A stretch of DNA of 64,000 nucleotides from Geosiphon pyriformis uo1 (Eukaryota > Fungi > Glomeromycota). The notes beneath the pieces are model-generated. The model did not search any database. It was not told the origin of the DNA and saw only the letters and a list, made by a program, of their open reading frames with translations. The stretch is from positions 525,757-589,756 of the forward strand of contig JAAOMT010000523.1 of the NCBI GenBank assembly GCA_016748015.1, in the 5' to 3' direction. Within the stretch, counting starts at the first letter, position 1. Every line of letters begins with the position of its first letter. A program made the position numbers and the translations under genes. Shown here in pieces: positions 1-64,000 of this stretch.

Positions 1-13
1 AGATCTTAATTCC

Positions 14-316
14 GTGTTGGGAATTTTCTTTAAGAAATTGAGTGGTTTACAAAAGTATCAGCATTTTCTATTTGAAGCAGCTAACCCTGGCATTGTTAAA
101 GCTCAGCTGGTTGCTAATGGTACTTATACTGAATTTAATTTGTTAAAAACTAAAAAAGCAAGTGTTTCTGAAATTACCAAAGAAATTAAGTCCTTTTCAA
201 TCCTAGTACTAACCCCTCCTCCTTTGGATTACAGAAGGCAAGAATACTTTTATTACAATATTCGTCCATTTGTCCGGGATGAATTCAAAGATATCACTTG
301 TCCAGAACCAATCTAA
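14..316 (+). CDS. 3' part of a protein, probably DNA-transposon-derived (ends ...RRQEYFYYNIRPFVRDEFKDITCPEPI); 5' end outside the window
   Basis: Open frame with normal codon content and higher GC than the adjacent decayed DNA. The C-terminal RQxYxYxxIRPFV...DxxCPxP resembles transposase-like fungal/oomycete proteins as I recall them (not verified). Confidence 0.45.
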   Translation: MLGIFFKKLSGLQKYQHFLFEAANPGIVKAQLVANGTYTEFNLLKTKKASVSEITKEIKSFSILVLTPPPLDYRRQEYFYYNIRPFVRDEFKDITCPEPI

Positions 317-372
317 TCTACACTGCCAATAAATAAAACATATTTATATTACCAAAGCTATAGAAATATGAA

Positions 373-460
373 TACAGTCAAACCTGAGATAACCCATACC
401 CTTGGTGAATACAAATTGTTATGAGTTATTACAGGTTATGGGTTTTCTCAAGTTTAAGTA
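373..460. repeat. Tc1/pogo-type terminal inverted repeat (TA-CAGTCAAACC...) with subterminal inverted copy
   Basis: tacagtcaaacctgagataacccata (373-398) versus tatgggttttctcaagttt (438-456). TA followed by CAGT is typical of pogo/Tigger ends, and it lies just downstream of the transposase remnant. Confidence 0.55.
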
Positions 461-547
461 TATATAGTATACATATAATAAAAATAGATATAATATTATT
501 AAAAAATAAATTTATTTGCATATTACTTATAAGAATCTTTAAATAGT

Positions 548-2200
548 TCATGCAATATTAAAAAAACTTGTAAGAATTGTTTGTTTTTGTTTATTTTGCA
601 TTCTCTTATAAAGTATATATTTAACATGAACAAGCTTACTAACTGCATCATAAAATTTCTTGTTATTTTTAAGCTTCATAAACTGTTTAAGATTTGTAAT
701 ACCAGTTAGTACATCCTTAATACTTATTACTTTCTGTATCTCTTGTTCTTTATCAAAGCTATTATGCTTTGTTTTACAATTTTTTATAATATAATTTGCA
801 ATCTTATTATCATTCAGATGTTCTAAAATAATTGTATTGTTTTTTTTAAATAAATTTACCAACTTTTTAATTGATAAGTATATATAATTTGGCTATATAC
901 AATTGAACTCTTTGTAACAATCTTTAATCTTTTTTAATATTATCTTTTAATTATAATTAGCTTTTATTTCCAAGTTTGCAGTTTTATTCTAAAAGTTGTT
1001 ATTTGTATTAATTAGAAAAATGCCAACTTTGTGTTAGTAATAAGTGATTATTTCATTTAAAATATTTTTTTATGTCCTATAAATTAAACACATTACTTAA
1101 AATTAGTTGATTATATAAATATTATTACACCATTATTAAAAAAATCCAATGCATAATAAAAAAAATAACAACAGTAATATGTTTTAAAACAATAAATAAT
1201 TTTAGTATCTATAGATTAAATATATGCTATCAAGTTAGATACAAACTGTTTTATATGAATATTTGTAATAAATCTTGTATTATAGTTGTGATTAGCAAAA
1301 TTGTCTACTAATAACAATATGTTTTGGTTTTTTTTATATAGTTAATAGTTTTAATTAACAAACTATTATCAAAAAATATTACCAGTTATCTAAATACAAA
1401 TGTTTAAATAATACTAAAAACCAAGTTGTTTTTCTGTTTTTTTTGAAAACAGCATAAATATTTAGCATAACTAATAATAAGTGATAATAAACATTTAATT
1501 TTATTAACATTGATTGTAAAAACAAATATTAGTTGCATTTTTATTGTTTGATGCCATAATATACTATTATAACAAAATTTTGATTTGGTGATATAACATA
1601 AAATAATGCAGTTTTATTTATGTTAAAAATATTGCATAACTTTTAATTAGCAAAAAATGTCATTATATGTACTTATTTATCTTTAATATGTTTAATATTG
1701 GCTAATAATACTCATAATGAAAGTAAAATAAATGCAATTTAACATAATCTTTAAAGCTTTTAAGCCAATTATTGAATAATTTTTGATGCTTATTTTTTGA
1801 AATATCTAATTGATTATAGAACTTTATATTAGCAGCTTAAATTACATCTTCAGCAAGTATTATTTTATGCAATTCTGCTTTTTGAACAAAAATAACAAGT
1901 GTTTTATCAAAGTCAAAATTACATACTATGTATATATACTTGTTAATTAAGTCATATATTGTATTTATTTATGAACAAAAATTTGGTTTATTTTTAACTC
2001 AAGTCAAAACTAAAGATTACTTTATGTATAGAAAACTGTTTTTTTTAAAATGTCTTGTAGTTTTTAATTGGTTTTTATTATTTGCATAATATTAATTAAA
2101 CACTAAAAGCTTATTATAAAGTGTAATATTTTTATAACTTTGCAAAATACAAGTTAAAAAGATAACATGTTTTTTGTTATTAGGTATGGTAGAATTAAAA
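548..2200 (-). pseudogene. Decayed pogo/Tigger (CENP-B-like, DDE_1) transposase
   Basis: The minus-strand C-terminus ends KQKQTILTSFF (548-862). Around 1500-1620 the minus strand reads as a G>A-eroded ADETALFY...P motif. The 5' boundary is approximate. Confidence 0.6.
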
Positions 2201-2214
2201 GACAAAAAAAAAAT

Positions 2215-2685
2215 ACAATTAAAACTCTAATCAAATAAGGCTAATCCAAAAATTTCACTTGATTATTCACATAATTGATAATAATTTAAAACTTAAAACA
2301 ATTCAAAACTCTAATTTAATTACTTATACAATTAATGATAATTTAAAACTTGAAACAATTTAAAACTCTAACTTAATTATTTACAAGATCAGTAATAATT
2401 TAAAACTTAGAATAATTTGAAATTCTAACTTGATTACTCATACAATTAATAATAATTTAGAACTTGGAATAATTCAAAACTCTGACTTAATTATTCATAC
2501 AATTAATAATAATTTAAAACTTAGAACAATTTAAAACTATGACTTAATTATTTACAAGATTAATAATAATTTAAAACTTGAAATAATTCAAAATTTCAAT
2601 TTGATTACTTACACAATTAATGATAATTTAGAACTTAGAACAATTCAAAACTCTGACTTAATTATTTACATAATTAATAATTATT
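2215..2685. repeat. 57-bp tandem repeat, about 8 degenerate copies
   Basis: ataatttaaaactt recurs at 2281, 2338, 2395 and onward (period 57). Copies differ mostly by transitions. Confidence 0.85.
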
Positions 2686-5600
2686 CTGTCAAATAAGTAA
2701 TATTATATTATTATATAACATTTTTAATCATAAAAATATTGGTTTGTTTTACTGCAATTTTATCAAAATTAGCAGAATTTAAACTAAATCTAGCATTTAA
2801 GATAATTTATACTAACAATAAAAAGTTATGGATTATTGAATATTACAGATATGAATTATAAACATAAAAATTTTTTAATTACTAAATTGATAAATTCAGA
2901 ATACTATAATTTATTACAGATTATAATTTATTTCAGTATGAATTATTTTAGATTTAATTGTACATTCTTTTTAAAATACAAAGCAAAAATTATAACAAGA
3001 TATAATCTATTTTATACCATATATTAAACATAATTTACATGTAACTAGCCATTTAGACTTATGTTAAAATTAAGTTAGACTTTAATACTTAAATTTAATT
3101 TCTTATTTATCTTTGTTTTAATAACTTGATTTATTATTTCAAACTTTTAAAGAAGTTTTATTCTTTTTTAAAATAATAATAAAACATGTTTTTTTATTGA
3201 ATTTTTCAATAATATTTAGCAATAAAACATTAAATTAATTAGCAGTTTATATATAAAAAATAAAATATTTTTTAATACAAACATTGTAATATAATTAAAA
3301 AAAAATAGTTTTATAAACAAAAATAAAATAATTTGAATTTTAATACTTGTTATAATATTAATAATTAAAAGTTTTTTGTATTAATTATTGAATATTACAT
3401 AATTAGTCATTTTATTTTTGGATAATAATTATTAACTTAATTAATAATTTAATTAATAATTTTTTTTTATTAAATTTAATATGTGTTCTAATTATTATTT
3501 AATATAATAAATTAAATTAAATAATAAATTTTGGATATATTTTATGTATTTTTTATATAATTAGACATAAATTTAATTTAAATTAAATTATTATTATGAT
3601 TAAAAACTATAGTTTTTATTAATTATTACATATATTAGTTACTAATATTATATAATTAGCCATTTTATTTTTAGAAAATAAATAATAATTTGATTAATGA
3701 TCTAATTATTAACTTAACTATTAATTTGATTATTAACTTAACTATTGACTTAGTCATTAATCTGGTTATTAATTACTTTGAATAGCTATATAAATAATAT
3801 ATTTTTTAGCTTTAAAAAAGAATATTTTAATCTATAAGACATATATAAATTAAAATAATAAAAATTATTTTTATAATATTTAATCTTTTTTAATTTACTT
3901 AATACTTATTTAAATATTTAAAAAATTTTATAATAAAAACTATTTGTTAGTATTTATCTGTAATTGTTAGTTTTAAAGATTATTTATTAAAAAGTACAAT
4001 CAATACTTGATATTAAATTCTAAAAATATTAATGTGTAAAATTATAATAATATATTATTTTTTGTTAATAGTATAAATTATTTTTCTACTTTTAAATTTT
4101 TTTGTTACTATGAAACTAATTTTATATATTAAATTTATACTAATTTAATTTATTTTTTAAAATTTAATTTTTTTATTATTATTTTTATTACTATACAATT
4201 TTATTTTATTTTGCTATTTATTAGCTTGTTATTTTAATTTATAATATTATATTAAGTCTAAAAAAAATTTATTTTGAAAAAACATTTTATTAATTAAAAA
4301 ACTATTATTTATAATAAATTTATTTAATTAATTAACAGTTTTATTAAAATTAAACTTAATATTAATAGATTAATGCTTTCAAAAAATAAGTAATTTAATA
4401 TAAACTTTATTATTTAAAAAATTATTATCACAACTTTTTATATAATTAGTATTAAAATTATACTTAATATTAATTATAGTTATGTTTAAAAAAAGTTTAT
4501 TTACAATTTTACCAAAAATAAACACTTTACTTTAAATAGTACTAATTATATTTTTAAGTTTTATATATAAAACAAAAAAAGTTTTCAAAAAAATAATAAC
4601 CAAAAAAACCAATAAATCAATTAACTTAACAAAAAACTTAATTAAAATAGCCAAATTTATGATTTAAGATTTCAAAAAATTCAACTTAGATTTAATTACA
4701 GGATTAATAACAGAAACAATCAAAAAAACAACAAAAAAAAAGACCAAAAAATCAGAAATCTTAGCATAAAATTTTTTATTAACATAAAATAATACAAAAA
4801 AAAAGAGATAATAATATTTTATAATTTAAAGCCAAATACCTAAAATTTTAATATTTAAAAGTTTTTTTACTAAATTTCGTATTTTGTTAAAATACTAATT
4901 TTTAATAATAACTATATTAAATATTTTTTAAACTTAAAAATAACAATAATATATTGAAGTTATTTAGTAAATTCAAAAAAATAAAAAATAAAATAAGTAT
5001 AATTATTAATTTAAAAAACCAATTCCCTAATTTTAAAGACTAAGCAAAAAAAAATTAACCAATTTGGTTAAATATATTATGAAAAAAAATTATTGTTTTT
5101 TAATTATCAAAAAAAATTTTAACACTTTTTTTGTTTATTAGAATTAATTATTTAAAAATTATGTTTTATTATTAATTAATTTTTTTAATGATTCTTGTAT
5201 TTATAATTGAAAATATTTTATTGCTCTTATAGTTTTAGGTATTAAATAGGATTTTATATTTCTAATTATATTTTTATTTGCAGAAAAAATATGTTTAAAA
5301 GCAATAAATAATTCTTAAATTTTTTTTATTAAGTTTTATAAATGCAGTTCAACTATTATCTAAGAATATAAAATCATACAAAATTCTAAATTAAACATAA
5401 TTTATGCTTTTTCTATATATAGCTAACCACTCAAGCCAATCAAAATGACACTATATGCCAAAATTACTTATCAATAGAACATTTTTCAAAAAACCAAAAC
5501 TATATTTAAACAGACAAAAGTATAATCCAAAGCAAACATAGATATCTAATCTAATACCAAAACTATAAATCAGCTTAGAAGACCATAATAACAATAAGCT

Positions 5601-5955
5601 AAAAACTAAAGAAGCATCAAATTTATCATGCAGCAAAAAATTATGTTTTTCATAGTAAAATTTCAACTTAGTAGTTAACAGCCAAATATCAGACTTGTAA
5701 CTCTCAACAAAACCATAGACCAATTTAATTATTAACACACTATTATCAAATCCAGTACCCAAATAGTGTATTGTGTTAGCCACTTAATATTTTAACACAA
5801 AATCTTTAGCCAACAATATGTACAAATCAGCAAAAAACTTGATTTTACATAGAAACTGAACAATTAAATTTTTTTTGTAAAAACATCCAATAACTTATTC
5901 TATTCTAAAATAATATCTGATAATAATTCCTCTTTGGTATTGTTAGCATGTATAC

Positions 5956-6872
5956 TGTTATATTTAGAAAAAAAATAATAATACATAATTGAAAAAAGAA
6001 AAAAATACATGATTATAAATTAGCCAATTAGAATAGAAAAAGAGAAAAAAGTATTTTTCAGGAAATCCAAAATTATTCAAAAAATCCAAGATATTTCAGA
6101 AAAGTTGAGAATTTTTCAGGAAATTCTGAATGTTTCAAGAAATCAAAAATTTTGTAGGAAATCTAGTAAAGAAAAAAGATTTCTCATATAAAAAAAATTA
6201 TGTATATATAATAATAGTATTAGAAACAGAAAAAGACAGACCTTTTAGTTTGGACTTTTCTTTTGATTTATTCTAAATATTGCTTCAAGGATAGTTCATA
6301 TTCACTGAAATGAAATCATCAAAATATCAATAAACTACTTATTTCTATTCAATTTATGTTGTTATCATCTAATTGAGATCTATTTATCAAATTCCAACTA
6401 TCAATACTTCATGTTAATATCTGCTAATACTTAACCATACTGGAACAATAGCTCTTGATCATGGCTATTGATAGGATACTAATTTTCATTGCTTTGGCTT
6501 ATTTTCTTTATTTTCTTTTCTTTCTTTTATTTTTTCTTTTATTGTTGTATACTAATTGATTAAGGATTAAGCACTAAGTTATTGATATCAAAAAAACTGG
6601 TAAAATACCCAAGAATAAGGGTAAAAACTCATCAAATTAAAGATAGCTTACCAGGAAAATACTGGCCACCATGCTGAGAAAAAAATTTGATGGAATTGCA
6701 ATTCTGAAAAGCTATAGAAAAACAACACTAGAATTTCTGTTCATTATACAAAAAACTCAACTAAAATTTTCAGACAATCAAAGTCTTCAGATATTACCAA
6801 TGAGATCAGTTATTAAGCACCAAGTTATGGATTTGTTATTTGATTTGAGACCCCAAATAATCATCTGTAACA
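5956..6872 (+). mobile_element. Solo LTR, family B
   Basis: TGTTA...TGTAACA termini; 4-bp TSD atac/acac; homologous to 24409-25242. Confidence 0.85.
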
Positions 6873-8575
6873 ACACACAAAAATAAGTAATTAGAGTTTT
6901 TTATTATTTCATATTGAATACAAGCCATATTCAAATATTTTGAATTATACAGTCTCTTTTTTTTAGCCACAAACAAATAGTAATATAGTGTTTTCATAAA
7001 ATAAGACTGAAATACTACTGATGATGAGCTAATATAATTAAAGCAAATCTTATTATTAGAGTATCAAAAGTTTTAATTATATTAAAACTAATATTAATGC
7101 TTGAATTTATGAAATTATTAATATGTTTAGATTTTTAACCAACAAAATTAACTATATTAAACAGACTTTTAACAAAGTAATGAACATTTTTAAAGACAGA
7201 TTTGTTTTTAATACTAAAAAAATGACATAGCATTCGAAATAACAATACAAATCCAGAAATAATAGTAGTATTAGTATAGAAATTAACATATTCATTTCTG
7301 ACAACACCAGAATAATTCTTGATTTTTTTTTAACAACTAACAAACTCTTTCTCAAAATAACTTGACAAATATGTTTTTTTTTAATTTAATATTTACTATG
7401 AAAATTAGAATCAGACACACTCTTAGTAAAACAGCACATATTCAACAATACTTAACTATCTATAAACAAAGTAACAAAGCTAGAAGCAGATACACAATTT
7501 AAAACAAAAGCAATAGTCTGCAATTTTACCAAAGTCAAGAACAATAAACCATTTACTTTTATTTTAATGTTTATATTAACATTCAAAAAATAAATGACAA
7601 TATCTTTATAAACATTTACTAATTTCAGACTTTTAATAAAACCATCTGTGTAAACACTTATATTATTTATCTCAAAATCCAATAAATATCCACTAATATA
7701 ACCCAAATTACAAGAGTGATTTATGGAAGCAAAATGAAAAACCAATATCTTATTATTTATTAAACTACTATTTCCAATTAACTTGATCAGTAAACTAAAC
7801 TAGCCAAGAATCAGACTTTTAAAGTTTAGTTTTTTCATCTGTGAAAAGTGTTCTATATAAAACATGTGCCATAGTAATGCAAAAACTGGTCCACAAAAAT
7901 AATACCAAATTTCTTAAAAAATTCCAATACACTTCTATAACTATTCAAGTCTAATACATTTAAAACTGCAATATTATTTCCAGTTCAAAAGACATCAGAC
8001 AAATTGTCATCTAAAAACAAATTACAAAAAGCAAAAACACATATTGTATCTATTAGAAAACAATTCATAGAATTGATTAACAACTTAACTAGAACTTAAA
8101 GAAGATACCAGAACATTCAACTAGTAGTCTGTAGATTCATAGCTTTGTGCTCAAATAATCTGCTAAAATTCTATCTATATTGGCAAAATTAACCAGATTA
8201 ACCATTAGATTCTTAACCAACATTTGCTCAAATATTTTGAAATTATATAACTTAGAGTAATATAAAGCTTTATTAAAAAAATCCTTAGACAGATTAGCTT
8301 TAAGCTTTAATTTTTTTCTTAATATTAATAAGTTGTAAAACAGTAGATACTAAATACAAAAATTGTTTTTTAATGATAATTTTTTTTAAAATCATATTTA
8401 AAAAGAACTTAATATCTAAATAAGTTTTGGTTAAGCTTGGCTTAAACAAGCCAACAGTTAACAGGAAAATCTCCAAATATCTATAAAACTCATTTTTCTA
8501 GATCATTAAGATTTTCAAATCATTAATAAACAGCATAACTTTTTTAGCTCTCTAATTAATAGAAATAATGACCAT

Positions 8576-9581
8576 TGTTACAGATGATTATTTGGGGTCT
8601 CAAAACAAATAACAAACTCATAACTTGGTGCTCAATTGATATAATGTTGTTGGTAATATCTGAAGGTGTTGTTTTATCTGAAGGTTTTGTTGTGGAGTCT
8701 TTTGTATAATGGACAGAGATTCACTATGGTTGGTTTTGGTTGATTTCTCAAGTTATTTTCCCAATTTCTGTCTTTAGCATGGTGGCCAGTTTATTTTGGC
8801 AGTTGTGCTCTTTTGGTAAGCTATCCATTAATATATATAATTCTACCCTTATTTCTGGGTCTTTTACCAGGCTATCCTTGACGTTAATTACTCAATGTTT
8901 AATCTCTTTAATCAGTAGTAAGTCAACAAACAAAAGAAAATAAAAAAAAATAAAAAAAAATAAAAAAAAAATAAGAAATTAGAAATAAGTCAAGGCAATT
9001 CAAATTAGTATCTTGTCAATAGCTGTAATCAAGAGCTATTGTTCCAGTGTGGTTAAGTGTTGGATTTTATCAACATAAAGTGTTGATAAATAAAAAAGTG
9101 ATTATATTTTTAAACAAATAACAATAATATGGATTTGAAGAATTGGAGAGATCTTTTATTTATATAATTCTATTTCGGTTGATAGCAACTATCCTTGAAA
9201 TAAGAGTTAATTAATAGAGAAGAAAAGGGATTGTTCTAAATTAATAAAACTCTATTGAATTCTCCAGGAATTCTTGAATTCTTCTGGAATTGTTTTTTCT
9301 GCTTTTAATACTCTCACTATATATATATAATTTATGTTATACAAGATTCTGCACATTCATGAGCAATATGCCATGATTTTTCAAGCAATGCTTATATTGC
9401 TGAGCAATATGCCTGTAATTTCTGACAATGTGCTCATTGCTGAACAATGTGCTGTGATTCTCTGACAATGCTTCACATTGCTAAGCAATGTGCTCACATG
9501 CTAAATACTATTCTCTTATTGATCTATTTTTCTTATCTGTTTTTCCTACTATTTTCTTGTATTTTTTTTCTATAAGTAACA
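8576..9581 (-). mobile_element. Solo LTR, family B
   Basis: TGTTAC...GTAACA termini; TSD ccat/ctat; reverse-complement homolog of the B LTR. Confidence 0.88.
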
Positions 9582-10521
9582 CTATCTTGTCTGTATTTAT
9601 TGAAATGTTATTAATAAAAAAAACTTATTTACAATATCCAAAATATATTGTGTTACCACCATGTAACTTTTAATTCAAATAGTATTATCTACAAAAGCAT
9701 TTGCAGCAAAGAAAGAAGTTTTGCCATCCTTAGAATCAGTTTTGCTAATCTTAGTAAAAAATTTTGAATTCACACAAGCTTTTAAGTCTTTTAACTTTGT
9801 AAAACAAAAAATCATAAAAAATTTTCCACAACAAAGATAAAAAAATCTCTTTTTGATCAAGTTTATTATGAACAACATATTTATTAAAAAGCCCAAAATC
9901 TATTATAATTTAATTGATTTTTTTATTGTAAATATTTTGAAGAATTTAATAAAGTATTCACACATCTTAATCTTAATCAAGCTGTTATACAAATAATATT
10001 ATTTAACCAAATTATATGTCTTGTGCATATTCTATAAAACCAGTCTCAATTTTCTATTTTTTTCTAAAGTATTCTCAATTACAAAACCTATAGCCAAAAT
10101 TAGAGTTTGTGTTAAAATACTTTTTAGCACTAAGAAATTGTTTTTACAAAGCATCTTAAATTTGCTGCAGATAAGAAAAATTCCATTAAAAAGAATTTTG
10201 GACAAAATTTTTCTTATTGTTTCAATTAAAACAATAGATTGAGTGTTTATTAAGATCTTTTTTTATTTATATGGCTTAGATATCATTAAGACTTAAGCAT
10301 ATTTTCACAATATTAGAATTTTATTCAAAGACAAACAAAAGTTCAACAAATTCAATAGGCATCTTAAAATATTATCTCTATAATGTTTCTATAATTCATT
10401 AAGTATGTTACTTAGATTAGTAGCTTTTTTATTTAGTAACTTTTTAACCATTCAAATTAACTTTTTATAATTAATAATGTCTATTATATACCAAAAAAAA
10501 CATAATTATTCAAAAAAACAT

Positions 10522-12102
10522 TGTTACAAGTGATTATTTAAGATCTCAAATCAAATAACAAATTCATAACTTGGTGCTTAGTAACTAATATAATTGGTAT
10601 TATCTGAAAGTTTTGATATCTGAAGGTTTTGGTTGAGTCTTTTGTATAATAAATAGAAATGCAAGTGTTGTTTTATCTGTCACTTTCTGGAATTACAATT
10701 CCGTCAAATTTTTTTCTTAGCATAATGGCTGGTAATTTTCTTGGTAAGCTATTTTTAATCCTTGAGTGTTTTACCCTTATTTTTGGGTTTTTTACCAGTC
10801 ACTTTGATGTCAATAATTCTATGTGTTTAATCCTTAATTAATTAGTAAATATTAATGAAACAAAAAAAAAAATAAAGAAATAAGCCAAGGCAAGAAAAAG
10901 TTAATATCCCATCAATACTGTAATCAAGAGCTATTGTTCCAGTATAATTAAGTATTAGATACTATCAACATAAAGTATTGATAGTGTGGAAAGTGATTTA
11001 GATGATGAATAATTATTTATTGATATTGATGATTCTAACTAAAATGTTTTTAACTGGAAGATCTTGGTATTAATTTTCCTTCCAACACTTTTGCTATATA
11101 TACATAATTTGGATTTTACAAGATCACTTACATTCTTGAACAATGTGCTATAATTTTTTAAGCAATGTGCTTATATGTTAACTACTATTTTCCTATTGGT
11201 CTATCTGTTTTTTTTTTCTATTTTCTTACATGTTTTTTTATGAGTAATATTATTTTCTTTTTTTAATATTAAGCTCTGTTAAAATTTTTATTTTGAATTA
11301 GGTCCATGACTTTTCTTTCTAATATCATTTGTTTAATTTTGCTTCTTATATTTTTGATTTGCAAGTTGTTTATTCTTTCTTACTGGTTAATAGTTATTGT
11401 TTCTATGTTGAGGTGTAGCAATATTTCTGAATAGTTTTGAAATATTATGTGTAGTCAATAGATTGTTCTAATGTGTAGTGTTAGATTTGTTTTTTTTCAA
11501 TAATATCTTCTATATTCTATATTATCTCTTAATTAAATATTCTTTTGGTTTTATTAAGATATAACTTTTGAATATCCAACTTTTATCCCGACTGATAGTA
11601 GCAGTATGGTATTGGAAGTTGTTTTATCTACTGCTTCCAATTTTCTTTTAAAAGTTTTTTTGTTGGAATCATAATAAATATTTTTCTAAAAGTGTTTTTC
11701 ATTTTTTTTACTATTTTATCTGACTAGTTTCTTGGTTGGTTCTGTGGTCACTAATATGGTGTAATTTTTTTTTTGTTTAGTGTTTTGATAACAGATTGTT
11801 TGGTAGTTGATAGTAATTTCTATGTTTAATTGTTGTTGATTTAAGATCTGAAATAATTGTTGAGTTAAGATGTAGATATGGTCTGGTATTTCCATTTTTT
11901 TTGGTTTTTTTGTTACATATATTGTGTCTTTATATACTCTTTTGGTCAATTAATTTGACATGTTTGACTCAATAATTATAATTGGTTCCAGATCTTATGG
12001 AATTTTATCTGATTGTACTAGTATTTGTTGTATTTTAGTTGTAAAATATTACTGGTAGATAATAGTATTATATTGTAATATAGTTTTAGTCGATTACCAT
12101 GT
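10522..12102 (-). mobile_element. Family B element, 3' part: 3' LTR 10522-11249, PPT, ORF3 remnant, integrase C-terminus; interrupted by a family A LTR
   Basis: LTR homology, a purine tract on the minus strand next to the LTR, and ORF 11716-11949 matching ORF3 of the element at 24409. Confidence 0.85.
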
Positions 12103-15100
12103 TGTTATCAGTAGAATTTAGCTATTAATTAGCATGAAATTACCTTCATAATTCCTATTATTAATTAGCATACATTATTATTTATTTCGATTATTACTTA
12201 TTATTTAATCAAATTATCAAATATTATTACTTAATCAATAATCTGATTTGTACTTTAGAAATTAAGATAATTAAATTACACAATACCCTGAACCATTTAA
12301 CATAGTCAAAATTTGCCGAAATTAATGGAAATTGCCTGAAATAATCAATAGTTCAGTAAAATAACTTGTAGTTTGCCAAAATGTATTTTTAGTTTACCCA
12401 AATTGTAGCAAAGAGAAAAGTACAAGTTCAAAGACTAGTACTACAGCAAGTTGTATAAAAGAAAAGCTTTTCTCTTCAAAAAAATGTATTTTTTCATAAG
12501 TATCTTATCATAGTACTTTACTTTAGATATCTTAATTAAAACAAATCACCTTTTACATATTTAAATAAAAATTAAATATTTAAAAACCAAATCCTTAAAT
12601 TATTACACTTGGAATTCTCTCAAACACAACTAACGTTTTGAAATTGATTAGCTACCAATTTCAATAAACTGTTAGTGACTCCAGGCCTGGATAGAAAACG
12701 TTTCCCTTGACACAATTCTATTTCTTTTATATTTCTTTTATTTTCTTTTTTTTCTTATTATAATCATTAGAGTAGCCTACAGACAAAATTTCTGTAGAAG
12801 AGTTGACTTTCACAGCAAAGTAACTACACATTTTTAGTGAGCTTCCAGATAAGCAATTCCTGGAAAAAAGTTGATGTTTACTACAACATAACTACACAAA
12901 GTAACTGGCATGGAATTGGCTATTCCACTTATAAGCTTAGCAGTTCAAATTATAAGAGATAATTTGAAGATAAATTCAGTTACTGGAGGTCCAACTACTT
13001 CTTAAAAATGTAAATTCACAGCAAAACAACATTAAAAACATTCAAAAAAAGAGACCAAAAACTTCCAGTAATATTTGGTGCTTCTCTACAGAAATAACAC
13101 AACAACAACAAATTCAAAGTGGTGATTATACCAAACACAACAACTCTAGAGTATTATCAGTCAATTTACATCCATTGCAAGCAAAAATTTAACATTCCAA
13201 ACGGAATTGAAGTTGTCAAGAAATCAGTATACCAATACATTAAAAACCACATCAACAATTATCTTTTTGGAGATTACAATATTTCAGAAGTTAGAAACAA
13301 TCTTTACAATAATTTAGTGTACTATTCACAGTTGAGAACTAAAGACCTTGACAGTAAAACACTTGCTACCTACTTCCAAGAACTTAGTTTTAACATTATC
13401 AAGTATTGTGAAGAAACATATTCAGTACAGTCTAAATACTCTATTGACTTTGAATTAGAGACAGAAACAAGCAACAAAGACAAACAAAAACTGAAACAAT
13501 ACTCAAGTACCACTTCAAATACTCCAAAAACACCAAGAACAACTACCAAACACTTACAAACACCTGAACAAAGAACCAGTGTCAAATTACCACTTTTTAT
13601 TACACTATTTCCAATTTCACTTGTCCAACTACAAACACCAAATTCACCACTTAACCATTTCTCCAGACCAGAAGACTTTTAGTCATCCAGAAATCCTACT
13701 CAACAGCAAAAACCAATATTAACCAGCACCAATATTATTGATTACTTACAAGAAAACGAAAGTAATCATTCAAAAAACTTGGAAAGTGAAAAAACTGAAT
13801 CAAAACAAGAAGAAACCACAGAAAATAAAGAAGAAATAACAACTGCTTATATTGCAAAGATTCCAGAATTCACTGGTAAAGACAATAATACTAGCCCTCA
13901 AGAATGGCTTAACAAAGTTCAAAAAGCAAGAGATGCAAATAGTTGGAATGCAGCAAAAATGCTCAAAACAATCTCATACTTTTTCCAAGAAACTGCAGGA
14001 GAATGATTTGAAAACTTAGAAGAACCATTTAAAAACTGGCAAGCATTCAAAGATGCTTTTTTACAACAATTCACTGACAACAACACCTCTATTACTTTCC
14101 ATAATCACTTTTACAATATTAAGCAAGAAATATTTGAAACTGTTATGACCTATCTTGAGAGATTCAACAAACTTCTTTGACAAATTTGACAATTGGAAAC
14201 TAATGAATATTATTCTGATGCCCAGATTCTGGATTAATTCATAGCAGGATTAAAAAACAAACTTATTAAAAAAGTTCATTTATATGCTCCAGAAGACTTA
14301 ACTACTGCTATTAGACATACAAAGAACTATAAAATGACAATAGAAGAAGCAAACCACACCAAACTTGTCAACTTAACTATTAGAAAAACCAGCTCAGCAG
14401 CTGAAAAAAAAATAGACCAATTCACAAAAAAGGTTGAAAACTACTTTACAAACCAACAATAACAACAGCAGCAACCACAAAAATATCAACCACTACAATA
14501 ATGCAACCAAAACAATTTTAGATCACCATCTAACAACCAATCTTAAAATTGTCATTATTGTGAAATTTTAGAACACTGGAAATAAGATTGCAGAAAATTG
14601 CAAAGAGACCAACAAAACAGGAGTAATCAACATTACTCTTCACCACAACAATCTTATTATCAACTAAAACCACAAAATCAAAACAATTACTATTAAACAG
14701 TTCTACAACCAATGCAGCAACAATATTAACAACCTTTACCAATTCAGCAATATCAAATACCATCCACTCAACAATATTAAATACCAGCCAGAAGATTGGT
14801 CCAACAAAACCAATTCACACTATAAAACCGTTCATTAACAAACCACAACAGATTTAATTCCAATAATCAATTAGTTCCCCGAAATTCTGTTCAACAAAAA
14901 CCCACTCAGTTTCACACTTAACTCAGTTATTTAACAATACAAAAAGAATTGAATTTTCAACAAACTGCACTTTTTGAAGGTAAAGTTGCAGCACCAAAAT
15001 TAAACCCTTCTAACAATACTATTCTATCAGCCCAAATTGCCCAAAATGCCAACTTTTCAGATATATTCCTATTTGGATTTGAAGCAAATGAATTACTATT

Positions 15101-15833
15101 TTTGCTTAGCAATGCAGTAGTCAATGAGCAAAAAGCTATTACTGCCATGTACACTAAAGCTATAGTAAAAGGAAAGCCCATCTGATTAATTCTAGACAGT
15201 AGATCTACTAAAAGTATCATTACCTATCAATTAATACAACAACTCAATTGAAATGTCAACAGACCAGCCCAAACAGTAATTGTTACAGCAAATGGTATGA
15301 AAAAAACACAGTAAGAGAAATTAACAACTTCCCATTTACCATTGATGGAATTACTATTCTAGTCAAAGTTCTAGTTATGGATGCACCCTAATACTAAGCT
15401 CTTGTCAGAAATGATTGGCTTCTCAAAACCAATGCAAAATTAGATTGGAAAACTCAGGAACTCAAAATCTCATACCAAGAACAATATACCATAGTACCTG
15501 CTACTTGTGGCGCTTTCAACAAATGATCAAAAAAAGCCCCAGTGTTTGAATTTGAGGAGAAAAAGGAAATACCACTTATTGAAACTTATATGGCACTTGA
15601 ATCAACATCCAATTGGGCTAAGGAAACAGAACAAGAGATTTTTAAAGAATCAAGAGGATGGAAGAAAGTTAGGTATTCTATATCAGAACCACAAAAAGAA
15701 TTACCATACATTCCACTAAAATGCAAAGATTATAAGAAAAAGCTTTTATCAATAGAAGCATGTATTTCTCCAGAAAAAGAATATAAAACTTGCACCTGTT
15801 ACTACTGTAAAACATGCCATAAAAAACGATTTG
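12103..15833 (+). mobile_element. Family A element, 5' part: 5' LTR 12103-13073, PBS, gag, protease, start of the Cys-rich domain; truncated
   Basis: LTR matches 48457-49437; TTTGGTGC PBS; gag-like ORFs at 13119 and 13779; LILDS(R)S protease motif near 15185. Confidence 0.88.
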
Positions 15834-16956
15834 AAACAAAGAAGCAATGCAATAAGTAGAAAAATTCATAGAAAGAAACAATCTGATCCTATATTACAAA
15901 GCAACATACTGACTATACACCATTTTCCAACTTTGTCCAAATGTATTGTTGTATAGATTTATAAAGACAATAACAGTTAACAACATAAGACAAATTACCA
16001 ATTAATAATTTGAAGACCTACAAAAAACAATACTCAACACAACTATCAAACATTACACAAACGAAGACATAGGAACAGATACATATGATTTTGCAGAAGC
16101 TCAATTCTAAAAAAAGAGGGATAATGTTATTTGAGTAGAGAAATTGATTCAAAGTTATAAAGAAATGTAATCAGAATATGACATAATACAGAATAGTGCA
16201 CAATAATGTTGAATAATGTGTTATAACTTAGGATAGCACAGGATAATGTATTATAACATAGAATAACACAGAATAACATATAATAACACCAGATAATATG
16301 TATTAATGTAAGATAACTAGTAATAACATAGAAGAACAAAACAATAACAGAAATAACAAAGCAATAATTAGCAATAACAAAACAATTAGAAACAATCCTG
16401 TAAAACCAAAAGAATGTATAAAAGCAAGTAGTTATAGAAGATAAAAAGACAGACAGATAGATATGAACCACTAAACAAGAATCAAATATCCATATTTCTT
16501 TATCATTTATTATATTCTATATTCATCTTCTGAAATAAATTAATTATTAAGAAATTAAAATCATAAATTCATGTTCTTAAACTTTGTGAAATTTACGTAA
16601 ATTAACCATTATTTTATACCTTTATTCCAAGACAAATGCTCTTAACATAACCATTTCGAACTATTAATGATTTGGACCAATTGCTCTTGATTATGACAAT
16701 TGACAATACTAATTTATTTTTTTCTTTTATTTTATTTTATTTTTTTTATTTTCTTTTTCTTTCTTTTATTTTTTTCTTGTGGAGCAGCAACATATTAAAA
16801 TTGACTATCTGAAAATAGACTTTGTAATAGCCTGGTAAAAGAGAGAAGCTTCTAGGTTTTTGGATATTAACATTATCTTGATAGCTTACCAGAAGAGTGA
16901 AAAAACAACACCAAATCCTAATGACTGCACTTGTTAACTCAGAGAAAAAAGCTCAT
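15834..16956 (+). mobile_element. Family C 3' end: ORF3 C-terminal remnant, PPT (aaaaaaagaggg), 3' LTR from 16125, interrupted at 16957
   Basis: Reverse-complement match to ~35470-36600. Confidence 0.85.
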
Positions 16957-17830
16957 TGTTATGGTTTAAGAATTTAGCAAAAAAATCATAAAAATAATAC
17001 AAACTATTCAATCATAATATAGCACAGTAATAATCTTAGAAAGGTAATGATTAACATAGTAGCAAACACTATCTTGTGATAATGGCAAGCACCAGTTCAC
17101 AATAGCAGTCAACACCAATTGGTAATAGCAGCAAACACCAGGTTGAAATATCAAAAAAAAAGTATTACAATGTGTTTTTTCATAGAACTACAAACATGTA
17201 TATATACAGTAGCTTTAATATTAAGAAAAAACAATCAAGTAATAAAAATCATAACTTATCAAGCAATAGATCCAATTTTATCCAACAAACTCCACTTTAA
17301 ATCGTACTTTCAAATTAAATATCCCAAGAAACCTTTAAATCAAAAAGAAATGAAAAAAAATATTTAAAACTGAATTATCATAATCCAAAGTATTAAGAAA
17401 CTTACTTGTATTATTTATTGAATGAAACTATCATTCATCAGCTGAATCTCTTGGAAGAATAATTCTTGATCAAGATTATTCACATTATTACTAATTGATA
17501 AAAGGTTTATTGTAAGAATTAAGAAAAGTGCTAAAGACCATTAACATTCTGTGTTTCTAGATTAGAGAAACACATTAGACAATTGTAAGAATAGCCTCAA
17601 AGAAGACTCCAGACAGTGGGTAGATTTCAGTTCAGCCTCTGAGAAGGAGTACATAAACATACACAACAATCAGGAATCAAAGAATAACTTACATCATGAC
17701 ATTAAAAAAAAAGCCTTCAGTATAACAGTGACATTATCACACAAATAGAATTAAGGAACTCATGAAAGACTGATTGCAATTAAAATGGGATATCGGCAAT
17801 TATATATAACAAGAAGACCATCCCGTAATA
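16957..17830 (+). mobile_element. Isolated LTR, family D (flanks do not match)
   Basis: TGTTATGG...CCGTAATA termini; homologous to 46084-46957; no PBS follows. Confidence 0.85.
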
Positions 17831-18229
17831 CTTTTAATAAAACTTATTAAACTTTTAGCAATTCAAACTTTGGGAATTATTCAAAAACCTTAACATTTGA
17901 AGTCTAATAAATTCCAAACCCTGCAATCATACAAGGAAACTTACTTCCAATAGCCCAATAAAACCTAATTTTTACAGTATTAATAAATCAACAAAACTTA
18001 TTTGACAGCCCTAAATTAGAATATTAGAATGTAGTTACAATTGACTCTTATACATTATATATTTGAAAAAGAGCCAATTAGCAAAAACAAATAAGAATCA
18101 GAATTAGAACTTAATCCCAATTCAAATTTTACTAATAACAACAACAATTTAAACTCCACTAATAACAACAATAATTCAAATTCTGCTAATATAAATTGTT
18201 GATAATGGAAAGATGAATTAAAATGATAA

Positions 18230-18643
18230 TAAGTATTTTATTAATATTTGATATTTTTTTACTTCAAGTCATAAAATACTATTATATAAAGAAATAAATA
18301 AAGAATTAAAACTGGAAATTTTAATTTAAAGATTCTTAACTTTTGAAGGAAGAATATTTAATAATTATGATCTGTAAGTCTAATTGATTCTGAGAGTTTA
18401 ATTGATTCTAGAAGTCTAATTAACTAATTTTCTAGCTTTTGATATTACTGCTATATATACATAAATTTTATTGTATAAGATTTTTTGAATTTCTTAATTC
18501 TCTAACTAGAAATCCTGGAATTCCAGAAATTTTGTAATTCCTCATATAAGAATCTTGTAATTCTGGAATTCTACTTTTATTATGTCTATTCTAATTGGCT
18601 AATTTATGTATTAATATTTAATTCCTATATTCTATAAGTAACA
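18230..18643 (-). mobile_element. Partial B-type LTR (U3 end)
   Basis: ggaattcc-type U3 repeats, TATA, and terminus ...taagtaaca as at 41136. The left boundary is uncertain. Confidence 0.65.
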
Positions 18644-20991
18644 ATGTGTTTGCTTCAATGATTATAATTGGTTCTAGATCTCATAGAATTTTTTCTGGTT
18701 TTACTAAAATTCCTTGTATTTCTAATTGTAGAATATTATTGGTGAATAATAATATTTGGTAATAAAGTTTTAATCAATTACTATGTGTTGCTTTGGCTAA
18801 GATTTTGTTGTCCTATTTTAACTTGTATATTCTATTTCCTAAAATTTTTTCAATGTGAAATGGTCTGTTTTATTTGGAGTCAAATTTTCTACTCCATTGT
18901 TTTTTTGTTTTGGTATAATATAGAAGTACTTTGTCTCCAATCTTGAATTTAACTGGTTTGTTTGGTAGTTGGTTATTGTGTCATTTTTTTTGTTTCTCTT
19001 GTGATTTTTGTATATTATTAGCTGCTTTTTTTCTTTTATTTTTTAGTGTTTTTATTAGGTTATATGTTCTTCTTAGCAGAATTTCTTAAAAGTTTTTTTT
19101 TGTTTTTGGTTCTGTTAGATATGTATTGACTTTTAGTTCAACTGGTAATATTGCTGTTCTATCATAAACTAGTTCAAATAGTGTTGTTTGTGTGGTATCT
19201 TGCTTTATTGTTTAATAAGCAAATAATACTAATAGTATAAATAAATTCTATTCATTTTGGTTTTTTTGGCTGATTTTGGCTATTGTTTTACATAATATTC
19301 TGTTGAATCTTTTGACTAAACCATTTGTTTGTAGATGATATAATAATAATAATGGTCTTTTGATTCCAAATTTTTGACTTAATTCTGTTAATATTCTGTT
19401 TACAAAATAAGTTCTTTGATTTAATAATAGTTTTTTTGAACATTTATGTTAACAAATCAATTTTTGATGAACAAATTTGGCTGCAAATTTTGCATCTGCT
19501 CTTTAAATGGCTTTTGTTTTTGGCTATTTTGTAAGATAATCTATGACTACTGCTATGTATTAATTGTCTTTGCTGGTTATTGTTAATAGTCTAACTAAGT
19601 CAATTTCAATTCAATTGAATGATTGCTTTATTTTGATTGGTCTTAGTAATTCATTGGGTTTTGTTTCTTTTTTTTTTGACAAGCATCACAATTTTGAACA
19701 TATTGGATGATGTTTGGATATATAGATAGCCAATAGTATTTTTTTCTAGTTTTTTTTATTATTGCTTCTTTATAAAAATATTTTGTTGTTGGATTTGAGT
19801 GTATATTAAATAGTATTGTTTTTTTCTCTGGTTCTGTAATTACTTTGAGTAACTGATCTGGGTATTTTTTGTTTTTTCGGTATAATATATTTTGGTAAGT
19901 AATAAAATATTTTGCTTATTGTTTTATGTTGTTTTGTTTTTTTTGAGATAATTTCTCTTTGAACTGTTGTATATTGATAAAATATTAAAATTGTTAATAT
20001 TTTTGTGTGTTTATCTTTTGTTATATTTTTGGGTTGAAAATGTTCTTAGATTTGTTTTATTTACAACAAACCATCAGCCTTTTTATTGTTTTTTTCTTTT
20101 TTATAATGTACTGTATAACTAAATAGTAATAATTCTATTTTCTATTTTGTATGACAATTATTTCCAAATTTTTGTTTTTGGATTGATGTTAATTCTTTGT
20201 GATTAGTGTACACATTAAACTTCTGACTTAGATATTTTTTTATTTAATAACAGCCCAATAAATAGCCAAATGTTTTAGTGTTAAAGTTCTATAGTTTTTT
20301 TCAGCTGGGCTTAAGCTTTGGCTGGCATATACTACTAGATTTTCTCTTTCATCTGGCTTTTTTTGTGACAATATTGCTTCCAAGACTTGTTCTAATACAT
20401 TGGTAATAATGATAAATGATTTGCTGTAATCTGAATAGATTAGTATTGGAGCTTGGATAAGCTTTTTTCTTAATATATCAAAAGCTTTTTACTGCTTTTT
20501 AGTCCATTTATATTTGATGTTTTTGGCTTAAAGTTAATAAAGTAGTTGAGCCAGTTTGGAGAAGTTTTGAATAAAACAATAATAATATCTAGCAAATTCC
20601 AAGAATGTTCTTAATTTTGTAAGATTTGTTGGTACTAAAAAGTTCTTGACTATCTTAATTTTGTCTAAATCTGTCTTTATACTGTTTTTGTTTATAATAT
20701 ATCTTAAAAACTTGAGTTCAGTTTTTCCAAAAAAACATTTAGTTGTATTTAATTTTAATTTGGCTTTTCTTAACCTTTCAAACACTTGTTGAAGATGATA
20801 AAAATAGTTATCAAAAGTTTTAGAAAACACATTGGTGTAATTCAAATAAACTACTACTAACTTCTATAGTAATTCAGTATAAATAATTTTTATTAACTAT
20901 TAGAAAATGGCTGAAGTATTAATTAAGCCAAAAAACATAACATCAAATTCAAAATTCTTTTTTCTGGTTGTAAATACAGTTTTCTTCTTAT
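18644..20991 (-). mobile_element. Family B internal fragment (RT C-half, RNase H, integrase), decayed
   Basis: ORF 20534-20845 is RT-like (KCFFGKTELKFL); colinear with 30590-32910. Confidence 0.85.
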
Positions 20992-23900
20992 TATTACAAG
21001 TGATTATTTGGGGTTTTAAATCAAATAACAAACTTATAACTTGGTGCTTAATTGATTTAATAATGTTGGTTTCTGAAAGTTTTGGTTGAGTTTTTTGTAT
21101 AATAGACAGAAATTTACTTATTGTTTATCCATAGCTTTCCAGAACTACAATTTTGTCAAATTTCTTTCTCAATGTAATGGTTGGTAATCTTCTTAATAAA
21201 CTATTCTTAATTGAGTGTTCTATTCTTATTTTTGGGTCTTTTATCAGTTACTTATATCTTGACATTAGTACCTTCATGTGTTAATTCTTTTGAATTAAGT
21301 TAGTAATCCAAATAAACAAAGACAGAAAATCAAATAAAAAAAAATAAAAAGAGAAGATAAAAAGAAAGAAGAAAATAAGCCAAGACAATAAATGTTAGTA
21401 TTTGTTAATAATCATGATCAAGAGCTATTGTTCCAGCATGGTTAAGTATTTGTTACTATCAACATAAAGTGTTGATAGTGGAGAATAGATTGAGATAGTA
21501 AATAATTATTTATTAATATTTGTGAATAAAAAGGTTGTTTAGATTAAATCTAAACTGAGAGATCTGTCTTTTTTTTTTAATGCTACTGCTATATATACAT
21601 AATTAAAATTTTTCAATTCCTCAATTCTTCACACCAGGAATTCTAGAATTTCTGGAATCTTGCAATTCCTTTTGAGAAAAATTCTGGAATTCTAAAATTC
21701 TGTGATTTCTCATACAAAAATTCTGAAATTTCTGGAATCCTGAAATTCTACATTTACTATGGCTACTTCTGATTGGCTAATTTATATGCTAATATACTTC
21801 CTATATTTTATGAGTAACATTATTTTCTTCTCTTTAATATTGAGCTTTATTAAGATCTCTTAATTCTAATTCTCCATTTTTGAGTATTTTTTAAACTTCT
21901 TTTTTGAAAATTACTTGAGTTATCTTGTTCTGTAATTTTTCAAATTGGGCATTAGTTATTTTTTCTATTTGGTTAATGGTAATAGTATCTATTGCCAAAT
22001 TAAGTAAGATTTCTGGTCGGTCTTGAAATTCAGTATGTAATTGATAAATAGCCTTGTTTGTGTTGTTAGATTGTTCTTTCTCACAAATTTCTCAAGTTGT
22101 TGTAATATTGTTGTATCAAATAATCGTCTTGTTTTATCTGTATATAAGTTTTGGATATTTAAATGTTGTTTCAAGTGGAAATAACAAAAGTTTTTTGGAA
22201 ATTTTTGTATTTACTACTTCCAAGTTTTTTTAGTTACTTCTTAATATAGAATGACACTTGTTGGCTCTTCTATTGCCAATTTCACTTTTAGAATTATTTT
22301 GTTGACAGTGTTTTCTGTTTTCTTTTGTACTTTGTATTAAGGTATTTTCCTGGTATCTTGGTATCAAATAGTTTGTTGGTTGATAGTAATTTCTATGTTC
22401 TGTTGTTGAATTAGTTAGAAAAGTTGTTGTGCCAGTATATGTATATTGTTGGTAATTTTCATTTTCTTTTTGTTGTCTTTGTTGTATATACTGTGTTTTT
22501 ATATACTCTTTTGGTTGTTTAATTTGATATGTTTGATTCAATGATTATAATTAGTTCCAGATCTTGTGGAATCTTATCTGGTTGGACTAGTATTTATTGT
22601 ACTCTCAGTTGTGGAATGTTATTGGTAGATAATGATACTAAATAGTAATATGATTTCAGTCAATTACCATGTGCTGCTTTGGCTAAAATTTTGTTGTCCT
22701 ATCATAATTTATAAGCTCCATTTTCAAGAATTTTTTCTATGTGAAATGGTTTATCTCATTTGGGGTCGAATTTTCCACTCCATTGTTTCTCTGCTTTAAT
22801 ATGATATAGAAGTACTTTGTCTTCAATTTTGAATTCAATTAGTTTATCTGGTAGTTGGTTATTGTGTTTTTTTTTGTTTTTCTTGTGACTTCTGGATGTT
22901 ATTAGCTGCTTTTCGCCATTTGTTTTCTAGTGTTTCCATTAAGTCATATGTTTTTCTCAACAATGTTCTTTGGAAATTCTCTTCTGTTATTGGTTCTGTT
23001 GGATATATTTGTATTTTTATCTTAACTGGTAATATTGCTGTTTTACTGTATATTAATTCAAATAGTATTGCTTGTATAGTGTCTTGCTTCATTGTCCAAT
23101 AAGCAAATAATACTGATAGTATAACCAAATCTCATTTGTCTTGGTTTTTTTGACTGATTTTGGTGATTGCTTCACACAATGTTCTATTGAATCTTTCAAC
23201 TAGTTTATTGGTTTGTGGATGATATGGTGATAATAATGATTTTTTTATCCCAAATCTTTGACTTAATTCTGTTAATGTTCTATTCACAAAGTGAGTTCCT
23301 TGATCTGATAATAGTTCTTTTGAACATCTGTGTTGACAAATTAAATCCTAATAAATGAATTCAGCAACAAATTCTGTATCTGCTCTTTGAATGGCTTTTG
23401 CTTCTGGCCATTTAGTGAGATAATTTATGGCTATTGTAATATATCTGTTGTCTTTGCTGGTGATTGTTAATGGTCCAACTAAGTTAATTCCAATGTGATT
23501 GAATAGTTGTTCCACTTTAATTGGTCTTAATGATTTACTGGGTTTTGTTCCTCTTCTTCTCTAACAAGTATTACAATTTTGAACATATTGGATAATATCT
23601 GGATATATTGATGGCCAATAGTATCTTTTTCTGGTTCTTTTCATAGTTGCTTCTTTATGAAAATGTCTTGCTGTTGGATCTGAGTGCATGTTGAATAATA
23701 TTGTCTCTTTTTTTGATTTTGTAATTACTCTGGTTAGTTGATCTGAATTTCTTTTGTTCTTTTGGTAAAGTATATTTTAATGGTTGATAAAATATTTTGA
23801 TTGTTGTTTTATGTTGTTTTGTTCTTTTTGAGATAATTTCTTCTTAAACTGTTAAGTATTTATATAGTGCTGGAGTTGTTAATATTTTTGTGTATTCATC

Positions 23901-25244
23901 TTTTGTTATATTTTTGTTTTCGATTGTTTAGATTTTGTTATATTTTTGAGTTAAAATGTTTTTAAATTTGTTTCATTCTTGACAAACTGTCAGCATTTTC
24001 ATTTTTTTTTCATTTTTTGTAATTTACTATATAATTAAATGGTGAAAATTCTATCTTCTATTTGGCATGATAATTATCTTCAAATTTTTGCTTCTGAATT
24101 GAAGTCAATCCTTTATAATCAGTGTAAACATCAAACCTTTGACTCAAGTATTTTTTCTATTTGATAACAGTCCAATAGATAGCTAAGTGTTCTAATGCTG
24201 AAGTTTTATAGTTTTTTTCAACTGGACTTAAGCTTCAGCTGGCATAAGCTACTGGGTGTTCTCATTTATCTGGTCTTTTCTAAGATAATACTATTCCCAA
24301 TGCATCTGTAGTAATTATAAATGGCTTACTATAGTCTGAATAGATTAATACTGGAGCTAGAATAAGCTTTTTTTTTAATGTATCAAAAGCTTCTTGCTGG
24401 GTTTGCATTGTTACTTATAGAAAAAAGAAAACAGATATAGAAAAATAATAGACCAATAGGAAAGTAGTAGTTAGCATGTGAGCACATTGTTCAGCAATGT
24501 AGAACAATGTTAGAAATTATGGCACATTGCTCAGCAATGTAGAGCAATATCAAAAAAATACAGCACATTGCTTGAAAAATTATAGCACATCACTTGAGAA
24601 TGTGAGCAATCTCATAGAACCCAAATTATGTATATATAGTGATAGCATTAGAAGTAGAAAGAGCAGAATTCTTCTATTAGAAGACTTCTCAGTTTAGATT
24701 TGATCTAAGCAATCTTCTATTTACAAATATCAATAAATAATTATTCACTATCTTAATCCACTCTTCACTATCAACCCTTCATGTTGATAGTAATTGATAC
24801 TTAACCACACTGGAACAATAGCTCTTGATTATGACTATTGATGGAATACTAACTTGCAATTATTTTTCATTATTTCTTTATCTTCTTTTATTTTCTTTTA
24901 TTTCTTTTGTTATTTCTTTGGGTTTTACTAAATTGATTAAGGATTAAGCACTAAGATACAGACATCATAAGGACTAATAAAAAACCTGTGAAACAAGGGT
25001 AGAACACTCATAGATTTGAGGATAGCTTACCAGGAGGATTACTGGCCACCATACTGAGAAAAAAATTCGACAGAATTGTGATTCCAAGAGGCTACTAAAA
25101 ACCACTATTAAATCTCTGTTCATTATATAAAGAACTCCACAAAAAAACCTTCAGATAAAACAACACCTTCAGATATTACCAACTAAGCACCAAGTTACAG
25201 ATTTGTTATTTGACTTGAGACCCCAAATAATTATCTGTAACATT

Positions 25245-25261
25245 TGGTGCTCCCTGTGAGG
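25245..25261 (+). promoter_or_regulatory. Primer binding site TGGTGCTCCCTGTGAGG (resembles the complement of a tRNA-Ile(UAU)-like 3' end; assignment tentative)
   Basis: Starts 2 nt after the LTR terminal CA and begins with TGG. Confidence 0.75.
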
Positions 25262-25304
25262 TATAATCTTACAAAGAACCAGCACTATCAGCAATTATTC
25301 AAAA

Positions 25305-28300
25305 GTGGCAGAATCAGAAATCATAGGAACAAACCATTTAGGATTCACCAAATCCTTATTTCAATAGTACAGTCAACAATTAGGATTGAACAATAATCAT
25401 TTCCCAGTGGAATCAGCCTTCAACTTTTACATCAACAATAAAATCACAGACTGCTTAGAAAGAACAGTTAACATTAAATTCACAAGAAAAAATTTCTATA
25501 CAGAATTATTTCAACATACCAGCTTACCAAGAAACTACAGTTTCACACCAATTATTAAGGAAATCAATCAAACTATTGAAAAGTATACACAACAACAATT
25601 TCCCATCACCTACACAGATAAAGACAAAAGAAGATTGCAAACCCCAGCAGTAACAACAAAACAAATACAATCACCCAATTGGAAGAAAACCAGAGTTGAA
25701 TCACCAACAAATACATTATACTACTATACATCTGGAAGCACCATCAACATCTCATCAACAGGCATGTTCACATTAAATGTGACATTAACCTTTAGACGCT
25801 TCTTATTTCAAAGTAAACAAAAAAAAGTAGAGTTATTGGGACCATATGGTGATTACTTTGAAGAATTTAAATTGTGATCACCAACGCCATCAAGATTCCG
25901 ATCACTACCACCTCAACCAGATTTTGGAAACGTGAGTCCCTAGGAGATAACAGAATCAGAAGAAGAACAAGAAGAATCTGAGGATCAAAAATTTACTTAC
26001 CAGAATCTGATCTCAGGAAACCTGGACATTAAAACCCCAAACTTTCAGACTCAGCAAAATCTAAATTTAGAAAATCTGGAAATTGAAACTCTGAACTTTC
26101 AAACACAGCATGATTAGAATAATCAAAACCCTAACATTAATAATCAATAACACTTATCTCCAGTAATCATGATTAATTCATTCCCAGCTCCACCAATCAG
26201 CGAACAGTAACAACAGCCACCCCAATCACCCCAACAACAACAACAGCAGCTGCTTCAACAGCCACAACCACAACAACTTCAACAACCAAATGTGGATCCA
26301 ATGGTCTATGTTCCAATAGCAAAACTTGAGAAGTTCACTGGCAAAGAAGATAATGTCTAGATCTGGCTCAATGACATTGAAAAAGCCATCACAATCAATG
26401 GATGGAATGATGCAAAAGCACTTCAAGCCATCCCCTATTTTTTACAGAATACTGCCAACTTGTGATATCAAAGTTTAGTTGCCAAACCTCAAACATTCTA
26501 GGAATTTAAAGTTGCATTCCTGGGATATTTCAGTAATAATAACAGTATTAATTACTTAGCCAACACTTTTACCACCATCAAACAAGGAAAAAATGAAGCA
26601 GTCACTACTTACTTAGGATGCTTTCACAGAAATCTGTGCCAAATCCAGACCATACAGACTGACTATTTTACAGCGCCACAAATCTTAAACCAATTTATCA
26701 GAGACCTGTGCAGTAGCATCCTCCAATACATATGTCCAATACATCCAGCAGACCTTCAAGCTGCAGTTACTAATACCAGAGATTTTGAGACAGCTGAACT
26801 CAAAGCTAATCATGCCCAAGCCGTAAATCTAGTGATGAATAGATCATCTGAATTGAATTCCAAATTGAAACAACTCAGTAATTCCATTAACCAGAAACTT
26901 GAAAGGTACTTAGCTAACAATCATGCAATTTATCAGCCATCCCAACAATGCAATAATTTAGAAATCACCAATCGCCCACAAAATCAGTCATGTCTATTAT
27001 CATCGTCCAATCAGCTGTGACAGCAAAAGATGCGTATCTACCACTACTGTGGTAAACAAGGACATTTAAGGATTAATTGTAGATTAAAGATAGATAACCA
27101 ATGATCAGAAAATCAATATCAAAATCCCAATCATCAGTTTTCAACTCTGAATTACCAATTCAATCCAGCACCATATCAACTGACTTATCTGTTAATGACA
27201 CAACAGCCAATATATCAACCACCAGTTTATCAACCACAGCCACCAATAATATATCAACCACTGCAGCCACAAATAATTTATCAGACACCAGCAGTTCAAA
27301 CACCACCATCAAACCCAGCTCAAATGACATCAGAAAACTCTAAATTAAGAGTCACCCAAAACTGGAGATCAATGATAGTTGTTTACCAACCAATTTTCAG
27401 TTCATTTAACCAGCCATCTGGATCACAACAGTGGAGTTCAAGAACTGGGTATACTCAAAACCTGAGTTCCCAAAACTATTTAAGTTTTCTGGTTATCACA
27501 GAAAACACCCTATTCAATAATCCGAAACCCAACCAAAAACAATCACTCACCAACAACATACCTCTAGCCACTATCACTAATAACAAATCATTAGCAGCAA
27601 TCTTTCCATTCAAACTCGAGAAAACCACACCAGTCTCATTATTCAGTAAAGTCATTCTTGATACCAAACCAATCACTGCCATGTATACTGACACAAAAAT
27701 TGATGGCTACACCATCAAACTGATCCTAGATAGTAGATCAGCTGGCAGTATTATCACCAGACAACTCATGGACCAATTAGATTGCCAAGTCGATCAAACT
27801 GCCAGTACATAAATAATTACTGCTGATAGAGCAACCAAAACTCCAATCGACAAGATTGATAACCTCCCTATAGAGGTCAATGACATCATGATATCAATCA
27901 AAGCATTAGTGATGGAGACTACCCAGTATCAATCACTTGTTGATAATGACTGGCTGTCCAAAGCCAATGCAACACTCGATTAGAACACCCAAGAGCTCCA
28001 AATTAGTCAAAATGGCTAACATTTATGTGTACTAGCCATGTGTAACCATTTCAAAACCATCACCATGCCATCAGCCCCACTTATCAAATTTGAAGGAAAA
28101 GAGAAGAAACCTACCTGGGAAGCATACCAAGTTTTCTGGGCTAACACAGAACACAACAAGCTGCTGCCAGTATCTTTGTGGGATGAAAACAGAAAAAAAA
28201 AGCAGAGAAAAAAACTTACCTGGAGAGCAGACCAAGTCTGGGAAACCAACCTTGATTCAAAAGAACTGACAACTTGGGAATGGGATGAGAGAAAAAAAGA

Positions 28301-31300
28301 GAAGAGAAAAGTGAAGAAAGAAGAGCCACTACCAGCTATCATTGACAACACTTACTCATATACACCACCACAATGATCAAGCTATTGTCAACCAAAGCTA
28401 ATATGCATCAATTGTGACAAGGAATTGTCGTCAATGGGTGCATGCTGTGGTAACAATAAAGAATACCAAATGGTGACCAAATTCTATTGTCGCGCATGCA
28501 TCATAGAATGCTTTAGATGACCAAAAAGGCAAGAAAAATGGGACAACAAACTCTGTCTAGCTTGTGTGGAAACCTTACTCGATGAATAAATATGGAACAA
28601 CATTCCTGGTCGAGAAGAAACGTGTGATGCTTCGTGCCAGTACACAATTCTCATCAGTGACTGGGTCAAGAAAAAAACACCAATAGAAGCTGCCTAAAGA
28701 AGAGCCATACAGCAATTAGACAGTTGTTCACATGACAATGATGAGATATAGAAAATAGTAATGGCCAAAATAGAAGGAGCATTATCTAAAGAAATCAGAA
28801 AAATAAAAAACAACCCACCAAAACCCATAGAACTTGACTGGAACCCAGAACCAGTCATAAATCTTCTGAACCCAGAACAATTTCATGAATACTACCAGGA
28901 GTTAGCACTCACTAGAAAAGAGCAGGAGCAATGCTTAGAACAATTGAATACTTGACTATGCCAACACTGCCTAATTTCCTGTGACTTTCAATATTGTAAT
29001 AAGTGTGACCTCATTTACAATTCACCACCACACATGATCTACACAATTTCAGAGGAAGATGAACCAATGAGCAACTGTGCATCAGAATCGGAATTAACTT
29101 TCAATTCTGATTCAAACTCCAACAACAATGATGACAAAAACAACAGTTCCAGCTTTGCTCAATATAGCAATAAAAATAACAATGATTCGGACTCCAATTT
29201 AAACTCCGAAATATACATTGTGCTTCTTAATTTCTCCAAGAAACAGAAACTTAAATAGTTCAGTGATAATGGTAAAGGTATTATGTCAGAACATGCACAT
29301 AATACTGATGCAGGGTTTGATTTGAAATATCCAGAGAAAGATCTCATCAAATTGGAACCACATTTGTGCATTTGCATTAATCTGAAAATAGCACTGGAAA
29401 TTCCAGCAACAACAATAGTTCAACTAGCATCCAGAAGTAGTTTAGCAAAAAAAGAGATAAACATCAGAGGAGGAATAATTAATGCAGAATATGTAGAAAA
29501 TATCATTGCTATGTTACAAAATGATTCAGAAAAAGCATATACTATAGATCCAAACAAAAAGATAGCACAGGCAATATTCCTATCTCTGGTGAAAATAGCT
29601 CAATTAGTGTCAGTGGGAAACAGAAAAGAATTAGGGATTACTGCTAAAGGGATACAGAGATTCAGATCAATGGGTAAAATAGATATACCAGTTAATATGG
29701 CAGAAGAAAAGGTTATTGACAAAGGAGAAATTATTTCAATCTGTCAAACAATTTCTATTCCACCATATGACCAGTATAGGTTAACCATAAAAAGAGAAGT
29801 AAAGAATCAAGCTCAACTGTTTGAAGCAAAAGCTACCATTTGCAAATTAGAAGAGACTGGACTTATTAATCTCTATATATCAGCCAAAAGCCCGAAAAAC
29901 ATCAAAATTCTCATTTACAACACAATAGGAAGTATTATTAAAATACCAAAAGGAACTATTATTGGATATTTAACCACTGAAGTTGAGGATCAACCACTAA
30001 ACCATATTCCGGATTTTCCACAACTTTGTGAATATGTAGACATCATATTACAAACTATATACAGACAAAATGAATGTTATCTGCTCCAACCAGAACAATT
30101 GGAACAGATAAACATAGGAAATCTAGACTCACTTCAACAAATACAACTAAAGATGCTACTCAGCAATTTCAATGACATCTTTGCTAGTGAAAATGAATTT
30201 AGCCACACCAACATCATTCAGCATTAGATTAAGACTGGAAATGCAATGCCAATTAAACAAAAAGCATACAGAATACCACCAGCTAGCTACAAGATTATTC
30301 ATCAAGAAATTAACTGAATGCTTGACAATAGGCTAATTCAACTATCAATGAGCCCATGGTCATCACCAGTAGTACTAGTCCAGAAGAAAAATGTAAAAAT
30401 CCATTTCTGTGTGAATTATTGAAAACTAAATGGAGTGACTAAAAGTGATAGCTATCCAACTCTAAAAATCTAAGAACTATTCAACACTTTTGGAGGAAAT
30501 AAATGGTTCTTGATACTAGATTTAGATAGTGGTTACTGGCAAGTAGCCATGGATTCAGCCAACAAAAAAAAAACAGCATTCACCACAAGAGAAGAAAATT
30601 TTGAGTTTGAAATCATGCCATTTGGCTTGATAAATGCTCTAGCAACATTCCAACAGCTCATGAAAATTGTCTATACTGGATTACTATGGAAATCAGTAGT
30701 TATATACTTGGATGACACCAATGTGTTTTCAAAAACATTTGATGATCATTTGCATTATCTCCAACAAATGTTTGAAGGATTAAGAAGAGCTGGACTAAAA
30801 CTAAATGTGACCAAATGTTTCTTTGGAAAAACTGAACTCAAGTTTTTGGGACATGTGGTGAGCAAAGATAGAATCAAAACAAATCCAGACAAGATTAAAA
30901 TTGTCAAGAACTTTTTAGTATTAAATAATCTTACAGAATTGAGAGCATTTTTGGAATTTGCCAGATACTACTGCTGCTTTATAAAAAACTTTTCCAAAAT
31001 AGCTCAACTACTACACCAACTCCAAACAAAGAATGTAAAGTATAAATGGACAGGAACTCAACAAGAAGCTTTTGACATATTAAGAAGAAAGCTTATTCAA
31101 GCTTCAGTATTATGTATCCAGACCACGGCAAACCATTCATAATTACCACTGATGCATCAAACCAAGCATTGGGAGCAGTACTCTCACAGAAAAGACCCGA
31201 TGGAAGAGAGCATCCAGTAGCTTATGCCAGTAGAAGTTTAAGTCCAGCTGAGAAGAACTATGGAACTCCAGCACTAGAACACTTAGCTATCTATTGGGCT

Positions 31301-31507
31301 GTCATCAAATAAAAGAAATACTTGAGCCAAAAGTTTGAAGTGTATACTGATCACAAAGGATTGATTTCAATTCAGAAATAAGAATTTGTAGACAATTGCC
31401 ATGCCAGATAGAAAATAGAACTTTCACCATTCAATTATACAGTACATTATAAAAAAAGAAAAAACAATAGAAATGCTGATAGATTGTCATGAATAAGACA
31501 AATTTAA
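25305..31507 (+). pseudogene. ORF1 of element B: Gag (CCHC knuckle ~27040), aspartic protease (LILDSRS), Cys-rich domain, dUTPase, RT (YLDD), RNase H
   Basis: ORF fragments at 25386, 26832, 27195, 28038, 28761, 29034, 29283 and 30510 share one frame and are separated by transition-type stops. There is one 1-nt shift near 31112. Confidence 0.9.
29250..29675 (+). pseudogene. dUTPase domain within ORF1 (family B)
   Basis: DAGFDL, ASRSSLA, GGIINAEY (GxIDxxY), KIAQAI, and a decayed motif 5 AKGIQRFRSMG. Confidence 0.9.
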
Positions 31508-31537
31508 AAACATTTCAACCCAAAAATATAACAAAAG

Positions 31538-32920
31538 ATGAACACACAAAAATACCAACAATTTCAGCATTATATAAATACTCAATTGTTCAAAGAGAAA
31601 TTATCTCAAAAAGAACAAAGCAACATAAAACAACAATCAAAATATTTTATCAATCATCAAAATATACTTTACTAGAAAAACAGAAGAAATCCAGATCAAC
31701 TAACTAGAGTAATCACAGAATCAGAGAAAGAAACAATATTATTCAACATGCACTCAGACCCAACAGCAGAACATTTTTATAAAGAAGCAACTATGGAAAG
31801 AACCAGAAAAAGATATTATTGGCCATCAATGTATCCAAACATCATCCAATATGTTCAAAATTGTGATGCTTGTCAGAGAAGAGGAGGAACAAAACCCAGT
31901 AAACCATTAAGACCAATCAAAGTGGGACAACTATTTGATCGAATTGGAATTGATCTAGTCAGACCATTAACAATTATCAGCAGAGACAACAGATATATTG
32001 CAGTAGCCATGGACTATCTTACTAAATAGCCAGAAGCAAAAACCATTCAAAGAGCAGATGCAGAACCTGTTGCTGAATTTGTTCATCAAGATTTGATCTG
32101 TCGACATGGATGTCCAAAAAAACTATTATCAGATCAAAAAACTCACTTTGTAAATAGAACATTGACAAAATTAAGTCAAAGATTTGGGATAAAAAGACTA
32201 TTATTATTACCATACCATCTACAAACAAATGTATTAATTGAAAAATTTAACAGAATATTGTGTGAAGCAATCGCCAAGATCAGTTAAAAAAACCAGGACA
32301 AATGAGATTTGGTTATACTATCAGTATTATTTGCTTATTGGACAATGAAGCAAGACACTATACAAGCAATACTATTTGAATTAATATACAATAAAACAGC
32401 AATATTACCAGTTAAGATAGAAATACAAATATATCTAACAGAACCAATAACAGAAGATAATTTCCAAGAAACATTGTTGAGAAGAACATATGACTTAATA
32501 GAAACACTAGAAAACAGACAATGAAAAGCAGCTGATAACATTTAAAAGTCACAAGAAAAGCAAAAAAAATGACATGATAACCAACTACCAAATAAACCAG
32601 TTGAATTCAAGATTGGAGACAAAGTACTATTATATTGTACCAAAGCAGAAAAACAATGGAGTGAAAAATTTGATCCCAAATGGGATGAACCATTTTACAT
32701 AGAAAAAATTTTTGGAAATAAAACTTATAAATTAAGATGGAACAACAAAATCTTAACCAAAGCAGCACATGATGATTAACTGAAACCATATCACCAGATA
32801 GCATTATCATCTACCAATAACATTTCACAACTGGGAGTACAAAGAATAATAGTTCAACCAGATAAGATTCCACAAGATTTGGAATCAATAATAGTTATTG
32901 AACCAAACATGTCAAATTAA
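31538..32920 (+). pseudogene. ORF2: integrase (HHCC zinc finger, DDE core, GPF/Y-type C-terminus), family B
   Basis: HSDPTAEHF...CDAC, IGIDLV, LSDQKTHF, WDEPF. Has its own ATG after the RNase H stop. Confidence 0.88.
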
Positions 32921-32974
32921 ACAACCAAAAGAGTATATAAAGACACAGTACACATGACAAAATCAACCAAGAAA

Positions 32975-33610
32975 ATGAAAATACCAGATTATATTCACAC
33001 TTTAGCTCAACAATTGTTCCAAGCCTTAAGTAAACAACAGTTAGATATAGAAATTGTTATTAACAACCAAATAATTTGCTATTGAAACATCCAAAAAAAA
33101 ATAAAAAATACACCATACTAGCAACCACCAAAGAACAATAAAAACTGGACAGATAACTTAATAGAAAAAGTAAAGAACACTTTTGAGAAAATACCTGTTA
33201 TGGTATCAACAGAAAAGCTTACAAAAGAAAATTGGAAGCAATGAACAGAACGACTTCCAATATCATATTGCTACTACCAGTTAGGTCAAAAATTAAATAT
33301 TCAGGAGTTGTATATTAACAAATCCAAGAAAATATTTAACCAAAACATAATACAACAAATTAAAAAATTTATTGGAAAAAAACCGAATTCAACACTATAT
33401 GTTAGAACAATATACTGACTATACAACATATTTCAAGACTATTCAGAAATACTGTTACACTCTGACATGGAAACCATAATCATTAATCAATAAGGAAGAA
33501 TGAACAATACACAAGTAGAAGACATAAAAAACAGAGTCAAACAAACAATACTTGAAAAAGAAGTATTAGAATTAATTCAAAACGAAAATTTTGATGGAGC
33601 TCAATATTAA
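32975..33610 (+). pseudogene. ORF3: conserved accessory protein of unknown function (~210 aa), family B
   Basis: LAQQLF...IEIVINNQIICY...YCYYQLGQKL...RTIY*LYNIFQ...TIIINQ*GRM; homologs in families A and C. Confidence 0.75.
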
Positions 33611-35262
33611 AAAAAAGAAAATAATATTATTCATAGAAAAAAGAAAACAGATATAGAAAAATAGTAAACCAATAGAAGAGTAGTAGTTAGCACATGAGCA
33701 CATTGCTTAGCAATATAAAGCAATGTTAGAAATCACAGCACATTGCTCAGCAATATAGAGCAATGTTAAGAAAATATGACATATTGCTTAGCAATATGAG
33801 CATTGCTTAAGAAATTATAGCACATTGCTCAAGAATGTGAACAATCTTGTAGAACCCAAATTATGTATATATAGCAATAGCATTAGAAGTAAAAAGAGCA
33901 GAATCCTTCTATTAGAAAACTTTTCAGTTTAGATTTGATCTAAGCAACCTTCCATTCACAAATATTAATAAATAATTATTCACTATCTCAATTCACTCTT
34001 CACTATCAATCTTTCATGTTGATAGTAATTGATACTTAACTATACTGGAACAATAGCTCTTGATTATGACTATTGACGGAATACTAACTTGCAATTGCTT
34101 TTCATTATTTCATTATTTTCTTTTATTTTCTTTTATTTCTTTTGTTATTTCTTTGGGTTTTATTAAATTGATTAAGAATTAAGCACTAAGATACAGACGT
34201 CATAGAGACTGGTAAAAATCTTGTGAAATAAGAGTAGAACACTTATAAATTTGAAGATAGCTTACCAGGAGAATTACTGGCCACTATACTGAGAAAGAAA
34301 TTCGATAGAATTGTGATTCCAAGAGGCTACTGAAAACTACTATTAAATCTCTGTTCATTATACAAAAAACTTCACAACAAAATCTTCAGATAAAACAACA
34401 TCTTCAGATATTACCAACTAATCACCAAGTTATGGATTTGTTATTTGACTTAAGACCCTAAATAATCATCTGTAATACCATCCAATTATACTTGGTGTTC
34501 TTTGTTTGGAGCTGATGTAATAATTGAACTATTTTAGAAAAGTTTTTGATAAAACAGCAGTAGTATTCCACAAATTCCAAGAATGCTCATAATTCAGTCA
34601 AGTTGGTAGATACTGGAAAGTTTTTGATTATCTCAATTTTGTCTGGATCTGTTTTGATTCCATCTTTGCTTACTATATGTCTCAAAAATTTTAATTCTGT
34701 TTTTCTAAAGAAGCATTTGTTGGCATTTAACTTTAGTCTTGCTCTTTTTAGTTTTTCAAATACTTATTGGAGATAATGCAAATGCTCATCAAATATCTTA
34801 AAGAACATATTAATGTCATCCAGATATACAACTACTGATTTCCATAGCAGTCCAGTATAGACAATTTTTATGAGTCATTGAAATGTGGTAGAAGCATTTA
34901 TCAAGCCAAATGGCATAACCTTGAATTTGAAATTCTCTTCTCATATTGTAAAAGCTGTTTTCTCTTTATCTTCTAGTTTTATGGCTACTTGTCAATAATC
35001 ACTGTCTAAGTCTAAAGTCAAAAACAATTTTTTTTCTCCAAAAGCATTGAAAAGTTTTTGGATCTTTGGAGTTGGGTAGCTATCTCCCTTAGTTACTTCA
35101 TTAAGTTTCTGGTAATCCACACAAAAATGGATTTTTCTATTCTTCTTATGAACTAGTACCACTAATAATGACTATAAGCTCATTGATAGTTGAATTAATC
35201 CATTATTCAACATCCAATTGATTTTTTGATAAATAATCTTATGGCTGGCTAGTAGTACTTGG

Positions 35263-38200
35263 TGTTATGGATAAACTTAATAAAGTAGAAAGATGGTAAT
35301 ATTTGGTGCTCTCAATTATTGGTAAGACATGTTTCACATAATTTTGGTAGCTTAATCTTGATTATCAGTCTTTGAAGGTCTTATTTTATTGGTTGTGAAT
35401 TTATCTGTTGAGTTTTTTGGTTATAAGACACAAAGTTTTGGTTCTTGCTAATTGCAACTTCTTATAAAGATGAGCTTTCTTTTCCGAGCTAATAAGTGCA
35501 GTTGTTAGGGTCTAACATTGTTTTTTTGTCTTTTTGGTAAGCTATTAAGATAATGTTAATATCCAAAAACCTAGAAGAAGCTTCTCTCTTTTACTAGGCT
35601 ATCACAAAATCTATTCCTAGACAGTTGATTTTACTATGTTGCTGTTCCACAAGAAAAAAAGAAAAAAAAGAAAAAGAAAATAAAAAAAAAGAAAGAAAAT
35701 AAAAGAAAAAGATAAATTAGTATTGTTAATTGTCATGATCAAGAGCAATTGGTCCAAATTGTTAATAGTTTGAAGCAGTTATGCTAAGAGCATTTGTTCT
35801 AGAACAAAAGTATGAAACAATGATTAATTCACGTAAATTTCACAAAGTTCAAGAACATAAATTTATGATTCAGATTTCTTAATAATTGATTTATTTCAGA
35901 AGATGAATATAAAATATAATAAATAATAAAGGAATATGGATATTTGATTCTTGTTTAGTAATTCATATCTATTTGTCTGTTTTTCTACCTTCTACAACTA
36001 CTTGCTTTTATACATTCTTTTGGTTTTGCAGAATTGTTTCTGATTGTTTTGTTATTGCTAATTATTGCTTTGTTATTTCTGTTATTGTTTTGTTCTTCTA
36101 TGTTATTACTAGTTATTCTACATTATAACATGTTATCTGGTGTTATTATATGTTATTCTGTATTATTCTACATTATAACACATTAATCTGTGCTATCCTA
36201 AGTTATAACATATTATCCAACATTATTGTATGCTATCCTGTGTTATGTTACATTTTGGTTATGTTTTTTTATAATTTTGGATCAATTTCTTTACTTGGAT
36301 AATATTATCCCTCTTTTTTTAGAATTGAGCTCTTGTGAAATTGTATGTATCTGTTTCTATGTCTTTTTTTGTGTAATGTTTGATGGTTGTGTTAAGTATT
36401 GTTTTTTGTAGGTCTTCAAACTGTCAATTGATAATTTGTCTTATGTTTTTAACTGTTATTGTCTTTATAGATCCATACAACAGTACATTTGGACAAAGTT
36501 AGAAAGTAGTATATAATTGGTATGCTGCTTTGTAATGTAGGGTCAGGTTGCTTTTTCTTATGAATTTTTCTACTTGTTGCATTGCTTCTTTGTTGAAAGT
36601 TTTCTGGCTAAAGTTTCATATGGTGTCTTTAAGTTTAATTGTTTACCTATTTTGTAGAACCAATAAGCTGAAAAAAGTCTTTCTTTCCATTCTTTTGTGT
36701 TGTCTGGTGTCTATTCCCCTGTTTCGGGAAGATCAATCTTATAAGCTAAAGCTTCTTTAATTTCTTTGAGTTTGGGAACCAAGTATCTTCTTTTATAAAC
36801 TTTTTCTCATTCCTTCACTCTTTTTTCAAGCCATGCCCAAGACAATTTAATTTCTTTTTGTAAAATTTCTTTCTCAGATGGAGTGTAGAGATGAGAATGA
36901 TTAATTTTAGTTGAACTTATGCCCATCTCTTTCTTGCTTCTATCTTTATAGCATATTTTTTTTCTATTAATTGTTACTTCTATTTGAGGAGAAAATTGTT
37001 GAATTGCATCAAATAGTTGTTTCGAAAGTTGTAAAATTTGATCTGACAAGTTTATGTTGAAAGTTTTATTGTTTTTTGCTGTTTTTCAAATGCTATATAT
37101 ATTTAAATTCCTTAATTTAATTTGCTGTACATTGTCTATGTTTTAATGACAATGATTGGTTTCAGATCTCATAATATATTTTCTGGTCTGATTAATGAAA
37201 TTTGTATTCCTAGCTGAAGTACTGATAATAATAATTTCTGTTTTACATGATAAATTTTTAACCAATTTCTATGCATTACTTTTTTTAAAATTCTGTCTTT
37301 CAATCGTAATTTGTAAGCTCCATTTCCTAAAGCTTCATGTATGTGGAATAGACTATTCCACTTTGGGTCAAACTTTCCACTCCACTGTTTTTCAGCTTTT
37401 GTACAATATAATAGTACTTGGTCTCCAATTTTAAATTCCATTAGTTGTTCTAATAGGCGATTATTATGTTTTTTTTTTTGTCATTCTTGAACATAACTAA
37501 TATTGTCAGCTGCTGTTCTTTGATTGTCTTCCAATATTTCTATTAGCTGATACATTCTTTGGTATAAGATAGCTTCAAAATTTTCTTTGTTGATTGTTTT
37601 TGTTGAGTATAATAGTATTATTTGTTCAATTAGTAACATAGTTTTTCTTTTATAGACTAGTTTAAATGGTGTGAACTAAGTTGTATTTTGTTTCAATGTT
37701 CAGTATACAAAGAGTACAGAAGATATAAATAAGTCTCATTCTTGTTTGTTTTCATGACTTATTTTTGCTAGTGCTTTGCACAGTGTTTAGTTAAATTGTT
37801 CTATTAGTCCATTCATTTGTGGGTGGTATAGTGACGATAAGAATTGCTTTATTTCAAACTGTTGACTTAGTTCAGTTAGTGTATTATTAATGAAATGTGT
37901 TCCTTGATCAGATAATAATTCTTTCAGACATTCATGTTGGCAAATTAGGTCTTAATACACAAATTTGGCTACTGTTTTGGCATCGGCCACTTAGATTGCT
38001 CTGGCTTTTGGCCATTTTGTAAGATAGTTTATGACTACAATAATGTAACAATTTTTTTTGAATGTTATAAAGAGAGAACCAACCAAATCAATCCCAATTC
38101 TATTAAATGGATTTCCAACTGGAATGGGTTAAAGTGGTTTTGTTGTTCTGGCTCCTCTTTTTTGCTGACATAAGTTATAATTGAGCATGTATTCAAAAAT

Positions 38201-40298
38201 GTCTTTGTATATTATTGGTCAATAGTATAAATTTAGGGTTTTTTTGAGGATAACATCTTTGTTAAAGTGTTTTGTGGTTGGATTAGAATACATACTGTGT
38301 AATATAGTTTCCTTTTCATTGTTCTTTATAACTCATTGTGGAGTGGGACAGTTTCAGTGTTCTCATCAATATAGTTGGTTGTCTTAAATAAAATAATTTT
38401 GGGCTTGTTTTTGTATGGTACTTTGTTTATGTTAAGATAATATCTCTTTGAAACATAGTGTTAATAGATACTAATGTAGTCGTTAATAAGTGAGTGTGTT
38501 TATGGGTCTGGGATTAGGTTTGTGGCATCTTCAACAAACTGTTAGCATTGGTGTTCTTGGATTCTTCTTTGTAATAGACTTTAAGTGGGAATTGCTGCAA
38601 ATAAGTACTTCATCTTGCATATTTTTCTTTCAGTTATGGGTTATTGAGTAACCAAATAAGTCTTTTATGATCTGTATATAGATCAAATAGTTGACTGAGA
38701 TGGTGTTTCCACGTTTGTACTGTCCAATAGATGGCAAGACATTCTAGATCTATTGTGCTGTAGATTTTTTTAGCTGGATTTGTGCTATGACTAGCATATG
38801 TAATTGAATGTTCTCTGTCATCTGGTTTTATTTGTAACATGATGGCTCCTAGTGTGTTCTTTGAGGCATCTGTAGCAACAATGAAATGTTTAGTAAAATT
38901 GGAGTAGATTAATATTGGGGATGTAATCAATCACTGCTTAAGATAGTTGAAGACTTTTTGTTGATCTTTCTTTTACAGATATGGCACATATTTGAACAAC
39001 AAGTGGTGAAGAAGTTTTGCAATAGCTGAAATCCCTTTGACAAATTGGCAGTAGTATTTTGTCAATCCTAAAAATTCTTATAACTTTTGAAAGTTGATTG
39101 GAGCTGAGAAATCTTTAACTTTTTGGATCTTATCTAGATTGGATTTGACTCTGTCTTTGCTAATTACATGTTCTAGGAATTTCAACTTGGTTTTCCCAAA
39201 GAAACATTTCTTAGGATTGAGTTTTAATCTGGCATTTTAAAGGCATTCAAAGACTTGTTAAAGATGGAGCAAATAATCATCAAATGTTTTAGAGAATATG
39301 TTTGTGTTATTTAAATAAACTATAACTGATTTCCAAAAAATTTCTTTGTACACAGCATCTATAAAACATTAGAATGTGGCAAGAACATTGCAGAGTCTAA
39401 AAAGCATTACATTGAACTTGAAGTTTCTATCTTGAGTGGTAAATACTGTTTTTCCTTTATCTTTTGGATCCATTTCGACTTGTTAATATCTGCTGGCTAG
39501 GTCTAATAATAAAAACCATTTCTTTTTTCCTAGATTGTTCAAGATTTTTTGGATGAAGGAAGTGAGATAACTATCTTCTTGGGTAACACTATTTAATTTT
39601 TGGTAATCTATGCAAAATTATATCTTTCCATTTTTCTTAGTGACCAAGACTATTGGGAAAGACCAAGAGCTTAATTATTTCTTAATTAAGCTGTTATTAA
39701 GTATTCATTGGACTTCTTGTTTGATAAGATTGTCACCAGATAGAAGTATTTAGTAAGCCTATTGTTTAATAGATTGAATGTTTCCCATATTAATCTGATG
39801 CTTTACAATGTTGGTATGTTCAAACTCATTTTCACTTGCAAAGACATCAGCATATTAATTTAAAAAAATCTTGAGTTGTATTTGCTGCAAAATACTTAAG
39901 TTTCCAAGATTCAATTTATTGATCTCTTCTAACATTAACAAGTAACTTTTTTTTGGCAAGTTTTATACTTATAAGGTAATATTGCAAAATAAGAATAGCT
40001 GTGCAAAATCTGGAATGGGCTGGGGTTTTTCAGAATATTGGATGTCTGGTGAGATGAAACCAATGAAAGTCTCTTCAGAGATTTCAATTACACCTTTATG
40101 GGGTTGTGGATGGGGATTTTGAAGTGTTTATAAACTTTAATCAGTAGATATAAGTTAGTAACATCAGCTAGGGAACAGATTTCAGGTTCAGCTTCAAATA
40201 ACAGGGCTTAATCTTGGATTTTTTGATTCATCTTGAGGATGTATTGTCAATAAGAAGGGATGGAAATAACTGTGTTGGTATAAATAAGTTTTATCTGG
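35263..40298 (-). mobile_element. Family C element, 3' part: 3' LTR 35263-36304, PPT, ORF3, integrase, RNase H, RT; cut at 40299
   Basis: ORFs 36807-37049 (ORF3), 37169-37441 (IN C-terminus) and 38634-38930 (RNase H, ATDAS). Confidence 0.88.
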
Positions 40299-43200
40299 TA
40301 TTACAGGTGATTATTTGGGGTCTCAAATCAAATAACAAACCCGTAACTTGGTGCTGGATTGATATTTTGGCATTGATTTCTGAAGATTCTGTTGATTTGA
40401 AGGTTTTGTTGTGGAGATCTTTGTATAATAGACAGAGATTCAGTTGTTGTTTTAGTAGCCTCCTGGAATCACAATTCTGTCGAATTTTTTTTTAGTGTGG
40501 TAGCTGGTAATTCTCTTGGTAAGCTATTCTTAAATCTATGAGTGTTCTATCCTTGTTTTATGGGTTTTTTACCAGTCTCTATGACATCTGTATTCCAGTG
40601 CTTAATTTTTTAATCAATTAGTAAATAATATCAAAGAAAATAAAAAAAAATAAAAAATAAGAAATAAGCCAAGGCAATAATGGTTAGTATCCTGTCAATA
40701 ACCATGATCAAAAGCTATTGTTCTAGTGTGATTAAGTATCAATTACTATCAACATAAAGTGTTGATAGTAGAGAGTAGATTTGAGATAAAAAATAATTAT
40801 TTATTGATATTTGTGAGTTAAAAAATCACTTAGATCAAATTTAAACTGAGAGGTCTGTTTTTTTTTATTTTTAATGCTACCACTATATATACATAATTGA
40901 AATTTCTCAATTCCTCAATACTTTACACCAGAAATTCTAGAATTTCTGGAATTTTGCAATTCTTTTGAGAAAAATTTTGGAATTCTGGAATCCTGCAATT
41001 CTTTGTATAAGAATCTTGAAATTCCTGAAATTCTGCAATTTCTCTGAAAAAAATCCTGAAATTCCATATTTTACTACAGTTACTTCTGATTGACTAATTT
41101 ATATGTTAATTTACTTTCTATATTCTATAAGTAACATTATTTTCTTCTCTTTAATATTAAGCTCCATCAAGATCTCCTAATTCTAATTCTCTGTCTTTAA
41201 GTATTTTTTGAACTTTTTTTCAAGAATTACTTGTGCTATCTTGTTCTGTAATTTTTCAAATTAAATATTTGTTATTTTTCCCATTTGGTTAATGGTAATG
41301 AAGTTTATTTCTGGATTGAGTAAGATTTCTGAAATTCAGTGTGTAGCCAATAAATGGCTTTTGCTTGTATGGTTAAATTGTTCTTCCTCATAAATTGTTT
41401 CAGTTGTTGCAGTATTGTTGTGTCAAATAATTATTTTGTCTTATTCATATACAAGCTCTGAATGTTCAAGTGTCATCCCAAATAAAAGTAACAAAAGTTT
41501 TTTGGAAATTGTTGTATCTACCAATTCCAAGTTTCTATAGTCAATTCTTGATATTGGGTGATTTTTGATTGTGTTTCTATTGCCAATTTTACTTTTGTAA
41601 TTATTTTGTTCATAGTATTCTCTGTTTTTCTCTGTATTTTATTTTATGGTTTTTTTCTGGTGTTTGTGTATTTGATAGTTTGTTGGTTGATTGTGATTTC
41701 CATCTCTTGTTGTTGTATTAGTTAAAAAAATTGTTGTGCTAGTGAGTGAATGTTGTTAGTAATCTCCATTTTTCTGCTGTTTTTTTATTGCATATCCTGT
41801 GTTTTTATATATTTTTTTGGTTGTTCAATTTTATGTGTTTGGTTCAATGATTATAATTGGTTTTAGATCTTGTGAAATTTTATCTGGTTTGACTAGTATT
41901 CTTTGTACTCCTAATTGTGGAATATTAATGATAGATAATAATACTATATGGTGATATTGTTTTAGTTAATTACCATATGCTGCTTTGGTTAAGATTTTGT
42001 TGTTTAACTTTAATTTATAAGCTTCATTTCTAAGAATTTCTTCTATGTAAAATGGTCTGTCCCATTTGGGGTCAAATTTTTCATTCCATTATTTTTCTGC
42101 TTTAGTACAATATAAAAGTACTTTGTCTCCAATATTGAATTCAACTGGTTTCTCTAGTAGTTGGTTATTATGTATTTTTTTTTGTTTTTTTTGTGACTTT
42201 TGGATGTTATCAGCTGCTCTTCACTGTGTGTTTTCTAGTGTCTTCATTAAGTCATATGTTCTTTTTAACAATGTTCTTTAAAAATTCTCTTCTGTTATTA
42301 ATTCTGTTGAATATGTCTTGACTTCTATTTTAACTGATAATATTGCAGTTCTACTGTATATTAATTCAAATGGTGTTGTTTGTGTAGTGTTTTGTTTTAT
42401 TGTCCAATAAGCAAATAATATTAATGGTATAATTAAATTCTATTTGTCCTGGTTTTCTTGGCTGATTTTTTTAATAGCTTCACACAATGTTCTATTAAAC
42501 CTTTCAACTAACTCATTTGTTTATAGATAGTATAATAATGATAATGGTCTTTTTATTTCAAATCTTTGACTTAATTCTGCCAATGTTCTATTTACAAAGT
42601 GAGTTTTTTGATCTGATAGTAGTTCTTTTGGACATTTGTGTCAACAGATCAAATCTTGATGAATGAATTCAGCAATAGATTCTGCATTTGCTCTTTGAAT
42701 GGCTTTTGCTTCTGGCCATTTAGTGATATAGTTTATGGCTACTGCAATATATTTGTTGTCTCTGCTGGTTATTGTTAATAGTTCGACTAAGTCAATTCCA
42801 ATACAATCAAATAGTTGTCCCACTTTGATTGGTCTCAATAGTTCACTGGGTTTTGTTCCACTTTTTCTTTGACAAGCATTACAATTTTGAACATATTGAA
42901 TAATGTCCAGATATATTGATGGCCAATAGTATCTTTTTCTGGTTTTTTCTATGGTTGCTTTTTTGTGAAAATGTCCTGCTGTTGGGTCTGAATACATGTT
43001 GAATAATATTGTCTCTTTTTTTAGTTTTGTGATTACTCTGGTTGATTGATCTAGATTTTTTTTGTTCTTTTAGTAAAGTATATTTTGATGGTTGATAAAA
43101 TATTTTGATTGCTGTTTTATATTGTTTTGTTCTTTTTGAGATAATTTCTTCTTGAACAATTGGATATTTATATAATATTAGAGTTGTTGGTATTTTTGTA

Positions 43201-46083
43201 TATTCATGTTTTGTTATATTTTTGGGTTTAAAATGTTTTTAGATTTGTTTTATTTGTAACAATCTGTCAGCATTTCTGTTTTCTTTTCTTTTTTTATAAT
43301 GTACTGTATAATTAAATAGTGAAAGTTCTATTTTTCATCTAACATGACAATTATCTACAAATTCTTGTTTCTGAATTGAAATCAATCCTTTGTGATTGGT
43401 ATATGCATCAAACTTTTAACTCAAGTATTTTTTCTATTTAATAACAGTCCAATAGATAGCTAAGTGTTCCAGTACTGGAGTTTTATAGTTTTTTTCTGCT
43501 GGACTTAAGCTTCTACTGACATAAGCTACTGGATGTTCTCTTCTATTTAGTTCTTTCTGCAATAGTACTACTTCCAATGCTTGGTCTGATGTATTAGTGG
43601 TGATGATAAATGGTTTGCTGTGATTTGAATACATCAACACTGGAGCTTGAATAAGCTTTCTTTTCATTGTGTTGAATGCTTTTTGTTGAGCTTTTGTCCA
43701 TTTATATTTTACATTCTTAGTTTGTAAATGATGAAGTAGCTGAGCCAGTTTAGAAAAGTTTTTAATAAAATGGTAATAATATCCAGCAAATTCTAAGAAG
43801 CTCTTAGTTCTGTCAAGTTGGTTGGTATTAAAAAATTCTTTACTATTGTGATCTTATCTGGATTCATTTTGATACCATCTTTGCTTACAACATGTCCCAA
43901 AAACTTGAGTTCTGTTTTTCCAAAGAAGTATTTGTTGGCATTTAGTTTCAATTCTGCTTGTCTAAGTCTTTCAAATACTTGTTGGAGATAATACAAATAA
44001 TCATCAAATGTTTTTGAGAACATATTGGTGTTATCTAAGTATACGATTACTGATTTCTATAGTAGTCCAGTATAGACAATTTCCATAAGTCTTTGGAAAG
44101 TGGCTGGAGTATTTATCAAGCCAAATAGCATAACTTTGAATTCAAAATTCTTTTTTCATGTTGTAAAAACTGTTTTCTCTTTATCTTCTAGTTTCATGGC
44201 TACCTACCAATAACTGCTGTCTAAGTCCAAAGTTGAGAACCATTTTTTTCCTCCAAAAGCATCAAACAGTTCTTGGATCTTTGAAATTGGGTAACTATCT
44301 CCTTTTGTTACTCCATTCAGTTTTCAGTAATCCACACAAAAGTGGATTTTTCTATTTTTCTTATGGACTAGTACCATTGGTAATGACTATGGACTCATTG
44401 ATGGCTGAATTAGCCTGTTGTCAAACATCTGATTGATTTCTTAACAAATAATCTTATGGCTAGCTAGTGGTATTCTGTATGCTCTCTGTTTAATTGGCAT
44501 TGCATCTCCAGTTTTGATTTAATGTTAGATGATGTTAGTTCTGCCAAATTTGTTTTCACTGGCAAAGATGTTATTGAAATTGTTGAGTAGTATTTTAAGT
44601 TGCATATGTTATAATGAGTCCTAAATTTTCCAAGTTCATCTGTTCCAATTGTTTTGGTTAAAGCAGATAACATTTTTTTCGTCCATATATAATTTAAGAT
44701 GTGATATCTACATATCTACACAATTATAAAAAGTCTAGAATAGTATTTGGCAGTTGGTCTTCAATTTTGGTGGTTAAGTATCCAATAGTAGTTCTTTTTG
44801 GTATCTTGATGACATTTCCTGTGTTGTTGTAAATGGTGATTTTGATGTAACTGTAGTTCTTGACTGGTATGTGTAGATTGACTAATCCAATTTCTCCTAA
44901 TTCACAAAGTGTTACTTCTGCCTTAAAAATCTGAGCTTGGTCTTTTATTTTTCTTTTTATAACTATTATGTACTGGTCATATGATGAAATGGAAATTGGT
45001 TGATAAGTGAAGATAATTTTTCCCTTGTCAATAATCTCTTCTTCTGCCATATTGACTAGTATATTTATTCTATCCATTAATTTGAATTCTTGTATCTCTC
45101 TTGTTGTTATCCCTAATTCTTCTTTGTTTTCCACTAATACTAATTAAGCTATTTTAACCAGAGACAGGAATATTGCCTATGTTATCTTTTTGTTTAGATC
45201 TATAATATATGTCTTTTCTGAGTTATTTTGTAGCATGGCAATGATATTTCCTACATATTTTGCATCAATTATTTCTCCCTTGATGTTGATTCCTTTTTTG
45301 GCTAAGCTACTCCTAAATACTAACTAAACTATTGTTGTTATTAGAATTTCCAGTGCTATTTTGAGATCAATGCAGGTGCATGAATGGGGTTCCAATTTGA
45401 TGAGATCTTTTCTCAGATATCTTAGATCAAACTCTACATTAGTATTATGCACACGTTTTGGCATAATAGTTTCATTATTATCACTAAACCATTTAAGTTT
45501 CTGTTTCTTAGTGAGATTAGGAAGTGCGATGTATGTTTTGGCACTTGAATCAGAGTTTGAATTATCATAACTTTTGTGGTCATTTGGAACAGAGTTGGAA
45601 CTATTATTTTTGTCATTATCATTGTCAGAGTTTGAATCAGAATTGAAAGTTGATTTTGATTTTAATGTGCAGCTGCTGATTGGTTCTTCTTCTTCCAAGA
45701 TTGTGTAGATCATGCATGTTAAATTGTAAATGAGGTCACATTCATTACAATATTGGAAGTCATATGGAATCAAACAATGGTCATATAGTCTTGTGTTTAT
45801 TTCTTTTAAACATTGTTCTTGCTCTTTTCTTGTTGGTGCTAAGTTTTAATAGTGCTCATGAAACTCTTCTGGACTTGTTTCTATGTTGAGAAAAACATCT
45901 GGATTTGGGATAAGTATGATGTCAACTGGTTTTGGGGGATTATTCTTAATTTCTAGAATTTTGCTGGGTATGGTTCCTTTGACTTTGGCATTTGCCATTT
46001 TCCAGATTTCATCTTTGTCATGTGAGTAGCCATTCAAGCAGGTTATTGCTTGGTGCCAGGCTGCAGTAATAGGAGTACTATGA
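40299..46083 (-). mobile_element. Family B element, 3' part: 3' LTR 40299-41136, ORF3, IN, RH, RT, dUTPase, Cys-rich region; cut at 46084
   Basis: ORFs at 42641, 43434, 43793, 44724 and 45324 are colinear with the element at 24409-34477. Confidence 0.9.
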
Positions 46084-48456
46084 TGTTATGGTTTAAGAAT
46101 TTAGCAAAAGAATTATAAAAATAATATAAACTATTCAATTATAATATAGCACAGTAATAATTTTAGAAAGGTAATAATTAACATAGTAGCAAAACATCAT
46201 CTCGTAATAGTGGCAAGCACCAGTTCACAATAGCAGCCAACACCAATTGGTCATAGCAGCAAACATCAGGTTAAAATATCAAAAAAAAAGCATTACAATG
46301 TGTTTTTTTGTAGAACTACAAACATGTATATATATAGTAGCTTTAATATTGAGAAAAGTTAATTAAGTAATAAAAATCATAACTCATCAAGCAATAGATC
46401 CAATTTATTCAACAAACTCCACTTAAATCATACCTTTAAATTAAATATCCCAAAAAATCTTTAAATCAAAAAGAAATGAAAAAAAATATTTAAAACTGAA
46501 TTATCACAACCCCAAAGTAGTAAGAAACTTACTTGTGTTAATTATTAAATAAAACTATCATTCATCAGTTGAATCCTTTGAAAGAATAATCCCTGATCAA
46601 GATTATTCACGTTGTTACTAATTGATAAAAGCTTTATTGTGAAAATTAAAAAAAGCACTAAAAGCCATTAACATTCTGTGTTTTTAAATTAGAGAAACAC
46701 ATCAGGCAATTGCAAGGATAGCCTCAAAGAAAACCCCAGACAGTGGGTAAATTTCAGTTCAGCCTCTAAAAAGGATTACATAAACATACACAACAATCAG
46801 GAATTGAGAAATAACTTACATCATGACATTAAAGAGAAAGCCTTCAGTATAACAGTAACATTATCACACAAATAGAATTGAGGAACTCATAAGAGACTGA
46901 TTGCAATTAAGATGGGATATCAGCAATTAAATATACTAAGAAAACCATTTCGTAACATTTGGTGAATCTTATGAGGAAAGAAAATTAAAAAAGAAATAAT
47001 AATTAGCAATAATTCATTGCTAAAAAAGAAAAGACAAAAGTGGTAACAAAAACTTCTAATCTTACTGTTCTTGAATTCTGCTATGCTATTTACACACAAA
47101 ATCAAAGTGATCTTAGATTACCAGAAGGGTGTTGTCCAGCAGAATCTGCCCTCACTTATTATATCAATGCCAGAATAAATTATTATATAGGAAAAGAAGA
47201 AGAACTACACGACGCAAAACTTGAATTGTATAGAGAATTATCACAATATACTACAAAGAAAGTAGCAGTAATAGCCACAACTATTGTCAAAATCCATTGA
47301 GAAATTGAGCAATATGCCAATGAAAATTTTCTAATATCCACAGGAAACACTAGGGAACATGCCAACAAAACCAAAGAAAATTTAGAAACTAATCAGAAAA
47401 GTAACCAGCAAAAACTAGGAACATCTGCTCAAACACCAAAGAAAACTGTTACTCAATTAATAAAAAAACAATGTATTTATTCACCAGAAAATAAATCATA
47501 CCATTTTTTACCAGAAAATAAAATACAAATTCTATTAGGAGCTGCATCATCATCAACATTAACTTCACAAATGTCAAGAACTCCTAGTTATACTGATAAA
47601 ATTAAACAATGTAACTGGAGAAACATACCAATTACAGAAAAATATTCATTGTTATTCCAAAACTCTCTTTTTCAGCCAAAATTTGGAACAGGTTTTGAAA
47701 ACCATGAAGAAAAGTCTGAATCAGAATCCGAAAAAGAGACCAGCAAAAAAACAATTACAAGACCAGTTATTGGAACAAGCAGCCAGTCCAGAAACTAAAA
47801 AACTTATAATCAAGAAGAAGAACCGAATATAAGGAAAGCCACCTTTAAAAATGCTCAAGGAAATATCATTCTACTTCCTTTTAGACCAATAAGTCCACCA
47901 GCAGAAAATGGTGACAAAATGATCACACCATATATTACAAGACTAACAGATTTTTCAAAAGAGGAAGAAGAAACGGACATGCACACATAGTTCAGAGAAG
48001 TGCAAAAAGCCATCCAGGCAAATAACTGGAGTGACCAAAGAGCAATTCAAACATTATCTTTCTTCCTGAAAGGCACAGTCGACTTGTAGTATCAAAGCCT
48101 GAAAACAAAACCCATGAGCTTCACTGAATTTAAAAATGCACTCCTGAAGTATTTTAGCAACCCAAACACCATAATCCAACTACAGAATGAATTCAATACT
48201 ATCAAGCAAAGTACTGGTAAAACTGTCACCCAATACCTTGCTCGATTCAATTGAATTTGCCATCAGATTGAAGTGATTGAACAAGGATACTACATTGATT
48301 TTCAGGTTTTAAATCAGTTTATTAGAGGATTAAAAAGCGGCATTTTAGGAAGAATATGCCCTGCCCACCCTAATTCTTTACCAGAAGCCATTACACTTGC
48401 CAGAGCTCTTGAATCAGCTGAGAAAGAAGCTAACCATAGTCAAATAATTAACATAG
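46084..48456 (+). mobile_element. Family D element, 5' part: LTR 46084-46957, PBS (TGGTGAATC...), gag from GTG 47040; interrupted by family A
   Basis: CGTAACA-TT-TGG junction; capsid-like QVLNQFIRGLKS...PEAITLARALE. Confidence 0.88.
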
Positions 48457-49484
48457 TGTTATCAGTAGAATTTTAGCTATTAATTAGCAGGAAAATTACC
48501 CTTATAATTCCTATAATTAATTAGTATATTAATATCATTCCAAATTATCATTTATTATTTAATCAATTATCACATATCACGATTTAATTAAATAATCCAA
48601 TTAGTATAACAGAAAGTAAAATGATCAAATTACACAATACCCTGAACTTTGTAACATTCAAAAATTCGCCAAAATTTACAAAAATTCGCCGAAATCTATA
48701 AGAAATTCGCCGAAATTATGAATAGTTCACCCAAATTAATCAATAGTTCAGCAAAATAACTTGTAGTCCATCAAAATGTATCTTTAGTTTGCCAAAATTT
48801 GAGCAAAGAGAAAAAGTGCAAGTTCATAGACTAATACTACAACAAGTTGTAAAAAAGAAGAGCTTTTTTCTTCAAGAAAATGTATCTTACTTTAGATTTA
48901 TCACTTAGAACCATTCCTACACACACAAAAAGAAATAAATATCAAATAATTCGAAAAACCAAATTCTTTAATTATTGTACTTGGAAAATCCCCAAAACCC
49001 AATTAACGTTTTGAAATTGATTAGCTACCAATTTCAGTAAACTGTTAGTGACTCCAGGCCTGTATAGAAAACGTTTCTCTTAACAGAATTCAATTTCTTT
49101 TACTTTTCTTTTATTTTCTTATTATAATAATTAGGATAGCCTACAGACAAGATTCTTATAGAAGAGTTGACTTTCACAACAAAGTAACTACACATTTTTA
49201 GTAAGCTTCCAGACGAGCAATTTTTGGGAAAGAGTTGACATTTACTATAACATAACTACATAAAATAACTGGCAAAAAATTGGTCATTCTACTTAGAAGC
49301 CCAGCAGTTCAAATTATAGGAGATAATTTGAAGATAAATTCAGTTACTGGAGGTCCAACTACTTCCTGGAAACGTGAATTCATAGCAAATTAACATTAAC
49401 AACATTCAAGAAAAGAGACCAAAAACCACCAGTAAGATTTGGTGCTCTTTCACGGAAATAACACAGCAAACAACAAACTTCAAA

Positions 49485-52400
49485 GTGGCAACCACACCAG
49501 ACACAACAATTCTAGAGTATTATCAGTTAATTTACACCCATTGCAAGCAGAGATTTAACATCCCAGACAGAATTGAAATTGTTGAAAGAACACTCTACCA
49601 ATATATTAAAAACTGTATTAACAATTATCTTCTTGGAAATTACAACATTTCAGAAGTTAGAAGCAATCTTTACAATAATCTAGTGCACTATTCACAATTA
49701 AGAACTGAAGATCTTAACAGTGAAACACTTGCCATCTACTTTCAAGAACTCAATTACAACATTATCAAGTATTGTGAAGAAAAATACCCAGTACAGTCTA
49801 AATACTCTCTTGACTTTGAATCAGAAACAGAAACAGACAACAAAGGCAAACAAAAAGTGAAACAACACTCAAAAACTGCTCCAAACACTCCAATACTACC
49901 AAAGACAACTGCCAAACACTTGCAAACACCTGAACAAGAAACAAGTGTCAAATTACCACTTTCTATTACACCATTTCCAATTTCACTTGCTCGACCACAA
50001 ACACCAAATTCATCACTTAACCATTTTTTCAGACCAGAAGATTTTCAGTCACCTAGAAATCCTACTTAACAGCAGAAACCTATATTAACAAGCACTAATA
50101 TTATTGAATACTTGCAGAAAAACGAAAGTGATCATTCAGAAAATTTGGAAAGTGAAGAAACTGAATCAGAACAAGGAGAAGCCACAGAAAATAAAAAGGA
50201 AATAACAACTGCTTACATTGCAAAAATTCCAGAATTCACTGGTGAAGACAATAATACCAGTCCTCAAGAATGGCTTGACAAAGTTCAAAAAGCAGGAGAT
50301 ACAAATGGTTGGATTGCAGCAAGAATGCTCAAAGCAATTCTCTACATTCTCCAAGGAACAGCAGAAGAATGGTTTGAAAATTTAGAAGAACCATTTGAAA
50401 ACTGGCAAGTATTCAAAGATGCTTTTCTACAACAATTCACCGACAACAATATCTCTATCACTCTCAGAAATTGCTTTTGCAATATCAAACAAGAAACATC
50501 TGAAACTGTTATGACTTATCTTGGAAGATTTAACAAACTTCTCAGATGAATCCAACAATTGAAAACCAATGACTACTATTCTGATGCTCAAATTCTGAAT
50601 TAGTTTATAGCAGAGTTAAAAGACAAACTGATTAAGAAAGTCTGTCCACATGCTCCAGCAGACTTAGCAACTGCTATTAGACATGTAAAAAGCTATAAAA
50701 TAGCAATGGAAGAAGCAAATCACAGCAAACTTGTAAACTTTACAATTAGAGAAACCAGTTCAGCAGCTGAGAAGAAGATAGACCAACTCACAAAAAAGGT
50801 TCAAAGCTACTTCACAAACCAACAATAACAGCAACAACAACCACAAAGATATCAACCCCTACAATGATGCAACCAAAACAATTTTGGATCACCATCCAAC
50901 AACCAACCTCAAAATTGTCATTATTGTGGAATTCCAGGACACTGGAAACAAGATTGTAGAAAATTACAAAGAGACCAACAAAACAGAAGTAATCAATGTT
51001 ACTCTTCACCACAACAATTTTATTACCAATCTCCCCCACCAACTTATTATTTACCAAGACCACAAAATCAAAACAGTTACTATCTACCAGCTCTACAACC
51101 AATGCAGCAACAATATCAGCAACTTTTACCAATTCAGCCATATCAGACACCACCCACTCAACAATATCAAGTACCAGCAAGAAGATTGATTTAACATAAC
51201 CAATTTACACTCCAAAATCAATTGCAGAGTAACAACAACAGAATCAATCCAAATAACCAGTTGGTTCCCCGAAATTCTGGTCAGCAAAGACCCAATTACT
51301 ATCACACTCAATCCAGTTATCTTACAATACCAGAGGAATCAGATTTTCAACAAACTGCACTTTCTGAAGGTAAAGTTGCAGCACCAAGATCAAACCCTTC
51401 CAACCACAACATTCTACCAGCTCAAATTGCCCAAAATGCCAATTTGTCAGATATATTTCTATTTGAATTTGAAGCAAATAAATCACCATTTCTGTTTAAT
51501 AATACAGCAGTTAATCAACAGAAAGCAATTACTGCTATGTACACAGAAGCTATAGTGGAAAGAAAACTCATTCGCTTAATCTTAGATAGTAGATCGGCTG
51601 GAAGTATCATTACTTACCAGCTGATACAACAACTCAAACGAAATGTAAACAGACCAGCTCAAACAGTTATTGTCACAGCTGATGATATGAAGAAGACTCC
51701 AGTAAGAGAAATTGATAATTTCCTCTTTTCAATTGATGGAATCACCATTCCAGTTAAAGTTCTTGTTATGGATGCACCCCAATACTAAGCTCTAGTCAGA
51801 AATAATTGGCTTCTTAAGGCCAATGCAAACCTGAACTGGGAAATTCAAGAACTTAAAATTTTATATCAAGAACAATATACCATAGTACCTGCAACTTATG
51901 GTACCTTTAACAAATGATCAGAAAAAGCTCTAATATTTGAATTTGAAGAAGAAAAAGAAATGCCACTTACTGAAACCTACATGGCTCTTGGATCACCATC
52001 CAATTGGGCTGAGGAAACAGAACCAGAGATTTTCGAAGAATCAAGAAGATGAAAGAAAGTTAGATATTCTACACCAGAATCACGAAAAGAACCACCATAC
52101 ATTCCACTAAAATGCAAAGATTGCAAAAAGAAGCTTTCATCTATGGGAGCCTGTATTTCCCCAGAAAAGGAATACAAAACTCACACTTGCTACTTCTGCA
52201 AGGCATGCCATAAAGAATAATTTGGATTCCCAAAGAGAAGTGGAAAATGGGACAAAACTCCTTGTCTTACTTGTGGAGAAAGACTACCAGAAGAATGCAA
52301 TTGGATTGATGTAGCAATGAGAGGAGGAGTATGTAATTAAACCTGTCAATATGCTCTATCAATTTCGGAAAAAGTCAGAAGAAAAACACTATTTGATGCA

Positions 52401-55109
52401 GCATACAACAGTGCTTTCAATAAATGTTACCACTACCCTCATAATGCTGAAATAATTTTTGACTTAGCAATGGCATTGATCAATAGAGCCACCCAAGAAG
52501 ATGTTTGCCAAATGAAAGAAGCTAAATACATTGAGTATACTATGGAATTAGCTGGATTTGATTATGAAGATAAAGTAGAAACCTACCACCAAATTGCAAG
52601 TCACACATATCCGACCAAAAAAGCTCAAATTCAATGATTAGAGCAAATAAACATTCAATTGTGTGAAGAATGTGTTATGCCTTGTGATGACCAATGGTGT
52701 TTAGAATGTTATGCTCTTAGCATTCCTCTGCTGGATGAGAATGATGAAAATGAAATCGAATTTGGAGTATTTAAACTAGTAGAAAAACTACCAACCACCC
52801 CATTCTATCTTCTTAAAAAGCAACTACCTCTACAACTTAAATATTTTGACAACCATGGCCAAGGAATCAGACCAGAAAAAACACACAAAATTGATGCCAG
52901 ATATGACCTAAGATACCCAGAAAAAGATACTTTGGTTCTCCAACCAAAGTCTTTGACAAAAATCAATCTCAAAATTGCTCTTGAAATTTCACCTAAAGCA
53001 ATAGTTCAAATTGCCTCCAGATCATCATTGGCAAGCAAAGGAATCAATATTAGAGGAGGAGTTATAGATGCAGGATACATTGGAGATATTATCATCATGT
53101 TGCAGAATGTAACAGACAAACCATTTAAGATTGAACATGCTGAAAAAATTGCTCAAGCAATTTACCTACTCTTAATCAATATTTCGGGTCTACAATCAGT
53201 TAACAACAGAGAACAATTGGGAAAAAGTGAAAGAGGAATTCAAGGTTTTGGTTCAACTAGACGATTTACAGTTCTAGTAAACATAGCTCTTAAAATACAA
53301 AATGAATCTCATCAGATTCTTCAACTTCCCCAACCAATTACTATTTCACCTTTTGGAGAACATCACGAAATTTACACTTGCTCAAAACCCACTACTACCC
53401 AACAAATCTTTGAATCCAATAAACAAATCTGTTTGAAGCATGAAATCTCAATTCCAAACATTTATATTTCCAAAGGAATAAAAAAATTTTGAGTTACATT
53501 TTACAATCCCAATAATTACTCTATTGTTTTATTAAACAAATTAGAGATTAGAATCATACACAGCAATATTTTTCAAGATGAAAACCCTCAAATTGTCTCT
53601 AATTTTATCGAAATTGTAAGGCACACTCTACTCCCAAATCCAAATATCATTTCCATCACTGAAAACTACCATCTTTTGAAAGAAAAACTCTCTTATATCA
53701 ACATGAGTCTCTTAGAACCTCAACAACAAAGACAATTGAAACAATTGATAGCTGAATTTCCAAATATATTTGCAAAAAACAACAATGATCTAGGAAAAAT
53801 GGATATTGTTCAACATCAGATCCATACAAAAGATGCTCCACCAAAATGTCAGCAAGCTTACAGAGTGCCACCTGCCAGTTACCAATTCATCAGAGAAGAA
53901 GTCCAGAGAATGCTTAATAACGGATTGATTCAATCATCAAGAAGTCCTTGGGCCTCACCAGTAGTCTTTGTCAAAAAGAAAAATGGAAAAATCAGATTTT
54001 GTGTTGACTATTGCCAATTAAACAGTGTGACAATTGGAGATGTCTACCTTCTTCTAAGAATTGATGACATGTTAGATGCTTTAGGAAAAGCCAAGTTTTT
54101 CTCAACTTTGTACTTAGAAAGTGGCTACTGACAAGTCGAAATGGACCCAAAAAACTGACCCAAAACAGTATTTACCACCCAAGGAGGAAACTATGAGTTC
54201 AATGTTATGCTTTTTGGACTCTGCAATACACCAACAACATTCCAATGACTCATAGATGTTGTATATAAAGAACTCTTATGGCAATCAGTAGTTGTTTATC
54301 TTGATAACACTAATGTATACTCACCAAGCTTTAAAGCCCACCTCATTCACCTGCAAAAAGTTTTTCAATGATTATGGAAAGCAAGATTAAAGTTAAACAT
54401 TGAAAAATATCACTTTGGAAAAACAAGCTTGATTTTTCTTGGACACATAGTTAGTAAAGATGGAGTCAAACCAAATCCAGGAACAATTAGTGCTGTCAAA
54501 AACTTTCAAACTCTCAGAAATACCACTGAACTACAAGGATTTATAGGATTAGCCTCTTACTATCAAAAATTCATAAAAAAATTCTCAAAAATTGCCAAAC
54601 CACTCAATTATCTTACCAACAAAAATGTGCCATACAAATAGACTGAAGAACAACAAAAAGCTTTTGAAACTCTCAAAACAAAATTGACAACAGCCCCAGT
54701 TCTTGCTTACTCAGACTTCAACAAACAGTTCTAATTAGCCACTGATGCTTCACACATAGTATTTGGTGTCATTTTATCACAATTAGATGAAAATGGGCAA
54801 GAACAAGTCATTGCCTATGCTAGTAGAACACTCAAATCAACAAAACTAAAATATGGCTCAACTGAATTAGAAGCTGCTGCAGTCATCTGGGCTCTTAAAC
54901 ATTTTCAACAATATCTGAAGAATGGAAAAGAATTTAACATTATAACAGACAATATTGGTCTTAAATGGCTCAATAAAAAGAAAATTGAACAAAGTACCAA
55001 ACAGTCTTGATGGAATGACTTCTTAGCAGACTACAAATATATTGTACATCACAAACCAAGAAAAATACACACTAATGTTGACAGCCTCTCAAAGATGAAA
55101 CAATATTAA
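49485..55109 (+). pseudogene. ORF1 of element A: Gag (CHYCGIPGHWKQDC), protease, Cys-rich domain, dUTPase, RT, RNase H in one frame
   Basis: ORFs at 49485, 50112, 51222, 52659, 53676 and 54429 are all in the same frame; SPWASPVV, RFCVDY, YLDN (from YLDD), ATDAS. Confidence 0.92.
52836..53261 (+). pseudogene. dUTPase domain (family A) with all five motifs
   Basis: DARYDL, ASRSSLA, GGVIDAGYIG, KIAQAI, ERGIQGFGST. Confidence 0.93.
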
Positions 55110-55165
55110 TACCAACATCAACACCAATAAACTGAACAGCAGAACAAACAACAAAATCAACAACA

Positions 55166-56550
55166 ATGAATCCAGAAAACTACAACAACATCAAAAACTA
55201 TTTGGAGACCCTCACCATGCTAGAAAATTGGTCCCCAAGTAAAAAACATCGATTACAACACCAATTCAAACAATATTTTATACACCACAACAAAATCTAT
55301 TACAAAAATCGTAAAAACCCAAACCAACCACTCAGATTAGTACAAGAAAATGAAAAAGAAACAATTTTATATAACATGTACACAGATCCGGCTTCAGCAC
55401 ACTTGGAAAGAGATGGAACAATTCAAAGAACTCTTGAACATTATTTTTGGCCTTACATGCAAAAAGACATTTGATAATATGTAGAATCTTGTGATAGTTG
55501 TTAAAGAAGAGGAGAAACTCACTCCACAGAACCTTTAAATCCAATCAAAGTTGGACAACCATTTGACAGAGTTGGAATTGATTTAGTCGGATTATTATCT
55601 ATCACAACCCAAGGAAATTACTATATTGCAGTAGCAGTAGATTATCTTACCAAATGACTTGAAGCTAGAGCCATCCAAAGAGCAGATGCAAAATTAGTAG
55701 CAAATTTTATCTATGAAGACATTATTTGTAGACATAGATGTCCAATTGAACTCTTATCTGATCAAGGAACACATTTTGTGAACAACTTGATACAAGAAAT
55801 TTGTGAATGATTCAATGTCAAAAGACCTCTATCATTGCCTTATTACTTTCAAACAAATAGACTTGTAGAATGTTTCAACAGAACATTGTGTAAATCATTG
55901 GCCAAAATCTCAACAAATTTTGAGCAAGAATGGGATATCTTTATTCCATCAGTGTTATTAGCATACAGAATACTTAAACAAGATACTATGAAACACACAC
56001 CATTTGACCTTACTTATGGAAGGACAGCAACATTACCAATTAATTTCACAGTAAAAACATACCCAGTGCAACCAATTAATAAAGAAAACTTTCAAAAAAC
56101 ACTTCAAAGAAGGGCCTACACTCTTCTCAGTACACTGGAAGGAAAAAGAAGAATAGCAGCAACTCACATTGAACATTCCCAAGCTCAACAAAAAAAAAGA
56201 CATGACAACAAATTACCACCCATTATCAACGAATTAAAGTTGGAAATAAAGTTCTCTTACATAGAACTAAGGCTGAAAAACAATGGAGTGGAAAATTTGA
56301 AAACAAATAGGACAGACCATTTTATATTCACGAAATTTTAGGCAATGAATTATACAAGTTAAGACTTGATGACAAAATACTAGCAAAAGTTGCACATAGA
56401 GACAGATTGAAACACTATTATTTCAGAAACAATCCTGAAACATTAATTCCACAAATTGGTACATATTCCTCTTTAATTAATTCTGAAGATATTCCCCAAA
56501 ATTTAGAACCAATAATTATAATAGAACAACAACCAAACTTAAACACTTAA
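55166..56550 (+). pseudogene. ORF2: integrase, family A
   Basis: Own ATG, in a different frame from ORF1; VGIDLVG, LSDQGTHF, LVECFNRTL. Confidence 0.88.
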
Positions 56551-56692
56551 ATTTTACAATAATTCTCTAATAAAAACACAAAGACAAAAATAGTAAATAA
56601 TTACAAAACACCCAAAACCAAAAACAAATAAAAACCTCATATCCAAAAATAATTTTCTTTATTCTCTCTTTTCATAATTAGTCAATTTTATC

Positions 56693-57398
56693 ATGATTAT
56701 TCTCCGAAATATTCAACAAATATCCCAAAAGTTAATGTTAATCTTGAAAATACTTCCTGACTTATCCATAATGATTAATGGAAGTCAAATTAATTATATT
56801 CAGAAAGAAACCACAGCCCCAGTAGCAAATTATTCACAGAACTATCACTCCTATAAAAAAAACAAGAAGTCACTCTGAAAATAGGTTACCAAGACTTTTA
56901 AAGCAAGCACTAGAAGAAAATTTTTTAATTGCTCCTATTGACATTCCACCAAATACTACAATGCAACAAAAACTTCTACTACTTTTCAATAAACAGAACA
57001 ATGAACACACTTCTATTTATAAATACTTTCACATTGGAAAGACACTTTATGAACGAAAACTGGAACTTGAAACAACAAATCTTACTCCTAAAGCTATAAA
57101 AAAACAAATTCATAATGAATTCAAAACAGCAGCTGGACCAACAAACACTTACTACAAACTTAGAGCAGCTTTTAGACTCTATGATTTGTTTAATACTTGT
57201 GAAAATGTTCTACAAAATCTAATACTGCAACCAATGAAAGTCCAATACATTGGCAAACTCACAGAACTGAAATTTCAACAATTTTCAGACCAGATTACTT
57301 CAATTATTTTAGATCACTATCTCAATATCATAGATAGTGCTTGGACTTTGATAGAGCTCAGTCTTGAGAAGAAGATTATGTTACCAGTAGAATTTTAG
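56693..57398 (+). pseudogene. ORF3: accessory protein, family A (one frameshift)
   Basis: ORFs 56693-56878 and 56961-57398; YFHIGKTL...RAAFRLYDLF...VQYIGKLTE. Confidence 0.75.
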
Positions 57399-58368
57399 CT
57401 ATTAATTAGCATGAAATTACCCTTATAATTCCTATAATTAATTAGTATATTAATATCATTTCAAATTATCATTTATTATTTAATCAATTATTACATATCA
57501 CGATTTAATTAAATAATCCAATTAGTATAACAGAAAGTAGGATGATCAAATTACACAATACCCTGAACTTTGTAACATTCAAAAATTCGCCAAAATTTAC
57601 AGAAATTCGCTGAAATTTATAGAAATTCGCCAAAATTATGAATAGTTCACCCAAATTAATCAATAGTTTAGCAAAATAACTTGTAGTCCATCAAAATATA
57701 TCTTTAGTTTGCTGAAATTTGAGCAAAGAAAAAAAGTGCAAGTTCATAAACTAGTACTACAACAAGTTGTATAAAAGAAGAGCTTTTTTCTTCAAGAAAA
57801 TGTATCTTACTTTAGATTTATCACTTAGAACCATTTCTACACACACAAAAAGAAATAAATATCAAATAATTCGAAAAACCAAATTCTTTAATTATTGCAC
57901 TTGGAAAATTCTCAAAACCCAATTAACGTTTTAAAATTGATTAGCTACCAATTTCAGTAAACTGTTAGTGACTCCAGGCCTGGATAGAAAACGTTTCCCT
58001 TGACAGAATTCAATTTCTTTTATATTTTTTTTATTTATTTTTTATTTTCTTATTATAATAATTAGGGTAGCCTACAGACAAGATTCCTATAGAAGAGTTG
58101 ACTTTCACAGCAAAGTAACTACACATTTTTAGTAAGCTTCCAGATGAGCAATTCCTGGGAAAGAGTTGATGTTTACTATAACATAACTACATAAAGTAAC
58201 TGGCAAAGAATTGACCATTTCACTTAGAAGCCCAGCAATTCAAATTATCTCCTATAATTTGAAGATAAATTCAGTTACTGGAGGTCCAACTACTTCCTGG
58301 AAACGTGAATTTACAGCAAATCAACATTAACAACATTCAAGAAAAGAGACCAAAAACCTCTGATAACA

Positions 58369-60549
58369 GTGTTTTTTAGCTCTGTTCTAAGATATTCAAT
58401 GATAGTATTTTCCAGAATGTAGACAGGTTTTTCTGTGATGTTTGCGATAAAAATTTTTATCCATTGAATTTTATCAGCTGGAATAAAAAGATTAATAAGT
58501 CCTATAAGAAACTGTTGGCAAGTTTCTGAGTAGAGCTTAAATATTAGGTCTTTTTCTTTACTTGTCCTTCTTATTCTTATTTCTGATTTTCCATATAGCA
58601 TAAATGTAATGGGCTGCTCAGTTTTAATTAATTCGCTTTTTTTTTTTATTGTTTCAGCAAAATTTGCTTCAATTCCTTTTTCTGTTAATCCAAAATCATA
58701 AATTCTTCTCATTGTTTGTGTCAATTCCTCTCAATTTTCCACTGGTACAAATTTCCAACTTTTACTAATGGTATGAAAATTGCTTGTGCAATCTTTTCCT
58801 TAAATTCAATAGTATAAAATTTTTCTGAATTGTTCTGTAGCAAAACCATTAAATTTCCACTGTAGCCAGAGTCAATTACTTCTCCTTGAATGCTTATTCT
58901 TTTTTTTGCGAGGCTTGATTGTGATGCTATTTGAACCATTATTCCTGGTGGAATTTCAACTACTATTTTCAGATCGATTTTGGTGATGCTCCTAAGTGGT
59001 AACATTGTGCATTAGTCTTCTGGATAATGTAGATCAAATCTGGTGTTGATTGGATGGGCTCTTTTAAGTACTATTCTTAAGTGCCTATTGTCATAGTACC
59101 AGATGCTAATCTTCTAATCTAGATTGGTATAGACTAAAATATTTTCTGACTTGGGACCATCAGATGAGTCTTGTTGATTTATTGTACTGCTGATTCTCAA
59201 TTTCCATTTTTCTTGTCAAGTTCCTTTTGTATTGACACTCTTCACAATGCTGACTTTGGCACAGAATAAGACAATTTTTGCAAAAGTAAATGTTGATCTG
59301 GGCAAAATACTGTTCTTGCTCTTGGCGAGTGAGACACAGCTGTTAATAATTTTCTTAGAATTCGTCCACTGGGTCAAACATGTTATAGCTGGCAACTTTA
59401 TTGGCTATTTTGGCTGACACTTTTCAACATTGTATTTTTTCGGTGGTTCTTTCTCTTACTTTGGCTTGTACAGTGTTGTATAACTTATTCTTGTCATGTG
59501 GCTAGTGCTGTAGTCTTCTTAATACTCTGTTGAACACTGCTTTGAATGGCATTTTTCTTCTTACCCAGTTACAGATGAGGATCATGTATTGGCAAGTTGC
59601 ATCACATGTTCCTTCTTTGTCTGGCTTGTTGATCCAGTTATACTCTTTTGGTAATAGTTCTCCACAAGCGAGACATGGTTCTTCATCTCATTTTCTGTGT
59701 CTTTCTGGGTAACCATATTTTTTTTTGTTACAATAATTACAATAGTAGTGTGTGAGGTTTCTTGGGTCTTTATTTAGTGCATTGCACACAGTCATGGATG
59801 AGAGTTTTTTATTGCAAACTGAATATTTCAGTTTTGGTTTGTGTTGCTAGCGGTTTTTTTGTGAACTTACCTGGTTTCATTCGGATCTTTCTTTGTTCCT
59901 CCAAGTTGGTATGACCAGTAGTCCTGTTCTTTGGTTATTAGCTTATGAGAGCTAATAAGTTTTAATGGCTGGTAGGGCTGGATTTTCTTTGAATTCGAAG
60001 GTAGATCTTTGGTTGGTACTGGGTTTTTGAAAGTGGCTACATGTGGCTGAAATTCTGGCATGGTGGCTATTATAATTAATAAGAAGCTCTTGGGTGGTCC
60101 AGTCTAATGTGGCATTGGCTTTTGTTAACCAGTCATTTCCTACTAACACTTAATATTGTGTAGTGTCCATTACTAATACTTTGTAAGTATTATTATGCCA
60201 TTAATTTCAAAAGGAAATAAGTCGATTTTGTCATGAGGCAGCTTGATACTTCTATCAGCTGTTATAATTTGGAACGTTGCAGTGTAATCAACTTTGAAAC
60301 CCAGTTGGTTTATTAGTTGAAGCGTCACAATGCTTTTAGTGGATCCACTGTTTAAGATGAGTTTAATTGGCATGTTGTTTACTTTTGCTTCCATGTACAT
60401 AGCAGTAATTGGGCATTTTTTATCCAATGCTGCTCCACTAAACATAGTCTTTTTTTTCCTCTAATTCAAAAAAAAAATAGCTACGAGGCTGCTATCTTCT
60501 ATAATAATAGCTGGTGGTATTTTTTGAATCAAGTTCTGGCTATTAGTAA
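58369..60549 (-). mobile_element. Internal fragment (protease, Cys-rich domain, dUTPase) of a related element, probably family D
   Basis: LILNSGS, LVGNDWL, IASQSSLA...VIDSGYSG...KIAQAI. Distinct from A and B; family assignment inferred. Confidence 0.82.
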
Positions 60550-60944
60550 TGTTACAAGTAATTATTTGGGATCTTAAATCAAATAATAAACCTGTAACTT
60601 GGTGCTTAGTATCTTGATGGTGGTAGTATTAGTACGTTGGTTGTATCTGAAGATTTTGAGTTGACTTCTTTGTATAATAAACAGAGATTCAATGGTAATC
60701 TTCTTCATAGTCTCCCGGAATTGCAATTCCATCAAATTTTTTTCTCAGCATGGTGGCTGGTAATCTTGGCAGAAATGTCCTTCTGGTAAGCTATCCTTAA
60801 ATTCTCAATTTATATATCTTTCTTTTGGGGTCTTTTACCAGACTATTCTTGACATCAATAATTTAGCACTTTTTTATCAATTAGTAAACAACAGTAAAAT
60901 CAAAGAAAAAAAATAAAGACAATAAAGAAAATAAGCCAAGGTGT
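60550..60944 (-). mobile_element. Partial B-type LTR (U5 end), interrupted by a family A LTR
   Basis: tgttacaagtaattatttggg terminus, homologous to 10522 and 40299. Confidence 0.85.
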
Positions 60945-63900
60945 TGTTACCAGTAAAATTTTAGCTATTAATTAGCATGAAATTATCTTTATAATTCCTA
61001 TTATTAATTAACATATTAATATCAATTCAAATTATCACTTATTATTTAATCAATTTATCACATATCACGATTTAATTAATAATCCAATTAGTACAACAGA
61101 AAGTAAGATGATTAAATTATACAATATTCTGAACTTTGTAGCATTCTAAAATTTGCCGAAATTTACAAAAATTCGCCGAAATTTATAGAAATTCACCGAA
61201 ATTATGAATAGTTCACCCAAATTAATCAATAGTTCAGCAAAATAACTTGTAGTCCATCAAAATGTATCTTTAATTTGCCAAAATTTGAGCAAAAAGAAAA
61301 AGTGCAAGTTCATAGACTAGTATTACAACAAGTTGTATAAAAAAAGAGCTTTTCTTTTCAAGAAAGTGTATCTTACTTTAGATTTATTACTTAGAACCAT
61401 TTCTACACACACAAAAAGAAATAAATATCAAATAATTTGAAAAACCAAATTCTTAATTATTGCACTTGAAAAATCCCCAAAACCTAACTAATATTTTGAA
61501 ATTGATTAGCTACCAATTTCAGTAAATTGTTAGTGACTCCAGATCTGGATAGAAAACGTTTTCTCTGACACAATTCTATTTTTTTTACATTTCTTTTATT
61601 TTTTTTTTATTTTTTTATTACAATCATTAGGGTAGCCTACAGACAAGATTCCTGTAGAAGAGTTGACTTTCACAGCAAAGTAACTACACATTTTAGTGAG
61701 CTTCCAGACAAGCAATTCCTGGGAAAGAGTTGACAGTTACTACAATGTAACTATACAAAATAACTAGCATGAAATTGGCCATTCCACTTAGAAGCCCAGC
61801 AGTTCAAATTATAGGAGATAATTTGAAGATAAATTCAGTTACTGGAGGTCCAACTACTTCTAGAAAACGTGAATTTACAACAAACAGACATTAACAACAT
61901 TTAAAAAAAGAGACCAAAAATCTCCGGTAACATTTGGTGCTCTTCTACAGAAATAACACAGCAACAACAAACTTCAAAGTAGTGACCACACCAGACACAA
62001 CAACTCTAGAATATTATCAGTCAATTTACACCCATTGCAAGCAGAGATTCAACATCCCAGACGGAATTGAAATTGTTGAAAGAACACTCTACCAATACAT
62101 TGAAAACTGTATTAACAATTATCTTCTTGGAAATTACAACATTTCAGAAGTTAGAAGCAATCTTTACAATAATCTAGTGCACTATTCACAATTGAGAACT
62201 GAAGATCTTAACAGTGAAACACTTGCCACCTACTTTCAAGAACTCAATTACAACATTATCAAGTATTGTGAAGAAAAATACCCAGTACAGTCTAAATACT
62301 CTCTTGACTTTGAATCAGAAACAGAAACAAGCAACAAAAGCAAACAAAAAGTGAAACAACACTCAAAAACCACTTCAAACACTCCAATACTACCAAAGAC
62401 AACTGCCAAACACTTGCAAACACCTGAACAAGGAACCAGTGTCAAATTACCACTTTTTATCACATCATTTCCAATTTCACTTGCTCGACCACAAACACCA
62501 AATTCACCACTTAACTGTTTCTCCAGACCAGAAGATTTTCAGTCACCTAGAAATCCTACTCAACAGCAGAAACCCATATCAACAAGCACCAATATTATTG
62601 AATACTTGCAGGAAAATGAAAGTGATCATTCAGAATATTTGGAAAGTGAAAAAACTGAATCAGAACAAGAAAAAGCTACAGAAAACAAAGAGAAAATAGC
62701 AACTGCTTTCATTGCAAAAATTTCAGAATTCACAGGTAAAGATAGTCATACCAGTCCTCAAGAATGGCTTGACAAAATTCAAAAAACAGAAGATGCAAAT
62801 GGTTGAAATGCAGCAAGAATGCTCAAAACAATTTCATACTTTCTCTAAGGAACTGCAAAAAAATAGTTTGAAAACTTAGAAGAACTATTTAAAAACTGGC
62901 AAGCATTCAAAGATGCTTTTCTATAACAATTCACCAACAACAACACCTCTATCACTCTCAGAAACCGCTTTCGCAATATCAAGCAAGAAACATTTAAAAC
63001 TGTTATGACCTATCTTGGAAGATTCAACAAACTTTTCAAATGAATTCAACAATTGGAAACCAATGACTACTATTCTGATGCTCAAATTCTGGATCAGTTT
63101 ATAGCAGAGTTAAAAGACAAACTAATTAAAAAAGTCCACTCACATGCTCCAGCAGACTTAGCAACTGCCATTAGATATGCAAAGAATTATGAAATGGCAA
63201 TAGAAGAAGCAAATCACAGCAAGCTTGTAAACTTTGCAATTAGAGAAACCAGTTCAGCAGCTAAGAAAAAAATAGACCAACTCATAAAGAAGATTGAAAG
63301 CTATTTTACAAACCAACAACAACTGCAGCAACAACCACAAAAATATCAACCATCACAGTGATGCAACCAAAACAACTTTGGACCACCATCCAACAACCAA
63401 CTTCAAAATTGTCACTATTGTGAAATTCCAGGACACTGGAAACGAAATTGCAGGAAACTACAAAGAGACCAACAAAACAGGAGTAATCAATATTACTCTT
63501 TACCACAACAATCTTATTACCAACTTCCACTACCAACTTATTATTCACCAAGACCACAAATTCAAAACAGCTATTATCAACCAGCTTCACAACCAATTCA
63601 ACAACAATATCAGCAATCTTTACCAATTCAGCAATTTCAGACACCACCCACTCAACAATATCAAGTACCAGCCAGAAGATTGGTTCAATATAACCAATTC
63701 ATATCTCAAAATTAATTCAGTAATAATAACACCAGAATCAACCCAAACAACCAGTTGATTTTTCGAAATTCTGGTCAGCAAAGACCAAACTACTTTCACA
63801 CACAACCTAGTTATTTAATAATACCAGAAGAATCGGATTTTCAACAAACTGCACTTTCTGAAAGTAGAGATACAGCACCAAAATCAAATCTTTCCAACCA

Positions 63901-64000
63901 CACTATTCCACCAGCTCAAATTGCCCAAAATGCCAATTTGTCAGATATATTTTCATTTGAATTTGAGACAAATGAATCACCATTCTTGCTGAGTAATGCA
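60945..64000 (+). mobile_element. Family A element, 5' part: LTR 60945-61932, PBS, gag; continues beyond the window
   Basis: TGTTACCAG...CCGGTAACA termini; TTTGGTGCTC; 290-aa gag ORF; CCHC knuckle ~63410. Confidence 0.92.

Follow-up and report, generated by a model that had tools for sequence, protein, structure and literature searches.

Organization of the LTR retrotransposons in the window

We analyzed a 64,000-nt stretch of contig JAAOMT010000523.1 from Geosiphon pyriformis uo1 (hereafter the window, numbered from its first nucleotide). The window contains two decayed LTR retrotransposons of Ty3/Gypsy type, element A (48457-58368) and element B (24409-34477), together with partial copies of related elements. 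The nearest named matches of the A and B proteins were from G. pyriformis. Element A comprises the following features.

48457..49437, + strand, 5' LTR (981 nt)
48659..48800, + strand, near-palindromic units arrayed in U3 at intervals of 20-21 nt, with a final gap of 41 nt
49440..49456, + strand, primer binding site of the TGG... type, just 3' of the 5' LTR
49485..55109, + strand, ORF1, from GTG 49485 to TAA 55107-55109
52101..52720, + strand, Cys-rich (CxxC) stretch in the interval between protease and dUTPase
52875..53258, + strand, dUTPase (PF00692)
55110..55165, + strand, G-poor spacer of 56 nt from the RNase H stop to the integrase ATG
55166..56550, + strand, ORF2, an integrase with its own ATG, in another frame than ORF1
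56693..57398, + strand, ORF3, with one frameshift in a run of A near 56860
57379..58368, + strand, 3' LTR

The LTRs of element A have the termini TGTTA...TAACA, and the 5' and 3' copies share 922 identities and differ by 46 transitions and 11 transversions. A purine tract lies just 5' of the 3' LTR, and the final codons of ORF3 overlap both; no matching pair that could represent a target-site duplication was found at the element ends. The order within ORF1 is N-terminal extension, capsid, CCHC knuckle, protease, Cys-rich stretch, dUTPase, reverse transcriptase (RT), and RNase H (RH), as judged from matches to Retrotrans_gag, zf-CCHC, an aspartyl-protease-like stretch, dUTPase (E 3.7e-19), RVT_1, and RT_RNaseH. 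The Pfam matches in the element were PF03732, PF00078, PF17917/PF17919, PF17921, and PF00665, with PF19259 below the cut-off. ORF1 contains 20 stops inside the frame and zero frameshifts, and the integrase (IN), which consists of H2C2, rve, and an SH3-like tail, contains stops and one frameshift near 56255. Element B and the other copies in the window are as follows.

24409..25242, + strand, 5' LTR of B
25305..31507, + strand, ORF1 of B, domain order as in A, GTG at 25305 and stop at 31505-31507
31538..32920, + strand, separate integrase ORF of B, ATG at 31538
32975..33610, + strand, ORF3 of B, matching the ORF3 profile (hhalign probability 93.9)
33625..34477, + strand, 3' LTR of B
35464..39911, - strand, third family (C), incomplete copy with RT-RH, stop, integrase, an ORF3-like reading, and LTR
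40296..46025, - strand, incomplete copy resembling B, with dUTPase, RT-RH, stop, integrase, an ORF3-like reading, and LTR
46084..48456, + strand, fourth family, incomplete copy with LTR, primer site, GTG at 47040, and Gag; truncated at the start of A
60945..64000, + strand, extra family-A copy, LTR and Gag
12103-15833, another family-A copy, LTR and Gag

ORF1 of B carries many stops and a frameshift within RNase H. A candidate target-site duplication of B is a 4-nt match with one mismatch, located inside an interrupted RNase H. An in-frame GTG occupies a fitting position in A, B, and the fourth family and represents a candidate start codon; a conserved Met lies directly ahead of the capsid domain. 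The original prediction described four families whose LTRs do not align overall but which share one layout, and both statements held: the longest common LTR match was 106 nt at 75% and the others were short (the family C segment in this comparison took in part of C ORF3), and the layout recurs wherever the relevant part is present, that is, whole in A and B, as RT-RH, stop, integrase, and ORF3-like reading in C, and as LTR plus Gag in the fourth family.

The integrase is encoded by a separate ORF

The typical Ty3/Gypsy organization with integrase inside Pol is absent from these elements. Each of the six junctions in the window showed a stop followed by an integrase restart. The same arrangement was found at 28 junctions in relatives from soil metagenomes, where the upstream ORF closes with a stop and the integrase opens with an ATG. 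The distance from stop to ATG ranged from -11 to 727 nt (n = 28), with the three frames used 8, 7, and 13 times; stop and start overlap at five of these junctions and lie at most 5 nt apart at two others. Because neither frame nor distance is conserved, frameshifting and read-through were ruled out as routes to integrase. The start context is strong, with a purine at -3 in 23/28 and G at +4 in 24/28 cases. In A, in B, and in 14 of 20 loci, the RH-IN spacer had a lower G content than either neighboring gene. The spacers contain no conserved splice acceptor or branch site. Long spacers hold up to 12 upstream ATGs (L054, L025), and spacers of this kind fit simple restart poorly.

At the protein level, the N-terminal motif M-x4-Y was present in 90 of 120 integrase homologues among the matches listed by a search whose length limit placed fused forms outside its reach, and Met1 was invariant in the alignments. 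Among the matches listed for Pol, 36 of 120 homologues end at most 14 residues past the RNase H match. A short hydrophobic motif forms the C-terminal tail of 31 of the 88 long integrase homologues and also of the A and B integrases. No chromodomain was detected in the A integrase or in the precomputed domains of 120 integrase homologues among the matches listed.

The window copies are heavily mutated, with at least 20 stops in ORF1, and the relatives include two fused proteins as well as three gene models with a fusion, as would be expected if decay or assembly had produced the split artificially and the consensus were a normal gag-pol. However, besides the uniform split in the window and the invariant Met, relatives that are otherwise open are split as well (for example, L035, L038, L039, L042, and L048). 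The three gene models, all from Rhizophagus clarus, fuse RNase H with integrase but omit the final RNase H residues and the integrase start, so that they look like products of a predicted intron. An artefact is thus very improbable and is largely refuted by the intact contigs, whose sequences indicate that the split is not decay. The elements did not collapse to a standard gag-pol, the outcome that would have contradicted the original prediction, since intact relatives carry the integrase as its own ATG-started ORF.

Phylogenetic position and comparison with known elements

A maximum likelihood RT-RH tree of 46 rows, hand-picked from 122 and with bootstrap values that had not settled, recovered a 26-row group at 95/94 that contains A, B, and 22 separate-IN rows. 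The fused Pol-IN proteins P0290 and P0344 were placed within this group, and the early-ending protein P0341 outside it. In the integrase tree, the window copies join L023, which bears a Geosiphon-like ORF3, at 99, and several long-branch separate-IN rows fall outside the supported integrase group. RT and integrase trees give matching subgroups, and both unite these elements. The RT trees were built from database matches alone rather than from GyDB/Repbase references, the outside rows being fused Gypsy-type Pols. Our search of papers, as opposed to Repbase, GyDB, and Dfam entries, gave none that names the lineage or describes its separate integrase, in line with the suggestion of an undescribed clade. 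The layout and the lineage are very probably real. The split would have arisen one time, via fission of an ordinary pol gene.

Capture of a Ginger/GIN-type transposase in place of the original integrase domain would likewise yield a separate integrase. Ginger transposons encode a self-started rve-type integrase of ~420 aa (available text of PMC5751038), and retroviruses provide a precedent of integrase replacement (available text of PMC7947760). However, the RT and integrase subgroups match, and the nearest integrases outside the group, in a tree that had no Ginger rows, are fused Gypsy-type integrases with the same N-terminal region, which makes capture quite improbable. Instead of the Ginger/GIN architecture with TIRs and no RT, the integrase sits inside LTR elements, 3' of RT-RH.

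With non-chromovirus Ty3/Gypsy elements (Metaviridae), the group shares direct TG...CA LTRs, a primer site, a purine tract, Ty3-type capsid and RNase H, a CCHC knuckle, and the order PR-RT-RH-IN, and its nearest outside relatives are fused Gypsy-type Pols. Ty3/Gypsy elements are generally organized as gag-pol or as gag plus pol with integrase within Pol, as far as covered by the part of PMC12440569 available to us, whereas here a dedicated ORF with an ATG of its own encodes the integrase, with a conserved ORF3 downstream. Odin elements and lokiretroviruses had been considered as a precedent for a separate integrase; this was wrong, as in the accessible descriptions of these recently named LTR lineages, and of Kuafuorterviruses, integrase sits in Pol. 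Troyka, another recently named LTR lineage, is described in the available excerpt as animal, with CG termini. Retroviral traits were also looked for: no env-like transmembrane protein was found, either by the hydropathy of 22 ORF3 sequences or by a family search, and ORF1 contains no tether plus second RNase H, its sole RNase H being Ty3-type and ORF1 ending right after it.

dUTPase and Cys-rich stretch

The original prediction regarded the dUTPase and the extra ORF as marks shared with complex retroviruses, which was not supported. A dUTPase located between protease and RT is already on record in fungal Ty3/Gypsy elements. It occupies this position in Postia PosPlaTy3-5, Tuber Tmt1, and the Phanerochaete elements, and also in planarian Burro, and no separate integrase is described for them in the available parts of the two sources (PMC2864245, PMC6431247). 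The Postia elements come, according to the accessible text, from a chromovirus survey, whereas the elements described here lack a chromodomain and have a Cys-rich stretch ahead of the dUTPase. The domain is moreover patchy in this group, being absent from 10/10 metagenome loci that cover protease through RT. The dUTPase hits in P0299, P0305, and P0313, which on inspection resemble a degenerate dUTPase-like domain, were not scored as dUTPase. An additional ORF located between pol and the 3' LTR is also known from other elements: aORF-3S (env-like; Athila, Bagy2) is a sense ORF in this position in most copies, and its proteins are often transmembrane and env-like (available portion of PMC7264820), whereas ORF3 is predicted to be soluble and all-helical and is unrelated to the families searched.

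The proposed zinc finger corresponds to the CxxC-rich stretch, which has an intact homologue in P0281; it has no Pfam match, and its single-sequence fold model was unusable (pLDDT 37.6). Both the dUTPase and the Cys-rich stretch may be later, patchy gains.

ORF3

ORF3 was detected downstream of the integrase in 19 of 29 separate-IN loci having at least 600 nt of downstream sequence (17 of the 19 positive loci were in the training set of the profile) and in 0/10 fused-group loci, and is confined to the separate-IN group; the profile search did not detect it in the remaining 10 of the 29. Its homologues form 573 clusters at 50% identity. This conservation across the group bears out the accessory ORF as a lineage trait. 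The fold is predicted with confidence to be all-helical (pLDDT 93), with conserved Arg and Tyr residues. Among 22 sequences, pI was at least 8.7 in 14, and none had a transmembrane-grade segment (top 19-residue hydropathy 1.43). Searches against Pfam, PHROGs, PDB sequences, Foldseek PDB, and BFVD gave no match (best VIA-align Z 4.4), and the L051 ORF3 had no usable match in the ESM Atlas; the lack of a structural match is not proof of a new fold. A suspected likeness to DUF1016_N-type helical domains was not supported (PF17761 at E 0.12 in 1 of 22 sequences; hhalign 1.2 and 0.2 with a 3-sequence profile). Caulimovirus TAV showed no sequence or fold match to ORF3 in the libraries searched.

ORF3 is possibly a nucleic-acid-binding regulator, and its action on LTR DNA or RNA is a plausible candidate function because U3 holds repeats. 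Binding of LTR DNA is a tentative assignment; control of translation or of RNA is a less probable role, and that of a packaging adaptor for integrase is less probable still.

LTR repeats and an RNA hairpin

The U3 array of element A recurs in its 3' LTR, and the copy at 60945 has it too. The 5' LTR of B contains near-palindromic units at 40-, 41-, and 22-nt spacing; in family B as a whole, the units lie 19-22 or 40-41 nt apart, and unit sequences differ between families A and B. The claim of a structured LTR was half supported: the folding of LTR A exceeded that of shuffled sequences (z -3.1) and that of LTR B did not (z -0.17), but repeats with regular spacing are present in both.

A covarying RNA hairpin, in a set gathered by eye and with a covariance model, lies immediately 5' of the integrase ATG in one subgroup, to which Geosiphon does not belong. 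It looks like an RNA element because G-U pairs are tolerated. The hairpin was absent from the 64-kb window and from viral contigs in an exact-pattern scan (0 hits), and the motif has no Rfam counterpart. Folding of the 90 nt upstream of the integrase across loci gave no general stability signal.

Expression of the three ORFs

We conclude, with a probability of roughly 0.6, that these elements represent a fungal Ty3/Gypsy lineage in which the polyprotein ends after RNase H, a separate integrase is likely produced via restart, and the helical ORF3 is possibly a regulator. Restart of ribosomes on the same RNA is our preferred, though tentative, route to integrase, and a shorter 3' RNA is a nearly as probable alternative. 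Restart has precedents in fungal victoriviruses and hypoviruses, SART1, LINE-1, and caulimoviruses, whose TAV works across gaps of a few to 700 nt; according to the accessible part of the source, these systems share with our elements consecutive long ORFs, stop-start sites that overlap or are variably spaced, and a 3'-most accessory gene (PMC5972666). The likeness to these systems is a functional analogy only; caulimoviruses have no integrase, and restart is putative here. The free integrase, unfused to Gag-Pol, would reach the cDNA by binding particle, RNA, or cDNA.

The same layout could be served by shorter RNAs for integrase and ORF3, either spliced from the 5' LTR or started at an internal promoter, with ORF3 acting as a DNA-binding transactivator on the U3 arrays. 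This is the circuit of the original prediction, and it resembles foamy-virus Tas. The regular spacing of near-palindromic U3 units in families A and B, the often basic ORF3 with its conserved Arg and Tyr, and spacers that are free to vary in length and are sometimes rich in upstream ATGs all point that way. However, the spacers contain neither a conserved acceptor nor a conserved branch site, ORF3 gave no match to a DNA-binding family or fold, and the sole covarying cis element found is RNA-like and sits at the integrase start; U3 repeats, moreover, are widespread among LTRs and could be bound by host factors. We consider this circuit unlikely. Even less probable is that ORF3 has no role in expression and brings the unfused integrase to the particle or chromatin as a packaging or targeting adaptor. 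The restriction of ORF3 to the separate-IN group, the loss of the Gag-Pol fusion that normally packages integrase, and the hydrophobic integrase tail are consistent with such an adaptor, but in the loci without detectable ORF3 the integrase apparently manages alone. An extended form of the restart model, a caulimovirus-like polycistronic program in which an ORF3 of new fold would license integrase translation via RNA structure at the start codon and would also read the LTR arrays, is similarly improbable; if true, these elements would have reached a self-regulating circuit by a path separate from that of complex retroviruses.

Implications for retroelement biology and annotation

In the LTR retroelement lineages checked, integrase is made within Pol, which sets its amount and its delivery to the particle; a large and diverse lineage with free integrase shows that this fusion is dispensable. 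How a free integrase finds cDNA and how one fungal RNA expresses three long ORFs are now testable, and the resources for this include the intact natural elements L038 and L054, a large protein family unmatched in fold, and the covarying RNA motif. LTR sequence makes up 41.2% of the Geosiphon genome according to the available text of PMC11952901. Stand-alone rve proteins of these elements could be mistaken for Ginger DNA transposons, for which the rve domain serves as the scoring criterion (accessible part of PMC5751038). Among the 'hypothetical proteins' of Geosiphon, at least 120 are copies of ORF3.

Element layout in the window

Nested LTR elements make up the bulk of the 64-kb window, whose sequence is rich in AT and nearly devoid of CpG. 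The LTR pair of element A (48457-58368) is ~94% identical, with differences that are mostly transitions, and encloses three open reading frames:

49485 (GTG) to 55109 (TAA): ORF1, in one frame, with capsid, CCHC knuckle, protease (PR), CxxC-rich stretch, dUTPase, RT and RNase H (RH)
55166 (ATG): opening of ORF2, the integrase (IN), in a frame other than that of ORF1
56693 (ATG): opening of ORF3, an orphan gene that reads into the 3′ LTR

The same layout is repeated in element B (24409-34477). RT-RH, IN and ORF3 were seen in a third family, and an LTR and Gag in a fourth. At each of the six RH-IN junctions in the window, a stop precedes IN and is followed by ATG, or by a one-base variant of it in decayed copies. 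An AT-rich tandem repeat with a ~114-nt unit occupies 2242-2685. The four bases to the right of the 3′ LTR of A (58369-58372) match the four to the left of the next family-A LTR (60941-60944), either by chance or through rearrangement between copies; the left flank of A differs.

A free-standing integrase in relatives

Decay of the copies in the window has gone too far for them to settle whether IN is separate, and we therefore examined relatives. A homologue search with the IN of A gave 241 matches; among the 120 listed, 88 are at least 395 aa long, 90 start with M-x4-Y, and the named sources are Rhizophagus irregularis, R. clarus and Geosiphon. Because of its length limit this search was unable to return fused forms, and the real test was therefore contig context. 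By IN alignment we took 80 of 533 metagenome loci (L-numbers), and the RH-IN junction was measured in 28 of them, leaving out L034 (a duplicate of L035) and L053, L065 and L100 (IN start not confidently placed); L028 and L040 show no more than a C-terminal piece of the upstream ORF, with no RNase H match. All 28 have a stop in the upstream ORF and an ATG start of IN, which, together with the window junctions, bears out the original observation of IN as an ORF of its own. The gap ranges from -11 to 727 nt, the frame of IN relative to the upstream ORF is split 8/7/13 over the three frames, and the IN start has a purine at -3 (23/28) and G at +4 (24/28). Otherwise open elements with a separate IN include L035, L038, L039, L042 and L048.

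Fused RT-RH-IN was found in seven more distant loci (L088, L093-L095, L097, L099, and L101) and in most open elements of the MAG-contaminant loci. Among the 120 Pol homologues listed (P-numbers), 36 stop at most 14 residues past RNase H and 35 carry IN. Three R. clarus gene models fuse RNase H to IN without the RNase H end and the IN start; we read these as predicted introns, a real splice being a possible alternative. In L054 (3361-6702) and in P0282, P0304, P0308, and P0358, 160-590 residues follow RNase H before the stop, and Pfam gave no convincing match for the L054 extension.

The orphan ORF3

All 120 listed homologues of the ORF3 of A are Geosiphon pyriformis proteins (63-90% identity), which identifies the host as this glomeromycete or a near relation of it. 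The proteins encoded 3′ of IN in the loci of relatives can be aligned both among themselves and to Geosiphon ORF3, and the ORF3 of B matched the resulting profile with a probability of 93.9. The profile matched 19 of the 29 separate-IN loci having at least 600 nt downstream (17 had gone into its training, and the other two, L040 and L052, are independent) and none of 10 fused-group loci. Together with the ORF3s of A and B, these matches confirm the ORF3 that had been observed. Further independent matches came from L033, L055, and L058, with shorter flanks, and from L102; among the 10 loci without a match, L080 possibly carries a divergent version.

The family comprises 573 clusters at 50% identity. 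Its predicted model is all-helical (pLDDT 93, pTM 0.86); Foldseek retrieved nothing similar from PDB or BFVD at E 0.001, the best VIA Z was 4.4, and a transmembrane-grade segment is absent. It is from the several Arg and Tyr among the conserved residues that we infer that ORF3 may bind nucleic acid. The near-complete element L038 has a fourth ORF between IN and ORF3 (7404-8255, 284 codons, predicted coiled-coil-like). In the fused-IN outgroup, a different 3′ ORF, presumably a GDSL/SGNH esterase by its motif, lies at L088:7329-8096, L093:7295-7780, and L094:4835-5530. Esterase-type ORFs of this kind are mentioned for LTR elements in PMC6431247.

Lineage and ORF1 features

A FastTree of 122 RT-RH rows contained a 71-row group with a support of 95. 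The maximum-likelihood RT-RH tree, built from 46 rows picked by hand and with a bootstrap not yet settled, placed A, B, 22 separate-IN rows and the fused P0290 and P0344 in a 26-row group at 95/94, outside which falls the early-ending protein P0341. In the IN FastTree (183 rows), the window integrases group with L023 (support 99) and the fused label needs three changes; the simplest reading would be one IN fission with occasional re-fusion, or fused basal members.

The dUTPase is clear in A and occurs in six intact-looking database proteins (P0241-P0243, P0267, P0281, and P0289), but is absent from all 10 relative loci spanning PR to RT and is thus patchy; its position between PR and RT is already published (PMC2864245; PMC6431247). 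We concluded that a separately encoded integrase and the conserved orphan ORF3 characterise this lineage of Ty3/Gypsy type. The observed layout is confirmed and the proposed interpretation holds in part; the dUTPase, also put forward as distinguishing, is known and secondary. The Cys-rich stretch was seen only in P0281 among nine dUTPase-flagged database proteins inspected. At 53280-53600 and 29700-30000 of the window, the full dUTPase seems to be followed by a second, degenerate dUTPase-like stretch, by eye resembling a domain of P0299, P0305, and P0313.

The GTG opening ORF1 lies in frame in the context AAA-GTG-G, 46-62 nt 3′ of the LTR in three families; the codon is GTG in four of five copies and GTA in one. 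Intact relatives, L035, L051, and L022 among them, open the N-terminal extension with ATG. A Met directly before the capsid in B, the fourth family and six of seven Geosiphon gene models offers a shorter, ATG-started Gag as an alternative, and we give the GTG about an even chance of being the real start. A conserved Gag N-terminal domain that contains His/Cys and Trp and belongs to no Pfam family was noted at L022:3157-3780, L035:6801-7436, and L051:2480-3211; here two successive elements have one LTR in common, with the Gag of the second located 3′ of it, indicating tandem copies.

Cis elements and expression of the integrase

The U3 part of each family-A LTR holds 4-6 near-palindromic units at 20-21 nt spacing, and in family B another unit recurs at intervals of 19-22 or 40-41 nt. 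Such spacing would suit a protein on one helix face, but the binder could be a host protein. Some of the relatives, forming a subgroup, carry a ~40-nt hairpin with a large bulge rich in purines, the 3′ end of which lies between a few and a few tens of bases ahead of the IN ATG:

L035:4465-4500: hairpin
Equivalent site: L027, L028, L034, L039, L040, L041, L049, L051, L056, L060, L067, L069, L078, L087, L103

A search of 441 kb with a covariance model trained on 12 copies gave 16 matches, every one of them in sense orientation and at this site upstream of IN, with L034, L067, L087, and L027 (weak) as new matches. With the alignment fitted to the structure, 96% of cells pair and both sides change in 9 of 13 pairs, a level reached by 0 of 500 shuffles; the unfitted alignment gave 6 of 13. 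Rfam had no match at the site across 17 loci, and no copy of the hairpin occurs in the window. Its possible roles include control of translation, blocking of an exonuclease and binding of a protein. The RH-IN spacers are G-poor in the window and likewise in 14 of 20 relatives. An 8-nt motif, ACTGCGYC, recurs on either strand 3′ of IN, mostly near the 3′ LTR start and largely in the hairpin-bearing subgroup:

ACTGCGYC: L028:2378, L035:6368, L036:2141, L040:2511, L041:1981, L049:2317, L051:2054, L056:2015

Transcription from the 5′ LTR would yield a genomic RNA with the three long ORFs, and the ORF1 product would be cleaved by the protease into Gag and enzymes, as is established for Ty3/Gypsy elements. 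Frameshifting or read-through as the source of IN is excluded, because neither frame nor distance is conserved. Translational control is suggested by stop-start overlaps, G-poor spacers, the strong start context and the hairpin in sense orientation next to the ATG, and for this reason we prefer ribosome restart on the long RNA as the likely route to IN; precedents are given for fungal viruses, SART1, LINE-1, and caulimoviruses in PMC5972666. Long spacers hold upstream ATGs, however, which makes translation from a shorter 3′ RNA nearly as likely as restart. ORF3 may serve as a translation regulator, a U3 binder or an IN carrier.

Previous descriptions and contaminant records

Searches of the main text of largely open-access papers turned up no LTR lineage whose integrase has a start of its own. 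The "separate open reading frame" passage of PMC13468544 concerns an added RNase H, and papers on transposable elements of AM fungi give, in the passages covered, Gypsy abundance without internal layout (PMC11952901; bioRxiv 2021.03.30.436303; PMC3248453; PMC2774666). Family entries of this layout could be present in Additional file 1 of PMC2864245 or in the PMC11952901 library. Many prokaryotic genome records (L102-L151) hold eukaryotic Gypsy retrotransposon contigs, probably as host contamination; L104 sits in a record titled Glomeribacter gigasporarum.

Follow-up and report, generated by a model that had tools for sequence, protein, structure and literature searches.

The Ty3/gypsy retrotransposons of Geosiphon pyriformis carry a third open reading frame (ORF3) behind pol. 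ORF3 is real and makes up an undescribed family of accessory genes in fungal Ty3/gypsy elements, separate from pol and under purifying selection. What is new here, on circumstantial evidence, is that ORF3 appears to form an exchangeable unit with a lineage-specific array of repeats in the U3 region of the LTR. The literature covered, mostly open-access papers without supplements, contained no description of this ORF3 or of a transactivator encoded by an LTR retrotransposon.

We analysed a stretch of 64,000 nucleotides (the window), which is AT-rich and packed with nested, decayed Ty3/gypsy LTR retrotransposons encoding gag, protease, dUTPase, RT, RNase H and integrase. The order LTR-gag-PR-RT-RH-IN-PPT-LTR assigned these elements to Ty3/gypsy, and among solved structures the RT of element B matched Ty3 best (E 1e-31, vs 1e-12 for foamy virus). 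Inspection of the ends of elements A and B, which are decayed and nested copies, found no exact 5-bp match as a target-site duplication. The CpG observed/expected ratio of the window was 0.14. Element A was read from Pfam matches, translations and the sequence itself as follows:

48457..49437, + strand: 5' LTR of A, with its array at 48659-48717, followed by a PBS-like TGG stretch from 49440
49386..56550, + strand: decayed gag-pol of A (gag, protease, Cys-rich insert, dUTPase, RT, RNase H, integrase)
56242..56550, + strand: C-terminal SH3-like domain of the integrase, tail and pol stop codon (SH3_Tf2-1, E 1.5e-4, below the curated cut-off)
57366..57375, + strand: polypurine tract (PPT) of A, within ORF3
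57379..58368, + strand: 3' LTR of A, 93% identical to the 5' LTR

Several other features of these elements were recorded. In the Pol of A (51789-52850, + strand) and B (28200-29260, + strand), protease and dUTPase are separated by a Cys-rich stretch of some 250 aa that contains several CxxC clusters; it had no Pfam match above cut-off and is possibly an undescribed zinc-binding insert. Upstream of the gag capsid domain, A has a long N-terminal region without a Pfam match (49386-50066, + strand), which is also open in a second A copy at 61931-62806. A Spuma_A9PTase match at 53493-54128, immediately ahead of RT, was limited to model positions 88-160, and we read it neither as a second protease nor as a link to foamy virus. 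Sister LTRs differed chiefly by transitions (43/9, 78/4 and 132/11 transitions/transversions), as scored mostly in non-CpG contexts. Every LTR type has a long U-rich tract in its 3' half (e.g. 49094-49125 and 58013-58057); the tract in A ends in TAATTAG, as does the one before ORF3. A solo LTR at 8575-9580 (- strand) bears a B-type array of about five units, and a 57-nt unit is repeated in 7.8 tandem copies in very AT-rich DNA at 2243-2685.

The window contained seven copies of ORF3, belonging to four types:

56693..57398, + strand: ORF3 of A, frameshifted in a run of A near 56854-56861, its last 20 nt in the 3' LTR; intact relatives are up to 90% identical
32975..33610, + strand: ORF3 of B, in frame with several stops, 83% identical to the intact 211-aa protein P0121
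11263..11895, - strand: ORF3 of B2 (B type); the LTR behind it has a B-type array
41150..41769, - strand: ORF3 of D1, from the survey of copies in the window
21835..22462, - strand: ORF3 of D2; the LTR behind it has a D-type array (about 21638-21748)
36320..37055, - strand: ORF3 of C1, with a TATA-like box 46 nt upstream
15763..16110, + strand: ORF3 of C2, C-terminal half only; the LTR behind it has a C-type array (about 16183-16288)

The initial annotation had described a conserved frame in three families, A, B and C, lying between integrase and the PPT. These families are real, and type D has to be added to them. The position is right for B, B2, C and D, in which ORF3 ends at the PPT; in A it overruns the PPT and enters the 3' LTR (start 57379). 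The motifs quoted for the frame were found at 56717-57240 (+) in A, at 33002-33494 (+) in B and, for the N-terminal part of C, at 37028 and 36986 (-). The C core motifs LYTIF and VNNIRQIT had been placed within 36807-37049 and really belong to the second C copy, at 15913 and 15976 (+). Nor is 56693-57398 the single open frame it had been taken for: one frame runs from the ATG at 56693 to about 56851, and the remainder (190 aa) is read in another frame at 56826-57398, on account of the break in the A-run. The natural intact proteins had 235 aa in A (P0013), 239 aa in A' (P0079), 211 aa in B (P0121) and 244 aa in C (P0125), the initial estimate having been 210-240 aa.

Five of the six integrase cores in the window were followed by ORF3, and the sixth, that of element E, led directly into an LTR. 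Element E (18644-20991, - strand) has an integrase 66-68% identical to those of B and D, abuts an LTR start with a D-type array near 18642, and has neither ORF3 nor a PPT; the junction is a nested insertion or a deletion. A GAGCTC-like hexamer directly 5' of the PPT (57352-57357, 33596-33601 and the equivalents) is kept in A, B, B2, C and D; the ORF3 frame across the hexamer differs in A, and the hexamer is possibly a cis element.

The DNA identity between A and B ORF3 was 0.58, the level of shuffled sequences being 0.60, in agreement with the low identity reported at the outset. The two types are nevertheless homologous as judged from their sequence profiles: hhalign aligned them over 188 columns with a probability of 90% and an E of 1.6e-6. 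A protein profile built from A only found C1, C2 and D1 at iE 2.8e-5 to 1.4e-4, and the best iE in the reversed window was 0.49. A tree built from 34 sequences (27 of 187 proteins and the seven window pieces) placed A and A' apart from B, C and D, and grouped B with D (100/98). Word-based searches restricted to near lengths returned hypothetical proteins of G. pyriformis in all cases (the best 120 of 199 matches, 4/4 and 68/68). The metagenome contigs, viral contigs and plasmids searched gave no relative of ORF3.

Selection was estimated with a codon model including kappa; counting-based dN/dS was dropped, as non-coding LTRs also gave 0.46-0.79. Omega was 0.36 for B/B2 (198 codons, p 1e-3) and below 0.1 for B/D1 and B/D2, pairs that are saturated, so that only the direction of the latter values is reliable. 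The short and recent pair C1/C2 gave no significant selection (omega 0.58, p 0.24, 85 codons). Three of the four pairs were thus significant, with omega of 0.36 or lower. Among the controls, shifted frames gave omega of 0.52-2.07 and LTR pseudo-codons 0.74-1.70, none of them significant.

The pol stop codon and the ORF3 start are 59-145 nt apart, and the ATG of ORF3 occupies the same homologous position in A, B, D and the intact C proteins. The integrase ends upstream in its own SH3-like tail and stop, and no structural domain was matched, so a known domain split off from integrase was not found. The initial view of ORF3 as a conserved, helical non-Env ORF was supported, and the frame proved to be selected and separate. 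Two further signals lie in the spacers:

32934..32941, + strand: TATA-like box 41 nt before the B ORF3 ATG, in a 59-nt spacer
56650..56681, + strand: pyrimidine tract ending in TAG 11 nt before the A ORF3 ATG; top 30-nt pyrimidine window (24/30) of the A internal region

A TATA motif 41-46 nt upstream of ORF3 occurred in five of the six copies having an upstream region (B, B2, D1, D2 and C1), which represent two independent lineages, against a background of 15 such motifs in 23,490 nt of internal sequence. No TATA was found in the A spacer, where the pyrimidine tract is a candidate splice acceptor or promoter element.

The AF2 model of the full-length protein (mean pLDDT 60) comprised a low-confidence N-terminal helix and hairpin, a basic linker and a helical core, with residues 108-160 at a pLDDT of about 90; the mean of a core-only model was 65. 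Three core helices were predicted in both models at a pLDDT of about 80-90, in line with the helical look noted earlier. The ORF3 types have in common a helix of the pattern aromatic-x-aromatic-x-x-[IL]-G-x-x-L, an Asn preceding helix 3, and a helix 3 tail that ends in LY-x-x-F. Helix 3 had a net charge of +2 to +3 in the four proteins scored, the proteins as a whole being only mildly basic (pI 7.0-9.3), and all types have the basic linker between the two domains. The maximal 19-residue hydropathy was 0.44-1.04 in all five intact proteins measured, without a hydrophobic N-terminal stretch, which upholds the earlier statement that no TM segment is present.

Searches of Pfam, NCBIfam, PHROGs and PDB sequences and three fold searches gave no significant relative of ORF3, and no HTH or other DNA-binding family exceeded the cut-off. 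Foldseek returned no match with E below 0.001 in PDB and BFVD. The best VIA Z scores (6.5 and 6.1) were to unrelated helical chains and lie within the background for helical models. These fold results do not prove a new fold. Two weak matches covered the three-helix core, both in A-side members only: DUF1016_N (PF17761) in 6 of 47 members, with a best E of 0.028 and 12.9 bits vs the Pfam cut-off of 32.8 bits, and phrog_23683 in 26 of 47 members, with an E of 1.4e-4. DUF1016_N is a DNA-binding domain; we regard both matches as a weak lead and not as membership. An NCBIfam match to FtsQ (8/32, E 4.6e-4) was taken as chance, as was a phage tblastn match (E 0.2) lying opposite an annotated gene. 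The first results of an Atlas feature search were Mucoromycota clusters (0.92-0.93), which may be ORF3's own.

In U3, between the beginning of the LTR and its TATA, every lineage carries a distinct array of short near-palindromic repeats. The arrays, and the block in which B and D differ, are located as follows:

57583..57637, + strand: A-type U3 array, three 20-nt near-palindromic units keeping CpG, with a TATA-like box downstream at about 57770
33697..33829, + strand: B-type U3 array of palindromic units
40932..41054, - strand: D-type U3 array of D1
36098..36226, - strand: C-type U3 array of C1
32975..33850, + strand: block of about 880 nt (ORF3, PPT and U3 array) in which B and D differ, both flanks being common to them

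The A arrays retain 3-5 CpGs in about 55 nt. An array of the matching type lay downstream of ORF3 in 7/7 copies, a count that is partly circular, the patterns having been drawn after viewing these LTRs. In cross-matches, the D pattern occurred singly in A LTRs and the B pattern singly in C2. The array motifs were clustered in U3 only and were not enriched beside the internal TATA. Repeat arrays in U3 are ordinarily enhancers for host factors.

B and D have RNase H and integrase in common, as well as the TATA-bearing spacer, the PPT and the part of the LTR that begins at the LTR TATA, with transversions of 0.3-9%. From the ORF3 ATG to the end of the array, their transversions rose to 15-29%. 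Inside the block, B differed from D1 by 175 transversions in 837 positions and from D2 by 164 in 825; outside it, the counts were 62/2426 and 61/2410. Fourfold-degenerate sites were changed at 5/13 and 4/10 in the block vs 2/48 and 1/59 in integrase (p 0.004 and 0.001). Because transversions and changed fourfold-degenerate sites are both higher inside it, the block is older than its flanks, and the fourfold-degenerate excess points to exchange rather than to fast amino-acid change alone. The same-type pairs B/B2 and D1/D2 showed level divergence and the same array type. Exchange by recombination is the best reading of the block.

The comparison of B with D amounts to one independent contrast, and smaller steps in divergence show that these elements are mosaic in other regions too, with transversions of 4.8% in RT vs 1.5% in RNase H for B/D1, and of 3.7-8.1% in the 3' half of the LTR. 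The pairing of ORF3 with its array could be explained by adjacency alone, as any two crossovers carry both. We also compared 120 proteins of A and A': 52 on the A side had one U3-encoded tail, 51 of A' had the other and 17 had no tail. This set contained no discordance between ORF3 and tail, but also no A/A' chimeras at all, and is hence non-discriminating.

We tentatively propose, as the most likely of the readings compared and by analogy with known systems, that the ORF3 protein is a self-specific transactivator or anti-silencer that binds the U3 array of its own lineage and thereby activates or de-silences its own element. A nucleic-acid-binding regulator had already been suggested in the initial annotation, and the ORF3 and U3-array block, the lineage-specific palindromic arrays and the internal TATA lend the regulator role indirect support. 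ORF3 would be made from its own small transcript, started at the spacer TATA in B, D and C or possibly obtained by splicing in A. The protein would enter the nucleus, with the basic linker serving as nuclear signal, and its predicted core (a helix, a turn with a near-invariant Asn and a mildly basic helix) would read DNA, perhaps as a dimer on the palindromic units; the acidic tail might be the effector surface. Protein and target would be a matched pair selected to stay together. Recombination during reverse transcription would move this pair as one cassette, so that a lineage could change its regulatory identity and keep its enzymes. The presumed benefit would be escape from methylation-based silencing in a strongly CpG-depleted genome.

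The closest competitor of this proposal, itself somewhat unlikely, is that ORF3 is a protein of conflict with the host or with other elements (a suppressor of RNAi or methylation acting via proteins, or a copy-number or exclusion factor against sister elements), to which the U3 array hitch-hikes. In its favour, ORF3 is far more divergent than pol: between A, B and C the core identity was 18-38% for ORF3 vs 46-51% for the integrase core. In a related fungus, TEs are subject to small RNAs and methylation, according to the available text of bioRxiv 10.1101/2021.03.30.436303, and the mosaicism of other regions also fits. However, this explanation does not account for block edges lying exactly at the ORF3 start and just before the LTR TATA, or for ORF3 and array staying together across the conserved PPT, an easy crossover site. 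A matched cassette is also predicted, and the B/D block equally well accommodated, if the target of ORF3 is the U3 repeats in their RNA form, where the genomic transcript has its 3' end, with a role in Rex-like export, 3'-end processing, packaging or strand transfer; we consider this quite unlikely. The basic linker of all types would suit RNA binding, and some arrays fold well, with z of -3.7 (B 3' LTR), -4.2 (D1) and -2.3 (C1). Yet only these 3/10 arrays were below -2, 0/3 A arrays folded, and sister copies differed in structure; moreover, palindromic units fold by construction, and Rfam gave no match in the window.

Two explanations leave U3 aside. It is decidedly unlikely that ORF3 is a particle- or integration-associated helper, such as a capsid partner or a factor that brings the integration complex into the nucleus, tethers it to target sites or aids movement through coenocytic hyphae. 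The place of env is occupied by ORF3, which follows nearly every integrase core, and a closterovirus coat cluster appeared in the Atlas search (0.92), a weak lead of low recognition. A partner of Gag or integrase would be expected to travel with them, yet B and D keep pol and change ORF3, and no capsid fold was matched. That ORF3 is a degenerate Env, an extension of integrase by read-through or a captured sequence without function is very improbable and largely refuted. The position is Env-like, and some database gene models, which are annotation predictions on decayed copies, fuse the integrase tail to ORF3 (e.g. P0006, P0014 and P0046). Against an Env stand the absence of a TM segment and a length of 211-244 aa only; against an integrase extension, the own ATG after the pol stop, the SH3-like domain upstream and the absence of an ORF3 Pfam match above cut-off; and against a non-functional sequence, the purifying selection on the frame.

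Additional ORFs located between pol and the 3' LTR form a recognised class, whose function is mostly an open question in the available text of PMC7264820. ORF3 resembles the aORF-3S of that paper and the ORF3 types of bdelloid rotifers (PMC5408684), as far as the accessible parts of both describe them, in position, orientation, family-wide occurrence, modularity and exchange between lineages; it is likewise a separate sense ORF with a frame under purifying selection. In the accessible part of PMC5408684, rotifer lineages with ORF3 also carry dUTPase, like the Geosiphon elements. The types described there have TM/env-like, GDSL esterase, DEDDy nuclease or coiled-coil features, whereas Geosiphon ORF3 is soluble, matches no family and comes with a lineage-specific U3 array. 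Maize Grande gene23, as PMC7264820 reports it in the text available, is likewise an accessory gene; it lies in the 3' internal region, has a promoter of its own and encodes a nuclear protein with a proposed regulatory role. Unlike ORF3, it is an antisense gene of a plant, and Pfam scans of ORF3 gave no sequence match to it.

The proposed mode of action finds its nearest likeness in the VANC proteins of VANDAL transposons. Their targets are tandem repeats that differ between related TEs and vary together with the VANC proteins, according to the available texts of PMC5735166, PMC6719617, PMC13547354 and PMC12859917. As portrayed in the parts of PMC5735166 and PMC6719617 at hand, the two systems share an accessory protein that varies more than the core enzyme, tandem motifs that are short and differ between related elements, and a methylating host. 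They differ in that VANDAL is a plant Mutator DNA transposon, with VANC motifs spread over several non-coding regions, and in that binding and demethylation have been demonstrated for VANC and are a proposal for ORF3. VANC, in the same accessible literature, has DUF1985/DUF287 (MAIN-like) domains; these were absent from the Pfam matches of ORF3 at E up to 1 (47 members; 38 members, with 25 of 29 families listed).

Foamy virus Tas binds internal and LTR promoters (PMC517496, available part). Tas/Bel1 offers a further analogy, as far as the sources available describe it, in an accessory ORF just before the 3' LTR, an internal TATA upstream and action on the own LTR, which for ORF3 is proposed. 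In contrast to foamy virus, the Geosiphon elements are Ty3-like and lack env; homology to Tas was absent, and the internal TATA has no copies of the array beside it. By sequence, ORF3 lies outside the VANC and Tas families; its mode of action may be similar.

It is possible, though doubtful, that these elements are 'complex' fungal LTR retrotransposons, with their own sequence-specific transactivator or anti-silencer and a cognate enhancer array, on a cassette of about 0.9 kb (internal TATA-ORF3-PPT-U3 repeats) swapped between lineages. The intact natural proteins of three types (A, B and C) and the four candidate arrays allow a direct comparison of cognate and non-cognate pairs. Without array binding, ORF3 remains an undescribed, selected accessory gene family. 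If the cassette reading is true, an undescribed helical domain would underlie four or more orthogonal pairs of protein and target, and VANC- or Tas-like self-activation would be at work in an LTR element, with a new small DNA-recognition domain in orthogonal versions. LTR elements make up 41.2% of the G. pyriformis genome in the available text of PMC11952901, and such self-activation could help to explain the LTR burst that covers about 41% of it.
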